From: Neoechinorhynchus agilis
Lineage: Eukaryota; Animalia; Acanthocephala
Assembly: GCA_051530055.1 (NCBI GenBank)
Contig: CM121341.1
Coordinates: 8,100,784-8,164,783 of the forward strand
Length of the DNA: 64,000 bases
Reading direction: 5' to 3'
Shown here piece by piece: positions 1-64,000 of the stretch (within the stretch, counting starts at the first letter, position 1; every line of letters begins with the position of its first letter). The notes beneath the pieces are model-generated. The model did not search any database. It saw only the letters and a list, made by a program, of their open reading frames with translations, and was not told the origin of the DNA. The translations under genes were made by a program, and so were the position numbers.

Positions 1-410
1 GATCCCCAATAGTTTTGCGGAATGCAATTCATGTCCGTAAAACGATAGTAGCCGTGACATTTAAACTTCGCAACTTTTGCCCGTTCGTCGCGTCTATAAG
101 AGGTTTCTTGCTATCGGCAAAGGACATTCAAATGACGCTAAAGTATTAACAGCCCGGCCACCACAGTGGTCATCACAAATTCCTTTGCAAACGAACTCTA
201 CATGGCCGGTACGGAGATGCCGAAAACTTGACCAGTTCAGGATCCCCAATAGTTTTGCGGAATGCAATTCATGTCCGTAAAACGATAGTAGCCGTGACTT
301 TTAAACTTCGCAACTTTAGCCTGTTCCTCGCGTCTATAAGAGGTTTCTTGCTATCGGCAAAGGACATTCAAATGACGCTAAAGTATTAACAGCCCGGCCA
401 CCACAGTGGT
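1..410. repeat. 240-bp tandem duplication (about 1.7 copies, runs off the window start)
   Basis: gatccccaatagttttgcggaatgc starts at both 1 and 241; identity continues to about 410. Confidence 0.9.
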
Positions 411-1406
411 CATCGCAAACTACGATGACCCTGGGAGCTATGCTGAACACTTTGATTTATCCTCCGATGTTATTCTCCAATTTCAATCAAATCTGAAATG
501 GGATTCAAACTTTAAAATTTGTCTCCTCAGACGCCTCCGACATTTAGGAATCCCTTTACCTGATCTCTTTAAATTTTACTTCGCGTTTATTTTACTCTCC
601 ATCACCTACGATTATCCCGTCTTCTGCAACCTTTCAAAATCTCAAATCTTTCGTCTTGAAATTCTTCGTAAAAGAGCATCTAAAATTTGCCCAGCTGACT
701 TTCCCCCACCGAATGCATTGATGTTATTTTCATTAAACAATCAAAACGCCTCTCAACCCTTGAAACACAATTTCGACCACATATCGATCATTTTTCTCAT
801 GAGCACAACAATCGTAATCCTATTCGTTTCATCCTCCTTTACCTCACACCTCTCTCGACCTCTGCTTCTTTTTCCTTACCGCCAAATCTTCTCGGATATC
901 ATAACCTGAAATGAACCTGAGAAAAGACAAAACCTCACAAGCTCTCTTGTAAACAATAACCACCAATTCCCACAAGAACGGACATCCCCGGATCGGACAT
1001 TCCCACCCGACCAAAACAATAATACACTAAATAATCAACAACCGCATTCTTTGAACAACTCTGAACTCGAGTGTTTACGAGGACCCAAAGGTACATGGGT
1101 CCTGTTTTTTGCGCATCAACAAATAAAAGTGTTATTATTGCCTTAAGCACGATAATCAAACCGATGTTGTCTACCATTTTACCGTTTATTTTTATCATAC
1201 GAAATGAAGCACACAAAATGTCATCACTTTTTCACGAATTTCAATCGTATTCAATCTGTAAAATATGGACTCGCAAAATATCTCGTGGCTTTTTATAACC
1301 CTCTCGAAACTTAATTGACCATTCGTTCGAATAGATTCGATCCTCACTGAATAAAAAGCCATTGCTTGCGCAGATTTAAGTTTCCTTGTGCTGAGATTAG
1401 AGCTAA
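187..1406. repeat. Segmental duplication, inverted copy at 15221-16441
   Basis: Reverse complement matches; the 93-aa and 75-aa ORFs recur on the opposite strand at 15411-15692 and 15329-15556. Confidence 0.92.
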
Positions 1407-1788
1407 AAACTACGATGACCCTGGGAGCTATGCTGAACACTTTGATTTATCCTCCGATTAATTATATTTTAAAATTGGAAATGAAAGGCTTTCCGAAACA
1501 CAAATTTATTCATTCTCTGAACTATAATGCACTCAATGTAATCACAAAACAGCGAAGGGAAATTCATTCGTTAGATTTATATCAAATGCCGGAACATAAA
1601 TGTCCTTTACTAATGGAGGATTTGAGTTGTATAAGAACGAGAATTGGGGCGAAAAGTAAAAGAATTGAAGAAAATGATCACAAGGCTTTGAATGATAGAG
1701 CTTCAAAAAATAAAATATTGAAAGCTTTAACGTTACTATTTTCAAAAATATAAGTAGAATAGAAATTTTTAAATTAATTTGATGGCCG

Positions 1789-3208
1789 ATGAGCGACGCG
1801 ATTTCAATTAATGCAGATGGAAAGTTTGAGAATTATTATTCACTGTCAAATAAAACAATTCCCTGTCCTAACGGCTACATCCACCCGCTTCCCGACGACA
1901 GATCGCTGGTATTCACTTTTGATCTATATTGCGATCGGAAATTCTTAAAGGATATTCCACAGCCAGCCTTTTTCATAGGATCAGTAATTGGGGCAGCCGT
2001 TTTGTCAATGTTTGGCGACAACTTTGGTAAGAATCCAATTGCTCTTCTCGGGACTTGGATCAATATCATATTCGGAATCGGCTGTGCACTTTCAAACACC
2101 ATCTAAATCGGATGCATCCGTTCAGTTAAAATCATTATATCTTGTTATTGATCGGAATCATCTTGATATTTTTTATAGTATTCCGTTTTTTTATTTGGAA
2201 TTTGCTGGCAGATTGGTCAACTTTCTTGTTACATTCTCAGGATTGAAGTTTTTGCGGCAGAATACCGAGGCACCCGTGTATAATGGCTAATTTCATTTGG
2301 GGTGTAGGAATGTTGATGTTGGATTTAGTCGCTTATTTTGTTAGAGGATGGCGGAATCTTTATTTGGCAGTTTATCTTCCAGTCGCAATCACTGTACTCT
2401 ATTATTGGATTATGAGAGAAAGTTTATTTTGGCTTGCAGTTCATTAACGACAAGCTGATGTAAATAAAATATAAACCGAAGCATACAAAATGAATTCAAC
2501 CAAACAACAAGATCAAATATTTTTTCACTTGACGACGATATAGAACTAATAGCCGATGATTCAGAGGCCCAAACTCGTGTACCGCGGCCAAATCGGATAA
2601 AGAAAAACTTAAGAGCAATGTTTTCGTCAATTGTGTTTCCATATTCGTTATTTTGTGGATGTCTCCTGATTTCATTGGCTTTTTTGATTATTTCGGATTT
2701 ACACTATCAGCATCCGCATTTTGGTCAAACGTCTACCTCCATTTCTTAATCACTGCAATTATTGAAATTCCACAGATTGTCCGGCTTGTACTCACATTTA
2801 TAAAATCTTCCGTTCCTCTTTCAGTCAATCGAGCAGCCTTGAATGTCTTCAATCACATCGCAAAGTTGTCTGCTTCCTCTAATTCTTATATCGTTTTGAT
2901 GTTCGTAACCGAGTTATTTCCAGCGAAGTACAAACAATTCGATTTAGATTTGCTTTTTTTTCGCTGGAATAATAACGGATTTTATTCCTTTCTTGAAAGA
3001 TCAGCTGACTTCTCAAAGACTCGTAACTATGCTCTCGGTTGGAGGTTTTGCACTTTTTGTTGCCATCCTGCTAATCTTTTTACCCGAGAAAAAATACCAT
3101 ACGATGGCAGAACTTTCTGATATGAAGGGGCTAAGACAATGTGCAAGAGAAACGTTTAATAGGATCCGGAGGAAGCCGGAGCTCCAGGGAATGACAAATG
3201 AAGATTAG
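1789..3208 (+). pseudogene. SLC22 / organic cation transporter-like MFS pseudogene
   Basis: TFDLYCDR..AFFIGSVIGAAVLSMFGDNFGK, AYFVRGWRNL, YYWIMRESLFWL and LMFVTELFP resemble SLC22 motifs; several stops and frameshifts. Confidence 0.75.
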
Positions 3209-3666
3209 TGCGGGTGTTCGGGAATTGATTTAATGAAATAAAAGGACATTTTGTGACGGATTGTTGGTAGAGATTAAAATTGGCACAGCTAAGATATTTT
3301 TAAAGAAAGGTTTCCGGTTGTGTATTGGATAGCGATATTTTGCTGAACGAATAATGTAGTAGATTCGTCCAAAGCGTTCATGAGAACACTATTTTGGATC
3401 CCAAGTCGACCGTAGTTTGTTCAATCCGTATTTGCGATTGGATTAATTTTTAAGACCACATTTTGCAGACTCAGCTATCTTGAATGGAATCACCATGTCC
3501 AAAAAGGCCAGCGTAATATTGAGCTGTGAATTCGCTGTTAAAATAGCAATCGACTGGAATCATCTTAAACTGCTTTCTTTGTGTGCCATTCGCCGTCCTC
3601 GTTTGGGCCAGAAAACATTAGGTCAGTACGACCTCAACTCGAAAACGGGCAAATAAAGATGAAGTA

Positions 3667-5229
3667 ATGGCGAAAAAGGAGATGACAGATTCAAGCGATA
3701 AAGGACGAATCCATTATGAAATGGCAACGTCCAAATCATTAAATATGCTAGTTAAAAAAGTTAAAATTGGATTGGACTCACAGTTTAAGGTTACAAACAA
3801 GATCTTAGTAACCAGTGTCTTTTCTGAGATTCTCAAACAAGAAATGGCCATCTCTCAGATTGGTAAGTCCGGCCTGATAAAGATTCTCCACCAAATGATT
3901 CAAAACAAAGAAAACGGAGAACTTGATTATTTGATTAAAGAAGTAGCAGCAAAAATTAAAGTAGTGCTCGGCATGGAGAAAGGTAAAAAATCCGATGATA
4001 AATCTCATACGATGTCCGGTATCCACTCAAAGTTTGATGTTGAGATTGAAGAGCAGTGTCCGATAGAAACGAAATCTAAATCCAGTTTTGAAGACGAAAT
4101 TTCAAGGAAGAGGCTGTCATCAACCATTCAAGGTGAAGAGAAAACAAAAATTCAGCGGACAGATTCAACACATCTCCGTCAAAGAATCTTGATGACTATG
4201 AACTCTGAGCACAAAATTGTGAATTTTGATTTATTAAGGAGCATCGTTGATGAAATTCTGAAGGGCGAAGTTAGCCTGAGTGAAATTCGTCAATCCGGAT
4301 TGATAGATGTCCTTGGAGAGATGCTCGACAACAAGGATAATGCTCCACTCAAGAAACTCTTAATCCAAGTTGCTATGAAGGTCAAGGAGGCTTTCAATCA
4401 AAAGCGATCTAAAGAAAGACCAGCGACCAAACCCAAATTGAATAAACCAAAAGAAGTAGAACACGAAATATCAAATACTGATTCTAGTGATCGGGGTTCT
4501 AACGCAATTTCGGAAAAGAGAACAGAATCGCCGAAGAGAATCAATAGCGATGAAGAAATAGAAACGGGACTTCACAATGTCGAAAACGTTCACAGTCAAC
4601 AGATTTCAGAATCCAAACAATTGATGCCGCCTTCTCGTTTAACCAAGAAGATTAAATTACTAAAGTTTTTATTGGATTCGCAATACGCAACCAAAAGCCT
4701 AGAACTGGTGGACGATGTCCTTTGCGAGATTTCAGAATTAGAGATGACTGTGGATGAAATCAAAGATTCCGATCTTATAAATATTCTCCATAAGATGGCC
4801 AGCAACGGGGAAAACGAACCGTTAATCGACATAATCGATAAAATCGGAAAAAAGATGGTGGGAATCTATAATCGGCAACCTACGGAAATGTCCAATATTT
4901 CGATCGAAAATAAATCAGGGTCACAATTGAAGGACAAACCACTCAATGAATCGATTTCAAAAAGAAAATCAAAGCCTTCAATTGAAATGAACTTGAGCAT
5001 CAAGGAACTCTGCGATCGTTTAAAAAGCATCTTGGACGAGAAGTTCACAGTTCGGAACCACGCGATGCTAAAGCGGATACTCAGCGCGATGATTGAACGT
5101 GAAATAGCGCTGAGTGAAATTCGGAATAACAATTTGGTCAACATCCTAAGTCAAGTTCGTTCGAATCATTTAAATATTCGGCACAAGGGACTGCTTGAAA
5201 AATTGCTGAAGAAAATAAATGGCGGCTGA
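3667..5229 (+). CDS. 5'-truncated copy of the TFIIS-N-like multi-module protein (4 modules, 520 aa)
   Basis: Open 520-aa ORF nearly identical to the C-terminal part of 21218-23149; lacks module 1 and a 12-nt segment (ARCK). Confidence 0.65.
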   Translation: MAKKEMTDSSDKGRIHYEMATSKSLNMLVKKVKIGLDSQFKVTNKILVTSVFSEILKQEMAISQIGKSGLIKILHQMIQNKENGELDYLIKEVAAKIKVVLGMEKGKKSDDKSHTMSGIHSKFDVEIEEQCPIETKSKSSFEDEISRKRLSSTIQGEEKTKIQRTDSTHLRQRILMTMNSEHKIVNFDLLRSIVDEILKGEVSLSEIRQSGLIDVLGEMLDNKDNAPLKKLLIQVAMKVKEAFNQKRSKERPATKPKLNKPKEVEHEISNTDSSDRGSNAISEKRTESPKRINSDEEIETGLHNVENVHSQQISESKQLMPPSRLTKKIKLLKFLLDSQYATKSLELVDDVLCEISELEMTVDEIKDSDLINILHKMASNGENEPLIDIIDKIGKKMVGIYNRQPTEMSNISIENKSGSQLKDKPLNESISKRKSKPSIEMNLSIKELCDRLKSILDEKFTVRNHAMLKRILSAMIEREIALSEIRNNNLVNILSQVRSNHLNIRHKGLLEKLLKKINGG

Positions 5230-5890
5230 TATTATCAATCATCGCTGATTTTACCCATGTTTAAGAGACGATTGACCAAGGATAAAATATTGTTCATGAT
5301 ATTCAAGGAGCTTTTAGTCGTTCCCATGATGAATAAGAATAAATCATTATCATAGTTCAGAGAATGAATAAATTTGTGTTTCGGAAAGCCTTTCATTTCG
5401 AAAATTCTTGATGAATTCTATACGATAAATATAATTTAAAAATATAATTTTTCACATCCATGATGTATATTTTTTCGACGCTGCTTATCAGTTATTTGTT
5501 TGCAAATATCATTGGGGAATGTGATTTGGAGTTTGACAATATCGCATGGAAATAAAAGCTATCAAAACTCACAGGATTCATAGTTATCATCGGCAAGTTT
5601 TAATGAGTCTGAAATCAAATTGTAAAGAAAAAATCACTCTATGACCAAAAATGTTTTTAAGATATTCTAAATGAAAAAATGCCTGAGTGAATTTCTATAA
5701 GCCGAATTTATTAACGCCTTGGCCAATAGCACTTAAACAAATAAGTTTGAAATGTCAAAGGAGAATGAATGTTCAAAAGAAATTTCCAAGAAAAAAAGAT
5801 TTTTTCAAACTTAAAAGGCAAAGAACACGTCATTTGCAAAATGTTGATAATTGAGGTACCGGGGACAATGATTGGAATTATTGTTTAATT

Positions 5891-5980
5891 CTTTATCCGG
5901 TAAATGATTTTTTTATTATAGATGTTTCGAACCTCGTCAAGTTCATCTTCTTTAATAAAAAATCATTCACCGGATGAAGA
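5891..5980 (-). mobile_element. Hairpin remnant of a hammerhead-bearing (Penelope pLTR-like) repeat lacking the CUG core
   Basis: Minus strand reads gaagatgaacttgacgaggttcgaaacatctataataaaaaa inside an inverted repeat; homologous to 57729-57855. Confidence 0.55.
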
Positions 5981-6731
5981 CCTTAATAATAACACGTATT
6001 TTGCGATTTAAGTTCAACATTTATAAAATTTCACAGATTGTATTTGATATCAATACGATAGATTTGTGTAATTTCGTTCAAATAACAAAAATAATTTGAA
6101 GGAAAATGACAGAAAATAATGAAAGTGCGAATTTTGATATTACAAGAAAGTACTGAATATTTTTGCGGAAATAAAAAGGATTTCTTGGAAACATTTTTAT
6201 AAGCATCACTGATTTTGAAAATAGAAATAAAGTCTTATTATTAAGTTCAGTAAACGCATCGACAGCCGTAAGGATGAAATACTCCCGCTTTAGAATTTTA
6301 AGTGAAGAAATTAATCGACTGATTGAATCTGCTTAAAAGAATATTGACAAAAAATAAATCACTGTTACAACAATAAGTTGATAGACGAGATTGAAATTTG
6401 GGAACTTTAAAAAGCTTAGATAATTTCTTTCAAATTAAAAAAGATTAGAGAAAAAGCTTTTTCCTTGATGCATTGTTGTTAAAATTCTTTGAGTGATTGC
6501 TAAATGGCAAAGTGCACTTCGTCCCTTAGAACTCTCGAAATCGCTAGAGGCTAAAATAATTCGATATTTGAGAAATGCTCTTCGTTTTGATCGATTTGTT
6601 TTTGAATTATTGTTTTGCTCGATTGGGTTGCAATGATGAACGAAATATTTATTGTATGCTTAATAGCCGAGTTTCGGTTTGTTGGAATGCGCTCTTTTCG
6701 GTTAAGCATAACGATTGCCGTCCGATAACCT

Positions 6732-8527
6732 TTATCCAATTGGATTGAATTGATTGTTATTTTGTTGGTTAATGTTGTAGTTTTGGAGAGCGACCATCGC
6801 TTGCTCCTGCGAGATTAGAACTCCTGAGTTTAAGGCTTTTATTTCGCCGCATCTTTGACAAAGCGGCACAAGGAGAAACTGTGACATTTCGTGGGAGTGA
6901 TTCGGATCAACGCAAATATTGACGTGACAAACCATTTGACTAGCCTGATTGCTATTGTTGACTCGTTGATTGGTTTGAATACTTAATCCGTTTTGGAGAA
7001 TCGCTGTATTGCCATATCTGAAATTTCCATCATTTCCTCCAATGTTAATGTTTTCGACGGGTGCGCTATTCTGCTGTGTTCCGAAATCAATATTCCCAAA
7101 ACCCAACTGTTCATTTCGATTTCCAATATTGGTACTGTTATTGTAGATTCCTTGGACTAAAGCAGCTGCGTTCGTGTTTTCTACTCGGTGGTTGTTCGCC
7201 AAGTTCAAATTTTGATTTGGAAAATATCCATTGGGTGCCATATTCCCAAAACCCAACTGTTCATTTCGATTTCCAATATTGGTACTGTTATTACAGATTC
7301 CTTGGACAAAATAGGCTGCGTTCGTATTTTCTACTCGGTGATTGTTCGCGAATTTCAAATTTTGATTTGGAAAATATCCATTGGGTGCCATATTCCCAAA
7401 ACCCAACTGTTCGTTTCGGTTTCCAATATTGGTACTGTTATTGTAGATTCCTTGGACTAAATAAGTTGCATTCGTATTTCCTACTCGGTGGTTGTTCGCG
7501 AATTTCAAATTTTGATTCGGTAAATATCCATTGGGTGCAATATTCCCAAAATCCAACTGTTCGTTTCGATTTCCAATATTGGTACTGTTATTATAGATTC
7601 CTTGGACTAAATTAGCTGCGTTCGAATTTTCTACTCGGGGGTTGTTCGCCAAGTTCAAATTTTGATTTGGAAAATATCCATTGGGTGCCATATTCCCAAA
7701 ACCCAACTGTTCATTTCGATTTCCAATATTGGTACTGTTATTATAGATTCCTTGGACTAAATCAGTTGCGTTCGTATTTGCCACTCGGTGGTTGTTCGCC
7801 AAGTTCAAATTTTGATTTGGAAAATATCCATTGGGTGCCACATTCCCAAAACCCAACTGTTCATTTCGATTTCCAATATTGGTACTGTTATTACAGATTC
7901 CTTGGACAAAATAGGCTGCGTTCGTATTTTCCACCGTCCTGTTCATTTCATGGGGTGCTGCATGAACGAAATCTCTCGGTTCAAATGAGGACCGGGCCCG
8001 TTTGTTCCGATCATCGTTCATTGATCCAATATTTGTACGTTTTCGGCCCGGTCTTTTGGGTTCTGGCTCCCTGTAATTCGGGTCAATGGTCCACCAAGAT
8101 CTTCTCGGATTATCGTCGTCCTCGATTTTAACGAATTTTTTGTTTATCGTAAGGCAATGTCGAATTGCGTTCTAAATACAATATCGGCGGCCATAAAAAT
8201 TTTAAGTTATGGGAAACTTACCTTCCAAGGCCTACTTTCGACGGGGCCCATTCGATAATTAAAATATAAATTGTTGTCCTCCAGCCATGAATAAATTTCA
8301 CGTAGTTTCAGCCTCTTTTCGGGGCTGCTATAGATTGCTTTTGCGATCAAATCCGCGTAGGTGTACGGCCCCCACGCATTTATTCGTCGACCCTTTGCAC
8401 CAATAAGAATAATCGATTCTTCACTGGTTTCTGATGAATTTCCTTCGATCCGTTGATTTCTATTTCCTTGATACGATTCATCACCATCATCATGAGAATG
8501 AGTAGAGCTTTTCCTGGAATCAGACAT
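6732..8527 (-). CDS. F1: divergent FoxO-type forkhead transcription factor with 50-aa Asn-rich repeats; exons 8527-8222 and 8171-6732, 581 aa
   Basis: Exon 1 RRINAWGPYTYADLIAKAIYSSPEKRLKLREIYSW..WK; 50-nt GTAAGT..TTTAG intron (8221-8172); exon 2 NAIRHCLTINKKFVKIEDDDNPRRSWWTIDP runs in frame into the 429-aa ORF; matches FoxO RRNAWGN.SYADLITKAIESSPEKRLTL..WK|NSIRHNLS. Confidence 0.9.
7092..7934 (-). repeat. Coding VNTR of F1, 150-bp/50-aa unit, about 5.6 copies
   Basis: ttccaatattggtactg recurs every 150 bp; unit is ENTNAAYFVQGICNNSTNIGNRNEQLGFGNMAPNGYFPNQNLNLANNHRV. Confidence 0.95.
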
Positions 8528-9327
8528 CTAAATTGGAAAAGTCAGATTAAAAATGAATTTAATTCATATTAATAAAGAAGGAATTCGACTTAAATGTCCA
8601 TCGAATTGATCGCTATATTCGACCGAAATCTTGGAGACGATTGAAAGATTCTATGTTCGAACTTTCTTGATTGAATGAGTGAATCGTATTTATACTCCCC
8701 AATTCGAAAACATCAACTTTGTTTTTTTGATTGAACTTTGTACCTAAGCGAATTTGTTTTGGATGTCATCTCGTTTTGCTTTTCTATGATTTGTTGTTAA
8801 GAGCTTCGATTTTTAAAAATTTGATCACTGATATTCTTTATTGTATCTTATTTTTGGCATTTGGAGAGCATTGATATCTTCTTTGCGGTATAATTCTAAT
8901 TTTATCATCTCTCCAATTAGTATTTTCCTAAACGGTCGACTTTGCTAAATTGAATGATCAATAAGTTATCATTAATTTTTTAGCCAGTTCTCATCAACCT
9001 TTTGAGCACTTTTTTTATTGGTTTACCAATCGCGGCAATACCGGACTCTTTGGTACATGATGAACAAGTGAATTAGCTTAGCCAGTTGCCCACTCGAATC
9101 ACTAACGGCTCGGTCAATCCGCACATCAGAATTCTTGAACTGTTGCTCAACAAAATTTCTGTGGTTCTCGCGAGTTCGGCTACCGTCCGGGCTCTACGGG
9201 CACCTGATGAGGATCAGCTGTATTTACGTGTTCTTCAAAAACTCTTGGTTATTCGTTGCGTCTTGCGAAACTTCTTGCAGTTCGACTTTTTTTAGTCCGG
9301 TTTGAAATTTTAGAATTTTTCTACTTT

Positions 9328-9811
9328 GCGTTCAACCTAAAAAATCGGATTTATTGATGTTTAAGATTTATAAATGTTGCAATCTCTTCGATGTTTTATT
9401 AAAAAATTTCTATAAAAGAAGATAAACCCCTTTTTCAATGAGATATTAGAAAAGATTTCAGTTACTTAGACATTATTTTTTAATTTAAAGAATTTAAAGT
9501 ATGCTGATGTGAATGTGCAACGAGTTTTTTATTTCTAAAGTTCGTATCGAAATTATAAAGATTAATTTTGTAATCAATTCGATTTACCGGCAGATTTTTC
9601 GGGTGCTTTTTTATTTGTAAAAATTAATTATTGGAATTTAAGAATTTTGCAGCTTTGCGTTCAACCGAAAAAAATCGGATTTATCAATATTTAAGATTTA
9701 TAAATGTTGCAATCTCTTCGATGTTTTATTAAAAAATATCTATAGGAGAAGATAAAACCTTTTTTCAATGAGATAATAGAAAAAATTTCTGCTACATAGA
9801 CATTATTTTTT
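9328..9811. repeat. About 155-bp direct repeat pair (9328-9482 and 9657-9811)
   Basis: tgcgttcaacc..atcggattt..gttgcaatctcttcgatgttttattaaaaaat..gacattattttt occurs twice. Confidence 0.8.
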
Positions 9812-11016
9812 ACCCTTCTCTAAATCGCCTTAATCTTTACTTTGTTTCAAGATTGAATTATTCATGTTTTTATATTGGCATAAAATTGAAGTAATTTTAT
9901 TAGGCCCGATAAAGATATAAAAACCAGTTTAAGAAACGTGGGAAAATTTCATTGTTTAGGGGGATTGATTCTTTTTTTTCTCGCGAATGCCATTTGAAAT
10001 TGCTCGTTTTTTTAAGACATTTCTGGTTATCATCGGCATATTTCCGAAGCGATGATTAAATCCAGCTTCAATGTTGGACACCTAAACCATTGATAATATT
10101 TTTTTGAATTTTGATTTTTTTATGAAACTATAATTTGAAAAGATTAATTGGATTTAATACAGAATTAAATTGTTTTTGCCATTTAAGATTTTTGTGAATA
10201 AGTCTTGGTAGGGAATTATTTGCCGCATTTCCCAGAAGCTCCCGACTGATTGAAATTATTGGCGAATTTCATTTTTCAACCATTTTTAAAAGCAGATAAA
10301 CTTATTCGGAGACTTCTAAGGTGGATCGCTATATTCCTAGTGAAATAAAATGAGAGCGTTTTTAATCTAAAGAATTGATTTCTACGTTTTTCTATTGACA
10401 ATAAAGTTCAGACTTAAATTCACGATACTTTCAAAGACCATTTGAATGAGACCAAAAGTAAAAAATTAGTTGTGGCAACAAAGGAAAATACTTCGTTGGT
10501 TGACTATTTGTGGCAGCATTCGCTTCCTTTTTACTTTCCTTTAACTTTCTTGACCTAAGTAAATAAGAGAAATTCATCTGAAATTCCTCAACTCAACTGT
10601 CACGAAATTGTTTTTGCTCCAAGAACTCATTTTCAATGCATCTAAAATCCTAGTCGATTCGCACTTCATCAGTGATATTGCAACATAAAATCCATAAACG
10701 TTATCTTGATTCATTTGATAAAAAAATCAAGCTCAGTATTTGGAGCAGTACATCCAAAAAATATAGCGTTTGTTTGTGCAAGAATGTTTAAAGCATTGAT
10801 CTCCAAATGTTTCAATGAGTAAATAAAGGAATTTATGCACAAATAAAAATACGCAAATATAAAGACTTGCTTCCTTGTTATTTGTTTTAAATTTAAACAA
10901 AGATGGCAACAATAATTATGTAATTGCCAATATTTGTGGTTCTATCGGAATGGTAAGAATAGGAAATATTCAATGTTTTTACAAAAATCATCGCTTACAA
11001 CTCAACGATCTACAAA

Positions 11017-12639
11017 GTGAATTCAAATGGAAATTGCTTACGAGAATCGTCTTTATGTTACCAAAACGATGTAAGTAGTCTTTTATCGCGATATCTTCAC
11101 AATGCCGATCGGTTTTATTATAGCCAAAACATTATGGAGCTGTGTAAAAGTCCACACGGCGAATCCCCGAAGTGTACCGAAGAGGATTTATATACCCAAT
11201 CTCGCAATCTCTCTCAGTACTATAAATCAGTGTTGGATTTATTAAATGAAATGGTAAATCAGTCGAGGTATTTATGGGCGAATCGAAGAGCAACTGGACC
11301 AGAAATGAGACATACAACGACCGACTACTATGAACCACACCAACAATTAAGTAACCAAATGCAGCCGAACGCTACACAATCAGACCAATCAATTGGTCAA
11401 TTTAATCAATTTGAACAGCAAGGCCCAATGTTCGAATGCCAACGAAACGAACATGGCATGCAAAACTATCACACAACGAATCAACAGCATTCGATCGACC
11501 AATCAAATCAATATGAAAGTTCGTTCTTTTACAATCAAACCCAACAGATCGGCCAATCCACTCAATTTGAGCCGACATTTCCGCCAAATCAACCTCAAAG
11601 ATCGGACCAAGTCTGGCAATCACCGAGAATACTAAATCCAACGCTCCAAAGTCAGCGATTATATCAAGCAAGACAGCCGAATCGCTATAACCCAATTAGT
11701 CAACAGCATCCGATCCATCAATTGAATCAATATGAAGTGGATTACGCACCTAATCAGTCTCTACCACTCAATCAATCAAATATGTCGATGTACAGTGATC
11801 AGCCGATTGATTTCACCGGTCAACGGCAACAACTCCATCCTGTGGGTGTATTTGACACTCAAAGAAATGTCGAGCAACAAACACAGTTTTTTAATCCCGA
11901 AATTTCCCAACCGCTAAAAGTTGAATCAAACTTTTCCGAATATGGCCGTAATCATCTCCAAGAATCGGCGATAAGATTTACAAATTCAAACGCTGCATTT
12001 AATCAATCTCAAGATCCGGTCTACATGGAACCAACTCTTCAACCAAATAATATTTTGAATGAAGAAGGTAAGATTTTAGGACAAAAAATCCGGTTTAACG
12101 CTCTTATAGAAATTCTGGGAATGAGCAGAGCACAGGCTGAGCAGGAATTGGGTTCTATGATTCCAACGATAAAGATTTTCTTAAGAGAAGTTCGGAAGCA
12201 ACATGCTCATTGTAAGTTTTTATCCGTCGTAAAATATCTTCTCAAGATATTTTTATCAGGTAAAGACCGAAGAATGTTTTACAAATCGATTGTTATCGTA
12301 AAAGAATTTCAACGTGGACGACCGCTGAGAGCCATTACGCTTAAAAAAGCTATTGATTTTGTCGAAAAAACATTGATGCCCATCATGGCATCGGAGTGGA
12401 TTCCATTGCAGTCAACGAGAACGAATCCAACTCAGTTGCAATCGGCATATTCGTCTCTTTTCGGGAATGTGGAGCGCGGAGAAACTGTCGTCGAAATCCT
12501 TAACGGCAATGAAGAAGGAGCAGAGCAGCGGATTGCTGAGAATCCTGAACGTACAAATGAATTGAACGCGACCAATAGAAAGCGTCATCGTGAAGCTTTG
12601 GAGAATGATAAAGAGAAAAACAAAAAGATTAGATTGTAA
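11017..12639 (+). CDS. G1: orphan Q/N/P-rich protein with C-terminal helical region and basic NLS-like tail (first ATG at 11134; the ORF-track start is GTG)
   Basis: 540-codon open frame conserved intact in a second copy (42686-44308 -); ends RKRHREALENDKEKNKKIRL. Confidence 0.7.
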   Translation: MNSNGNCLRESSLCYQNDVSSLLSRYLHNADRFYYSQNIMELCKSPHGESPKCTEEDLYTQSRNLSQYYKSVLDLLNEMVNQSRYLWANRRATGPEMRHTTTDYYEPHQQLSNQMQPNATQSDQSIGQFNQFEQQGPMFECQRNEHGMQNYHTTNQQHSIDQSNQYESSFFYNQTQQIGQSTQFEPTFPPNQPQRSDQVWQSPRILNPTLQSQRLYQARQPNRYNPISQQHPIHQLNQYEVDYAPNQSLPLNQSNMSMYSDQPIDFTGQRQQLHPVGVFDTQRNVEQQTQFFNPEISQPLKVESNFSEYGRNHLQESAIRFTNSNAAFNQSQDPVYMEPTLQPNNILNEEGKILGQKIRFNALIEILGMSRAQAEQELGSMIPTIKIFLREVRKQHAHCKFLSVVKYLLKIFLSGKDRRMFYKSIVIVKEFQRGRPLRAITLKKAIDFVEKTLMPIMASEWIPLQSTRTNPTQLQSAYSSLFGNVERGETVVEILNGNEEGAEQRIAENPERTNELNATNRKRHREALENDKEKNKKIRL

Positions 12640-12872
12640 TTTGAGAAATAATCTTATGAGAATGATTTCTAAAGAGATTTGTAAGTAAACGGTTGCTCTA
12701 ATCCCAATTATTCTCGAAAGTGAACTTATTCCTGTTTTGGTGCATTTTCTGCGAAAATTATTTGCTGCCGGTAGTGTTGAGCGATTAAAGAAAACGAATT
12801 TAGTCCCCTACAAAATATTAGCGCAGCACAAAAACGTAAAAGTAGATTTTTCACGGAGATGAGAGTTCAAGA

Positions 12873-12943
12873 GCATTGGTGGTTGAATGGTAGAATTCGT
12901 GATTGCTACGCTAAAGACCCGGGTTCGGTATCCGTCCAATGCA
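12873..12943 (+). tRNA. tRNA-Gly-derived pseudogene or SINE-like head (copy 1)
   Basis: 71 nt; perfect GCATTGG/CCAATGC acceptor stem; TGGTTGAATGG A-box and GGTTCGGTATCC B-box; anticodon stem mispaired; loop reads GCT instead of GCC. Confidence 0.75.
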
Positions 12944-13176
12944 ACATTCGATCGATCTTAAATCTGTCGCCAGGAAACTTCACTTTTTCAATGGATTTTT
13001 TCGACTTTTAAACAACAAATGCGAAAAAATCTGGCCGCTTGGACAATTATGAATCAGAACGAACAATGGACGCTAATATCTTACTTCTAATTTAATTTTC
13101 CTTCAGAGATTTATATACTTTTTAGCATTGTGAATGCGTTTTTTAAATGAATGATTTATAGTTTGTTTCCAATATT

Positions 13177-13210
13177 AAACGGCGCAAGGAGAAACTGTGA
13201 CATTTCGTGG
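13177..13210 (-). pseudogene. 34-bp remnant of a further forkhead-family (F) 3' region
   Basis: aaacggcgcaaggagaaactgtgacatttcgtgg matches F2 30122-30155 (antisense of HEMSQFLL.P). Confidence 0.7.
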
Positions 13211-13814
13211 AAGACGTGCGGACGTGAACCATCATTGGCATTCTGATTTTTTAAAGCTCATCTTAAAAGCCCCATCTTTATCACATATTTTACTGTATCT
13301 TCATAAATAGCAAAGGAAACGGCACCCCGTCTTCCATTTTAACATTGTGAATGAACTGATGAAATGTAGAGGTCCGAACGAAATACTCGATAGAAGGCAT
13401 TGTGGCCACACTAAAAAGCTTAAACTAAGCCAAAATTTAGTTTGTTGGGAACCGATTCGCTCTTAATCTAACATTTAAAATGTTCATGCGCGAATTGTTT
13501 CATTATACTGTCAAGTTAAAGATTACTTTTTTGGCCAAATCCATGGGACTTGATTTAGCAATTTTTCCGAAAACCAATGATTTAATGGGCCCTCTTAAAA
13601 ATAATAAAGCGCAAAACGCACAATCACCACCGTCCGCAATATTGGAGCTTCTCTCCTTCCTCGGCTATCGCTATCACGCGAGCAGCATTGCCTCGTTGTA
13701 TTGAACATTTTTTCTACAAACTTTAAAGATCAAGTCAATGTGTTTTCTTTATACCATCAAATATTGAAACCAAATTGACAATAAGCAATCTGTTAATATT
13801 TATCCCGGAACAAA

Positions 13815-15168
13815 ATGAAAATTCTCATTCAAACGAATATTTTTATCGTCCACATTCTTCATAGCATCCAAAGACACAATCGCACACTGATTTCTACTTG
13901 CGAATCATTTTGCAGCACCGCATCCATACTAAATAGATTGCGATGGTTACACTTTCCTATCGGCAAAAAGAGAAGAAATAATTTCATTTCAATGCATTTA
14001 AGATCTATAAATTGTTTTGTTGATGTTCGCATTCATGGCAGTCACGAAAACTCCCGGTCGCTTACACAGTGCACCAGAGAAGCTAAGATAAAACAATCAA
14101 TGATAGAATCAACCTTGAAAGGTCGACAATATATAGCCGAGAGCAGTAATTTCGTTGATGAAATCTTCTACGATACTCTCTATCTATGGCAATATAACCT
14201 TTGTCCAGAGAAACCTTTTGTAAGCTTTTGTTATCTAAATCACGGCTTACTCACAAGCCACATTGGCGATACGGATCATTGTGGAAAATTTAATTTAGTC
14301 AATATTTGGAAACTATTACACGCTGATTTCGAAGGACAATGGGAAAGTCTGCACCATTCTGATTCGGTGAAGAGCAAATTGATGAACATGGATCTTCTTA
14401 GCATTCAATTTCAGTTTTTCGGGGACTTGACTTTACTGCGGTTCAGGTAGAAAAAGCAGTGAACTTGTACGGTCCACCAGGAACCGGTAAAAAAACTTCC
14501 CTAATAGAAGCCCTTGCCCAGAAATTAAGTATTCGAGCTTCCAGGATCAAAATGGATTTTTATCTCATCAGAATCAATCAAGAAATGTTTTCTTCTTCTT
14601 AAATTGGCGAAACTTCTGAGAAAATACGGATGGTATTTAATGGAGTCACAACCCATTGTCTACAGAAAACAGGGGGTCAATATTGGGATTTTGACAAGAA
14701 ATCGAAGGAAAAAGGCGAAAATGAGTTTATACAAAAACCCACAAAGATCCAAATTTTTATTCCTTGTCATTTAAGGGGTAGATGGGCTTACATCAGGTTG
14801 ATTGTGTTGCTTTAATGACCTATATCGCCGGTGCTAAATGTAAAAGTGTGCCATCTGTAGCCAATCAGAATAATTTTTGTTAACGAAAGCTTTCGATTGG
14901 CTGCAACCTTTCCATATTAATTGCACAATCTACCCGCATAAATTCTGAGTAAGTTTCAGACAACAACCGCAACGTAAATACAATGCTTCGCTACCTCCAA
15001 GAAATTAAAAGAACTAATAATGTTATTCTGTTGAGTACATCCAACCTCGAATCGAACGCTTTGGATAGTTTATTTATTGATCGCGTCAACTTCATAGTCA
15101 AAACTGAGAAACCGGACGCTACGCTTCGTAGAAAGTTGCTAACAGATTACATTAAAAACATCTTTTAG
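13815..15168 (+). pseudogene. pch2: PCH2/TRIP13-like AAA+ ATPase pseudogene
   Basis: WKLLHADFEGQWESL..KSKL, VNLYGPPGTGK(K)TSLIEALAQKLSIR and VILLSTSNL..LDSLFIDRV match the TRIP13/Pch2 pattern; frameshift near 14448 and in-frame stop near 14600. Confidence 0.8.
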
Positions 15169-15220
15169 AATAATTACGCATTTCCCTCAATGAGCTCAGA
15201 AATCGAAACTTGTATCAGCA

Positions 15221-16441
15221 TTAGCTCTAATCTCAGCACAAGGAAACTTAAATCTGCGTAAGCAATGGCTTTTTATTCAGTGAGGATCGAATCTATTCGA
15301 ACGAATGGTCAATTAAGTTTCGAGAGGGTTATAAAAAGCCACGAGATATTTTGCGAGTCCATATTTTACAGATTGAATACGATTGAAATTCGTGAAAAAG
15401 TGATGACATTTTGTGTGCTTCATTTCGTATGATAAAAATAAACGGTAAAATGGTAGACAACATCGGTTTGATTATCGTGCTTAAGGCAATAATAACACTT
15501 TTATTTGTTGATGCCCAAAAAACAGGACCCATGTACCTTTGGGTCCTCGTAAACACTCGAGTTCAGAGTTGTTCAAAGAATGCGGTTGTTGATTATTTAG
15601 TGTATTATTGTTTTGGTCGGGTGGGAATGTCCGATCCGGGGATGTCCGTTCTTGTGGGAATTGGTGGTTATTGTTTACAAGAGAGCTTGTGAGGTTTTGT
15701 CTTTTCTCAGGTTCATTTCAGGTTATGATATCCGAGAAGATTTGGCGGTAAGGAAAAAGAAGCAGAGGTCGAGAGAGGTGCGAGGTAAAGGAGGATGAAA
15801 CGAATTAGGATTACGATTGTTGTGCTCATGAGAAAAATGATCGATATGTGGTCGAAATTGTGTTTCAAGGGTTGAGAGGCGTTTTGATTGTTTAATGAAA
15901 ATAACATCAATGCATTCGGTGGGGGAAAGTCAGCTGTGCAAATTTTAGATGCTCTTTTACGAAGAATTTCAAGACGAAAGATTTGAGATTTTGAAAGGTT
16001 GCAGAAGACGGGATAATCGTAGGTGATGGAGAGTAAAATAAAGGCGAAGTAAAATTTGAAGAGATCAGGTAAAGGGATTCCTAAATGTCGGAGGCGTCTG
16101 AGGAGACAAATTTTAAAGTTTGAATCCCATTTCAGATTTGATTGAAATTGGAGAATAACATCGGAGGATAAATCAAAGTGTTCAGCATAGCTCCCAGGGT
16201 CATCGTAGTTTGCGATGACCGCTGTGGTGGCCGGGCTGTTAATACTTTAGCGTCATTTGACAGTCCTTTGCCGATAGCAAGGAACCTCTTATAGACGCGA
16301 GGAACAGGCTAAAGTTGCGAAGTTTAAAAGTCACGGCTACTATCGTTTTACGGACATGAATTGCATTCCGCAAAACTATTGGGATCCTGAACTGGTCAAG
16401 TTTTCGGCATCTCCGTACCGGCCATGTAGAGTTCGTTTGCA
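15221..16441. repeat. Inverted copy of 187-1406
   Basis: Reverse complement identity. Confidence 0.92.
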
Positions 16442-18760
16442 ATATGATAGTGATGGAAAGTACATTAAGGAATTATTACCACAATCCTCAGATTGGTGGA
16501 AAGTCGTGTCCCGTAAAAAATTAACCAAGGGCTTCGGTCTGGAAAACGTAGTTCAGAATCTGTGATGCATCAGGAGCTCCCGAATTTCATATCCGCTCGA
16601 AAAAACTCGGAACTGCTCGATTTTCTCGATAACGCTCTCCCAACAATGGGGCTATCTTTGAATGTTAAGAAAAGCCAATTTATTATAAAATCGAGATCTG
16701 TATGTGACAGACGTAGAGAATTTTTTAAAGAATTTTTTCATCAAGAGTCCATGGCCAATAACAAAAAACTAAGTATCTTTGGATTCACGTTCACAGCAAA
16801 ATATAATTATACAACAAATAAAGCTAAACTCAAGAAAATTTTAAAAATCGCCAAAAGTAAGGCCGCAGAGCGGACAAACTCGCAAAATAGCAAAGTGATA
16901 TAGACAGTTTAGTCGACCACCTCAACAGCGAAACCCATTAACGAGCGCTTTTTCCGAAGCACTAATTTAACTCCCCTACCCTTGGGCACATACAGAAAAC
17001 TGGACCAAAAAGATCGATTCATGGATTGGATTGTAAAAAAATTGCCACGTAAAAAATCACCGATCTAACTTATTGATGAAACTCGATCTTCTCTCAATCC
17101 ACCATCCTCTCTTCGCGAATAAATCGTCCTTGCTTAAATGATAATTATAATGGAAATAATCAATTTCTGTTTTTCTCAAAGGACATAAGAGAATTAAAAT
17201 TACAAAATGGAAATCTTAAGATAAGAAATCACATATAAAATAAATACAATTTCGAATTTGCAAAATCAAAACATGAAATCGCTACTTAGAATGAAGATTT
17301 GAATAAGAACAAGGATAATAATGAAAGTTTAGAACTGGCAAAAAAAGGAAAAGTTAAGAGGATCATCATGATAGAAAAGAGTTTAAATAACTTTTGTATA
17401 GAAGGAAATAATTCGCTCCGTAGGAGAAAAGGGGTTAAAAAACAAATAAGAATTACGTATAATATTTCAAAAGCAAATCAGAAACCCAGGAACATCTGAA
17501 TCGCTGGTAAAATTTATGAAGCGAACATAAAATGTTTTAATCATCAAATAAAATCTAAAATAAACTGAAATGAATGATACGATCTCCAAGGCCACCAATG
17601 ATAACCTAGTCACTTTTTCACATCTAAGAAAACGGAGAACCTCAGAATTTACAAATTCGATTATGAGATTTCATTAATTTGCGAATTGCAGGGAAATAGG
17701 ACCTTAAGTAAATATTATTTAAGAAGAATTTTTCAAATATCTCGCAAATGAAAATCTAGAAAGAGATAGAATAAAAATACGAACATTAAAAAATCTCTCT
17801 TCAAATTGTTAGAATGCACTTTTAAATAAAAAAATGGATAGATTTCAAACACAAAACTTCCAATTGGATAGGCACAATTTTATACCCAGAGGTAATTGGC
17901 TAAATTTTATTTAGGAATCTTTTCGGAGTTACTCCTTCGCCAACATTTTCTACCTTCTAATAATAGCAATTTAATAAAACTATCCAAAGAAGATATCCTG
18001 TCGTTATGGGATGGTAAATTTAATGTCGACATTAATTACAGCAGAGAACTTTTATTATAACTTTGGAGTGGAAAACTATCTTTCCAAGACTTATTATTGA
18101 TAAGGCCCGGAAAATAGTAAAAAAATAATTTAAAACCCTGGTGACATAAGACTTATCGCCATTCAGAACCTTCTTATCTCAATTATAGAAAAAGTTGTAA
18201 ATAAAAATTCAAAGAACTATATTCTAAAGAAAAAATCATACCACAAAACTTCCATGGATTCACTCTTAGGTAAAGGAGTAAACTCGTTAATATATGATTT
18301 GCAGGACTTCAATAATGAAATTACTGGGGTCAATAAAGTCTTGCAATAACTTGACATTAACATAGCTTTTGATGCTATCAAACCAATTTTTATTTATGAA
18401 GTAATGAATGATTTAAGAATCCCAAGGAAATTTAAATAAAAAACGCAATTTTTTATTTGAATCCAAATCCTATTTTATGGACGTTGATCCAAACAAAACA
18501 TGCTTTCATTTTGAGAAACGGAGTGACTCAGTGCTTCCCACTGTCACCCACTTTATTGCTCATAGGAATCATAAAAAGATTTAAAACTTGTTAATAAAAA
18601 GAATTGTAAATATTGGGCCTACGCAAACGACCGATTCTTTTTAATACACAATAAAAAATTAATTGTACCTTGGCGAATCCTGTCCCCGGTGTTATCGATA
18701 CTCATTTATTCGAGAACTATGCAGAATTTTCGCAACGAAATATTTTCTAACGAGCTTAGC
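16356..18760 (+). mobile_element. Decayed non-LTR-type reverse transcriptase element(s)
   Basis: GLSLNVKKSQF..LSIFGFTF (post-YADD region) at 16650-16800; HGFT..LDINIAFDAI..GVTQCFPLSPTL..WAYAND at about 18250-18630; many stops. Confidence 0.6.
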
Positions 18761-19332
18761 CTTAAAATGATTGATCAATACGAGTTTTGAATTTCACAAT
18801 ATATATCCACGGGTTAATATTATCGATAATACAAATGTTCGTTTAGATTTTATGCGTATGATCATTTGTAGAAATAAGTGAAAGTTCGGCGAGATTTTAT
18901 TTATCTCTGCGGCTATGGGCGAATTGAGGTGGTTTCCAAGTACAAAAATGATGGTAACACGTCGGATTGCAGTTTAAATTGCGAGGAAAAATACAATGCA
19001 CTACTAAATTAGAATCAAACGTCCATTTTCACATGCAACAAAACTATTAAAACATAAATTTCAAGCAAACACACAAAAATTAGAGATTTAAAAACCTAGA
19101 AATGATCCTGTGGAGGAAATCTCTGCTTTTCTGTAGATTCATTACATAATCTACCAGTGTCCTTTGTTCGTTTTATGTTTTCAAATTTATCAATTTTCTC
19201 ATTTCACCTTCAGCCTCCGTGTCGCTGTTGCACCAAACCTCAGTGATCCGCCGTTCTCTTTCAGAGGCCGGATATCCGTGGAGAAACGAAGATTTTTCTA
19301 AATATAAATAACCTCGAAATTGGCGAAACCAT

Positions 19333-19566
19333 TTAAAATCTAACCATATCGGGAATTAATCGGCGTATATAGTCAACCATTCGGTTTCGGCATTCGTTTT
19401 CCTTTAAATCCACGATACTCAAATCATCTATCTCATTCAAATACTTTAGCTCTTGCTCATCACGAATGTTATTGTAAGAAAGATCCACAGGATTAAGCTT
19501 CGACAAGTCTTGCAATGAAAATAATCCACTTGTTATGCGATTATGTGATGCATCGAGAGATTCCAA
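19333..19566 (-). pseudogene. Leucine-rich-repeat (SDS22-like/LRRcap) gene remnant
   Basis: LDASHNRI, VDLSYNNIRDEQELKYL and VDLKENECRNRMVDYIRRLIPDM fit the LRR plus LRRcap pattern; flanks are disrupted. Confidence 0.6.
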
Positions 19567-20466
19567 ATCTTTCAGGTTCTCTTTTTTTAGAAATTATAAA
19601 TTGTTTAACGTTTCATGGTTACCCAACTACACTTCGCAAATCAGTTAGAAAATTATGAGCTATGCTTGGCTTATTTTGCTGGACAACAATAATACTAGGA
19701 ATTGACCGAAATCATAAGACGAATGTCCATCGAATGTTCTAAGGGACGAAGTGAACTTCGCCATTTAGCAATCACTCAAAGAATTTGAACAATAATCCCG
19801 TTCAATGTCTTATTTGTTGTATCAAATAAAAAGGTTTTTGTCTCTACTCTTTTTTAATTTGAAAGAAATTATCTAAGCTTTTTAAAGTTCCCAAATTTCA
19901 ATCTCGTCTATCAACTTATTGATGTAACAGTGATTTATTTTTCGTCAATATTCTTTTAAGCAGATTCAATTAGTCGATTAATTTCTTTACTTAAAAATCT
20001 AAAGCGGGAGTATTTTATCCTTACGGCTGTCGATGCGTTTACTGAACTTAATAATAAGACTTCATTTCGATTTTCAAAATCAGTGATGCTTATAAAAGTG
20101 TTTCCAAGAAATCCTTTTTATTTCCGCAAAAATATTCAGTACTTTCTAGTAATATCAAAATTCGTACTTTCATTATTTTCTGTCATTTTCCCTCAAATTA
20201 TTTTTGTTATTTGAACGAAATTACAAGCTTTTTAAAGTTCACAAATTTCAATCTCATCTATCAACTTATTGATGTAACAGTGATTTATTTTTCGTCAATA
20301 TTCTTTTAAGCAGATTAAATCAGTCGATTAATTTCTTTACTTAAAAGTCTAAAGCGGGATTATTTTATCTTTACGGCTAACAAATCTATCGTATTGATAT
20401 CAAATACAATCTGTGAAATTTTATAAATGTTGAACTTAAATCGCAAAATACGTGTTATTGTTAAGC

Positions 20467-20556
20467 TCTTCATCCGGTGAATGATTTTTTATTAAAGAAG
20501 ATGAACCTGACGAGGTTCGAAACATCTATAATAAAAAAATCATTTACCGGATAAAG
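20467..20556 (+). mobile_element. Hairpin remnant of the hammerhead-bearing repeat lacking CUG
   Basis: gatGAACCtgacgaGGTTCgaaacatctataataaaa inside an inverted repeat; partner of 5891-5980. Confidence 0.55.
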
Positions 20557-21217
20557 AATTAAACAATAATTCCAATCATTGTCCCCGGTACCTCAATTAT
20601 CAACATTTTGCAAATGACGTGTTCTTTGCCTTTTAAGTTTTAATAAATCTTTTTTTCTTAGAAATTTATTTTGAACATTCATTGAACTTTGACATTTCAA
20701 ACTTATTTGTTTAAGTGCTATCAGCCAAGGCGTTAATAAATTCGGCTTATAGAAATTCACTCAGGCATTTTTTCATTTAGAATATCTTAAAAACATTTTT
20801 GGTCATAGAGTGATTTTTTCTTTGCAATTTGATTTCAGACTCATTAAAAGTTGCCGATGATAACTATGAATCCTGTGAGTTTTGATAGCTTTTATTTTCA
20901 TGCGATATTGTCAAACTCCAAATCACATTCCCCAATGATATTTGCAAACAAATAACTGACAAGCAGCGTCGAAAAAATATACATCATGGATGTGAAAAAT
21001 TATATTTTTAAATTATATTTATCGTGTAGAATTCATCAAGAATTTTCGAAATGAAAGGCTTTCCGAAACACAAATTTATTCATTCTCTGAACTATGATAA
21101 TGATTTATTCTTATTCATCATGGGAACGACTAAAAGCTCCTTGAATATCATGAACAATATTTTATCCTTGGTCAATCGTCTCTTAAACATGGGTAAAATC
21201 AGCGATGATTGATAATA

Positions 21218-23149
21218 TCAGCCGCCATTTATTTTCTTCAGCAATTTTTCAAGCAGTCCCTTGTGCCGAATATTTAAATGATTCGAACGAACTTGACTTA
21301 GGATGTTGACCAAATTGTTATTCCGAATTTCACTCAGCGCTATTTCACGTTCAATCATCGCGCTGAGTATCCGCTTTAGCATCGCGTGGTTCCGAACTGT
21401 GAACTTCTCGTCCAAGATGCTTTTTAAACGATCGCAGAGTTCCTTGATGCTCAAGTTCATTTCAATTGAAGGCTTTGATTTTCTTTTTGAAATCGATTCA
21501 TTGAGTGGTTTGTCCTTCAATTGTGACCCTGATTTATTTTCGATCGAAATATTGGACATTTCCGTAGGTTGCCGATTATAGATTCCCACCATCTTTTTTC
21601 CGATTTTATCGATAATGTCGATTAGCGGTTCGTTTTCCCCGTTGCTGGCCATCTTATGGAGAATATTTATAAGATCGGAATCTTTGATTTCATCCACAGT
21701 CATCTCTAATTCTGAAATCTCGCAAAGGACATCGTCCACCAGTTCTAGGCTTTTGGTTGCGTATTGCGAATCCAATAAAAACTTTAGGAATTTAATCTTC
21801 TTGGTTAAACAAGAAGGCGGCATCAATTGTTTGGATTCTGAAATCTGTTGACTGTGAACGTTTTCGACATTGTGAAGTCCCGTTTCTATTTCTTCATCGC
21901 TATTGATTCTCTTCGGCGATTCTGTTCTCTTTTCCGAAATTGCGTTAGAACCCCGATCACTAGAATCAGTATTTGATATTTCGGGTTCTACTTCTTTTGG
22001 TTTATTCAATTTGGGTTTGGTCGCTGGTCTTTCTTTAGATCGCTTTTGATTGAAAGCCTCCTTGACCTTCATAGCAACTTGGATTAAGAGTTTCTTGAGT
22101 GGAGCATTATCCTTGTTGTCGAGCATCTCTCCAAGGACATCTATCAATCCGGATTGACGAATTTCACTCAGGCTAACTTCGCCTTTCAGAATTTCATCAA
22201 CGATGCTCCTTAATAAATCAGAATTCACAATTTTGTGTTCAAAGTTTATAGTCATCAAGATTCTTTGACGGAGATGTGTTGAATCTGTCCGCTGAATTTT
22301 TGTTTTCTCTTCACCTTGAATGGTTGATGACAGCCTCTTCCTTGAAATTTCTTTACATCTCGCGTCTTCAAAACTGGATTTAGATTTCGTTTCTATCGGA
22401 CACTGCTCTTCAATCTCAACATCAAACTTTGAGTGGATACCGGACATCGTATGAGATTTATCATCGGATTTTTTACCTTTCTCCATGCCGAGCACTACTT
22501 TAATTTTTGCTGCTACTTCTTTAATCAAATAATCAAGTTCTCCGTTTTCTTTGTTTTGAATCATTTGGTGGAGAATCTTTATCAGGCCGGATTTACCAAT
22601 CTGAGAGATGGCCATTTCTTGTTTGAGAATCTCAGAAAAGACACTGGTTACTAAGCTCTTGTTTGTAACCTTAAACTGTGGGTCCAATCCAATTTTAACT
22701 TTTTCAACTAGCATATTTAATGATTTGGACGTTGCCATTTCATAACGGGTTCGTCCTTTATCGCTTGAATCTGTCATCTCCTTTTTCGCCATTACTTCAT
22801 CTTTATTTGCCCGTTTTCGAGTTGAGGTCGTACTGACCAATGTATTCGTCGTTTTCATCCTTGGACAATATTTTTCGCCGACAATCTTTTTGAATTTGCT
22901 CTTTAATTTACTTAGGAACCAACTTGTACTTTTGCAATCTTTGTCTACGGCCATTTCGTCTACCATCTCAAGCATCCCAAAGTTTAAGATTTCTTCGGCT
23001 GTAATCGATCGCGTTAACAATTCTCGCAGGTTTCGTTTGGCCAAAGATTGGTTGATTGTACAAGAATCACCGTCGAGATTATCTCTCAATTCATCACATA
23101 TTTGAGCGAGTGATTTATCCTTAGCATTTGATGTTCGCTTGATCGCCAT
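21218..23149 (-). CDS. 643-aa protein with five ~78-aa helical modules resembling the TFIIS N-terminal (TND/LW) domain
   Basis: Intact intronless ORF from ATG 23149 (MAIKRTS); five repeats of L..IL.EIL..EI.LSEI..SGLI.IL.EM..N..N..L..L...I..K separated by charged linkers. Confidence 0.75.
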   Translation of the reverse strand: MAIKRTSNAKDKSLAQICDELRDNLDGDSCTINQSLAKRNLRELLTRSITAEEILNFGMLEMVDEMAVDKDCKSTSWFLSKLKSKFKKIVGEKYCPRMKTTNTLVSTTSTRKRANKDEVMAKKEMTDSSDKGRTRYEMATSKSLNMLVEKVKIGLDPQFKVTNKSLVTSVFSEILKQEMAISQIGKSGLIKILHQMIQNKENGELDYLIKEVAAKIKVVLGMEKGKKSDDKSHTMSGIHSKFDVEIEEQCPIETKSKSSFEDARCKEISRKRLSSTIQGEEKTKIQRTDSTHLRQRILMTINFEHKIVNSDLLRSIVDEILKGEVSLSEIRQSGLIDVLGEMLDNKDNAPLKKLLIQVAMKVKEAFNQKRSKERPATKPKLNKPKEVEPEISNTDSSDRGSNAISEKRTESPKRINSDEEIETGLHNVENVHSQQISESKQLMPPSCLTKKIKFLKFLLDSQYATKSLELVDDVLCEISELEMTVDEIKDSDLINILHKMASNGENEPLIDIIDKIGKKMVGIYNRQPTEMSNISIENKSGSQLKDKPLNESISKRKSKPSIEMNLSIKELCDRLKSILDEKFTVRNHAMLKRILSAMIEREIALSEIRNNNLVNILSQVRSNHLNIRHKGLLEKLLKKINGG

Positions 23150-23529
23150 TTTTGATTCGTTCTCTTGCACTTTAAAGACAATACTAAAGTATGGTTTTAG
23201 TTTTACTGCACCGAAATTGAACGACGTCAATTCGACCTCAATTGGCGTCTTTCAAATGTACAAACATCTGAGATATTGTCAAACGTGAAATGGAAGCTTT
23301 ATTTTCATTGTTTTGATGAATTAGTAATCAAAATTAGTACTGAAGAAGAGCTGACAAAAATAATAGCAGCCCAGTAAAATGATTTATTGTTCGTAGTAAG
23401 AATCTTCATTTGTATGGTAGTTATTTGTCTATATCTTGAGTCTGATTATCATTTTACTTCCTTCTTGACGTCCATAAGGCTGATATCCGAACCGAGAGAT
23501 CAGGAAAGATTAGGGAGAATGCGAGATTA

Positions 23530-23745
23530 AGCGTTAAGCTTAATGCTGGAAAGTGTGAGCTCACTGCGGCCCAGGACCTGGTCTAGGAATTGTCTAAGAG
23601 ATTGAGACGAATCACTGGCGATCCGAGATCAGGAGCATTCCTCCTACAAAAATCTGCTCTGAAAACGAGAGGGAACGCTTCATCCGTCCTTTCGACCGTT
23701 ACACCAAAACGGCATCTCAGGGATCCAGAGCGATTGTGTGAATGA
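23530..23745 (+). mobile_element. 3' fragment of the CRE-like RLE retrotransposon
   Basis: gcggcccaggacctggtctaggaattgtctaagagattgagacgaatcactggcgatccgag matches the 3' end of 45637-47200 (-). Confidence 0.7.
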
Positions 23746-24444
23746 TTTGATGTCTCAAAAAAATGAGTATGTTTAACAAAATGTTATCGATACGGAAATC
23801 GCTTCTCAATTAACAATTAAATGTTGTCTATGGACTAATTTTAACATTTTTTCGCTAAGCAAAAAAGGATAAAAATGTCAAAAAATCAGCATTAATACAA
23901 AGTAGCCTTTATCCTGCGAATCAGAAATGCTTTAATGATTTCAATGTAAGTTTTCATTCTTTTACTATTGAGAGACATCTTCACCAAACTCAGCCATCTT
24001 TATTTTCACGATCTCAACATTTCCTCTTACTGATTCGAATCTTCAAATCCAAGTATTTAAGCACAATGGAAAACGTACCGCCATAATCGTTCAATGGTCA
24101 AATGAACCACAATCCTGAAGTGGACTCGTACTCATCGATTCGATGAAAAGCCACGTTCAATACAACGTTCAATCATTTCATCTTCAACCGAATCAGCAGT
24201 CATTTCTACTCGAGAACAGAATCAAGCGATGAACCTTGCAAAACCACGAGAAAAACATTCGGACTACGCATGATCAGCACCAAGCAATACAACATACAGC
24301 GAAGTCGCCGATGAACTTGTTGGAATCTACTTCGATCATGAAAATCAGGGGATTTTCCATGGTGTGGTTTTGAGAATAGCTGAAAAGGTGGCAGATTATA
24401 AGAATATAAGAAGATACGTCTATGATGCCATAAATGTTTAAATG

Positions 24445-25429
24445 GCACTCAATGTAATCACAAAACAGCGAAAGGAAATTCATTCGTTAGATTTATATCA
24501 AATGCCGGAACATAAATGTCCTTTACTAATGGAGGATTTGAGTTGTATAAGAACGAGAATTGGGGCGAAAAGTAAAAGAATTGAAGAAAATGATCACAAC
24601 GCTTTGAATGATAGAGCTTCAAAAAATAAAATATTGAAAGCTTTAACGTTACTATTTTCAAAAATATAAGTAGAATAGAAATTTTTAAATTAATTTGATG
24701 GCCGATGAGCGACGCGATTTCAATTAATGCAGATGGAAAGTTTGAGAATTATTATTCACTGTCAAATAAAACAATTCCCTGTCCTAACGGCTACATCCAC
24801 CCGCTTCCCGACGACAGATCGCTGGTATTCACTTTTGATCTATATTGCGATCGGAAATTCTTAAAGGATATTCCACAGCCAGCCTTTTTCATAGGATCAG
24901 TAATTGGGGCAGCCGTTTTGTCAATGTTTGGCGACAACTTTGGTAAGAATCCAATTGCTCTTCTCGGGACTTGGATCAATATCATATTCGGAATCGGCTG
25001 TGCACTTTCAAACACCATCTAAATCGGATGCATCCGTTCAGTTAAAATCATTATATCTTGTTTATTGATCGGAATCATCTTGATATTTTTTATAGTATTC
25101 CGTTTTTTTATTTGGAATTTGCTGGCAGATTGGTCAACTTTCTTGTTACATTCTCAGGATTGAAGTTTTTGCGGCAGAATACCGAGGCACCCGTGTATAA
25201 TGGCTAATTTCATTTGGGGTGTAGGAATGTTGATGTTGGATTTAGTCGCTTATTTTGTTAGAGGATGGCGGAATCTTTATTTGGCAGTTTATCTTCCAGT
25301 CGCAATCACTGTACTCTATTATTGGATTATGAGAGAAAGTTTATTTTGGCTTGCAGTTCATTAACGACAAGCTGATGTAAATAAAATATAAACCGAAGCA
25401 TACAAAATGAATTCAACCAAACAACAAGA
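24445..25429 (+). pseudogene. Direct duplicate of about 1528-2510, including the 5' half of the SLC22-like pseudogene (24705-25429)
   Basis: Near-identical sequence with the same disabling stop after SNTI. Confidence 0.85.
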
Positions 25430-25758
25430 GTACCATTCGCCGTGCTCGTTTGGCCCAGGAACGATGGGTACAAGGTCGAGTACTTCAAACCGATTTTTTG
25501 CTTAGAGGATGAATTCGGCAGATAATACCAGTTCGAAATTTGATTAAGTCGAAGGATATCAATAAGAAACCAACAGACTTTACAAAGGATTGTTAAAGCT
25601 ACGATTTTATATCATTGAAGTTAGGGTTGTAAGCCAAAGACAAAGAACGACTATTAGCGATGTTGAAGAAACCGCTAGGAACTCACGACCTCGACAGGCG
25701 GCGAGCTGTAATGTTGAGCTTTGCAATAAAAAACTTGATGAAGTCAGAAAATCCCGCA

Positions 25759-26341
25759 CGTATTCGGTACAAGAATCACGCAAGAGACTGTTAGGAAATA
25801 GAGAAATATCAGAAGATTTGGTTCGATGGCGCTATTGTTCCATAGCAATCAAGTGAGCAGGAATCAAGAAAAAGCCAACTAGTGAATTGAAATCTAAAGT
25901 AAATTCCATTGAGTTGGAAAATCCAAAACGTATTCGGTACAGGAATCACGCAAGAGACTGTTAGGAAATAGAGAAATATCAGAAGATTTGGTTCGATGGC
26001 GCTATTGTTCCATAGCAATCAAGTGAGCAGGAATCAAGAAAAAGCCAACTAGTGAATTGAAATCTAAAGTAAATTCCATTGAGTTGGAAAACCCAAAACG
26101 TATTCGGTACAGGAATCACGCAAGAGACTGTTAGGAAATAGAGAAATATCAGAAGATTTGGTTCGATGGCGCTATTGTTCCATAGCAATCAAGTGAGCAG
26201 GAATCAAGAAAAAGCCAACTAGTGAATTGAAATCTAAAGTAAATTCCATTGAGTTGGAAAATCCAAAACGTATTCGGTACAGGAATCACGCAAGAGACTG
26301 TTAGGAAATAGAGAAATATCAGAAGATTTGGTTCGATGGCG
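25759..26341. repeat. 170-bp tandem repeat, about 3.4 copies
   Basis: tattcggtac at 25761, 25931, 26101 and 26271. Confidence 0.95.
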
Positions 26342-26368
26342 TTAAAAAACTAACAATTTCAACTTATA

Positions 26369-27900
26369 ATGGAGAGTCCTGAAGCCTTTATTGATGCCTT
26401 TATTGACAAATTGGTGGAAACAAGGCAAACTGAAATTAGTGTCGCGAATCTCACTCCTTCGGACGTTGATCCTTCAACAATGCTCCTCGATATGTACAAA
26501 CTCAGTTTAACTCACCGATTTCTAAGTTTATTGTCGGACGAAAACAACACAAAATTCATTCTGGCTTTGAATACAAAAATCATGAGATGTAGGTTTTAAC
26601 CATCACGCAATGAGGATTGCAAATATATTCATGGATGTAAATACTTTTTAACAACTCTCAAAGGAAGCTCTACAAAAGGCCGAAAATGTGCATTTGACCA
26701 CGATCTCAAGTCGGAACACAATCTCCAGGCAGCAAAGTTCCATGGTGCCGATAAAGTAAAAATCCGAACCCTCAAAAAGATCTTATTTATAACGGATTTC
26801 GAGACTGGTCGTATGCTTAGATTGTGTGACGGTTTTGTGATGGATAAAGAGTGCCAGAAGGTTCATGCTTGTTTTTATTTTGTGGCAAGCAATAGTTGCC
26901 GATTCGGCCCGAACTGCCATAGTCGCGGTCGTCCACCCGAACAGCGGCCTATATTCGGCGAGGCCCTTCTACAAAATGCGTCCTTTTTAAGACAAAAAGA
27001 GAAGATGGAACTGGTCAGGAAGATGAATTATTGGTTGCAAGTATTATAAACAAACGAATAACATAACTTCCATGTGTGACAATTAACCGCTCTCACGATC
27101 GCTAAAGTTATGGTCAGTGCGTCCACCGACGAATGGGCTCAAATGAACCTCAGCCGGTGGAGACGTTCGTCCAATATCCATTCAGAACTCACTGGTTTCA
27201 ATCTACGAACGGGCACTAATTGCATCGACCACGGATGCCACGGTTTTTTACCCCATAAATCCGTTCAGACGGCTTTGTCTGAAATTATCACCAATTTTAA
27301 TTCGAATCAGGAGTCAATGAACATTTTAATTTCCTTCGATATCTCTAAGGCTTTTGATAGCATTGATATCGCTTTTATAATAAAGATCCTTTGTTATTTT
27401 CAGTCTAAGCAATTTTTTTATCAAGATGACACATCTCTCAAGATTTATCATCAAACTAAAGGAGTTCCGCAAGGGTCCCCTCTCTCACTCATCCTCTTCT
27501 AATTTGCTTCCCAATTTCTGCTTAAGAACTGCCGAGTCTTCAATGAATTAACATTATATGCAGACGATTTCAATGCGGTGATCAAGGAAGCGAGCTACCT
27601 AGCCGCTGTAAGGAAACTCTCAGATTTACTGTCATGTCTTAATTCTATTCTCCTTCAGACCCTTTAAAGACGAAATTTATTTTAAAATCTTAGTCGGTTT
27701 TTGATAAACAACGTGTTCGCGAATTTTATAAACAATTTTTTAATCTGACCTCGTCGTCAGTTTCTAATAAGATCACAATCTTGGGAAACACCCTACGACC
27801 TCCGCAAATTCAAAAAACTTAAGTGTCGCTAAGCTTAAATGCAGAAGATCTTTTAAACTTGGACTCTGCTCTCATGATACCAGAAGCATTTGGAACTCTT
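26369..27900 (+). mobile_element. Decayed non-LTR-type RT element preceded by CCCH-like zinc-finger remnants
   Basis: CKYIH-GCKYF..(S)TKGRKCAFDH and CFYFVASNSCRFGPNC; then HGF..FDISKAFDSI..KGVPQGSPLS..LYADD; downstream VREFYKQFF..ITILG resembles 16700-16800. Confidence 0.7.
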
Positions 27901-28716
27901 GAGCAATCTCGGGCCTAGTTTTTTACTCTAGAGGAATACCCCCGAATAATGATTAAAGTACATTATCACTTTCCTAGAGGCTCTGGGCAAACTCCCTTAC
28001 TCCTGGAAACAAGCGCTTAAATGGACAGCGATGATATAACTTTATTACTATCGAATTATAATTATTCCTACACAAATTATGTCGGTTAATCATCCAATGT
28101 CTTCCTTCGAATAAATCTTGAGCCTCGTGTTAGGATAATTCATCAATTCGTTCACACAGCACCGAAACTTGCAGTTGAAGATTGGCAATCTCTTTTTCCA
28201 CATTTGAGTCAAAAATAGAGCTTCCTAGAAGATGTAACAGGCGTAGAGTGATCTCGCAGGATTCAGTTCAATGTCAATTTTCGTGACTAAGTATTCAAGC
28301 TATTGCAATTATAAATTTTATTAGCAACGTTAGACGTCTAAAATCCAATTCGTTAGGACGCAACGTAGTGACCAAAGTTTAAGTTTTGATAAAATCCGAT
28401 TTAAATCGGTTATAGAATTTGCTAGTTAGAAATCTCGTAGACTACTGGGATTTGGAATTAACTTTATTTCTCGTGAAAAATACTGAAGCCAGTCCCCTGC
28501 ACATATCTTTTGTTTTTTTAATTAAAACAGCGCTTTAGAAAGGCCAACTAATTCTTTGGGTTCACTCGAATACGGACGTTTGCTGATAAATACCGTGATT
28601 TGCCGGAAAGTAAATCGAGTTGTTTACAAAACATTTCAATGTTACGCTCTAATTATTTGTTTATGTTCCGCCAATTTTCCCGATTGATGGGTTCTTAGAC
28701 TCACAATCTCTCGCCG

Positions 28717-29208
28717 ATGGATTTTTGTAATCCTTATTTGGTGCTATATCCGCCTTCAATGACAAACGTTACGATGCCGGAGGTCCTTACTCATCCGAGA
28801 TCATACTTCCATCCTTGTGATCAACAATATTCATTTCAAGCGATGCCACAATTTAATTACAAAATCCAAGCGAATCAGCAAAACAATTTTGAGCCAAGAG
28901 TCTTCAATGGGTTCGTGAATTCCAGTCTCATTGGACTTTGTTTGCAGTTTTATAAGGGTGTATTCGTCGATCTTTTGAAAAAGGAGGAACTTTGCATGCA
29001 TTATCTCCTTGAAGTTGCTCACAATTCTCGAATACTCGGTACGGCGGAAGGCAATAAAAATGCCGATATTATTACAAAATACATTAATGACTACTGCGAT
29101 CGGAGCGCAAATCGCTTCAATGAAATTAATGACGAGCAACCAAGACGAAAAAAGCACCACAGTAGAAGACGCAATAGACAAGGACGGTCGACCGAGAGTG
29201 GAAATTGA
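28717..29208 (+). CDS. H: 163-aa orphan with a Q/P/Y-rich N-terminus and basic tail; possible distant paralog of G
   Basis: Intact ATG ORF occupying the same cassette slot as G (same 3' flank from 29258); RRKKHHSRRRNR tail. Confidence 0.45.
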   Translation: MDFCNPYLVLYPPSMTNVTMPEVLTHPRSYFHPCDQQYSFQAMPQFNYKIQANQQNNFEPRVFNGFVNSSLIGLCLQFYKGVFVDLLKKEELCMHYLLEVAHNSRILGTAEGNKNADIITKYINDYCDRSANRFNEINDEQPRRKKHHSRRRNRQGRSTESGN

Positions 29209-29424
29209 ACGTAATACAGTAATCGATAGGCGTGATAGTTTCATAATTTTTTCTAAAAATTATTCTCGAAAGTGAACTTATTCCTGTTTTGGTGCATTTT
29301 CTGCGAAAATTATTTGCTGCCGGCTGTGTTGAGCGATTAAAGAAAACGAATTTAGTCCCCTACAAAATATTAGCGCAGCACAAAAACGTAAAAGTAGATT
29401 TTTCACGGAGATGAGAGTTCAAGA

Positions 29425-29495
29425 GCATTGGTGGTTGAATGGTAGAATTCGTGATTGCTACGCTAAAGACCCGGGTTCGGTATCCGTCCAATGCA
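29425..29495 (+). tRNA. tRNA-Gly-derived pseudogene (copy 2)
   Basis: Identical to 12873-12943. Confidence 0.75.
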
Positions 29496-29992
29496 ACATT
29501 CGATCGATCTTAAATCTGTCGCCAGGAAACTTTACTTTTTCAATGGATTTTTTCGACTTTTAAACAACAAATGCGAAAAAATCTGGCCGCTTGAACAATT
29601 ATGAATCAGAACGAACAATGGACGCTAATATCTTACCTCTAATTTAATTTTCCTTCAGAGATTTATATACTTTTTAGCATTGTGAATGCGTTTTTTAAAT
29701 GAATGATTTGTAGTTTGTTTCCAATATTAAACTTTTCCCAGAGTTCTTGTGTTTTTTAATAATACTTTTTTCGCATGAATCTAAACGCTGCGTACAATTT
29801 CCGAGTGGATACTAAAATAATTCGATATTTGAGAAATGCGCTTCGTTTTGATCGATTTGTCTTTGAATTATTCTTTTGCTCGATTAGGTAGCAATGATGA
29901 GCGAAATATTTATTGTATGCTTAAAAGCCGAGTTTCGGTTTGTTGGAATGCGCTCTTTTCGGTTGAGCATAACGATTGCCGTCCGATAACCT

Positions 29993-31542
29993 TTATCCAA
30001 TTGGATTGAATTGATTGTTATTTTGTTGGTTAATGTTGTAGTTTTGGAGAGCGATCATCGCTTGCTCCTGCGAGATTAGAACTCCTGAGTTTAAGGCTTT
30101 TATTTCGCCGCATCTTTGACAAAACGGCACAAGGAAAAACTGTGACATTTCGTGGGAGTGATTCGGATCAACGCAAATATTGACGTGACAAACCATTTGA
30201 CTAGCCTGATTGCTATTGTTGACTCGTTGATTGGTTTGAATACTTAATCCGTTTTGGAGAATCGCTGTATTGCCATATCTGAAATTTCCATCATTTCCTC
30301 CAATGTTAATGTTTTCGACGGGTGCGCTATTCTGCTGTGTTCCGAAATCAATGATCCGGTGATTGTTCGCCAAGTCCAAATTTTGATTTGGAAAATATCC
30401 ATTGGGTGCCATATTCCCAAAACCCAACTGTTCATTTCGATTTCCAATATTGGTACTGTTATTGTGGATTCCTTGGACTAAATTAGTTGCATTCGTATTT
30501 TCCACTCGGTGGTTGTTCGCCAAGTTCAAAGTTTGATTTGGAAAATATCCATTGGGTGCCATATTCCCAAAACCCAACTGTTCGTTTCGATTTCCAATAT
30601 TGGTGCTGTTATTGTGGATTCCTTGGACTAAATTAGTTGCATTCGTATTTTCCACTCGGTGGTTGTTCGCCAAGTTCAAATTTTGATTTGGTAGATATCC
30701 AATGGGTGCCATATTCCCAAAACCCAACTGTTCGTTTCCAATATTGGTACTGTTATTATAGATTCCTTGGACTAAATCAGTTGCGTTCGTATTTGCCACT
30801 CGGTGGTTGTTCGCCAAGTTCAAATTTTGATTTGGAAAATATCCATTGGGTGCCACATTCCCAAAACCCAACTGTTCATTTCGATTTCCAATATTGGTAC
30901 TGTTATTACAGATTCCTTGGACAAAATAGGCTGCGTTCGTATTTTCCACCGTCCTGTTCATTTCATGGGGTGCTGCATGAACGAAATCTCTCGGTTCAAA
31001 TGAGGACCGGGCCCGTTTGTTCCGATCATCGTTCATTGATCCAATATTTGTACGTTTTCGGCCCGGTCTTTTGGGTTCTGGCTCCCTGTAATTCGGGTCA
31101 ATGGTCCACCAAGATCTTCTCGGATTATCGTCGTCCTCGATTTTAACGAATTTTTTGTTTATCGTAAGGCAATGTCGAATTGCGTTCTAAATACAATATC
31201 GGCGGCCATAAAAATTTTAAGTTATGGGAAACTTACCTTCCAAGGCCTACTTTCGACGGGGCCCATTCGATAATTAAAATATAAATTGTTGTCCTCCAGC
31301 CATGAATAAATTTCACGTAGTTTCAGCCTCTTTTCGGGGCTGCTATAGATTGCTTTTGCGATCAAATCCGCGTAGGTGTACGGCCCCCACGCATTTATTC
31401 GTCGATCCTTCGCACTAATAAGAATAATCGATTCTTCACTGGTTTCTGATGAATTTCCTTCGATCCGTTGATTTCTATTTCCTTGATACGATTCATCACC
31501 ATCATCATGAGAATGAGTAGAGCTTTTCCTGGAATCAGACAT
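29993..31542 (-). CDS. F2: FoxO-type forkhead factor with 4 Asn-rich repeats; exons 31542-31237 and 31186-29993, 499 aa
   Basis: Same 50-nt intron (31236-31187); uninterrupted frame; one repeat is the 48-aa variant lacking RN. Confidence 0.9.
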
Positions 31543-32039
31543 CTAAATTGGAAAAGTCAGATTAAAAATGAATTTAATTCATATTAATAAAGAAGGAATT
31601 CGACTTAAATGTCCATCGAATTGATCGCTATATTCGACCGAAATCTTGGAGACGATTGAAAGATTCTATGTTCGAACTTTCTTGATTGAATGAGTGAATC
31701 GTATTTATACTCCCCAATTCGAAAACATCAACTTTGTTTTTTTGATTGAACTTTGTACCTAAGCGAATTTGTTTTGGATGTCATCTCGTTTTGCTTTTCT
31801 ATGATTTGTTGTTAAGAGCTTCGATTTTTAAAAATTAGATCACTGATATTCTTTATTGTATCTTATTTTTGGCATTTGGAGAGCATTGATGGCTTCTTTT
31901 CGGTATAATTCTAATTTTATCATCTCTCAAATTAGTATTTTCCTAAACGGTCGACTTTGCTAAATTGAATGATCAATAAGTTATCATTAATTTTTGAGCC
32001 AGTTCTCATCAACCTTCAAACTGGTAATCGCCTACCAAC

Positions 32040-33480
32040 TTGTGGAATCTTTTTTTCTATTTTTTCTGGAGAATTTAATAATGAAATTAACTTTTATTAC
32101 CAGAACCTGAATGTAACATACACGCTCACTTGAAGATATAAACATAATTATTCGCCGTCCTCGATTGTCGCCCGAATGCTCGCAATGTTGCCTCTCAACC
32201 CGGCGGTGCTGATATTTTATAACCAGGTTTTGACCTGACCTTGGATCGCCGGTCATAACCTGAAGGCGTCGCTTCACATCCTTCAGAAGTTGAGGAGCCT
32301 CGCAATCAAGAGATCCGTAGGTACATTGGCTAAATCGAGGTATTTCGCCGTTTTCCGTCATTCCGCAGCGTTCGCTGCACCTCCAGCTTGAACCACCCAG
32401 AACTTTGGATTGCTGGTTGCGAGTGTATCGACACAGTGGCGTCCCAGAGGAGGCATTTACCCTCCTGCCATGGAACAGAGGTTGGCTGGCTCCAAAATAT
32501 TGGGGTATTTGAGACGTAACAAGTGCCCGGCTCAGCACCATGTTAATTTCAGAATGTCTTGCGAATCTACCGGCTGATTTTCTACAGATGAGACCACGAC
32601 GTCCCGATGAATCCATATTTGTACCGCAGCAGCAACGCTGGGGATGACACATCGGTAGTCCCAGTCTCATTGAACTCCGGCCCGTTTTGCCTCGTGGGAT
32701 AGTACCCTCGGATGCCAGCGGGACCGTGGATTCTCTACTGGAGACTGCCAACAACCTGGCACGGGCAACGTCGTCGTTTGAGTCTGATAAGAGAGAGCTT
32801 TGAACACTTGCGGCGAGATGCCCACGCAGATTGTTTTTGGCGACCGGAGTTGGTCAGGCGCTGAACTGCGCTTCCCTCATAGGAGCCTAAAAATGCGGGC
32901 ATGGATATGTCTGCTGTTTTCCGGATACCCAGCCCGCCAGAAGATACAGGCAAAGAAGCTTGTCGCCATGCCTCTTCTGACAGCTGGACATTTAAAACTT
33001 GCTCGAGACAGTCCTTCAATCTGTTATCTAGATTGCCACGCTGAACCTTGTGCTTGAAAAACGGCGAGGAACTTCAAGATGAAGAGGGTATCCTTTATCA
33101 AGGACAGAACCTCGTGTGATCCAAGCTCACAGACCTTATCGCAAAGCACCGATAATTTCTTTAGAAGGCTGTTAATTTCGTTTTCTACATTCCCATCAAA
33201 TGCGCAACTGCCCAAAAGCTTAAGCCGGTCTAAATCGACCATTTCTATCCCGACTTTCAAAGTCACGCATTATTACGCCTTTTGCAGGGTCCTTCTCTAT
33301 ATTACAGAATAGAATTTCGCATTTTTCTGTGTTCAATTCAAAATGCCCAGCTTCCTTGCCTCTATCAAGAACTACCTGGGGATCGCCTCCCAGCGCAGCA
33401 TCGTCCACATAAAAGGCGTTGAATTCCGAATCAAGATAATGCGCAAATTCGTTCACTGTGAGCGCGAAACCAATGAGTAT
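32040..33480 (-). mobile_element. Decayed CRE-like (RLE-type) non-LTR retrotransposon
   Basis: FYVDDAALGG; QASLPVSSGGLGIR; RLGLPMCHPQRCCCG..DSSGRRGLICRKSAGRFARHSEIN; frameshifted. Confidence 0.75.
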
Positions 33481-33840
33481 TTCTGTTGAACGCCTCTTTC
33501 GGATGGAATGATTTGATCGTTTAATACAAGAGAAGTTGCAGCTCCGTACGAATTGAGTCCAGATGACAATAAGATTTAATTGTTATTTCTAAACCTGAAA
33601 CAAACGTTTTTTGAGCAATGCTCTTAGTGTGAATAATTCATTCGTTTTTGAAAAGGTCCTAAGCGTTTAAGAGATTTTAAAATAAGTATCTTACGCCTCA
33701 TGGAAACCTTGATAAACGCGTACAAGATTATGCCGAAATATCGGATTTTAAAATAAAATTATTTTAATTTCTTCGCCAGAGACTACAAATAACGAGTGCG
33801 GAGTATCGGAGGTTAGGGAACGAGTTAAAACGACTAAAAA

Positions 33841-33977
33841 CGGCGCAAGGAGAAACTGTGACATTTCGTGGAAGACGTGCGGACGTGAACCATCATTGGC
33901 ATTCTGATTTTTTAAAGCTCATCTTAAAAGCCCCATCTTTATCACATATTTTACTGTATCTTCATAAATAGCAAAGG
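33841..33977. repeat. Direct copy of 13181-13316 (F remnant plus about 105 bp)
   Basis: ggcgcaaggagaaactgtgac..cttcataaatagcaaagg is identical at both sites. Confidence 0.9.
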
Positions 33978-35541
33978 AAAATCCGCCGTGTACTGGATAA
34001 TCCTTTCAAAAATACTCAAAAACGTATAAAATCTTATTTTTGTTTCAGTATCTCGAGCACATGGGATCCGTAGGTTTTTTCTAAAATATAGATTCCGTCT
34101 TCTTTTTAAAATCACAGTCAAAAAAACTCCCGAGTTCAATTAGTCCTTCACCGATTAATTCGGGAAATCCGCCGTGTACTGGATAATCCTTTCAAAAATA
34201 CTCAAAAACGTATAAAATCTTATTTTTGTTTCAGTATCTCGAGCACATGGGATCCGTAGGTTTTTTCTAGAATATAGATTCCGTCTTCTTTTTAAAATCA
34301 CAGTCAAAAAAACTCCCGAGTTCAATTAGTCCTTCACCGATTGATTCGGGAAATCAGCTGTGTACTGGATGATCACTTCAAGAACACTCAAAAACGTATA
34401 AAATCTTATTTTTGTTTGAGTATCTCGAGCAATAGGAATCAGAATGTGTTGTCTAAAATATAGATTCCGTCTTCTTTTTAAAATCACAGTCAAAAAAACT
34501 CCCGAGTTCAATTAGTCCTTCACCGATTAATTCGGGAAATCAGCTGTGTACTGGATAATCCTTTCAAAAATACTCAAAAACGTATAAAATCTTATTTTTG
34601 TTTCAGTATCTCGAGCACATGGGATCCGTAGGTTTTTTCTAAAATATAGATTCCGTCTTCTTTTTAAAATCACAGTCAAAAAAACTCCCGAGTTCAATTA
34701 GTCCTTCACCGATTGATTCGGGAAATCAGCTGTGTACTGGATGATCACTTCAAGAACACTCAAAAACGTATAAAATCTTATTTTTGTTTGAGTATCTCGA
34801 GCAATAGGAATCCGTAGGTTTTGTCTAAAATATAGATTTCGTCTTCTTTTTAAAATCACAGTCAAAAAAACTCCCGAGTTCAATTAGTCCTTCACCGATT
34901 AATTCGGGAAATCAGCTGTGTACTGGATAATCCTTTCAAAAATACTCAAAAACGTATAAAATCTTATTTTTGTTTCAGTATCTCGAGCACATGGGATCCG
35001 TAGGTTTTTTCTAGAATATAGATTCCGTCTTCTTTTTAAAATCACAGTAAAAAAACTCCCGAGTTCAATTAGTCCTTCACCGATTGATTCGGGAAATCAG
35101 CTGTGTACTGGATGATCGCTTCAAAAAACTCAAAAACGTATAAAATCTTATTTTTGTTTGAGTATCTCGAGCAATAGGAATCAGAATGTGTTGTCTAAAA
35201 TATAGATTCCGTCTTCTTTTTAAAATCACAGTCAAAAAACTCCCGAGTTCAATTAGTCCTTCACCGATTAATTCGGGAAATCAGCTGTGTACTGGATGAT
35301 CGCTTCAAAAATACTCAAAAACGTATAAAATCTTATTTTTGTTTTAGTATCTCGAGCACATGGGATCCGTAGGTTTTGTCTAAAATATAGATTCCGTCTT
35401 CTTTTTAAAATCACAGTCAAAAAACTCCCGAGTTCAATTAGTCCTTCACCGATTAATTCGGGAAATCAGCTGTGTACTGGATGATCGCTTCAAAAATACT
35501 CAAAAACGTATAAAATTTTATTTTTGTTTGAGTATCTCGAG
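33977..35541. repeat. 186-bp satellite, about 8.4 copies, with alternating A/B variants
   Basis: gtgtactgga recurs every about 186 bp; ggataatcc/gcacatggg and ggatgatc/gcaatagg variants alternate. Confidence 0.95.
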
Positions 35542-35800
35542 TTCTAAATCCTAGCCTAAAACGCATACATTCGTCCTCAGTTTCCATAGACGTTTGCATG
35601 GACAAAAACCTTTTTGTTTACCTCACAAAAAAGGGCATTCTTCGATTGATTTTTTAACGCCATTCTTACATTGAACCGTTCAATCGCAATTCAACGTCAA
35701 TCTGATTTTAATATCACATCATCAAACTCGCCCCTGCCCACTGACGATACTATCAAGCCGGAGACGTACGCTGCGGAAGCCTGAAAACGTCGCGTACTGA

Positions 35801-36760
35801 ATGACTAGGAAGCGATACTACCAAATATTGGGGATATCGTCTGATTCGACGGACGCCGAGATTAGACGAGCATATCGAACTTTGGCTCTGAAGTATCATC
35901 CGGACAAGTGTAATTCTGGCGATGCCGAAGAAAGGTTCAAGCAGCTTGCTGAAGCCTACGAAGTTCTGATTGATCCAACGCGTCGATCGGCATATGATCG
36001 AGAACGAAATTACAGCTACAATTCAATTGTAAGTCCAAGAAAGACGTTTAGGCGTTTCTTTGACAAACTAGATGCCGATTTGAGCCTTTTTAGCGATAGT
36101 AGTGAGTCGAGATTTTGTGGAATTGAGCGTATTACTGAATGGCTAAGGTCACAGCATACAGATTGTGATCCAAAAGCCGATCAAGAGACGGTTCGGCAAA
36201 AAGAACCTTTGTATCATGAATTGAAATTGAGTTTAAAGGAACTTTTAAAAGGTGGCACGAAGAGAATTGTAGCTCAGAGGAAAGTGTACGATCGATCATC
36301 AAGATCCTTTATGATTGAACCTAAAATTTTCATCATAAACATCAAACCTGGTTGGTGCGCTGGGACGAAGATCAGATTCGTTGGCGAAGGTGATTTAATT
36401 AGTTCGTATGGTGATCCGTTGGATATGGTGTTCGTTGTAGTCGAGGAACCTGATCCAGCATTCAGTAGGATTGGAGATGATTTGGTTCATAGTGTTCGTT
36501 TGTCACTCTTACAGGCGCTATGCTTGAACGAAGTGGTCGTTTCTACTATCGACTCAAAGAAAAGACGTATCCCGATAAGTGAAGACGAAATCATTAGTCC
36601 CAATACTGTCAAAATCCTAAAGGGTGACGGGATGCCCCGTTCGACAGCACCAAACTCGAGAGGAGACCTCATAGTTAAGTTCCAAATTGATTTTCCAACC
36701 AGTCTTTCAAAAGACGTTAAACTAAGAATCGAAAGTGTTATTCCGGATGAAGAGTCTTAG
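35801..36760 (+). CDS. Class B DnaJ/Hsp40 (DNAJB1/4/5/13-like), intronless, 319 aa
   Basis: J-domain YYQILG..AYRTLALKYHPDK..FKQLAEAYEVL; CTD LKLSLKELLKGGTK, IKPGW..GTKIRF.GEGD, GDGMP..RGDLIVKFQIDFP; no zinc finger. Confidence 0.95.
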   Translation: MTRKRYYQILGISSDSTDAEIRRAYRTLALKYHPDKCNSGDAEERFKQLAEAYEVLIDPTRRSAYDRERNYSYNSIVSPRKTFRRFFDKLDADLSLFSDSSESRFCGIERITEWLRSQHTDCDPKADQETVRQKEPLYHELKLSLKELLKGGTKRIVAQRKVYDRSSRSFMIEPKIFIINIKPGWCAGTKIRFVGEGDLISSYGDPLDMVFVVVEEPDPAFSRIGDDLVHSVRLSLLQALCLNEVVVSTIDSKKRRIPISEDEIISPNTVKILKGDGMPRSTAPNSRGDLIVKFQIDFPTSLSKDVKLRIESVIPDEES

Positions 36761-37329
36761 CGATATGGGTGTATCCGAATTTGATGTGGTCGTGTGTGGA
36801 AATCAATTTCATTGAGCAATAAAAACAACAACAAAAGAGTCCACGAAGTACAAGTTTGCTACTTGCCGAATCCTTTTACACTTTCATGGCGTTCGGAAAA
36901 TAATGTCAATAATTTCTCTTAAGGCTACTTGGAGGATCGTTTTAGACCTAAGAATCAATCCGAACCGCCTTTATAGTGGTCGGTTATTGTTAATTCCTTT
37001 ATCAAAAGCTCATCAATGTTCCGTTTGCTCGCTTGACGCCTCTAATACACTTCAGAGTAACAAAAACCGTTTAATTTGACTCCCTTTAATGAAAACACAA
37101 CTAATTTTTCTATTGTTTTTGTATTTGTAAGCCAAAATGTTTTACCTCTGGACAAAGGTCTTGGAGATGCGGTGATCGGTACAGCTGAAAGATTGTATTG
37201 CCGAGAAAATCCAGTGGCATTGGTGATGTTTCTAACAGAAATTCTCAGCCTGGGACTTTAGGTTTGTCTTATCGTCATTAAGTTGCGAAGGCCGATCAAA
37301 ACTCACTAACATCAACCAAAGATTCCTCA

Positions 37330-37812
37330 TTAGCTTTTGCTAAAGGAATAAAAATCAAATGATCTTTCTAAGAGGCCATTTTGCGTTTCTGTTTTATTCA
37401 ATGCCTTTCTTTGATTTGTTGCTTCCAATGTTAACATTTTAGGGCTATTGCTGCTCATAATGACAACAGCTCGTTTTCTCCTCGATCTTCTTAAATTATT
37501 TATCGCTTCCTTCGTTCGATTTTGTTATCCGGATTTCCTTTGAATGCTTTCAAAAATTGCATCCAAATTATTGTTTCGATCATCATTTCTTGAAATTTCT
37601 CTTCAAATCATTGCAATAAAATATTATCGTATTCACTGCATCGTTGGCGACGGCGTATATTTTATCGATAATACTTTTAGTCCGACAAAAAAGAGATCTT
37701 CGGTACTAAATTCGATTTCATCAGACGGTTTTAAGGGTCTATTTTTCGAAACAGATCCTTCAGAGGTATTTTTAGTCGTTTTAACTCGTTCCCTAACCTC
37801 CGATACTCCGCA
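37330..37812 (-). pseudogene. 3' fragment of a diverged multi-module (TND-like) paralog
   Basis: FIAMI*REISRNDDRNNNLDAIL resembles module 5 SAMIEREIALSEIRNNNLVNIL; about 37545-37812 duplicates 47360-47622. Confidence 0.55.
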
Positions 37813-38139
37813 CTCGTTATTTGTAGTCTCTGGCGAAGAAATTAAAATAATTTTATTTTAAAATCCGATATTTCGGCATAATCTTGTACGCGTTTATCAA
37901 GGTTTCCATGAGGCGTAAGATACTTATTTTAAAATCTCTTAAACGCTTAGGACCTTTTCAAAAAAGAATGAATTATTCACACTAAGAGCATTGCTCAAAA
38001 AACGTTTGTTTCAGGTTTAGAAATAACAATTAAATCTTATTGTCATCTGGACTCAATTCGTACGGAGCTGCAACTTCTCTTGTATTAAACGATCAAATCA
38101 TTCCATCCGAAAGCGGCGTTCAACAGAAATACTCATTGG

Positions 38140-39660
38140 TTTCGCGCTCACAGTGAACGAATTTGCGCATTATCTTGATGCGGAATTCAACGCCTTTTAT
38201 GTGGACGATGCTGCGCTGGGAGGCGATCCCCAGGTAGTTCTTGATAGAGGCAAGTAACCTAGGCATTGAATTGAGCACAGAAAAATGCGAAATTCTATTC
38301 TGTAATATAAAGAAGGGTCCTGCAAAAGACGTAATAAATCGCGACTTTGAAAATGTTACACCCGGGATAGAAATGATTGACCTTGACCGGCTTAAGCTTT
38401 AGGGCAGTTGCGCATTTGATGGGAATGTAGAAAACGAAATTAACAGCCTTCTAAAGAAATTATCGGTGCTTTGCGATAGGTTCTGTGAGCTTGGATCACA
38501 CGAGGCTCTGTTCTTGATAAAGAATACCCTCTTCATCCCCAAGTTCTTTGTGCTCTACACACTGCGCCGTTTTTCAAGCACAAGGTTCAACTTGGCAAGC
38601 GAGATGATAGATTGAAGGATTGTCTCGAGCAAGTTTTAAATGTCCAGCTGTCAGAAGAGGCATGGCGACAAGCATCCTTGCCTGTATCTTCTGGCAGGTT
38701 GGGTATCCGGAAAACAGCGGACATATCCCTGCCCGCATTTTTAGGCTCCTATGTGGGAAGCGCAGTTCAGCGCATTTTGAAATCTACTTATCGTATTGAT
38801 AGGCATTTTGAAGAGGGAATCAGTGAGTGGTGTACACTGACCAACTCCGGTCGCCAAAAACAATCAGTGTGGGCATCTCGTCGCAAGAGTTCAAAGCTCT
38901 CTCTTATCAGACTCAAGCGACGACGTTGTCCGTGCCAGGTTGTTGGCAGTCTCCACTGGAGAATCCACGGTCCCGCTGGCATCCGAGGGTACTCGCCGAC
39001 GAGGCAGTACGGGTCCGGGTTTCAATGAGACGAGGACAACCGATGTGTCATCCCCACCGTTGCCGCTACGGTACAAATATGGATTCATCGGGACGTCGTG
39101 GTCTCATCTGTAGAAAATCAGCCGGTAGATTCGCAAGACATTCCGAAATTAACATGGTGCTGAGCCGGGCACTTGTTACGCCTCAAATACCCCAATATTT
39201 TGGAACCAGCCACCTCTGTTCCATGGCAGGAGGGTAAATGCCTCCTCTGGAAGCGCCACTGTGTCAGATACCTCGCAACCAGCAATCCAAAGTTCTGGGT
39301 AGTTCAAGCTGGAGGTGCAGCGAACGCTGCGGAATGACGGAAAACGGCGAAATACCTCGATTTAGCCAATGTACCTACGGATCTCTTGATTGCGAGGCTC
39401 CTCAACTCCCGAGGAATCTGAAGCGACGCTTTCAGGTTATAACCGGCGATCCAAGGTCAGGTCAATACCTGGTTCAAAATATCAGCACCGCCGGAGTTGA
39501 GAGGCAACATTGCGAGCATTCGGGCGACAATCGAGGACGGCGAATAATTATGTTTATATCTTCAAGTGAGCGTGTATGTTACATTCAGGTTCTGGTAATA
39601 AAAGTTAATTTCATTATTAAATTCTCCAGAAAAAATAGAAAAAAAGATTCGACAAGTTGG
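38140..39660 (+). mobile_element. Decayed CRE-like RLE retrotransposon (mirror of 32040-33480)
   Basis: Same motifs; retains segments deleted in the left-arm copy. Confidence 0.75.
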
Positions 39661-40152
39661 TAGGCGATTACCAGTTTGAAGGTTGATGAGAACTGGCTCA
39701 AAAATTAATGATAACTTATTGATCATTCAATTTAGCAAAGTCGACCGTTTAGGAAAATACTAATTTGAGAGATGATAAAATTAGAATTATACCGCAAAGA
39801 AGATATCAATGCTCGCCAAATGCCAAAAATAAGATACAATAAAGAATATCAGTGATCAAATTTTTAAAAATCGAAGCTCTTAACAACAAATCATAGAAAA
39901 GCAAAACGAGATGACATCCAAAACAAATTCGCTTAGGTACAAAGTTCAATCAAAAAAACAAAGTTGTTGTTTTCGAATTGGGGAGTATAAATACGATTCA
40001 CTCATTCAATCAAGAAAGTTCGAACATAGAATCTTTCAATCGTCTCCAAGATTTCGGTCGATTATAGCGATCAATTCGATGAACATTTAAGTCGAATTCC
40101 TTCTTTATTAATATGAATTAAATTCATTTTTAATCTGACTTTTCCAATTTAG

Positions 40153-41856
40153 ATGTCTCATTCCAGGAAAAGCTCTACTCATTCTCATGATGATGGTGAT
40201 GAATCGTATCAAGGAAATAGAAATCAACGGATCGAAGGAAATTCATCAGAAACCAGTGAAGAATCGATTATTCTTATTGGTGCAAAGGGTCGACGAATAA
40301 ATGCGTGGGGCCGTACACCTACGCGGATTTGATCGCAAAAGCAATCTATAGCAGCCCCGAAAAGAGGCTGAAACTACGTGAAATTTATTCATGGCTGGAG
40401 GACAACAATTTATATTTTAATTATCGAATGGGCCCCGTCGAAAGTAGGCCTTGGAAGGTAAGTTTCCCATAACTTAAAATTTTTACGGCCGCCGATATTG
40501 TATTTAGAACGCAATTCGACATTGCCTTACGATAAACAAAAAATTCGTTAAAATCGAGGACGACGATAATCCGAGAAGATCTTGGTGGACCATTGACCCG
40601 AATTACAGGGAGCCAGAACCCAAAAGACCGGGCCGAAAACGTACAAATCCTGGATCAATGAACGATGATCGGAACAAACGGGCCCGGTCCTCATTTGAAC
40701 CGAGAGATTTCGTTCATGCAGCACCCCATGAAATGAACAGGACGGTGGAAAATTCGAACGCAGCCTATTTTGTCCAAGGAATCTGTAATAACAGTACTAA
40801 TATTGGAAATCGAAATGAACAGTTGGGTTTTGGGAATATGGCACCCAATGGATATCTACCAAATCATTTGGTGAACTTGCGAACAACCACCGAGTGGAAA
40901 ATACGAATGCAACTAATTTTGTCCAAGGAATCTGTAATAACAGTACCAATATTGGAAATCGAAACGAACAGTTGGGTTTTGGGAATATGGCACCCAATGG
41001 ATATTTTCCAAATCAAAATTTGAACTTGGCGAACAACCACCGAGTAGAAAACACGAACGCAGCCTATTTAGTCCAAGGAATCTGTAATAACAGTACCAAT
41101 ATTGGAAATCGAAATGAACAGTTGGGTTTTGGGAATATGGCACCCAATGGATATTTTCCAAATCAAAATTTGAACTTGGCGAACAACCACCGAGTAGAAA
41201 ACACGAACGCAGCCTATTTTGTCCAAGGAATCTGTAATAACAGTACCAATGTTGGAAATCGAAACGAACAGTTGGGTTTTGGGAATATTGCGCCCAATGG
41301 ATATTTTCCAAATCAAAATTTGAACTTGGCGAACAACCCCCGAGTGGCAAATACGAACGCAGCTAATTTAGTCCAAGGAATCCACAATAACAGTACCAAT
41401 ATTGGAAATCGAAATGAACAGTTGGGTTTTGGGAATATGGCACCCAATGGATATTTTCCAAATCAAAATTTGGACTTGGCGAACAATCACCGGATCATTG
41501 ATTTCGGAACACAGCAGAATAGCGCACCCGTCGAAAACATTAACATTGGAGGAAATGATGGAAATTTCAGATATGGCAATACAGCGATTCTCCAAAACGG
41601 ATTAAGTATTCAAACCAATCAACGAGTCAACAATAGCAATCAGGCTAGTCAAATGGTTTGTCACGTCAATATTTGCGTTGATCCGAATCACTCCCACGAA
41701 ATGTCACAGTTTCTCCTTGTGCCGCTTTGTCAAAGATGCGGCGAAATAAAAGCCTTAAACTCAGGAGTTCTAATCTCGCAGGAGCAAGCGATGATCGCTC
41801 TCCAAAACTACAACATTAACCAACAAAATAACAATCAATTCAATCCAATTGGATAA
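40153..41856 (+). pseudogene. F3: FoxO-type gene with 5 repeats and two apparent -1 frameshifts (pseudogene or sequencing error)
   Basis: ATG 40153; GGGG instead of GGGGG at 40307-40310; intron 40458-40507; second frameshift at about 40866-40880; C-terminus intact. Confidence 0.75.
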
Positions 41857-42353
41857 AGGTTATCGGACGGCAATCGTTATGCTCAACCGAAAAGAGCGCA
41901 TTCCAACAAACCGAAACTCGGCTATTAAGCATACAATAAATATTTCGTTCATCATTGCAACCCAATCGAGCAAAACAATAATTCAAAAACAAATCGATCA
42001 AAACGAAGAGCATTTCTCAAATATCGAATTATTTTAGTATCCACTCGGAAATTGTACGCAGCGTTTAGATTCATGCGAAAAAAGTATTATTAAAAAACAC
42101 AAGAACTCTGGGAAAAGTTTAATATTGGAAACAAACTACAAATCATTCATTTAAAAAACGCATTCACAATGCTAAAAAGTATATAAATCTCTGAAGGAAA
42201 ATTAAATTAGAGGTAAGATATTAGCGTCCATTGTTCGTTCTGATTCATAATTGTTCAAGCGGCCAGATTTTTTCGCATTTGTTGTTTAAAAGTCGAAAAA
42301 ATCCATTGAAAAAGTAAAGTTTCCTGGCGACAGATTTAAGATCGATCGAATGT

Positions 42354-42424
42354 TGCATTGGACGGATACCGAACCCGGGTCTTTAGCGTAGCAATCACGA
42401 ATTCTACCATTCAACCACCAATGC
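42354..42424 (-). tRNA. tRNA-Gly-derived pseudogene (copy 3)
   Basis: Reverse complement of 12873-12943. Confidence 0.75.
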
Positions 42425-42685
42425 TCTTGAACTCTCATCTCCGTGAAAAATCTACTTTTACGTTTTTGTGCTGCGCTAATATTTTGTAGGGGACTAAATT
42501 CGTTTTCTTTAATCGCTCAACACAGCCGGCAGCTCTTTAATCGCTCAACACAGCCGGCAGCAAATAATTTTCGCAGAAAATGCACCAAAACAGGAATAAG
42601 TTCACTTTCGAGAATAATTGGGATTAGAGCAACCGTTTACTTACAAATCTCTTTAGAAATCATTCTCATAAGATTATTTCTCAAA

Positions 42686-44308
42686 TTACAATCTAATCTT
42701 TTTGTTTTTCTCTTTATCATTCTCCAAAGCTTCACGATGACGCTTTCTATTAGTCGCGTTCAATTCATTTGTACGTTCAGGATTCTCAGCAATCCGCTGC
42801 TCTGCTCCTTCTTCATTGCCGTTAAGGATTTCGACGACGGTTTCTCCGCGCTCCACATTCCCGAAAAGAGACGAATATGCCGATTGCAACTGAGTTGGAT
42901 TCGAACTCGTTGACTGCAATGGAATCCACTCCGATGCCATGATGGGCATCAATGTTTTTTCGACAAAATCAATAGCTTTTTTAAGCGTAATGGCTCTCAG
43001 CGGTCGTCCACGTTGAAATTCTTTTACGATAACAATCGATTTGTAAAACATTCTTCGGTCTTTACCTGATAAAAATATTTTGAGAAGATATTTTACGACG
43101 GATAAAAACTTACAATGAGCATGTTGCTTCCGAACTTCTCTTAAGAAAATCTTTATCGTTGGAATCATAGAACCCAATTCCTGCTCAGCCTGTGCTCTGC
43201 TCATTCCCAGAATTTCTATAAGAGCGTTAAACCGGATTTTTTGTCCTAAAATCTTACCTTCTTCATTCAAAATATTATTTGGTTGAAGAGTTGGTTCCAT
43301 GTAGACCGGATCTTGAGATTGATTAAATGCAGCGTTTGAATTTGTAAATCTTATCGCCGATTCTTGGAGATGATTACGGCCATATTCGGAAAAGTTTGAT
43401 TCAACTTTTAGCGGTTGGGAAATTTCGGGATTAAAAAACTGTGTTTGTTGCTCGACATTTCTTTGAGTGTCAAATACACCCACAGGATGGAGTTGTTGCC
43501 GTTGACCGGTGAAATCAATCGGCTGATCACTGTACATCGACATATTTGATTGATTGAGTGGTCGAGACTGATTAGGTGCGTAATCCACTTCATATTGATT
43601 CAATTGATGGATCGGATGCTGTTGACTAATTGGGTTATAGCGATTCGGCTGTCTTGCTTGATATAATCGCTGACTTTGGAGCGTTGGATTTAGTATTCTC
43701 GGTGATTGCCAGACTTGGTCCGATCTTTGAGGTTGATTTGGCGGAAATGTCGGCTCAAATTGAGTGCATTGGCCGATCTGTTGGGTTTGATTGTAAAAGA
43801 ACGAACTTTCATATTGATTTGATTGGTCGATCGAATGCTGTTGATTCGTTGTGTGATAGTTTTGCATGCCATGTTCGTTTCGTTGGCATTCGAACATTGG
43901 GCCTTGCTGTTCAAATTGATTAAATTGACCAATTGATTGGTCTGATTGTGTAGCGTTCGGCTGCATTTGGTTACTTAATTGTTGGTGTGGTTCATAGTAG
44001 TCGGTCGTTGTATGTCTCATTTCTGGTCCAGTTGCTCTTCGATTCGCCCATAAATACCTCGACTGATTTACCATTTCATTTAATAAATCCAACACTGATT
44101 TATAGTACTGAGAGAGATTGCGAGATTGGGTATATAAATCCTCTTCGGTACACTTCGGGGATTCGCCGTGTGGACTTTTACACAGCTCCATAATATTTTG
44201 GCTATAATAAAACCGATCGGCATTGTGAAGATATCGCGATAAAAGACTACTTACATCGTTTTGGTAACATAAAGACGATTCTCGTAAGCTATTTCCATTT
44301 GAATTCAC
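42686..44308 (-). CDS. G2: second intact copy of orphan Q/N-rich gene G
   Basis: 540 codons open; about 5 aa differences from G1. Confidence 0.7.
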   Translation of the reverse strand: MNSNGNSLRESSLCYQNDVSSLLSRYLHNADRFYYSQNIMELCKSPHGESPKCTEEDLYTQSRNLSQYYKSVLDLLNEMVNQSRYLWANRRATGPEMRHTTTDYYEPHQQLSNQMQPNATQSDQSIGQFNQFEQQGPMFECQRNEHGMQNYHTTNQQHSIDQSNQYESSFFYNQTQQIGQCTQFEPTFPPNQPQRSDQVWQSPRILNPTLQSQRLYQARQPNRYNPISQQHPIHQLNQYEVDYAPNQSRPLNQSNMSMYSDQPIDFTGQRQQLHPVGVFDTQRNVEQQTQFFNPEISQPLKVESNFSEYGRNHLQESAIRFTNSNAAFNQSQDPVYMEPTLQPNNILNEEGKILGQKIRFNALIEILGMSRAQAEQELGSMIPTIKIFLREVRKQHAHCKFLSVVKYLLKIFLSGKDRRMFYKSIVIVKEFQRGRPLRAITLKKAIDFVEKTLMPIMASEWIPLQSTSSNPTQLQSAYSSLFGNVERGETVVEILNGNEEGAEQRIAENPERTNELNATNRKRHREALENDKEKNKKIRL

Positions 44309-45636
44309 TTTGTAGATCGTTGAGTTGTAAGCGATGATTTTTGTAAAAACATTGAATATTTCCTATTCTTACCATTCCGATAGAACCACAAATATTGGCA
44401 ATTACATAATTATTGTTGCCATCTTTGTTTAAATTTAAAACAAATAACAAGGAAGCAAGTCTTTATATTTGCGTATTTTTATTTGTGCATAAATTCCTTT
44501 ATTTACTCATTGAAACATTTGGAGATCAATGCTTTAAACATTCTTGCACAAACAAACGCTATATTTTTTGGATGTACTGCTCCAAATACTGAGCTTGATT
44601 TTTTTATCAAATGAATCAAGATAACGTTTATGGATTTTATGTTGCAATATCACTGATGAAGTGCGAATCGACTAGGATTTTAGATGTATTGAAAATGAGT
44701 TCTTGGAGTAAAAACAATTTCGTGACAGTTGAGTTGAAGAATTTCAGATGAATTTCTCTTATTTACTTAGGTCAAGAAAGTTAAAGGAAAGTAAAAAGGA
44801 AGCGAATGCTGCCACAAATTGTCAACCAACGAAGTATTTTCCTTTGTTGCCACAACTAATTTTTTACTTTTCGTCTCATTCAAATGGTCTTTGAAAGTAT
44901 CGTGAATTTATGTCTAAACTTTATTGTCAATAGAAAAACGTAGAAATCAATTCTTTAGATTAAAAACGCTCTCATTTTATTTCACTAGGAATATAACGAT
45001 CAACCTTAGAAGTCTCCGAATAAGTTTATCTGCTTTTAAAAAGGGTTGAAAAATGAAATTCGCCAATAATTTCAATCAGTCGGGAGTTTCTGGGAAATGC
45101 GGCAAATAATTCCCTACCAAGACTTATTCACAAAAATCTTAAATGGCAAAAAACAATTTAATTCTGTATTAAATCCAATTAATCTTTTCAAATTATAGTT
45201 TCATAAAAAAATCAAAATTCAAAAAAAAATATTATCAATAGTTTAGGTGTCCAACATTTAAGCTGGATTTAATCATCGCTTCGGAAATATGCCGATGATA
45301 ACCAGAAATGTCTTAAAAAAACGAGCAATTTCAAATGGCATTCGCGAGAAAAAAAGAATCAATCCCCCTAAACAATGAAATTTTCCCACGTTTCTTAAAC
45401 TGGTTTTTATATCTTTATCGGACCTAATAAAATTACTTCAATTTTATGCCAATATAAAAACATGAATAATTCAGTGTTGAAACAAAGTAAAGATTAAGGC
45501 GACTTGGAGAAGGGTAAAAAATAATGTCTATATAGCAGAAATCTTTTCTATTATCTCATTGAAAAAAAGTTTTATCATCTATCAAAAATATTTTTTAAAA
45601 AAACATCGAGTACATTTCAACGCGCTGATTCCAAAT

Positions 45637-47200
45637 TTATCTTCGGATTTGCGATAGCTGTCTTAGTTCTTGAGTTATTCGTAAAGAAGCAGGTCTTTGT
45701 ATTTGCGTGTTTTTATTTGTACATTTAAACATTCTTGCACAAACAAAAACTCCGCACTTTGTAAAACGGTATTCGTTTTTAAAGGAGCAGAAATCATTCA
45801 CACTATCGCTCTGGATCTCTGAGATGCCGTTTTGGTGTAACGGTCGAAAGGACAGGAGGAATGCCCCTACTCTCGGATCGCCAGTGATTCGTCTCAATCT
45901 CTTAGACAATTCTTAGACCAGGTCCTGCGCCGCGGTACCAAACGACCCGAGCGTCTCGACGCCAAATGGAACAAAATAATGATTTCGACTCAGCTCCCTG
46001 TATTTAATCTTTTTACGTTCCTCAGCGGCGATATGGTGGCGAATTTTATGTTGCTGGCTGCGAATGGCGTCCCAGAGAAGGCATTTTCCTTCTCGCCACG
46101 GGAATACTGTGACACCGTCCGATCTACGACGGCCATCGAATCGGCCAAGATTGATCGGCTCTAGGATGTTGGACGCATTCACAGTATTCAGGGCACGGCT
46201 AACAGAATTGCGTTCACTTCGGCGTGTCGCCGACAGACGAGACCATGACGTCCCGATGGTTCTACGGTCCCTTCGGAACGGCAGCAAAGGGGTGTGCACA
46301 TCGATACCCCAAGTCTCAGGGACACTTTGATCTTTACTGTCTCGTCGGAGAGTACCCACAGAAAGTGATTGGGAGAGCTTTGAGCCAAGCACCCGATTCT
46401 CTTGTAGAGACTGCCGCCAATCGATTTCGGTTCACCAGGTCACTGGAATCTGAAATTAAAGAGTTATGAATTCTCGCTACCAGGGGCGAGTCCAAACTGA
46501 TTGTTTGCAACCATTGATGGAGACCTGCTCGCTGCCTGAATATCCAAACAAAAGATCAAGCTCCTCCACGAAATCTTCATCCAAAGTTTTAATTTTCGCC
46601 AAGCACGGATTTAACTACTTTGTAGCTTGCTTCATACGATCCCAAATAAGCTCGCAGCGAAATATTGGCTACTTTTCGGATACCCAAACCGTCGGACGAC
46701 ACAGGCAAGGATGCTTGATGCCAGGCCTCGTCCGACAGCTGAGTATTAAAAAATTTCTCGAGAAAGGCTTTCACCGTCTCGTCTAATTGTGCCAGCTCAT
46801 CCATATGTCTAAAAAAGGTGCTGTGCGCAGCTTATACAGCAGTTTTGGAATGAAGATGGTGTTCTTGATCAGGAGCAGAGCCTCATTTGAAGATATCGTT
46901 CACAATATAGTTTGCCTGGACGCCTCATCTTCCACGTTCATCACTAAAATCTCTGCCAATTTTCGCCGCCTTCTTCACCAGTGTCTCAAAATCGCGCAGT
47001 ACAACAGAGTGGTTACCTCCGAGCGTGGCATCGTACAGGTACCAGCCGTTAAATCTGGACTGGAGAGAGTGCGCGGCGGGATTGATTGCGAGTGGAAAGG
47101 TTATTGGGCCCAAAGGATCCCTTTGTTGAACTCCTATTTCTGACCACAAAACGTGGTTATTGAACAAAGGCAACCGAGTTGAATTCGCATTAAGCATTAA
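45637..47200 (-). mobile_element. Decayed CRE-like RLE retrotransposon (more diverged subfamily)
   Basis: GVQQRDPLGP; QASLPVSSDGLGIR; RLGVSMC..C.CR..GRHGLVCRRHAEVN; GRRRSDGVTVFPWREGKCLLWDA; KYREL..FVPFGVETLG (RLE PD..D-K region). Confidence 0.8.
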
Positions 47201-47369
47201 CGAAAAAGCGAAATGCTTCTGGTGCGTGATCTCTAACTACTTCGAGCAAATCTGCTCGATGAACTGTGTTGAAAGCGTTTAAAAAAATCACATTTCAAGA
47301 TCTCGCACGGCTTTGAGTTTTCGGTGATGAACGTGCGGAGTGAATGAACAATCGCCTCTGCGCAAGCGG

Positions 47370-48308
47370 CCATCCAAATTATTGTTTCGAACATCATTTC
47401 TTGAAATTTCTCTTCAAATCATTGCAATAAAATATTATCGTATTCACTGCATCGTTGGCGACGGCGTATTTTTTATCGATAATACTTTTAGTCCGACAAA
47501 AAAGAGATCTTCGGTACTAAATTCGATTTCATCAGACGGTTTTAAGGGTCTATTTTTCGAAACAGATCCTTCAGAGGTATTTTTAGTCGTTTTAACTCGT
47601 TCTCTAACCTCCGATACTCCGCATGTTAAAAACTCTGTGATCTTCGATCTACTTTTCCTCGTAATCTCGTAAAGAATATTGATTAGCCCGGATACACATC
47701 TCTCATCTTTCAAAAGCATTTGATTCATCGAATTCGTTTCTCGAACCGCGTCCTCTTGCAGTGACATTATCTCCTTTCGTGGATCTTTTGAGCTGAAATT
47801 CCTTTTTAATTTTGATTGTAACTCGATTTTTAAAAGAGCGTTCGCTTTGTTTCCAAACATTTCACTCACAATATTCAAAAATCCTTCTTTGCGTAATTCG
47901 CTCAAGCAAATTTTTCCTCTTAGAATATCTTCAAAATCATTCTTTACCCATCCGTAATTTATGACTTTGGAACCAGATTCATCCTCAACCAGTGACGGAG
48001 AGGAACGAAATATGGTGATCCCTCATTTGGAAGCTACTTTGCTTGCATTAAGATATTAAGACTATTCTTGTAGTCGGCAGTGATTTTCGTCAATATTTTC
48101 TTGAATTTGATCTCCATAGGAAACATTTTATACTTGAGACCTCATCATTGCACGGCCATTGTAAACATTTCGCAATTATCAATATCGTCAACGGTAACCT
48201 ATCGAGCCAATAATTCTCGTAGATTTCGTTTCGGAAACGAGTTTGTTTGAATGTTTGTGGGTAATTTTGTTTTTGAATTTGAAATAATTTTTTAATTTCA
48301 ATACTCAT
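47370..48308 (-). pseudogene. Diverged multi-module (TND-like) paralog, disrupted
   Basis: KRNLRELLAR*VTVDDIDNCEM matches module 1; DILRGKICLSELRKEGFLNIVSEMFGNK matches the module consensus. Confidence 0.65.
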
Positions 48309-48989
48309 TATTCACATTGGTTGCCCTTATGTTTTCGAATCTCTATGCTTTTTACATAATTACCGCATATTAATTAAATCCATTTTAATAAGTCGTCGAA
48401 GATTTAAATTGTAGAAAAATTGGAAGGTACGCTTTTTTTAATTCAGCAGAACAACCTTAAGTACTTTTACTGAAAATGTGCTTCGAAAGTTGGATTTCAT
48501 TCTGAATTAATCCTGGTTTTAATTTTCTTGCAAAAGACTTCGGGCTTTATTAAGACGTAAGATACTTATTTTAAAATCTCTTAAACGCTTAGGACCTTTT
48601 CAAAAAAGAATGAATTATTCACACTAAGAGCATTGCTCAAAAAACGTTTGTTTCAGGTTTAGAAATAACAATTAAATCTTATCGTCATCTGGACTCAATA
48701 TATTCCACATCCAAACAAATCTGGAAATTTTCGCTTCGCCCCTCAGAAGCGAAAAATTCCTTGGACGCTCACACTACCTCGCCTCTTAACACCACCTTTT
48801 CAACTCCCAATATCCTCTTGCCCCCCATCCCGCATACGCAGTTACCAGCCTTATGGTCCCTACACTCAAATCACCCCTTACTACAGTGTCCACCCACGAA
48901 TCCCTTACCACCGAACTACCCCGCCGGTCAACTCCCATCATTTCTCTCTCTGCACAGCTTTAACCCTCCCCGTCAGTGTCCAACCTTCG

Positions 48990-51290
48990 TGTGCCTTCTA
49001 GACATCCCTTTCCAATAATCTTTTATTCTAACATCCGCAACCTCCTCCCCAAACTGGATGAGCTCCATATGGTTGCCTCTTCTTGCAGCGCCGACATCCT
49101 TGTAATTACGGAAACATGGCTCTCACGCCATGGCAAATTATCTGCCTTCTTCCAAACTTTCAAGCTTTTCACCTCACAAGGGACTTCCGAAACAGGGGAG
49201 GCATATCGATCTTCATCCGCACCTCTCTCTTACCATTGCTCTTCACTCTACCTTTTCATCTCCGAAGATCTTGAATGTCTTCACATCCAACTTCAGCTCC
49301 CCCATCCGCAATGGGCAGCGTGAGATCTCTATCGCTGGCCTTTATCGCCCTCCTTTCTCAAACATCCCCAGGGCGATTTTACCAAACTGCCAATCCCGCC
49401 CTCGCTCTCTCATCTCTCCCAACTCGTTACTTTCACCACACGCTTCTCCTCCCGCCTTGATAAAAAATTTTCAAACATCAGGCAATACTCGTGCACTACC
49501 AAACTCCCCCCGATCGCCTCGTCTGACCATTGTTCCACCCTTCTCTCCCCCTCATCACCTCCAAAACATTCATTTTCCGACCCCTACGTTGTCTGGGATA
49601 AACGTGATCATCATACGCAATCCTTTGCTGCATGTGTCAATTCTCTTATCACGCAAAACCGCTCAACCATCTTTGGCATCGACCCCTCGATTGCAATGAG
49701 CTCTTTGTTAAATCAAATAGAATCTGCGATGAAGGACTCCTTTTCTCGCAAAACAATACGAATCTCGAACCGCGACCCTCCATGGTTCTCGCCTTTTCTA
49801 AAAACCCTTCAAATACAGACCACCAAAGCTTTCCGTTCAGATAATCCTGTTTACCCCTCCCTCCACTCCACACTGACCAAACGCATCCGTATAGCCCGCA
49901 AATTATTTTTCTCATCTCGTCTCTCGTCCGTTCCAAATCGAAACTGGTGGCGTGAAATAAAAAATGTCACTGGTATTGGAGGGGTCCCCCAAGGCGCCGT
50001 ACTTTCCCCTCTCCTCTTTGACATTTTTCTAAATGACCTCCATCCCCTCACTCCCCCTACCAAATATTTTCTCTATGCAGATGACCTCACAGTCATTACT
50101 ATCGCATCTCCCTCTCTCTCCCTCTCCACAACCATGAACGAGCTCAACCATCTCATTTCCTCCCTCTCCACCCTAAAGCTCTCCCTAAATTTATCCAAAT
50201 CTTTTGAGCTTGCCGCCCACATTTCTAAACGCAATCTTATCCCCCGCGCCTCTCCCTCTCCCCATCCAACGCTCCTCTTTTCTCCGGATACTGGGCCTGA
50301 TTTCCAAGAAAACCTTAAATGGGATGCCCACATTTCATTTACACTCTCTAAAGCAAACCCTCGTCATTACCTTCTCAAACTCCTCCGGCGTCTCGGCGTA
50401 TCCCCTAAACACCTTGCCCTCTTTTATCTTACTGCCATCCTTCCTATCCTTACATACGCTTTCCCCAATTGCCTCGCCTTTCCCGTCAATGCTCTCCATT
50501 CCCTCGAAACCTTCGGGACTTCACTCCCTCCCCTCGACGCCCACCCTCGATTGCAATGGGTTCTTTGTCAAATCTAATAGAATCTGCGATGAAGGCCTCC
50601 TTTCCTCGCAAAACTATACGAATATCAAACCGCGACCCTCCATGGTTCTCGCCTTTTCTAAAAACCCTTCAAATCCAGGTCACCAAAGCTTTCCGGTCAG
50701 GTAATCCCGCTTACCCCTCCCTCCACTCCACACTGACCAAACGCATCCGAATAGCCCGCAAAGTATTCCTCTCATCTCGTCTCTCGTCCGTTCCCAATCA
50801 AAACTGGTGGCGTGAAATAAAAAATGTCACCGGTCTTGGTAGATCCACCCCCTTCGCATCTCGCCCCAAATCTGATCTCCTCTCAATCCTTAACTCCATG
50901 AATAAAAACCTCTGTCCTCCCCAAACCTCCCATCCATTGTCCCAACCTCCCATCTCACGTTCTGACCCACCCATCCATACATGCCCTTCCCAAGTTTCCC
51001 CACTCAAAATCCTAGAGATCCTTAAACGCCTGCCCCGCCATTCTTCCACTAATTCGATTATCCCAAATTGGGCCATTTGTTTCATCATCCCTGAACTTAT
51101 CGATCCTTTAACGCACATAACGAACCTTAGCTTTCTATTGAGCTCTTTCCCATCGTGTCTTAAGGAAGCCCGTGTCGTCCCCCTACCCAAAAACAATAAA
51201 CAGATTTCCCCGCATCCTTTCGTCCCATCTCTATCCTCTCACCTTTCCCATCCTTCTCTCCTCTACATCACCTCAAAAATGTTCCTATTT
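48990..51290 (+). mobile_element. Rearranged APE-RT LINE remnants (CR1/L2-like)
   Basis: FYSNIRNL..DILVITETWL, GGISIFI, IAGLYRPP (APE); GVPQGAVLSPLLFDIFLNDL, FLYADDL (RT); C-rich strand; linker duplicated at 49680-49975 and 50545-50830. Confidence 0.85.
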
Positions 51291-51565
51291 TAAACAAACG
51301 AGATTCTGACTAGATATTTTCTTATATATTTTTACCCATCCTGGTAAAATTTTAAAAAATCCAGGAAAGACCTCTTGTTTATTCGTCTCTTTCTTTTCGT
51401 TTGTTCTTATGTTTTATATTCGCTGCTCTTTTGATCACAGTTTGTTGATTTGCGATTTCTTAACAACAAATCATAGAAAAACAAAACAAGATGACATCCA
51501 AAACAATTTCCCTTAGGTACAAAGTTCAATCAAAAAAACAAAGTTGATGTTTTCGAATTGGGGAG

Positions 51566-51573
51566 TATAAATA
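51566..51573 (+). promoter_or_regulatory. Candidate TATA box of the F genes (equivalents at 39986-39993 + and 8687-8694 -)
   Basis: gggagTATAAATAcgattcactcattc is conserved about 165 bp upstream of each F start codon. Confidence 0.4.
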
Positions 51574-51732
51574 CGATTCACTCATTCAATCAAGAAAGTT
51601 CGAACATAGAATCTTTCAATCGTCTCCAAGATTTCGGTCGATTATAGCGATCAACTCGATGAACATTTAAGTCGAATTCCTTCTTTATTAATATGAATTA
51701 AATTCATTTTTAATCTGACTTTTCCAATTTAG

Positions 51733-54700
51733 ATGTCTGATTCCAGGAAAAGCTCTACTCATTCTCATGATGATGGTGATGAATCATATCAAGGAAATAG
51801 AAATCAACGGATCGAAGGAAATTCATCAGAAACCAGTGAAGAATCGGTTATTCTTATTAGTGCGAAGGATCGACGAATAAATGCGTGGGGGCCGTACACC
51901 TACGCGGATTTGATCGCAAAAGCAATCCAAAGCAGCCCCGAAAAGAGGCTGAAACTACGTGAAATTTATTCATGGCTGGAGGACAACAATTTATATTTTA
52001 ATTATCGAATGGGCCCCGTCGAAAGTAGGCCTTGGAAGGTAAGTTTCCCATAACTTAAAATTTTAATGGCCGCCGATATTGTATTTAGAACGCAATTCGA
52101 CATTGCCTTACGATAAACAAAAAATTCGTTAAAATCGAGGACGACGATAATCCGAGAAGATCTTGGTGGACCATTGACCCGAATTACAGGGAGCCAGAAC
52201 CCAAAAGACCGGGCCGAAAACGTACAAATCCTGGATCAATGAACGATGATCGGAACAAACGGGCCCGGTCCTCATTTGAACCGAGAGATTTCGTTCATGC
52301 AGCACCCCATGAAATGAACAGGACGGTGGAAAATTCGAACGCAGCTAATTTAGTCCAAGGAATCTGTAATAACAGTACCAATATTGGAAATCGAAATGAA
52401 CAGTTGGGTTTTGGGAATATGGCACCCAATGGATATTTTCCAAATCAAAATTTGAACTTGGCGAACAACCACCGAGTAGAAAATACGAACGCAGCTAATT
52501 TAGTCCAAGGAATCCACAATAACAGTACCAATATTGGAAACGAACAGTTGGGTTTTGGGAATATGGCACCCAATGGATATTTTCCAAATCAAAATTTGAA
52601 CTTGGCGAACAACCACCGAGTAGAAAATACGAACGCAACTAATTTAGTCCAAGGAATCTATAATAACAGTACCAATATTGGAAATCGAAATGAACAGTTG
52701 GGTTTTGGGAATATGGCACCCAATGGATATTTTCCAAATCAAAATTTGAACTTGGCGAACAACCCCCGAGTAGAAAATTCGAACGCAGCTAATTTAGTCC
52801 AAGGAATCTATAATAACAGTACCAATATTGGAAACGAAATGAACAGTTGGGTTTTGGGAATATGGCACCCAATGGATATTTTCCAAATCAAAATTTGAAC
52901 TTGGCGAACAACCCCGAGTAGAAAATTCGAACGCAGCTAATTAGTCGGAATCTATAATAACATTATTGGGAAATGAACAGTTGGGTTTTGGGAATATGGC
53001 ACCCAATGGATATTTTCCAAATCAAAATTTGAACTTGGCGAACAACCACCGAGTAGAAAATTCGAACGCAGCTAATTTAGTCCAAGGAATCTATAATAAC
53101 AGTACCAATATTGGAAACCGAAATGAACAGTTGGGTTTTGGGAATATGGCACCCAATGGATATTTTCCAAATCAAAATTTGAACTTGGCGAACAACCCCC
53201 GAGTAGAAAATTCGAACGCAGCTAATTTAGTCCAAGGAATCTATAATAACAGTACCAATATTGGAATCGAAATGAACAGTTGGGTTTTGGGAATATGGCA
53301 CCCAATGGATATTTTCCAAATCAAAATTTGAACTTGGCGAACAACCACCGAGTAGAAAATACGAACGCAACTAATTTAGTCCAAGGAATCTATAATAACA
53401 GTACCAATATTGGAAAAACGGTTTTGGGAATATGGCACCCAATGGATATTTTCCAAATCAAAATTTGAACTTGGCGAACAACCCCCGAGTAGAAAATTCG
53501 AACGCAGCTAATTTAGTCCAAGGAATCTATAATAACAGTACCAATATTGGAAATGAACAGTTGGGTTTTGGGAATATGGCACCCAATGGATATTTTCCAA
53601 ATCAAAATTTGAACTTGGCGAACAACCCCCGAGTAGAAAATTCGAACGCAGCTAATTTAGTCCAAGGAATCTATAATAACAGTACCAATATTGGAAATGA
53701 ACAGTTGGGTTTTGGGAATATGGCACCCAATGGATATTTTCCAAATCAAAATTTGAACTTGGCGAACAACCCCCGAGTAGAAAATTCGAACGCAACTTAT
53801 TTAGTCCAAGGAATCTATAATAACAGTACCAATATTGGAAATGAACAGTTGGGTTTTGGGAATATGGCACCCAATGGATATTTTCCAAATCAAAATTTGA
53901 ACTTGGCGAACAACCCCCGAGTAGAAAATTCGAACGCAGCTAATTTAGTCCAAGGAATCTATAATAACAGTACCAATATTGGAAAGAAATGAACAGTTGG
54001 GTTTTGGGAATATGGCACCCAATGGATATTTTCCAAATCAAAATTTGAACTTGGCGAACAACCCCCGAGTAGAAAATTCGAACGCAGCTAATTTAGTCCA
54101 AGGAATCTATAATAACAGTACCAATATTGGAAATCGAAATGAACAGTTGGGTTTTGGGAATATGGCACCCAATGGATATTTTCCAAATCAAAATTTGAAC
54201 TTGGCGAACAACCCCCGAGTAGAAAATTCGAACGCAACTAATTTAGTCCAAGGAATCTATAATAACAGTACCAATATTGGAAACGAAATGAACAGTTGGG
54301 TTTTGGGAATATGGCACCCAATGGATATTTTCCAAATCAAAATTTGAACTTGGCGAACAACCCCCGAGTAGAAAATTCGAACGCAACTTATTTAGTCCAA
54401 GGAATCTATAATAACAGTACCAATATTGGAAATGAACAGTTGGTTTTGGGAATATGGCACCCAATGGATATTTTCCAAATCAAAATTTGAATTGCGAACA
54501 ACCCCGAGTAGAAATCGAAGCACTATTTAGTCCAAGGAATCTAAATAACAGTACCAATATTGGAAATGAACAGTTGGGTTTTGGGAATATGGCACCCAAT
54601 GGATATTTTCCAAATCAAAATTTGAACTTGGCGAACAACCCCCGAGTAGAAAATTCGAACGCAACTTATTTAGTCCAAGGAATCTATAATAACAGTACCA

Positions 54701-56720
54701 ATATTGGAAATCGAAATGAACAGTTGGGTTTTGGGAATATGGCACCCAATGGATATTTTCCAAATCAAAATTTGAACTTGGCGAACAACCCCCGAGTAGA
54801 AAATTCGAACGCAGCTAATTTAGTCCAAGGAATCTATAATAACAGTACCAATATTGAAACGAAATGAACAGTTGGGTTTTGGGAATATGGCACCCAATGG
54901 ATATTTTCCAAATCAAAATTTGAACTTGGCGAACAACCCCCGAGTAGAAAATTCGAACGCAACTAATTTAGTCCAAGGAATCTATAATAACAGTACCAAT
55001 ATTGGAAATCGAAATGAACAGTTGGGTTTTGGGAATATGGCACCCAATGGATATTTTCCAAATCAAAATTTGAACTTGGCGAACACCCCCGAGTAGAAAA
55101 TTCGAACGCAGCTAATTTAGTCAAGGAATCTATAATAACAGTACCAATATTGGAAATGAACAGTTGGGTTTTGGGAATATGGCACCTAATGGATATTTTC
55201 CAAATCAAAATTTGAACTTGGCGAACAACCCCCGAGTAGAAAATTCGAACGCAACTTTTAGTCCAAGGAATCTATAATAACAGTACCAATATTCGAAATG
55301 AACAGTTGGGTTTTGGGAATATGGCACCCAATGGATATTTTCCAAATCAAAATTTGAACTTGGCGAACAACCCCCGAGTAGAAAATTCGAACGCAGCTAA
55401 TTTAGTCCAAGGAATCTATAATAACAGTACCAATATTGGAAATCGAAATGAACAGTTGGGTTTTGGGAATATGGCACCTAATGGATATTTTCCAAATCAA
55501 AATTTGAACTTGGCGAACAACCCCCGAGTAGAAAATTCGAACGCAGCTAATTTAGTCCAAGGAATCTATAATAACAGTACCAATATTGGAAACGAAATGA
55601 ACAGTTGGGTTTTGGGAATATGGCACCCAATGGATATTTTCCAAATCAAAATTTGAACTTGGCGAACAACCCCCGAGTAGAAAATTCGAACGCAACTTAT
55701 TTAGTCCAAGGAATCTATAATAACAGTACCAATATTGGAAATCGAAAGAACAGTTGGGTTTTGGGAATATGGCACCCAATGGATATTTTCCAAATCAAAA
55801 TTTGAACTTGGCGAACAACCACCGAGTAGAAAATTCGAACGCAACTTATTTAGTCCAAGGAATCTATAATAACAGTACCAATATTGGAAACCGAAATGAA
55901 CAGTTGGGTTTTGGGAATATGGCACCTAATGGATATTTTCCAAATCAAAATTTGAACTTGGCGAACAACCCCCGAGTAGAAAATTCGAACGCAGCTAATT
56001 TAGTCCAAGGAATCTATAATAACAGTACCAATATTGGAAATCGAAATGAACAGTTGGGTTTTGGGAATATGGCACCTAATGGATATTTTCCAAATCAAAA
56101 TTTGAACTTGGCGAACAACCCCCGAGTAGAAAATTCGAACGCAACTTATTTAGTCCAAGGAATCTATAATAACAGTACCAATATTGGAAATGAACAGTTG
56201 GGTTTTGGGAATATGGCACCCAATGGATATTTTCCAAATCAAAATTTGAACTTGGCGAACAACCCCCGAGTAGAAAATTCGAACGCAACTTATTTAGTCC
56301 AAGGAATCTATAATAACAGTACCAATATTGGAAATGAACAGTTGGGTTTTGGGAATATGGCACCCAATGGATATTTTCCAAATCAAAATTTGAACTTGGC
56401 GAACAACCCCCGAGTAGAAAATTCGAACGCAGCTAATTTAGTCCAAGGAATCTATAATAACAGTACCAATATTGGAAATGAACAGTTGGGTTTTGGGAAT
56501 ATGGCACCCAATGGATATTTTCCAAATCAAAATTTGAACTTGGCGAACAACCCCCGAGTAGAAAATTCGAACGCAGCTAATTTAGTCCAAGGAATCTATA
56601 ATAACAGTACCAATATTGAAACGAAATGAACAGTTGGGTTTTGGGAATATGGCACCCAATGGATATTTTCCAAATCAAAATTTGAACTTGGCGGACAACC
56701 ACCGAGTAGAAAATACGAAT
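51733..56720 (+). pseudogene. F4: FoxO-type gene with about 30 Asn-rich repeats, frameshifted array, C-terminal domain absent
   Basis: Intact exon 1 (51733-52038), intron 52039-52088, exon 2 open to about 52835; array ends abruptly near 56720. Confidence 0.8.
52329..56720 (+). repeat. About 30 tandem copies of the 150/144-bp F unit
   Basis: 30 occurrences of ggatattttccaaatc counted between 52431 and 56661. Confidence 0.95.
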
Positions 56721-56842
56721 AGTTTGGGGATGATGTAGCGAAGAGCCCAGTCTTGGATTTCTGAATTAAAGGACGAATTTCGAGCTAATTTCTTGTGGTG
56801 CTGTAGTAATTATTTGTTAATAGGAGAGATAAATGAGATTAA

Positions 56843-56896
56843 GATTTTATTGGATATTTCGATCCACTCTCTCGGATCTTCTTCAGCGATCTAAAA
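56843..56896 (-). ncRNA. Minimal type I hammerhead ribozyme-like motif (degenerate stem I)
   Basis: CTGAAGA-a-GATCC-gagagagt-GGATC-GAAA-TATC followed by caataaa; lies 3' of a GIY-YIG ORF on the same strand. Confidence 0.6.
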
Positions 56897-57048
56897 CACA
56901 TATACACAGGGATTCTCAATTCACGCGTCACATAACATCCGGTGGGAGTCGCATCCTGAATTTGAAATCAGGTTTATTGCCCTCGAACGTTTCGAACCTA
57001 TTTATAAGGATTCGATGATAACACGTTCGAAACGCCGACTATTGCAAA

Positions 57049-57276
57049 CTAGTGTTGTAGCGGCTGGGCCACCACTACGGAACTAATATCCGTGTTGCGA
57101 ACAACTGATGATTCGTGAATCCGTCGGGTGAAATTGTTGGTCTGTCCCACATAGACCTGTTCGCAACCGGAGCACGGAATTTTGTAGACCGCACGAGATG
57201 ACTGTTGGCCATTCTTGGGACATATCAATCCGTGTACTCTCTCGGCCTCACATCCTGATTTTATGATGCGCTCCAT
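57049..57276 (-). mobile_element. GIY-YIG endonuclease fragment of a Penelope-like element
   Basis: AVYKIPCSGCEQVYVGQT..RRIHE is the PLE-type GIY-YIG with CxxC between the two motifs. Confidence 0.8.
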
Positions 57277-57509
57277 AGCAAGATAAGAATGATCATCAGG
57301 GAATTTTTCAAATTAAGAAATATTTCGAAAGAGGAAACCTCGCTTTATAGATTCTGAACTACGTATTCCAGACAGAAGCCCTTAATCCAAGCGGATTCAG
57401 CTTTCTGGCCTTGGTTAATTTTTTACGGGACACGACTTTTCTCCAATCTGAGGATTGTGGTAATAATTCCTTTGCAAACGAGCTCTACATGGCCAGTACA
57501 CGGACCGAA

Positions 57510-57575
57510 CCAACAAACTGATAACGAATCCGACGAGGTTGGCAGAACGTTTTTAATCGAAAAAAATTATTTACC
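57510..57575 (+). ncRNA. Degenerate tandem copy of the 57781 hammerhead
   Basis: aactgataacgaatccgacgaggttggcagaacgtttttaat, 273 bp upstream of the intact core. Confidence 0.5.
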
Positions 57576-57780
57576 GTGCGAAGACTTCTAAGCAATAATC
57601 CTAAAAAATGTCTGCTTAAGAAAAAGAACCAGCTCCAATGAGTTACCTAATTCTCCAAATGTCAAAGCTTTCAAGATTTTGATATTTGAGGAGGTACTGG
57701 GATTTATGATTAGGATTATTGTTAAGAAGTCTTCATCCGCGGTAAATAACGTTTTTATTAAAGATGTTTCGAAAACATTG

Positions 57781-57835
57781 TATTTTAGAACTGATGATGA
57801 ATCCGGCGAGGTTCGAAACGTCTTTAATAAAAAAC
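57781..57835 (+). ncRNA. Minimal type I hammerhead ribozyme
   Basis: CTGATGA-t-GAATC-cggcga-GGTTC-GAAA-CGTC; palindromic ACGT stem III; GUC site; AATAAA immediately downstream. Confidence 0.75.
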
Positions 57836-58212
57836 ATAATTTACCGGGCGAAGACGTGTATAGAATAATAAAATATCTATTAAAAGGACTAAAGGCTGAG
57901 CTACCCATAAAAAATGCTAAATAATCCAAATCTTTCAAGTGAATCTCGGTAACATTGCCAATTGAACCCATAAAATGTACCAGAGGAATACAGAGACCTT
58001 AAAAGAATAACGTTATCGTTTTATGACTAAAAAATGCGAGTACATTGTCAGGTTGGCTAAATTTGCTCATTTTTGACGTTTGCAATTGGCGAAGATTCCA
58101 AAAGCTTAAAATTGTCTTAAAAATAAAATGCTCATGAGTTTGTTGACTGTCCCATCGATCAATAGAAAGGCGGATTCTCGTGTTCATTTTAGTACTTTTT
58201 GTGTGAGTGAAA

Positions 58213-61200
58213 TCACTGCCATTTTAAGGCGGCATTGGGCCCATCTCCGCCGGAAACAGGCGAGGAAGATTTTTCCCTTACCGAAGGTCTCACAGGATCG
58301 AAATAGGGATGTGCCATTGCTTCTCGAGCAGTTAATCTGTCCATATGATCGTACCTAAGAAGGTGATCAATAAAATCAATAGTTTCAGGTGATACGAGAT
58401 GCTGATTCTCTTTGGTGGTGAATCGCTCCCATCGTCTTCTTGGATGACTACCAATCATTCCACTAAATCTTGTGTCAAGATCGATCCCGTATTTATCGAG
58501 ATAAGCGAAGAAGTCAGCGGTTCCAAGAACTTTTACTATCCTTACCAGTTGATCGTAATTGTCATGACCGTGGAAAAACGGTTCTCTTCTAAAGACCATT
58601 GAAGCAACCATACAACCGAGGCTCCATAGATCCAGGGAATAGTCATAGTATTGATAGTCAACTAAAAGTTCTGGACCTTTGAAGTATCGAGAAGCCACTC
58701 GGACATTGTAGGCTGATCCTGGATGATAAAACTCGGCTAATCCCCAATCTATCAGACGAAGTTGACGATGGTCGTGATCGATCACTACGTTATGTGGTTT
58801 GACGTCTCTATGCATTATGCCTTGCTGATGACAGAAATCTAGAGCCTTTTAGAAACTAAACTTTTAAGTAGCATTCAAATTTTTACTAACCTTTAAAATC
58901 TCAAATGTATAATAACGAATGTCGAAATCTGACATTTGTTGAAAGAGTTTGAAATCAACATTGTTGACGTACTCGGTTATAAGCGCCGGTGATCGACCCT
59001 GAAAATATCGATTTTGGTTCTCGTCGCTGTCGGGCAAAGTTTTCAAGAAATATTGGAGTATAACAAAAAAGGGTAAAATCCGATTTACCATCATTTTTAA
59101 GCGAGAGAAAATGTTTAAACGAGTTAAACGAAATGCATTTAACTTTCAAGTATCCGCAACGTCTTTTCCCTCTAATCTTTTTTTCTATAATTTTGAACAT
59201 TCGCGAAGTTTAAGTTTGAAAAGAAATTAGATTTCGTTCCTTGTTTTTGCTGGAAAGAAAATTTAATAAACTCATTAAATCATTGAAGTCAAATGATCGG
59301 AGAGATGAGCAAATATTTTGAAAAAAAACTAAGAGAAATAAAGGGTAAAATCCGATTTACCATCATTTTTAAGAGAGAAAAAATGTTTAAACGAGTTAAA
59401 CGAAATGCATTTAACTTTCAAGTATCCGCAACGTCTTTTCCCTTTAATCTTTTTTTCTATGATTTTGAACATTCGCGAACTTTGAGTTTGAAAAGAAATT
59501 AGATTTCGTTCCTTGTTTTTGCTGGAAAGAAAATTTAATAAACTCATTAAATCATTGAAGTCAAATGATCGGAGAGATGACCAAATATTTTGAAAAAAAC
59601 TAAGAGAAATAAAGGGTAAAATCCGATTTACCATCATTTTTAAGCGAGAAAAAATGTTTAAACGAGTTAAACGAAATGCATTTAACTTTCAAGTATCCGC
59701 AACGTCTTTTCCCTTTAATCTTTTTTTCTATAATTTTGAACATTCGCGAAGTTTAGTTTGAAAAGAAATTAGATTTCGTTCCTTGTTTTTGCTGGAAAGA
59801 AAATTTAATAAACTCATTAAATCGTTGAAGTCAAATGATCGGAGAGATGACCAAATATTTTGAAAAAAACTAAGAGAAATAAAGGGTAAAATCCGATTTA
59901 CCATCATTTTTAAGCGAGAAAAAATGTTTAAACGAGTTAAACGAAATGCATTTAACTTTAAAGTATCCGCAACGTCTTTTCCCTTTAATATTTTTTTCTA
60001 TAATTTTGAACATTCGCGAACTTTGAGTTTGAAAAGAAATTAGATTTCGTTCCTTGTTTTTGCTGGAAAGAAAATTTAATAAACTCATTAAATCGTTGAA
60101 GTCAAATGATCGGAGAGATGACCAAATATTTTGAAAAAAACTAAGAGAAATAAAGGGTAAAATCCGATTTACCATCATTTTTAAGCGAGAAAAATGTTTA
60201 AACGAGTTAAACGAAATGCATTTAACTTTAAAGTATCCGCAACGTCTTTTCCCTTTAATATTTTTTTCTATAATTTTGAACATTCGCGAAGTTTAAGTTT
60301 GAAAAGAAATTAGATTTCGTTCCTTGTTTTTGCTGGAAAGAAAATTTAATAAACTCATTAAATCATTGAAGTCAAATGATCGGAGAGATGAGCAAATATT
60401 TTGAAAAAAAACTAAGAGAAATAAAGGGTAAAATCCGATTTACCATCATTTTTAAGCGAGAAAAATGTTTAAACGAGTTAAACGAAATGCATTTAACTTT
60501 CAAGTATCCGCAACGTCTTTTCCCTCTAATCTTTTTTTCTATAATTTTGAACATTCGCGAACTTTGAGTTTGAAAAGAAATTAGATTTCGTTCCTTGTTT
60601 TTGCTGGAAAGAAAATTTAATAAACTCATTAAATCATTGAAGTCAAATGATCGGAGAGATGAGCAAATATTTTGAAAAAAAACTAAGAGAAATAAAGGGT
60701 AAAATCCGATTTACCATCATTTTTAAGCGAGAAAAATGTTTAAACGAGTTAAACGAAATGCATTTAACTTTCAAGTATCCGCAACGTCTTTTCCCTTGAA
60801 TCTTTTTTTCTATAATTTTGAACATTCGCGAACTTTGAGTTTGAAAAGAAATTAGATTTCGTTCCTTGTTTTTGCTGGAAGAAAATTTAATAAACTCATT
60901 AAATCATTGAAGTCAAATGATCGGAGAGATGAGCAAATATTTTGAAAAAAAACTAAGAGAAATAAAGGGTAAAATCCGATTTACCATCATTTTTAAGCGA
61001 GAAAAATGTTTAAACGAGTTAAACGAAATGCATTTAACTTTAAAGTATCCGCAACGTCTTTTCCCTTTAATCTTTTTTTTTCTATGATTTTGAACATTCG
61101 CGAAGTTTAAGTTTGAATTTAGAAGAAAAGTCGACTTTTCCTGAGCAAAATTTCAAAAGACTTACACAAGGATCTTTGACCACATCAAGAAGCTTTATAA

Positions 61201-61524
61201 CATTCGGCCCTCCTCGTAAATTCAGCAAAATCTTGATTTCCCTTTTAATTTTCTTCTTTTTAACCGGCTAAAAACAACGATTTTCGGTTTTGAACACAGC
61301 AAATAAAGACGAAGAACCTTCAGAACCTTGACGATGACTTTCTCCTCGGTGTTCATATTGATTCCTTCGAATACTTCGCTGTACTTCCCACGGCCAAGTT
61401 TTCTTACAAGTTGATAATCATCATGGCAGCCCCATTCAATAACGTGCGATTCATAGTCCCAATACTCACGGGGCTTTTTGCCAATTGCGTCCTTGTAAAC
61501 TCTGCTGTTCGTCGCAATCGGCAT
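58213..61524 (-). CDS. CSNK2A: Casein kinase II alpha subunit; exons 61524-61318, 61267-61166, 58998-58891, 58845-58213; 349 aa
   Basis: [62 protein letters not shown]; GT-AG introns of 50, 2167 and 45 nt restore one frame. Confidence 0.95.
59066..61117. repeat. About 271-bp tandem array (about 7.6 copies) filling CK2 intron 2
   Basis: gggtaaaatccg at 59071, 59343, 59614, 59884, 60155, 60426, 60697 and 60967. Confidence 0.95.
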
Positions 61525-61710
61525 TGAAACGGCGATCCGGTCTTCTAATGAGAAAAGACGCTTCGGTGGCGAGGAAGAGGTTTTAGGCACACGCCGGCGA
61601 TGTTGATTCTTCCATCATTCGCGACAATGAAAGGCCATTTTCGATTCAACCAATCAGGATTTTAGGAGGCGATGCGCCGGGAAAAAGTTCAAAAAGGTTC
61701 AACCGCTGAT

Positions 61711-64000
61711 CGACCAATTAAGTTTTAATTAGAAAGTAGAATTTAAATTCGTTAAGAAAAATAGCCTTTGATCGCTTATAATTCTAAAATTGAACGAATT
61801 GAACAAAGCTTTTTCGACCAATCTAATTATAAATTAGAAAGTAGAATTTAAATTCGTTAACAAAAATACACTTTGATCGCTTATAATTCTAAAATTAAAC
61901 GAATTGAACAAAGCTTTTTTTAGACCAATTAAATTTTAATTAGAAAGTAGAATTTAAATTCGTTAAGAATTATACTTTTGATCGCTTATAATTCTAAAAT
62001 TGAACGAATTGAACAAAGCTTTTTTTCGATTAATGTAATTATAAATTAGAAAGTAGAATTTACATTCGTTAAGAAAAATAGCCTTTGATCGCTTATAATT
62101 CTAAAATTGAACGAATTGAACAAAGCTTTTTTTCGACCAATCTAATTAATAATTGGAAAGTAGAATTTAAATTTGTTAAGAAAAATACTCTTTGATCGCT
62201 TATAATTCTAAAATTGAACGAATTGAACAAATCTTTTTATCGACCAATTAAATTAATAATTAGAAAGTAGAATTTTAATTCATTTAGAAAAATAATCTTT
62301 GATCGCTTATAATTCTAAAATTAAACGAATTGAACAAAGCTTTTTTCGACGAATGTAATTATAAATTAGAAAGTAGAATTTAAATTCGTTAAGAAAAATA
62401 TCCTTTGATCGCTTATAATTCTAAAATTAAACGAATTGAACAAAGCTATTTTTCGACCAATTAAATTTTAATTAGAAAGTAGAATTTAAATTCGTTAAGA
62501 AAAATACACTTTGATCGCTTATAATTCTAAAATTAAACGAATTGAACAAAGCTTTTTTAGACCAATTAAATTTTAATTAGAAAGTAGAATTTAAATTCGT
62601 TAAGAAAAATACTCTTTGATCGCTTATAATTCTAAAATCGTCGAATTGAACAAACCTTTTTTTCGACCAATGTAATTATTAATTAGAAAGTAGAATTTAA
62701 ATTCGTTAAGAAAAATACTCTTTGATCGCTTATAATTCTAAAATTGAACGAATTGAACAAAGCTTTTTTCGACAAATGTAATTATAAATTAGAAAGTAGA
62801 ATTTAAATTCGTTAAGAAAAATACTCTTTGATCGCTTATAATTCTAAAATGTCGAATTGAACAAACCTTTTTTTCGACCAATGTAATTATAAATTAGAAA
62901 GTAGAATTTACATTCGTTAAGAAAAATACCCTTTGATCGCTTATAATTCTAAAATTGAACGAATTGAACAAAGCTTTTTTTCGACCAATCTAATTAATAA
63001 TTGGAAAGTAGAATTTAAATTTGTTAAGAAAAATACTCTTTGATCGCTTATAATTCTAAAATTGAACGAATTGAACAAAGCTTTTTATCGACCAATTAAA
63101 TTAATAATTAGAAAGTAGAATTTTAATTCGTTAAGAAAAATACCCTTTGATCGCTTTTAATTCTAAAATTAAACGAATTGAACAAAGCTTTTTTTCGACC
63201 AATTAAATTTTAATAAGAAAGTAGAATTTAAATTCGTTAAGAAAAATATCCTTTGATCGCTTATAATTCTAAAATTGAACGAATTGAACAAAGCTTTTTC
63301 GACCAATGTAATTATAAATTAGAAAGTAGAATTTAAATTCGTTAACAAAAATACACTTTGATCGCTTATAATTCTAAAATTAAACGAATTGAACAAAGCT
63401 TTTTTAGACCAATTAAATTTTAATTAGAAAGTAGAATTTAAATTCGTTAAGAAAAATACTCTTTGATCGCTTATAATTCTAAAATCGTCGAATTGAACAA
63501 ACCTTTTTTTCGACCAATGTAATTATAAATTAGAAAGTAGAATTTAAATTCGTTAAGAAAAATACTCTTTGATCGCTTATAATTCTAAAATTGAACGAAT
63601 TGAACAAAGCTTTTTTCGACCAATGTAATTATAAATTAGAAAGTAGAATTTAAATTCGTTAAGAAAAATATCCTTTGATCGCTTATAATTCTAAAATTGA
63701 ACGAATTGAACAAAGCTTTTTCGACCAATGCAATTATAAATTAGAAAGTAGAATTTAAATTCGTTAAGAAAAATACCCTTTGATCGCTTATAATTCTAAA
63801 ATTGAACGAATTGAACAAAGCTTTTTTTCGACCAATGTAATTATAAATTAGAAAGTAGAATTTAAATTCGTTAAGAAAAATATCCTTTGATCGCTTATAA
63901 TTCTAAAATTGAACGAATTGAACAAAGCTTTTTCGACCAATGCAATTATAAATTAGAAAGTAGAATTTAAATTCGTTAAGAAAAATACCCTTTGATCGCT
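61711..64000. repeat. About 106-bp AT-rich satellite (at least 21 copies, runs off the window) with an 8-mer higher-order repeat
   Basis: tagaaagtagaatttaaattcg recurs every 105-107 bp; diagnostic variants recur at 847-848 bp. Confidence 0.95.

Follow-up and report, generated by a model that had tools for sequence, protein, structure and literature searches.

FoxO is normally a single, tightly regulated factor that controls stress responses and longevity, and canonical FoxO proteins carry Akt/PKB motifs of the form RxRxxS/T in the N-terminal part, after the forkhead domain and in the C-terminal part. Q/N-rich prion-like domains are found in other transcription regulators, such as Swi1, Cyc8 and Mot3 of yeast. 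Coding minisatellites with variable unit number are represented by the yeast FLO/ALS adhesins and by the zinc-finger arrays of PRDM9.

A gene family of the acanthocephalan Neoechinorhynchus agilis shares features with each of these systems. It was analysed in a window of 64,000 nt (assembly GCA_051530055.1, contig CM121341.1), in which four copies, here called F1 to F4, are located. In a protein search, the GenBank products of this family in N. agilis were designated 'hypothetical protein' only. GenBank contains models with a WK|N-type splice for F2 (ACOME3_001941, 499 aa), F3 (ACOME3_001943, 518 aa) and F4 (ACOME3_001945, 371 aa), and the F2 entry is exactly the model derived here, with an identical WK|N splice. 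In the N. agilis genome paper, gene models were produced by BRAKER2 with mRNA-Seq evidence (PMC12690905). Forkhead and FoxO are unmentioned in that genome and transcriptome paper and in one supplement (PMC12690905), and literature searches for Acanthocephala with forkhead, and for FoxO with a prion-like or Asn-rich domain, returned no relevant paper. This agrees with the original prediction, according to which no FoxO of such architecture was known. The family is thus undescribed in the searchable literature, and it is a lineage-specific, FoxO-derived variant. The favoured reading, which we regard as fairly probable, is that of a FoxO-derived family in which an Asn-rich segment was multiplied by DNA instability, with intact copies kept under constraint and one copy decayed to a satellite.

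Gene architecture and relation to FoxO

F1, located on the minus strand, appears in the list of open reading frames as two separate entries (Table 1). It had been proposed that a short intron joins them, and the DNA itself bears this out: the intron has GT-AG borders, and splicing carries the reading frame from ...RPWK directly into NAIRHC.... The predicted spliced F1 (8527-8222 and 6732-8171 joined) comprises 581 codons. Its translation displays the proposed order of forkhead, basic linker, Asn-rich 50-aa units and Cys/His tail. The forkhead is complete: exon 1, with helices 1-2 and the FoxO-type insertion, matches Pfam positions 4-42, and exon 2 matches positions 49-85. Translation of the units also confirms 14 Asn among 50 residues and the LGFGN motif. 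Two diverged paralogs described below, P0007 and P0014, have conserved the N-terminal pattern MS.S..SS of F1.

Table 1. Coordinates of the features of the family within the window.
Feature	Coordinates	Strand	Description
F1 open reading frames	8207-8527 and 6732-8021	-	from the ORF list
F1 exon 1	8222..8527	-	start codon, 45-aa N-terminus, first forkhead half; ends ...RPWK
F1 intron	8172..8221	-	50 nt, GTAAGT...TTTAG, phase 0, between K and N of WK|NAIRH
F1 exon 2	6732..8171	-	recognition helix and wings, basic linker, 5.6 units, Cys/His tail
F1 stop codon	6732-6734	-	
F1 forkhead domain, intron-interrupted	8067..8368	-	FoxO type; N, R and H of NAIRH retained
F1 array	7092..7934	-	5 full 150-nt units and a 93-nt partial unit, all in frame
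F1 C-terminal tail	6735..7091	-	C-x4-C-x17-C-x2-C and DPNHSH motifs, conserved
Candidate TATA box TATAAATA	8687..8694	-	160 nt 5' of F1 start; from sequence only
F2, intact	29993..31542	-	499 aa, 4 units (one of 48 aa); ACOME3_001941
F2 exon 1	31237-31542	-	
F2 intron	31187-31236	-	
F2 exon 2	29993-31186	-	
F3	40153..41856	+	5 units, two 1-nt frameshifts; ACOME3_001943
F4, truncated gene	51733..52898	+	371 aa; intron 52039-52088; exon 2 open for 269 codons; ACOME3_001945
F4 array	52326..56719	+	30 units, frame-broken

The designation of this multi-copy gene as FoxO-like is upheld by its nearest solved structures together with the position of its intron. Spliced F2, which is nearly identical to F1, matches the forkhead profile PF00250 with 77.7 bits over positions 4-85 of 88. 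Of the best 11 sequence matches in the PDB, ten are chains of human FOXO1/3/4 (71-85 bits) and the remaining one, 2mbf_A, carries no name more specific than 'Fork head domain containing protein'; the next forkhead class in this comparison is FOXP1, at 58 bits. The FOXO1/3/4 alignments shown (80-85 bits) are gapless through the class-specific stretch before helix 3, ...GDSNSSAGWKNSIRH..., so that the insertion of the FoxO class between helix 2 and helix 3 is present. The base-contact residues N, R and H of NAIRH are intact in F1. The nearest matches among 1.8 billion representatives are other N. agilis proteins, with 50-66% identity, and of the relatives from outside N. agilis that were looked up (43-47%), those with a name are FoxO from a nematode, a thrips and a snail, and one is an unnamed copepod transcript. 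In a tree of forkhead domains the N. agilis paralogs group together, with P0001, P0007 and P0011 joined at an SH-aLRT value of 98.

The intron is equally informative. A phase-0 intron of the FoxO type between K and N of WK|N is common to F1, F2, F3, F4, P0007 and P0014. The original prediction had recognized this as a known FoxO position, which was matched directly in the FoxO genes of the snail Babylonia areolata and the nematode Bursaphelenchus okinawaensis; both are split as ...TGGAAG|GT...AG|AAC..., at GWK|NSIRH. In P0007 and P0014 the introns at this site are 50 and 48 nt long, respectively, with GT...AG borders, and they share 36/50 and 25/50 nucleotides with that of F1.

Hallmarks of canonical FoxO regulation are absent. 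The Akt/PKB motif RxRxxS/T is absent from the F1 and P0014 sequences; P0007 contains one, RKRENS, directly C-terminal of the forkhead, where F1 has RKRTNI. The FOXO-TAD and KIX-binding regions (PF16676, PF16675) gave no Pfam match at E values up to 1, and an Atlas feature search with the C-terminal part returned FOXO clusters at 0.67, which is below the level that the tool treats as meaningful. Protein searches with the C-terminal part found matches in N. agilis only, and the tail has no Pfam match. Overall, the F1 family probably descends from FoxO, with its present form apparently specific to N. agilis or to acanthocephalans.

Repeat arrays and single-unit paralogs

Tandem Repeats Finder identified four arrays of period 150 in the window, with 5.6, 4.0, 5.0 and 30.1 copies. 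These numbers agree with the earlier claim of four paralogs, but the accompanying view that they differ mainly in repeat number does not survive, as F3 is frameshifted and F4 is truncated. In other words, F1 and F2 are intact, F3 is doubtful, and F4 has lost its end. The first frameshift of F3 lies in exon 1 (G5 to G4, about 40307) and the second in unit 1 (GG to G, about 40879); the GenBank model ACOME3_001943 bypasses them by means of extra introns. Both occur in runs of G in an assembly built from Nanopore reads (PMC12690905), and they may therefore be assembly errors.

The reading frame of F4 stops at 52895, after about 3.8 units. The units of its array measure 150, 144, 148, 135, 149, 137 nt and so on, and for 16 of the 30 the length is not divisible by 3. 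Identical losses of 1-2 nt recur across several units, and no Cys/His tail was found after the array. Because of the broken frame and the missing tail, this array encodes no 30-repeat protein in the present assembly. Its variable columns are spread evenly over the ancestral codon positions (11/13/11, p=0.89); the corresponding values for the units of F1, F2 and F3 together are 7/5/17 (p=0.014), with pN/pS of 0.34. A search inside the F4 array for recent higher-order repeats, with a minimum identity of 97% and a minimum length of 250 nt, found none. With its out-of-frame units, shared deletions and flat codon positions, the 30-unit array is a satellite derived from a coding repeat. F1 and F2, which have 5.6 and 4 units, both in frame, behave as a coding minisatellite whose unit number differs between paralogs of one assembly.

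The copies are more than 98% identical to each other, and a further one is present on a 21.7-kb N. agilis contig. The head of F1 differs from that of F2 at 3 positions and from that of F3 at 7; its tail differs from that of F3 at 2 and from that of F2 at 11. This mosaic similarity points to sequence exchange between the paralogs.

The copies are surrounded in the window by satellites, a LINE reverse transcriptase and a palindrome; tRNA genes and Rfam families were searched for in the 64 kb, and none was found. The possibility that the repeats contain the factor's own binding site was considered and rejected for this subfamily, since TTGTTTAC occurs 4 times in the window versus 3.4 expected and never in the arrays.

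The origin of the repeat is illuminated by two older paralogs elsewhere in the genome, P0007 (ACOME3_005217, 349 aa, two genomic copies) and P0014 (339 aa), whose forkheads are 65% and 50% identical to those of the F1 family. Each consists of the MS.S N-terminus, the forkhead, a basic RKR stretch, one Asn-rich segment of 50 aa and a C-x4-C-x17-C-x2-C tail. The original prediction described a FoxO factor fused to a repeat domain. This wording has to be abandoned, because a single unit already stands beside a tail of identical type in these paralogs, and the intron is shared. The repeat thus represents an internal tandem amplification, and no foreign domain was acquired. The unit and the proximal tail have no significant similarity to each other (E=0.28), which gives no support to a more ancient duplication within the protein.

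Comparison of F1 with P0007 also indicates which parts of the protein are constrained. The unit is 72% identical between them, with Gly, Asn and aromatic positions fixed. The dN/dS ratio is 0.06 in the exon-1 half of the forkhead, 0.22 in the exon-2 half (Fisher p=0.001) and 0.22 in the tail (p=1.5e-7); the unit has a ratio of 0.36, moderately below 1 (p=0.04), and the linker one of 0.64, which is not significant. According to these ratios, the exon-2 forkhead half, the unit and the tail are under purifying selection. Since the copies in the window are so nearly identical, this signal comes from older divergences and not from the present F1 copy.

Transcripts and the FoxO intron

The RNA evidence consists of assembled contigs from four runs marked 'RNA?', which were aligned to positions 6300-9100. 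These runs are probably poly-A RNA; in size they agree with the 74 directional poly-A mRNA-Seq libraries of the N. agilis study (PMC12690905). The contigs span 6551-8740 with a depth of 16-55 outside the repeats. In the 3' flank of F1 itself (6300-6550) the depth is zero, and the contig that leaves the F1 stretch at 6551 runs into the 3' flank common to F2 and F3, at a depth of 42, with an array-tail joint of the F2/F3 type. Moreover, run X3 contains an exon 1 that matches F1 exactly, a variant form of exon 1 has two differences, both synonymous, and the TNPGS variant characteristic of F3 and F4 also occurs. The contigs therefore represent several paralogs.

RNA across the F1 intron had been suggested as a check of the gene model, and the outcome so far does not support the model, without refuting it. 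Sequences of the family are present in these probable RNA runs; in all four, the contig that spans the intron (7896-8246) retains it, at a depth equal to that of the exons, and a spliced joint is reported for none of the contigs. A protein search for short N-terminal products of 94-297 aa, as expected from ORFs of spliced transcript contigs, gave no match, in a collection that seems to lack ORFs from these runs. Contigs drop minor variants, which leaves room for splicing. In the RNA assemblies, the abundance of unspliced RNA is equal to or above that of any spliced form. Contig ends extend beyond the candidate TATA box in run X1 and beyond AATAAA in run X3, which fits either unprocessed RNA or some carry-over of DNA. 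The unequal representation of the flanks favours RNA. Genomic DNA as the source of the contigs is less likely, given the zero depth of the F1 3' flank, the depth of 42 in the F2/F3 flank contig, and the complete ORF of single-copy DnaJ in sister runs of the same study.

The exon-2 half of the forkhead is not preceded by a separate start codon, and the most plausible reason for its conservation is therefore that a spliced message is translated. The spliced full-length protein is a predicted product. It is conceivable, though improbable, that the FoxO intron is detained in most of the poly-A RNA, in which case production of the full factor would be gated by splicing.

Such RNA could also be produced by genes that have ceased to work. 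The whole cluster might consist of decaying, non-functional copies that yield at most unspliced RNA, with older single-unit paralogs, for example P0007, as the working genes. The purely unspliced junction contigs, the broken F3 and F4 of the assembly, the satellites, LINE reverse transcriptase and palindrome next to the copies, and the loss in F1 of the Akt-type RKRENS site of P0007 are all compatible with this scenario. Against it, F1 and F2 remain open for 581 and 499 codons through a repeat that, as F4 demonstrates, rapidly loses its frame when unconstrained. Substitutions in the in-frame units are biased toward third positions, both exon-1 differences of the RNA variant are synonymous, and the frameshifts of F3 may be errors, as they lie in G runs of a Nanopore-based assembly (PMC12690905). 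General decay of the cluster is therefore unlikely.

Origin and possible role of the Asn-rich repeat

The favoured reading, a constrained FoxO-derived family with an unstable segment, may be formulated as a sequence of steps. The ancestor would have had a short N-terminus, a FoxO forkhead with the ancient intron, a basic NLS stretch, one Asn-rich segment and a Cys/His tail. In the clade of the window, tandem multiplication of the 150 nt encoding this segment would have followed, with unequal recombination or slippage as the likeliest cause, after which the paralogs would have exchanged sequence. Purifying selection presumably held F1 and F2 in frame; in F4 constraint would have been lost, with the unit continuing there as a non-coding satellite of roughly nucleosome length. 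The behaviour of the arrays across the copies suggests that differences in repeat number are mainly a product of DNA instability and have no fixed value per gene.

The spliced protein would be a nuclear factor that binds forkhead sites and is freed from Akt control. The Asn-rich region may act as a low-complexity region for activation or self-association; if it self-associates, valency would rise as units are added. The tail may form a small module for binding of zinc or a partner, with its four conserved cysteines as putative zinc ligands.

The repeat region of F1 contains 27.5% Asn, 10% Gly, 9% aromatic and 9% charged residues. The maximum number of Q and N in 80 residues is 30 in F1, F2 and P0007 and 27 in P0014, and the criterion of Michelitsch and Weissman for a Q/N-rich region is reportedly at least 30 in 80 consecutive residues. 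The prion-like label in the original prediction is borderline, since this threshold is exactly reached, and it does not distinguish the amplified genes, as single-unit P0007 scores equally. The amplification therefore did not create the Q/N richness. The proposed likeness to FG-repeat domains is weak, with 7 FG in 581 residues, or about one per 50-aa unit. Structure prediction by AF2 with a six-sequence family alignment is confident for the forkhead only, with pLDDT of 20-30 in the unit and 20-38 over unit and tail. A single-sequence AF2 model of F2 contains strand pairs in the units, at pLDDT of 45-60 there and 39 overall, and is unreliable.

According to a more ambitious interpretation, repeat number would be a functional dial: condensation, prion-like aggregation or transactivation would differ among the copies, and multiple copies would be kept for that purpose. 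The composition of the region, with its Q/N count at the threshold, the conservation of the units at the protein level and the different unit numbers of the intact copies are consistent with this idea. However, one unit suffices for P0007 to obtain an equal Q/N score, the extreme member with 30 units is non-coding, the RNA contigs are unspliced only, and AF2 is uninformative for the units; formation of a non-coding satellite by the same unit in F4 speaks for amplification at the DNA level. A functional dial is thus quite improbable. Tuning of condensation by repeat number is conjecture, and DNA-level instability fits the data at least as well. It is more doubtful still that in-frame Asn-rich amplification lets the copies form condensates or heritable aggregates of differing strength, with the DNA unit also seeding satellites. 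Finally, a regular fold of the 50-aa units (a beta-solenoid or hairpin stack) that would bind a partner, in place of a disordered prion-like region, is very improbable: the 72% unit identity between F1 and P0007, the dN/dS of 0.36, the fixed Gly, Asn and aromatic positions and the long strand pairs per unit in the single-sequence model could be reconciled with it, but that model's pLDDT is low, the family alignment lowers it further in the units, and the units have no Pfam match.

No new mechanism is demonstrated by these data, and the functional ideas are predictions from sequence. If amplification by DNA instability in a constrained family is the correct reading, N. agilis is a parasite whose numerous FoxO-derived genes have lost the insulin/Akt sites and acquired a C-terminal region of their own, the core segment of which multiplies in tandem. 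Three stages would be preserved: the single-unit ancestor, elsewhere in the genome, the intact multi-unit genes, and a runaway array turned satellite. This would constitute a clear natural example of the growth of a coding repeat and of the birth of a satellite from an exon. Should the condensate or aggregate interpretation be true, repeat instability, gene regulation and satellite birth would be linked.

Among known systems, FoxO/DAF-16 is alike in the forkhead, which is nearest to FOXO1/3/4 and has the extra residues before helix 3, in the N, R and H contacts, in the basic stretch after the domain and in the phase-0 intron at WK|N(S/A)IRH. It is unlike F1 in that the latter is without RxRxxS/T and without a detected FOXO-TAD or KIX-binding domain, in that the C-terminus has been swapped for one or more Asn-rich units and a Cys/His tail found in N. 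agilis only, and in that many near-identical copies stand in place of one gene. Swi1, Cyc8 and Mot3 likewise combine a DNA-binding or chromatin factor with an Asn-rich, low-charge, aromatic-containing region with Q/N density at the threshold. Unlike in these proteins, the N. agilis region consists of nearly perfect tandem units of 50 aa, of which about 22% of the residues are hydrophobic, and its score is borderline. The FLO/ALS adhesins and PRDM9 resemble the family in their in-frame units of about 150 nt, whose number varies between near-identical copies, and in signs of recombination; the variation in N. agilis, in contrast, lies between paralogs of one assembly, and the host protein is a transcription factor.

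Transcript and gene model of the FoxO-type paralogs

In the FoxO-type gene F1, the conserved 50-nt intron is kept in the only contigs that cross it (window 7896-8246), which derive from four sequencing runs (X1-X4) read as probably poly-A RNA. The depth of these intron-retaining contigs equals the exon level in all four runs. Such retention reflects either inefficient splicing of introns this short in the FoxO-type family or the presence of unprocessed RNA.

The paralog F3 is interrupted by frameshifts at window 40307 and approximately 40879, each corresponding to the loss of one G within a G run, and these losses may be Nanopore assembly errors. The GenBank model ACOME3_001943 spans both sites by means of invented introns, thereby deleting part of the forkhead domain.

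Duplications and repeats around the paralogs

A large inverted duplication (window 29258-42619) has F2 and F3 as its two arms, arranged around a spacer. The further duplicated blocks and the other tandem arrays of the window are listed in the table together with neighboring genes and ORFs. No Pfam match was obtained for the 540-aa ORF, and a protein-kinase exon (58213-58815) adjoins the 271-nt array. Homology with F1 ends 275 nt upstream of the start codon in F4, versus 474 nt in F2 and F3. GC skew is strongly negative (-0.33 to -0.41) in the region directly upstream of F4 (window 48000-52000).

Features of the window outside the FoxO-type genes
Feature	Position	Remarks
186-nt satellite	33979-35541	Spacer between F2 and F3 arms
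Intronless DnaJ gene	35801-36760	Same spacer; Pfam DnaJ and DnaJ_C
Duplicated block	9718-12791 and 42534-45609	98-99% identity (range for both block pairs)
540-aa ORF	11017-12639 and 42686-44308	Within the preceding block pair
Duplicated block	3611-6067 and 20380-22847	98-99% identity (range for both block pairs)
520-aa and 670-aa ORFs	3667-5229 and 21218-23230	In the preceding block pair
Tandem array	25747-26341	Period 170 nt
Tandem array	59068-61117	Period 271 nt
Tandem array	61710-64000	Period 106 nt; 23% GC; continues past window end
ORFs with reverse-transcriptase domain	49696-50577	Directly upstream of F4

Comparison with other forkhead proteins

Among the best forkhead matches are predicted proteins carrying 4-8 forkhead domains, three of them named and from Schistocerca locusts (P0006, P0008 and P0009) and one without a name (P0005). 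These proteins may either be tandem Fox gene arrays that the gene prediction has merged or have arisen from an expansion of their own.

Directly after the forkhead domain, at residue 143, the diverged single-unit paralog P0007 (loci L001 and L002) retains a perfect Akt-type motif, RKRENS. The equivalent site reads RKRTNI in F1 and F2 and RKRTNP in F3 and F4, and its position in P0007 corresponds to that of the second Akt site of FOXO1.

Follow-up and report, generated by a model that had tools for sequence, protein, structure and literature searches.

A single-exon gene of Neoechinorhynchus agilis encoding five tandem modules that resemble the TFIIS N-terminal domain

Among regulators of transcription elongation, no fold is more enriched than the N-terminal domain of TFIIS (TND), and every protein in the review of these domains has a single TND, with multivalency coming from multiplied motifs (PMC9987994). 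In the window analyzed here, a stretch of 64,000 nucleotides from the acanthocephalan (thorny-headed worm) Neoechinorhynchus agilis, one open reading frame on the reverse strand appeared to encode not one but five such modules in tandem. The locus raises the question of whether these modules are TNDs, whether they are maintained as a functional array, and what a protein made of them would do.

The gene, its five modules and their linkers

The codons of the gene run from a conserved ATG at 23149 down to 21221 on the reverse strand, with the stop at 21218-21220, and this ATG (MAIKR...) is the start common to all paralogues. The NCBI counterpart is the hypothetical protein ACOME3_001938 of Neoechinorhynchus agilis, annotated as a model of 678 aa whose 35 extra N-terminal residues are reached via a 13-nt intron, which is implausible. 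Downstream of the stop, two AATAAA hexamers are candidate polyadenylation signals. The coordinates of these and of all other features are given in Table 1.

Table 1. Features of the five-module gene and its relatives in the window (positions are those of the window)
Feature	Position	Strand	Residues (aa)	Description
Coding sequence	21218..23149	-	1-643	single exon; 643 aa + stop; intact, uninterrupted, intronless
Module 1	22874..23113	-	13-92	TND-like five-helix bundle; net charge -2, pI 5.1; 50.5 bits leave-one-out
Linker 1	22724..22873	-	93-142	predicted disordered, basic, Ser/Thr-rich; pLDDT <50 at 95-137
Module 2	22484..22723	-	143-222	TND-like five-helix bundle; pI 9.3; 80.6 bits leave-one-out
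Linker 2	22286..22483	-	223-288	predicted disordered; pLDDT <50 at 223-290
Module 3	22046..22285	-	289-368	TND-like five-helix bundle; pI 6.1; 67.8 bits leave-one-out
Linker 3	21812..22045	-	369-446	predicted disordered; pLDDT <50 at 369-444
Module 4	21572..21811	-	447-526	TND-like five-helix bundle; pI 4.9; 67.3 bits leave-one-out
Linker 4	21452..21571	-	527-566	predicted disordered; pLDDT <50 at 527-560
Module 5	21221..21451	-	567-643	TND-like bundle, C-terminus; pI 10.2; 71.2 bits leave-one-out
Two AATAAA hexamers	21104-21109, 21075-21080 (span 21075..21109)	-		read from sequence; 110-140 nt past the stop; candidate polyadenylation signals
5'-truncated paralogue	3622..5229	+		modules 2-5 only; 97% aa identity
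Decayed family fragment	47397..48022	-		frameshifted; one partial module at E 2e-8, second piece in another frame

The five modules (approximately 78-80 aa) were found to align ungapped, with pairwise identities of 18-35%, and each one scored 50-81 bits against a profile from which that module had been left out, compared to 15 bits for the best of 2000 shuffles. The five tandem modules of approximately 78 aa described in the earlier note were thus borne out. Three of the five (modules 1, 3 and 4) are net acidic. The four linkers, predicted to be disordered, are 40-78 aa long, basic and rich in Ser/Thr. Linker 1 contains the basic cluster STRKR, which is conserved in a 37%-identical paralogue, and the islands KRSK and (S/T)DEE of linker 3 are conserved in paralogue P0004. 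FxGF-type motifs, which would be possible self-ligands, were sought in the linkers of the 643-aa protein and none was found.

In the full-length structural model, five bundles of five helices each were obtained with a pLDDT of 70-90 (in module 1, the helices span residues 14-26, 34-46, 51-56, 59-68 and 73-90), compared to less than 50 in the linkers. The pTM of the model was 0.24, so that no packing between modules is predicted, and the modules remain separate rather than stacking into the continuous superhelix of an ARM/HEAT solenoid. These findings show that the protein has a beads-on-a-string architecture, with five divergent and mutually homologous bundles joined by disordered linkers.

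Relationship of the modules to the TND of MED26

When a family profile built from 18 non-redundant family modules was compared to PDB sequences, the TND of human MED26 (6zv3_A, 5odd_A) was matched at E 6e-8, with profile positions 3-72 aligned ungapped to MED26 residues 9-78 (70 residues). The PPP1R10 TND was matched weakly (E 0.14), and E-values near 1e-3 from this profile are unreliable because a myosin light chain received E 7e-4. The profile could also be aligned with each of the four TNDs in a MED26-like protein from frog, and the hhalign comparison to these TNDs gave a probability of 87% (E 4e-6, 77 columns), compared to 0.9% or less in each of 20 column-shuffled controls. L9, D14, N21, T38, L47 and N60 are signature positions common to the family and MED26.

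The Pfam check on each module, which the earlier note had proposed, came out negative, as PF08711 gave no match on the whole protein or on any single module at E up to 10. In a six-frame search of the genome, the same model found only the TFIIS of the worm, a separate canonical gene (L031:1357-2634), and placed it below the cut-off (18.4 vs 20.6 bits). Since even the worm TFIIS scores below the cut-off, this 52-position model is insensitive in the N. agilis lineage, and its gathering threshold is a detection criterion and not a structural definition. Searches of PDB with phmmer gave nothing significant for any of the five modules taken singly; the best single-sequence match of module 4 was the PPP1R10 TND (E 0.07), and module 5 matched the MED26 TND (E 0.26), neither of them significant. 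A 'CAP REPEAT' match of module 1 in the phmmer search was rejected, as no stretch passes by itself, and DUF3689, Phage_hub_GP28 and BDHCT_assoc were sub-threshold chance matches of the whole protein or modules in Pfam.

Module 3, the peptide quoted in the earlier note, was also modelled singly with AlphaFold2 and formed a five-helix bundle (pLDDT 91.3). Its top Foldseek match was the MED26 TND (TMq 0.75, probability 1.00), and TNDs dominated the list. In VIA-align against 48,161 representative PDB chains, the MED26 TND was again first (Z 9.4, 80/80 residues, rmsd 2.8), compared to Z 8.1 for the second-ranked match. The LEDGF IBD and the TNDs of IWS1/Spn1, Elongin A, PPP1R10 and TFIIS were found below it in the Foldseek and VIA-align results, and with the full-length model Foldseek matched the TNDs of PPP1R10, MED26, LEDGF, ELOA and TFIIS (probability 0.98-1.00). 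In the ESM Atlas, the best three matches shown and all ten best matches with a family were PF08711 or its clan (score 0.83), which we take as a lead only. The fold alone does not discriminate, because ARM/HEAT fragments reached Z 7-8 in VIA-align, 1-2 units under the MED26 TND. Profile, hhalign and structure nevertheless agree on the MED26 TND, in support of the TFIIS-N-like reading that had been given to the modules, and the modules are very probably TND homologues. The AlphaFold and Foldseek check gave a five-helix bundle with the MED26 TND on top; between a TND and the contrary outcome set beforehand, an unrelated helical fold with no TND match, the result came out for the TND.

The likeness to MED26 is confined to this domain. 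No Pfam match to Med26_M (PF15694) or Med26_C (PF15693) was obtained on the 643-aa protein or on five paralogues, and the protein ends with module 5. Because the middle and C-terminal domains of MED26 are absent, the five-module protein, as judged from its sequence, is not an orthologue of this Mediator subunit. A six-frame genome search with PF15693 found nothing, a weak test in which the controls also gave nothing. The sole candidate for the canonical MED26 of N. agilis is ACOME3_005691 (P0010), a protein of 582 aa that has one N-terminal TND and weakly resembles the C-terminus of MED26 in an 'ILPF..L' stretch (BLAST E 0.66); this C-terminal similarity is too weak to claim orthology.

Copies of the gene, selection and age of the array

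Using the family profile on the six-frame translation, three family members were found in the window (intact, 5'-truncated and decayed) instead of the at least four that had been claimed. The truncated paralogue, with an ORF of 520 aa from an ATG at 3667, belongs to an inverted segmental duplication in which 19821-22847 matches 6469-3611 at 96-98% identity, and module 1 is missing from it, since the duplicated segment stops within the gene, at 22847. Remnants of retrotransposons were seen nearby, at 49-51 kb of the window. The genome contains at least nine intact five-module copies (642-643 aa) and many paralogues with one to four modules. Acidic repeats are present in one paralogue, ACOME3_002643. 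The copies sit in segmental, inverted and palindromic duplications with 92-99% DNA identity and variable breakpoints, and the ends of homology differ between copies, so that there are no common element termini. The family joins other odd amplified transcription-factor genes of the N. agilis genome, such as the neighboring FoxO-like amplicons.

In pairs of copies with a dS of at least about 0.03, dN/dS was 0.15-0.39 in the modules (mostly 0.2-0.3) compared to mostly 0.5-0.85 in the linkers, and the module value was below the linker value in nearly every informative pair. Summed up, the ratios are 0.2-0.3 in modules and 0.55-0.7 in linkers, and at the level of coding sequence they show that the modules are under purifying selection. 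In the tree, strong support was obtained for the positional pairing of modules 1 and 3 with their counterparts in paralogue P0004, and moderate support for that of module 4. The five-module array is judged to be old because the modules are orthologous by position in a paralogue that is only 37% identical.

A profile search of 1.84 billion proteins gave no family member outside N. agilis, and word searches, for which the queries were the full protein and the paralogue P0010 with its single TND, retrieved only N. agilis proteins; in the protein profile search the family was thus found only in Neoechinorhynchus agilis. PPR proteins and long repetitive proteins (Haliotis P0009, P0016 and P0019) that appeared in that search were spurious sums of short helical matches, since the domains that Pfam assigns to them are PPR or unrelated ones, with no TND among them.

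Proposed function and comparison with known systems

No TND is known to be catalytic; what these domains read are TIM motifs, which are disordered (PMC9987994). By analogy with every characterized TND, each bundle of the array would dock a short motif located within a disordered segment of some other protein in the nucleus. Pol II initiation and elongation factors are candidates for such partners, for example SEC/EAF, TFIID, SPT6, IWS1 or LEO1, and the basic clusters STRKR and KRSK of the linkers may serve as nuclear localization signals. Five non-identical sites on flexible tethers could engage multiple partners, or multiple motifs within the same partner, simultaneously, which would give a single five-module molecule the role of a multivalent hub. 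Alternatively, the protein might act as a competitor that keeps Pol II factors away from Mediator, a role that is conceivable because it cannot itself anchor to Mediator. Taken as a whole, our analysis leans towards this mechanism of a docking scaffold, acting in the nucleus as a multivalent hub or decoy.

What the modules would read is another matter. The ligand surface of TNDs consists of a patch of 3-5 basic residues with a shallow hydrophobic pocket on either side. The MED26 TND docks SEC and TFIID (PMC9987994; PMC6393861), and mutation of its R61/K62 abolishes SEC binding (PMC13634412). Among representative modules, the equivalents of these residues (columns 55 and 56) were found to be basic in just 25% and 15% of cases, respectively. 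Since the family does not conserve R61/K62 and a net acidic charge is carried by three of the five modules, the ligand specificity of the modules probably differs from that of MED26, and for the same reasons a canonical basic patch reading acidic TIMs is at most putative in them. The TND fold may then have been kept while its use changed, with non-TIM, lineage-specific ligands such as basic peptides, each other's linkers or nucleic-acid-associated proteins, and a role of the array unrelated to Pol II elongation. The basic linkers beside acidic modules 1, 3 and 4 would fit such a change, as would the conserved polar signature of the family (D14, N21, E31, T38, E41, N57, N60 and the invariant K73), which is atypical of TND descriptions, and the long branch that leads to the MED26 TNDs in the tree. 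However, the signature positions L9, D14, N21, T38, L47 and N60 are common to MED26, K73 together with the mostly basic columns 8, 10, 69 and 75 (K75) could still make a basic patch, and the review of the domain describes no TND with a non-TIM class of ligands (PMC9987994). We consider a changed use somewhat improbable.

It is very unlikely that the gene is a selfish or decaying passenger of amplicons, carried by duplications or a mobile element without a function for the organism and with many pseudogenes among its copies. Such a passenger would fit the inverted and palindromic duplications of high identity and variable breakpoints, with truncated and decayed copies and retrotransposon remnants in the same window, and the family gene identifiers are absent from the text and one supplement of the N. 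agilis transcriptome paper. In contrast, at least nine copies hold the frame of 642-643 codons open, selection has acted on the modules more strongly than on the linkers, the array has been retained in paralogues only 37% identical, and the duplications have no termini of an element in common. Exceedingly improbable is an unrelated helical repeat (ARM/HEAT-like or death-fold-like) that came to resemble a TND by convergence only. ARM, HEAT and TOG fragments do lie close to the MED26 TND in Z, the guidance of the structure-comparison tool is that helical bundles scoring under a Z of about 13 may have no more than an arrangement in common, and Pfam is silent. However, the MED26 TND was reached by structure-independent profiles with clean shuffled controls, the match extends from end to end of the 80-residue domain in a target of 90 residues, and the modules are separate bundles on disordered linkers and not a stacked solenoid.

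If the docking scaffold is correct, five different TNDs on tethers, under selection and amplified, would be the first multi-reader in the TND-TIM network. The protein would serve as a natural experiment on how TNDs in tandem affect whether Pol II factors are assembled or sequestered, and its five diverged surfaces would be useful for studies of specificity. A broader and unlikely reading is that the arrays rewired Pol II control in this lineage specifically, where a MED26-type reader was freed from Mediator and multiplied, five-fold within the protein and about 30-fold within the genome of a parasite whose genome is very small, into hubs that gather or sequester elongation and initiation factors; such hubs might partly replace the canonical MED26.

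Compared to known systems, the modules are most like the N-terminal domain of MED26 (6ZV3, 5ODD), which has approximately 80 aa and the same five helices, the N-terminal one among them, and which is their best match both by sequence profile and by structure, ungapped and with common signature positions. The identity of this TND to a module is about 14%, and its R61/K62 are not conserved in the worm modules. MED26 has one TND together with Med26_M and Med26_C, which anchor it to MED4/MED7 of Mediator, whereas the worm protein has five TNDs and neither region. TFIIS, Elongin A, IWS1/Spn1, PPP1R10/PNUTS and LEDGF/HRP2 (PF08711, PS51319) have the same five-helix bundle fold as the modules; in TFIIS, Elongin A, IWS1, PPP1R10 and LEDGF one TND stands beside other functional domains (PMC9987994), whereas in the worm protein five TNDs are the sole recognizable domain. 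Outside N. agilis, several profile matches were obtained in just one protein, the 'MED26-like' protein of Rana temporaria (XP_040210560.1, P0015), in which Pfam finds four PF08711 stretches. Unlike the worm protein, it keeps Med26_M and Med26_C; its gene model was produced automatically and may have fused tandem duplicates of MED26, and with its long branch in the tree it is related to the worm family through the TND alone. Multivalency between TNDs and TIMs is known to assemble higher-order complexes, in which IWS1 has three TIMs and a TND, and SPT6, LEO1 and JPO2 have two TIMs (PMC9987994). These hubs multiply the motif, and the worm protein would be their mirror image, in which the reader domain is multiplied.

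The array gene and its duplicated surroundings

The window occupies positions 8,100,784-8,164,783 of contig C1 in the genome (46 Mb) of Neoechinorhynchus agilis, an acanthocephalan. Its composition was eukaryotic; GC was 32-44%, and ORFs were sparse. The gene for the protein with five TFIIS N-terminal-type domains (TNDs, PF08711) was intronless, and its minus-strand frame was open from 23251 to 21221. The NCBI entry, hypothetical protein ACOME3_001938 (678 aa), has 35 additional N-terminal residues derived from a six-base exon 1 (ATGTTT, 23267-23262) spliced into the long ORF across a 13-nt "intron" (23261-23249). Because a MAIKR/MTIKR/MPSKR start is common to all paralogues, the likelier start is the conserved ATG at 23149, and the extension appears to be an artefact of the annotation. 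The same N-terminal extension was found in the paralogue ACOME3_000344.

The segment 19821-22847 was repeated in inverted orientation at 6469-3611 with 96-98% identity, and the copy within this duplicate is truncated because the duplication homology stops inside the gene. Together with a decayed fragment, three family members were found in the window, fewer than the at least four counted in the earlier note. A 989-bp segment 5' of the array gene (24441-25429) was present as a direct repeat at 1526-2512 (99.6% identity), which, with the inverted gene segment, indicates a composite rearrangement and not a simple inverted duplication. Two near-identical 540-aa ORFs at 11017-12639 (+) and 42686-44308 (-), Gln/Asn-rich with a structured-looking C-terminal part, were co-amplified in the region with FoxO-like genes and the TND-array gene.

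Elsewhere in the genome, family copies were arranged tail to tail in palindromes with differing breakpoints, which favours segmental duplication over a defined mobile element. At loci L051 (contig C2, 3054000-3058000) and L060, two copies lay tail to tail, and the orientation switched about 90 bp 3' of the stop codon (equivalent to window position 21130), a layout resembling other palindromes of the window.

Coordinates of the array gene, the modules of its protein and further family members in the window
Feature	Position	Strand	Remark
Array gene CDS	ATG at 23149 to stop at 21218-21220	-	643 aa
Module 1	aa 13-92
Module 2	aa 143-222
Module 3	aa 289-368
Module 4	aa 447-526
Module 5	aa 567-643
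Two AATAAA hexamers	110-140 nt 3' of array-gene stop	-
Truncated copy	3622-5229		without module 1; in inverted duplicate
Third family member	47397-48022		decayed, frameshifted fragment

Identity of the modules

The five modules aligned without any gap at pairwise identities of 18-35%. When each was scored against a family profile from which that module and anything >40% identical to it had been left out, the scores were 50.5-80.6 bits, compared to a maximum of 15 bits among 2000 shuffles of the same module. The gapless alignment and these scores bear out the five tandem modules described earlier. Hydrophobic residues made up about 32-42% of the modules, and the net charge was acidic in modules 1, 3 and 4 and basic in modules 2 and 5. 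The four linkers (50, 66, 78 and 40 aa) were basic to neutral, with 21-28% Ser/Thr.

The Pfam check on each module proposed in the earlier note came back empty, as no Pfam-A match to the PF08711 TND was obtained with the whole array protein or single modules, even at E up to 10. Single modules also had no significant match among PDB sequences; the top match of module 4 was the PPP1R10 TND (E 0.07, not significant), and the MED26 TND was among the matches of module 5 (E 0.26, not significant). The genome offered more depth than single sequences, as a six-frame search of it with the five-module profile gave at least 150 module matches. The profile of A2, an ungapped alignment of 18 modules from fetched paralogues (mutually <70% identical), matched the human MED26 TND in the PDB (6zv3_A, 5odd_A) at E 6e-8, with positions 3-72 falling on MED26 residues 9-78 without gaps, and the PPP1R10 TND at E 0.14. 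The same profile also aligned with each of the four TNDs in a MED26-like protein from a frog. In hhalign, A2 matched these four TNDs with a probability of 87% (E 4e-6, 77 columns), compared to a maximum probability of 0.9% among 20 column-shuffled versions of A2.

With A2 as the alignment, AlphaFold2 predicted five helices for module 3 (pLDDT 91.3). The MED26 TND ranked first in Foldseek (TM 0.75, probability 1.00), followed mostly by other TNDs (LEDGF IBD, Spn1/IWS1, Elongin A, PPP1R10, TFIIS). It was also the top match in VIA-align, which is independent of Foldseek and covered 48,161 representative chains (Z 9.4, all 80 residues, rmsd 2.8); the second-best match had Z 8.1, and ARM/HEAT fragments fell below the MED26 TND at Z 7-8. 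The rank of these fragments is in keeping with the likening of the TND to a pair of HEAT repeats (PMC9987994). Given these ARM/HEAT scores, the fold is by itself not decisive, and TND identity is assigned here from the sequence evidence. An ESM Atlas feature search returned PF08711 clusters first (score 0.83), which is a lead only. In the full-length AlphaFold2 model (pTM 0.24), five separate five-helix bundles (pLDDT 70-90) were joined by linkers with pLDDT <50 (aa 95-137, 223-290, 369-444 and 527-560), and Foldseek again returned TNDs (probability 0.98-1.00). The predicted protein has a beads-on-a-string layout and does not form a solenoid. The A2 profile, hhalign and the AlphaFold2 and Foldseek results uphold the TFIIS-N/TND-like nature proposed for the modules.

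Family, selection and species distribution

Intact copies of 642-643 codons were found at nine loci (the array gene, C25, C2, C1 at 1.90 Mb, and five on C3), and truncated copies were also present in the genome. Among the copies, dS reached 0.11; dN/dS was 0.15-0.39 in the modules, mostly 0.2-0.3, and mostly 0.5-0.85 in the linkers from dS about 0.03 upward, being noisier in closer pairs. These substitution rates indicate purifying selection on the family, centred on the bundles.

Remoter paralogues had 1-4 modules each, with four in ACOME3_006707. In a maximum-likelihood tree, array modules 1 and 3 each paired with the module of the same number in the four-module paralogue (strong support), and array module 4 paired with this paralogue with moderate support. 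As the modules pair by position with a paralogue of only 37% overall identity, the array predates the recent amplification. Between the linkers of these two proteins, only the short islands STRKR, KRSK and (S/T)DEE were kept, which are putative nuclear localisation signals and a CK2-type site. ACOME3_002643 (904 aa; L038:1922-4672 (-), contig C1 ~11314400-11317200) has a single TND (aa 703-780) after about nine near-identical tandem repeats, each roughly 75-85 aa, in which KRK clusters and acidic stretches of Ser/Glu/Asp abound; the protein could serve TND arrays as a partner with multiple motifs or as a self-ligand.

When 1.84 billion representative proteins were searched with the profile, 21 matches had E ≤0.001. 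Apart from a few short ones, the strong matches were traced to their source, which was N. agilis in every case; PPR proteins and long repetitive proteins among the 21 were rejected as spurious. Word searches agreed, with no family member outside N. agilis in libraries possibly lacking other acanthocephalan proteomes. The best genuine foreign match was a "MED26-like" model from Rana temporaria, in which four PF08711 stretches occur together with Med26_M and Med26_C. Either tandem MED26 duplicates were merged in this model (XP_040210560.1, 942 aa; TNDs at about aa 19-96, 314-381, 406-481 and 588-653), or the TND has genuinely multiplied within a vertebrate protein.

Possible function and comparison with MED26

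The TND itself is an already known domain. No paper on tandem or multiple TNDs was found in a full-text literature search; multiplication in the TND review concerns motifs only, and an architecture made up solely of several TNDs does not appear there (PMC9987994). No catalytic activity is known for TNDs in general, which recognise short motifs within disordered regions (PMC9987994), and the MED26 TND docks SEC and TFIID (PMC9987994, PMC6393861).

The present analysis shows five TND-type bundles on disordered tethers, kept under selection and without a Mediator anchor. By analogy with other TNDs, each bundle would dock one short linear motif. With five different bundles, the protein would be a multivalent hub, or a competitor independent of Mediator. 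We lean slightly towards such a docking role. The main rival, in which the TND fold is retained and the class of ligand has changed, is possible but considerably less probable. Less likely again, beside the low dN/dS of the modules, is that the array ORF is a passive passenger of the amplicon. Convergent helical repeats are very improbable beside the A2 match to MED26.

Med26_M and Med26_C were absent by Pfam from the array protein and five paralogues, and module 5 forms its C-terminal end; judged by its sequence, the array protein is not a MED26 orthologue. The single-copy ACOME3_005691 (582 aa; L037:1542-3308 (+), contig C2 ~4788500-4790300) has a single family-type TND, close to its N-terminus, and an "ILPF..L" that weakly resembles the extreme MED26 C-terminus (BLAST E 0.66), and is a candidate highly diverged MED26 orthologue and candidate ancestor of the array family. 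The canonical N. agilis TFIIS (425 aa, intronless; L031:1357-2634 (+), contig C1 ~13399750-13401020) combines a TND at the N-terminus with a zinc ribbon at the C-terminus; the TND scored only 18.4 bits against PF08711, under the 20.6-bit cut-off.

Mutation of R61 and K62 in MED26 abolishes SEC binding (PMC13634412). The corresponding family columns 55 and 56 were basic in 25% and 15% of representative modules, respectively, and read A/V, I/Q, L/D, A/S and R/S in array modules 1 to 5. The conserved polar signature of the family was D14, N21, E31, T38, E41, N57, N60 and an invariant K73, with D14, N21, T38 and N60 common to MED26. Based on these two columns, the polar signature and the module charges, the ligand specificity of the array modules probably differs from that of MED26.

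Follow-up and report, generated by a model that had tools for sequence, protein, structure and literature searches.

A coding minisatellite of about 30 units in a truncated FoxO-like paralog of Neoechinorhynchus agilis

The window analysed here is a 64,000-nucleotide stretch of the Neoechinorhynchus agilis genome (GenBank assembly GCA_051530055.1, contig CM121341.1, positions 8,100,784 to 8,164,783). It contains F4, the fourth copy of a FoxO-like gene family. F4 lies in a cluster of such genes with a repeated cassette, and is the forkhead gene of the third cassette. The features of F4 and its flanks are collected in Table 1.

Table 1. Features of F4 and its flanking sequence, in window coordinates
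Feature	Position	Strand	Basis
Retroelement block in place of about 900 bp of ancestral cassette, upstream of F4	45622..51457	+	Homology to C48 breaks at 45621 and restarts at 51458
Proximal promoter and 5' UTR common to other copies	51458..51732	+	98% identity to F1-F3 from 51458 (blastn)
Exon 1, 102 codons, open; N-terminal half of FoxO-class forkhead (predicted)	51733..52038	+	Pfam PF00250, 41 bits, E 2.1e-10
50-nt GT-AG intron, just before the recognition helix (..PWK / NAIRH..)	52039..52088	+	Conserved in 7/7 copies
Exon 2, pre-array part, open; second forkhead half and basic linker	52089..52325	+	Pfam PF00250, 26.8 bits
150-bp (50-codon, 30% Asn) coding minisatellite; 30 full units and 14 nt of a 31st	52326..56719	+	TRF and unit table
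First in-frame stop as assembled, after a 1-bp deletion at about 52835; unit 4	52896..52898	+	NCBI 371-aa model ends here
Deletion cluster 1: 135-bp unit with five separate deletions	52918..53052	+	
Deletion cluster 2: units of 140 and 138 bp (starting at 54368 and 54508), with 4 and 5 small deletions besides a 6-bp one	54368..54645	+	
3' part of a 5'-truncated Penelope-like retroelement, adjoining the broken 31st unit	56721..57304	-	Junction alignment; dispersed repeat

A preliminary description of this DNA credited F4 with an intact promoter, forkhead and intron. For the forkhead and intron this holds: both exons are open up to the array, and the intron is the splice used in the NCBI model P0004. 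The promoter is intact only over its proximal 275 bp; the next ~200 bp shared by other copies have been replaced by retroelement sequence, within which lies a reverse-transcriptase ORF (49696-50577; Pfam RVT_1, E 3.7e-10). Over the 5' 868 bp F4 has nine private substitutions and no indels. Four private substitutions of the promoter and 5' UTR lie at 51481-51511 and one at 51655; the pre-array coding sequence has two private changes, one synonymous and one Ile to Val, and gives no sign of decay. Bases private to F4 include A at 51786 and G at 51847.

We assign the forkhead domain of this family to the FoxO class on the basis of sequence comparisons in which its two halves were searched separately. 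Exon 1 exceeds the Pfam PF00250 cut-off of 27 bits, and exon 2 alone, aligned to profile positions 49-85, comes just below it (Table 1). The top 11 matches of exon 1 and the top eight of exon 2 among solved structures are FOXO1/3/4 or AFX, save one in each list, an entry whose only description is 'fork head domain containing protein'. The alignment of residues 46-102 to FOXO1 runs ungapped through the FoxO-specific loop that precedes the recognition helix, the Asn, Arg and His residues of the helix are retained, and the intron sits where it does in vertebrate FOXO genes. There are also differences from FOXO proteins of the FOXO1/3/4 and DAF-16 class. The recognition helix reads NAIRHCLTIN rather than NSIRHNLSLH, and no clear RxRxxS/T kinase site follows the domain, the basic stretch found there (GRKRTNPGS, KRARSS; read by eye) being no exact fit to the Akt/PKB motif. 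The tail is likewise distinct. The family is an amplified one, and N. agilis was the sole source of homologs in searches of 5.8 billion and 1.84 billion proteins.

F4 is one of seven close copies (F1, F2, F3, F4, Ca, Cb and Cc). Five of the six others (F1, F2, Ca, Cb and Cc) are fully open, with an exon 2 that contains 3-11 units, every one of 150 or 144 bp, followed by the C-terminal domain; F3 carries two 1-bp deletions, which do not lie in a long homogeneous array. Paralogs on C2 and C3 have a single unit each, and unit counts across family copies are 1, 3, 4, 5, 5.6, 7, 11 and, in F4, 30. In arrays other than that of F4 the unit has a pN/pS of 0.35. The undisrupted form of the cassette is found on contig C48, which may represent the alternative haplotype or a duplication of its own, with an intact three-unit gene (Cc) and its C-terminal domain at the position of F4. 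There are 18 differences between Cc and F4 in 868 bp, and F4 is the most divergent copy in this unique 5' part. The family protein is predicted to start with a FoxO-class DNA-binding domain and a basic linker, to continue with 50-residue Asn-rich units in variable number and to end in a conserved C-terminal domain containing Cys and His. This last domain is conserved in deeper paralogs (76% and 39%); its 120 residues matched no family in Pfam, and the repeat together with the C-terminal part gave no usable match in the ESM Atlas. For F2 exon 2, AlphaFold2 run on the single sequence gave a model with a mean pLDDT of 39, a low confidence that is evidence for neither disorder nor a fold.

The F4 array was described beforehand as about 4.4 kb of some 30 units, a mixture of 150 and 144 bp, more homogeneous than its relatives and the result of runaway expansion, and our analysis agrees on each point. 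TRF reports a 150-bp period at 52329-56719 with 30.1 copies, 95% matches and 3% indels. The lengths of units 1-16 are 150, 144, 150, 148, 135, 150, 149, 137, 144 (three times), 148, 150, 149, 140 and 138 bp, and those of units 17-30 are 150, 148, 149, 143, 142, 150, 149, 149, 150, 150, 144 (three times) and 148 bp; about 17 belong to the 150 type and 11 to the 144 type, with two badly damaged. The predicted residues are 36% Asn plus Gln and 8% charged. Mean pairwise distance among 150-bp units is 1.6-2.0%, compared with 6.6% in other family arrays, and the core unit of F4 lies at least three substitutions from any unit elsewhere. Because its units differ so little, the array is best explained by recent amplification, in place, of a single unit lineage. 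A run of 144, 144, 144 and 148 bp occurs twice and was considered as a higher-order repeat, but the linked markers differ and it is not a duplicated block. The FoxO site TGTTTAC has no match inside the array and occurs at chance level across the window.

At its 3' end the array stops in the middle of the 31st unit, where a retroelement has cut it, and the C-terminal domain is gone, as the preliminary description had stated in pointing to Penelope-like debris. The C-terminal region is present after F1-F3 and absent after F4, and a search of the genome found no orphan copy of it. The flanking repeat is dispersed (1220 first-look candidates). Its longer genomic copies resemble Penelope-like retroelements in encoding a reverse transcriptase and then a GIY-YIG nuclease on the same strand (RVT_1, E 3.5e-5; GIY-YIG, E 1.1e-4, 22.9 bits against a cut-off of 22.6). 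The piece beside F4 differs in comprising just the 3' 500-590 bp, where the local GIY-YIG match is weak and below threshold (E 0.025). Rfam returned nothing at E 0.1 over 45500-59000, and no hammerhead was found near the fragment. This truncation suggests that F4 is a dying copy.

As assembled, the frame of the array is broken. Fourteen of its 30 units have a length that is not a multiple of three, and the 371-residue NCBI model ACOME3_001945 terminates at the resulting stop in unit 4, in line with the earlier estimate that translation would end after about 3.5 units. The same description noted a recurrent -1 variant and deletion clusters at about 52940-52975 and 54490-54545. The former corresponds to loss of a T from GGAAATCG in five units (unit position 66), and the clusters fall in the damaged units of Table 1; GGAAACGAAATG is one of the odd deletion forms. 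Events were counted pairwise against the 150-bp consensus, and a count based on a multiple alignment was dropped as unreliable, its consensus itself having gap columns. There are 30 deletion occurrences of 24 kinds in the F4 array, with no insertion and one private substitution, whereas the other family arrays hold 44 substitution variants and one frameshift (Fisher p 5e-11). Twelve of the 30 deletions lie at the 150/144 indel site, inside 13 of the 150 unit positions (p 3e-6). None of the substitution variants makes a stop, and all but one are also present in intact copies. The units that have lost the T carry differing linked markers and are therefore not copies of one mutated unit. As a counterpoint to a reading of these events as errors, the fivefold loss of this T might represent a genuine variant that exchange has spread.

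A control was provided by another 4.8-kb coding array of the same genome, in which 84 substitution variants, 10 deletions and five insertions make a natural-looking spectrum. Homogeneity alone does not force noise, since an array of 2 kb at 59068-61117 reaches 97% homogeneity with 0% indels (TRF). The first error in F4 comes 509 bp after the start of the array, a distance close to the Illumina insert size of 500 bp, and on the 3' side the flank, a high-copy element, offers no anchor. The assembly was made from ONT R9.4 reads of about 50 pooled worms and Illumina PE150 reads, with MaSuRCA/Flye and then TGS-GapCloser (PMC12690905), and frameshifting indels persist in R9.4 consensus unless it is short-read polished (PMC9262707). 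The preliminary description had offered a choice between errors, with a giant prion-like domain, and real frameshifts, with a new satellite. With a spectrum of deletions only, their clustering at the 150/144 site and a hybrid assembly built on nanopore R9.4 reads, the first branch is favoured for the indels, which are probably technical in origin; the public model ACOME3_001945 probably ends at a sequencing error. This reading is drawn from the kinds of mutation seen and from the assembly procedure as published. The second half of that branch does not follow: a functional giant prion-like protein is not established, and F4 has lost its C-terminal domain and distal upstream region to retroelements. 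As the frameshifts look like uncorrected nanopore errors, the assembly cannot show whether F4 still codes.

On balance, and with moderate confidence, we favour a reading of F4 as a truncated paralog in which one unit lineage has been amplified in place and most or all of the frame-breaking deletions are consensus errors. Retroelements have replaced the distal upstream region, and one of them has cut the array in its 31st unit, so that the C-terminal domain is gone. Then or meanwhile, one unit lineage presumably grew in place to about 30 units; judging by the homogeneity of the array, the likely route would be unequal exchange or replication slippage between 150-bp units. The spectrum and the assembly method suggest that the small deletions, roughly 30 in number, are mostly or entirely errors left over in the nanopore consensus and not mutations, in a stretch that would be too homogeneous for correction by 150-bp Illumina reads. 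F4 is then most likely a truncated paralog that is decaying or has no function, and its long array would reflect relaxed constraint on length. It is most likely neither a giant prion-like factor in working order nor a newly arisen satellite.

The deletion spectrum and the lack of stop-creating substitutions would also be expected if F4 were intact and expressed and all of its frameshifts were errors. The product would have 1,650-1,700 residues or so, with a FoxO-like DNA-binding domain, about 1,480 Asn-rich repeat residues and a six-residue tail ending at a TAG (56736-56738), and might be a transcription factor with an expanded repeat that possibly forms condensates or has a dominant-negative action. 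The intact exon 1, intron and proximal 275 bp and the composition of the unit also speak for this, but the absence of a C-terminal domain that deeper paralogs conserve and the loss of the distal upstream region make it unlikely. A live F4, open through about 30 units, whose array would be predicted to vary in length between worms and either to tune or to poison FoxO-like family activity, is unlikely to the same degree.

We consider it unlikely that the array or the junction was created during assembly, whether through over-expansion, through a chimeric join or through the filling of a gap from pooled nanopore reads polymorphic in length, and that the true locus resembles Cc, with three units and a C-terminal domain. 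C48 does have the same architecture, the DNA came from a worm pool and passed through hybrid assembly and gap closing, and the array is noisy inside. Assemblers, however, are more prone to collapse arrays than to expand them, and ONT reads of at least 5 kb are able to span 4.4 kb. The differences from Cc in the 5' part argue that F4 is not simply a mis-assembled Cc; its unit lineage is also distinct from all other units.

Also unlikely is the view that the frameshifts are genuine, or that at least the recurrent loss of the T is, so that a 371-residue product ends in unit 4 and the remaining 3.8 kb form a non-coding, exon-derived minisatellite. The identical 1-bp loss in five units fits this view, as do the end point of the NCBI annotation and the relaxed constraint expected of a copy that is truncated anyway. 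A tally of 30 deletions, no insertions and one substitution is nevertheless unlike neutral decay, and the control array and the 5' region of F4 show the opposite; moreover, the deletions are mostly singletons in a very young array, and the unit has not spread beyond gene copies. The birth of a new satellite, as once proposed, is not supported. Apart from one orphan fragment of 95 bp, the unit is located solely in copies of the family gene (on C1, C48 and C2), and an array of 4.4 kb at a single locus counts as a minisatellite.

Coding minisatellite (VNTR) gene families include mucins and the yeast FLO/ALS adhesins. The F4 family resembles them in having unit lengths that are multiples of three, 1 to 30 units among paralogs or haplotypes, a frame kept in most copies and units homogenised within arrays. 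It differs in that the repeat belongs to a nuclear DNA-binding factor (a class predicted from sequence) and not to a surface protein, and in that the longest array sits in a truncated copy whose frame is not verifiable in the assembly. On C1, further FoxO-like genes lead into long tandem repeats of coding sequence, at 10.025 Mb (300 bp x 15.9) and 4.70 Mb (153 bp x ~31). Their units are unrelated to that of F4 at the DNA level and are 6-11% divergent, compared with ~2% in F4, and the 300-bp array is likewise not one open frame in the assembly. Q/N-rich prion-like domains are known from yeast proteins of the Sup35/Ure2 type. The likeness of the F4 unit to these is one of composition only, with its abundant Asn and Gln, few charged residues and interspersed Gly and aromatics, and the family repeat differs in being a regular 50-residue unit, with conserved hydrophobic positions and a pN/pS of 0.35, and not a degenerate low-complexity tract. 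We found nothing directly comparable in the literature on exon-derived satellites.

The F4 locus provides a clear, datable case of a runaway coding minisatellite in one paralog of a lineage-specific FoxO-like family. The species is a parasite that has lost many regulators, yet its genome holds at least 66 forkhead-like exons. Frameshifts in long homogeneous arrays of the N. agilis assembly should not be taken as biology. An array that proved to be open and expressed would extend a transcription factor by a natural Asn-rich tract of unusual size, and would offer a handle on the effect of repeat number on such factors.

F4, the repeat-expanded copy among the four FoxO-like genes of the window (F1-F4), is 98% identical in the 873 bp 5' of its array to the regions preceding the other three window arrays, and is the most divergent copy in the unique 5' part (it shows 12-18 differences there, the other copies 2-11 from one another). 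Pfam Forkhead was matched by both F4 exons, searched separately rather than as a joined spliced protein, and the splice read here is that of the public model P0004 (ACOME3_001945). FOXO1/3/4 are the best solved-structure matches of both exons, with the FoxO-specific loop aligned gap-free. The intron lies directly 5' of the recognition helix (NAIRH), which is the FOXO intron position as well. The forkhead and intron are intact, as the preliminary description had stated, but its 'intact promoter' stands for the proximal 275 bp and not for anything further upstream.

Features of F4 and related loci (window coordinates unless a locus or contig of the N. agilis genome searched, G000, is given)
Feature	Position	Strand	Remark
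Region 5' of F4 array	51458-52330
F4 exon 1	51733-52038		102 codons
F4 intron	between exon 1 (ends 52038) and exon 2		50 nt, GT-AG
F4 exon 2	from 52089
F4 array	52329-56719		TRF: 150-bp repeat, 30.1 copies, 95% matches, 3% indels
First odd deletion in F4 array	52835
First stop, F4 as assembled	52896-52898
TAG, if all odd deletions are errors	56736-56738		would lie six codons into retroelement
Shorter array of same unit (TRF)	7090-7931	-
Shorter array of same unit (TRF)	30357-30949	-
Shorter array of same unit (TRF)	40745-41492	+
F3	40153-41857	+	GGGGG -> GGGG ~40310; TTGGCG -> TTGCG ~40868
C-terminal domain (and equivalents)	29996-30355	-
Region with layout of contig C48	29258-52768		96-99% identity
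Block absent from C48	45622-51457
C-rich retroelement block 5' of F4	49600-51300	+	internal tandem duplication; segments from ~49680 and ~50530 with same ORF start
Protein kinase exons	58213-59094	-	casein-kinase-2-alpha-like (by eye, ORF translation only); directly past retroelement debris
Control array	L043 1223-5997 (G000:C1:10024000-10031000)		300 bp x 15.9
ORFs in L043	720-1862, 2232-2960, 4655-6034
Decayed family member	G000:C1:6781153-6782384		pieces of exon 1 on both strands; C-terminal piece interrupted by four stops
Lone 95-bp piece of unit	L044:1082-1176 (G000:C1:4114581-4114675)		84-88% identity; no other gene part near

Cutting the F4 array at a conserved motif gave 30 units starting at 52326 plus 14 nt of unit 31, which bears out the claimed array of about 30 units. 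The unit alignment contains both 150-bp units and, as described, the 144 type, and 14 of the 30 lengths are not multiples of three. F4 units differ by only 1.6-2.0%, against a mean of 6.6% in the clean arrays, confirming the greater homogeneity reported relative to F1-F3; together with a core unit at least 3 substitutions from all units of the other arrays, this points to recent in-place amplification of one unit lineage. The unit (30% Asn, 36% Asn+Gln, 8% charged residues) is prion-like in composition. Its regular, conserved pattern, with a pN/pS of 0.35 between units of the clean arrays, marks it as a structured repeat unit and not simply as low-complexity sequence; the same pN/pS and the mean divergence of those arrays argue for moderate constraint. 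An AlphaFold2 model was of too low quality for use.

There are seven close copies: F1-F4 and, on the 21.7-kb contig C48, Ca, Cb and Cc. Exon 2 is fully open in F1 (479 codons), F2 (397), Ca (745), Cb (549) and Cc (347), each of which has 3-11 units, all either 150 or 144 bp long, and ends in a conserved ~120-residue C-terminal region with a Cys/His motif (C..C..H.H..C..C) and a terminal helix. This domain is unclassified, since it has no match in Pfam, in the Atlas or outside N. agilis. In F3, two G runs have each lost one base; the NCBI model ACOME3_001943 bypasses these deletions by invented introns, and they may be sequencing errors too. Deeper paralogs, two on contig C2 and two on C3, have one unit each and the same C-terminal domain (76% identity on C2, 38-39% on C3), so that a single unit is the likely ancestral state. 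A search of 5.8 billion proteins found matches from N. agilis only, and HMMER, run in full against 1.84 billion representatives, returned the same family and one spurious repeat protein. In the 46-Mb genome, forkhead exon-1-like matches number at least 66, many of them in inverted pairs or clusters (e.g. C1 4.7-5.07 Mb and 16.6-16.8 Mb). Arrays of different repeats in the tails of further FoxO-like genes of N. agilis were also confirmed.

Each F4 unit was aligned to the 150-bp consensus, leaving the in-frame 6-bp deletion of the 144 type out of event counts. The 4.4-kb array holds 30 small deletions of 24 kinds, one private substitution (C102T, synonymous) and no insertions, whereas the 34 units of other arrays hold 44 substitution variants, one frameshifting deletion and no insertions (Fisher p 5e-11); the F4 5' part (868 bp) has 9 private substitutions and no small deletions or insertions. 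Ordinary mutation cannot give a very young array 30 deletions with almost no substitutions. The spectrum of a 4.8-kb control array from another FoxO-like gene (C1:10.025 Mb) looks natural (84 substitution variants, 10 deletions, 5 insertions); this coding array is not one open frame in the assembly, with unit lengths including 302, 299, 294 and 301. Thirteen of the 150 unit positions, at the GAAATCGAAATG site separating the 150 and 144 types, account for twelve of the 30 F4 deletions, in five different forms (p 3e-6), and reads in disagreement or mis-registered on 150 versus 144 would yield a consensus with such clustering. The recurrent -1 variant noticed earlier is loss of the same T in five units. 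Their linked markers differ, so these units do not descend from a single mutated one.

The errors that remain in R9.4 data are for the most part deletions. Short-read correction of the array can reach about one insert length from the unique 5' flank, the high-copy 3' flank giving no anchoring, and the first odd deletion lies 509 bp inside the array. The published assembly (102 contigs, 46.2 Mb) combined Illumina PE150 (insert set 500 +/- 50) and ONT R9.4 reads from ~50 pooled worms, with almost no HiFi, using MaSuRCA/Flye, then Hi-C scaffolding and TGS-GapCloser gap closing (PMC12690905); frameshifting indels persist in R9.4 consensus unless short-read polished (PMC9262707). Spectrum, clustering, onset and assembly method together make it very probable that most odd deletions are technical, a judgement on the bulk of them rather than on any single one.

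As assembled, translation of F4 ends early, as foreseen should the frameshifts be real, and the NCBI annotation gives a product of 371 residues. Once the odd deletions are set aside, no substitution interrupts the frame; if all were errors, the product would have roughly 1,650-1,700 residues (a length estimate only). Such a frame would suit an intact giant FoxO-like protein, which we consider unlikely; the conserved C-terminal domain is missing whether the frameshifts are real or errors.

The array breaks off 14 nt into unit 31, abutting a dispersed repeat (1220 first-look candidates) whose longer copies encode a reverse transcriptase together with a GIY-YIG nuclease on the same strand, a Penelope-like architecture; what adjoins F4 is the 3' end of a minus-strand copy that is 5'-truncated. 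The 608 bp found 3' of the F1-F3 arrays are absent after F4, and no C-terminal region was found after F4 within the window or as an orphan elsewhere in the genome (6 close C-terminal versus 7 N-terminal copies), in agreement with the earlier reading that F4 ends at Penelope-like debris without this domain. C48 shares the window's layout of inverted pair, spacer cassette and third gene but lacks a block in which reverse-transcriptase-bearing elements replace ~900 bp of cassette. Layout and flanks identify F4 as the cognate third gene, with retroelement 3' ends on either side. C48 is a segmental duplicate or else a haplotig of the pooled worms that was left unpurged; its arrays, all open, have 11, 7 and 3 units, versus 4, 5 and 30 in the window. 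We judge an artefactual array length or junction in F4 to be quite unlikely.

The least probable alternative, real frameshifts in a non-coding exon-derived minisatellite, fits the early stop but not the mutation spectrum. Nor is the suggested birth of a satellite supported, the unit not having spread beyond the gene copies; apart from the limit on the promoter, the factual statements on F4 all hold. On balance we favour F4 as a paralog truncated by a retroelement and probably decaying, in which a coding minisatellite would have expanded in place to ~30 units and the frameshifts would mostly be nanopore errors left uncorrected. Coding VNTRs are a well-known class, to which F4 adds another member.
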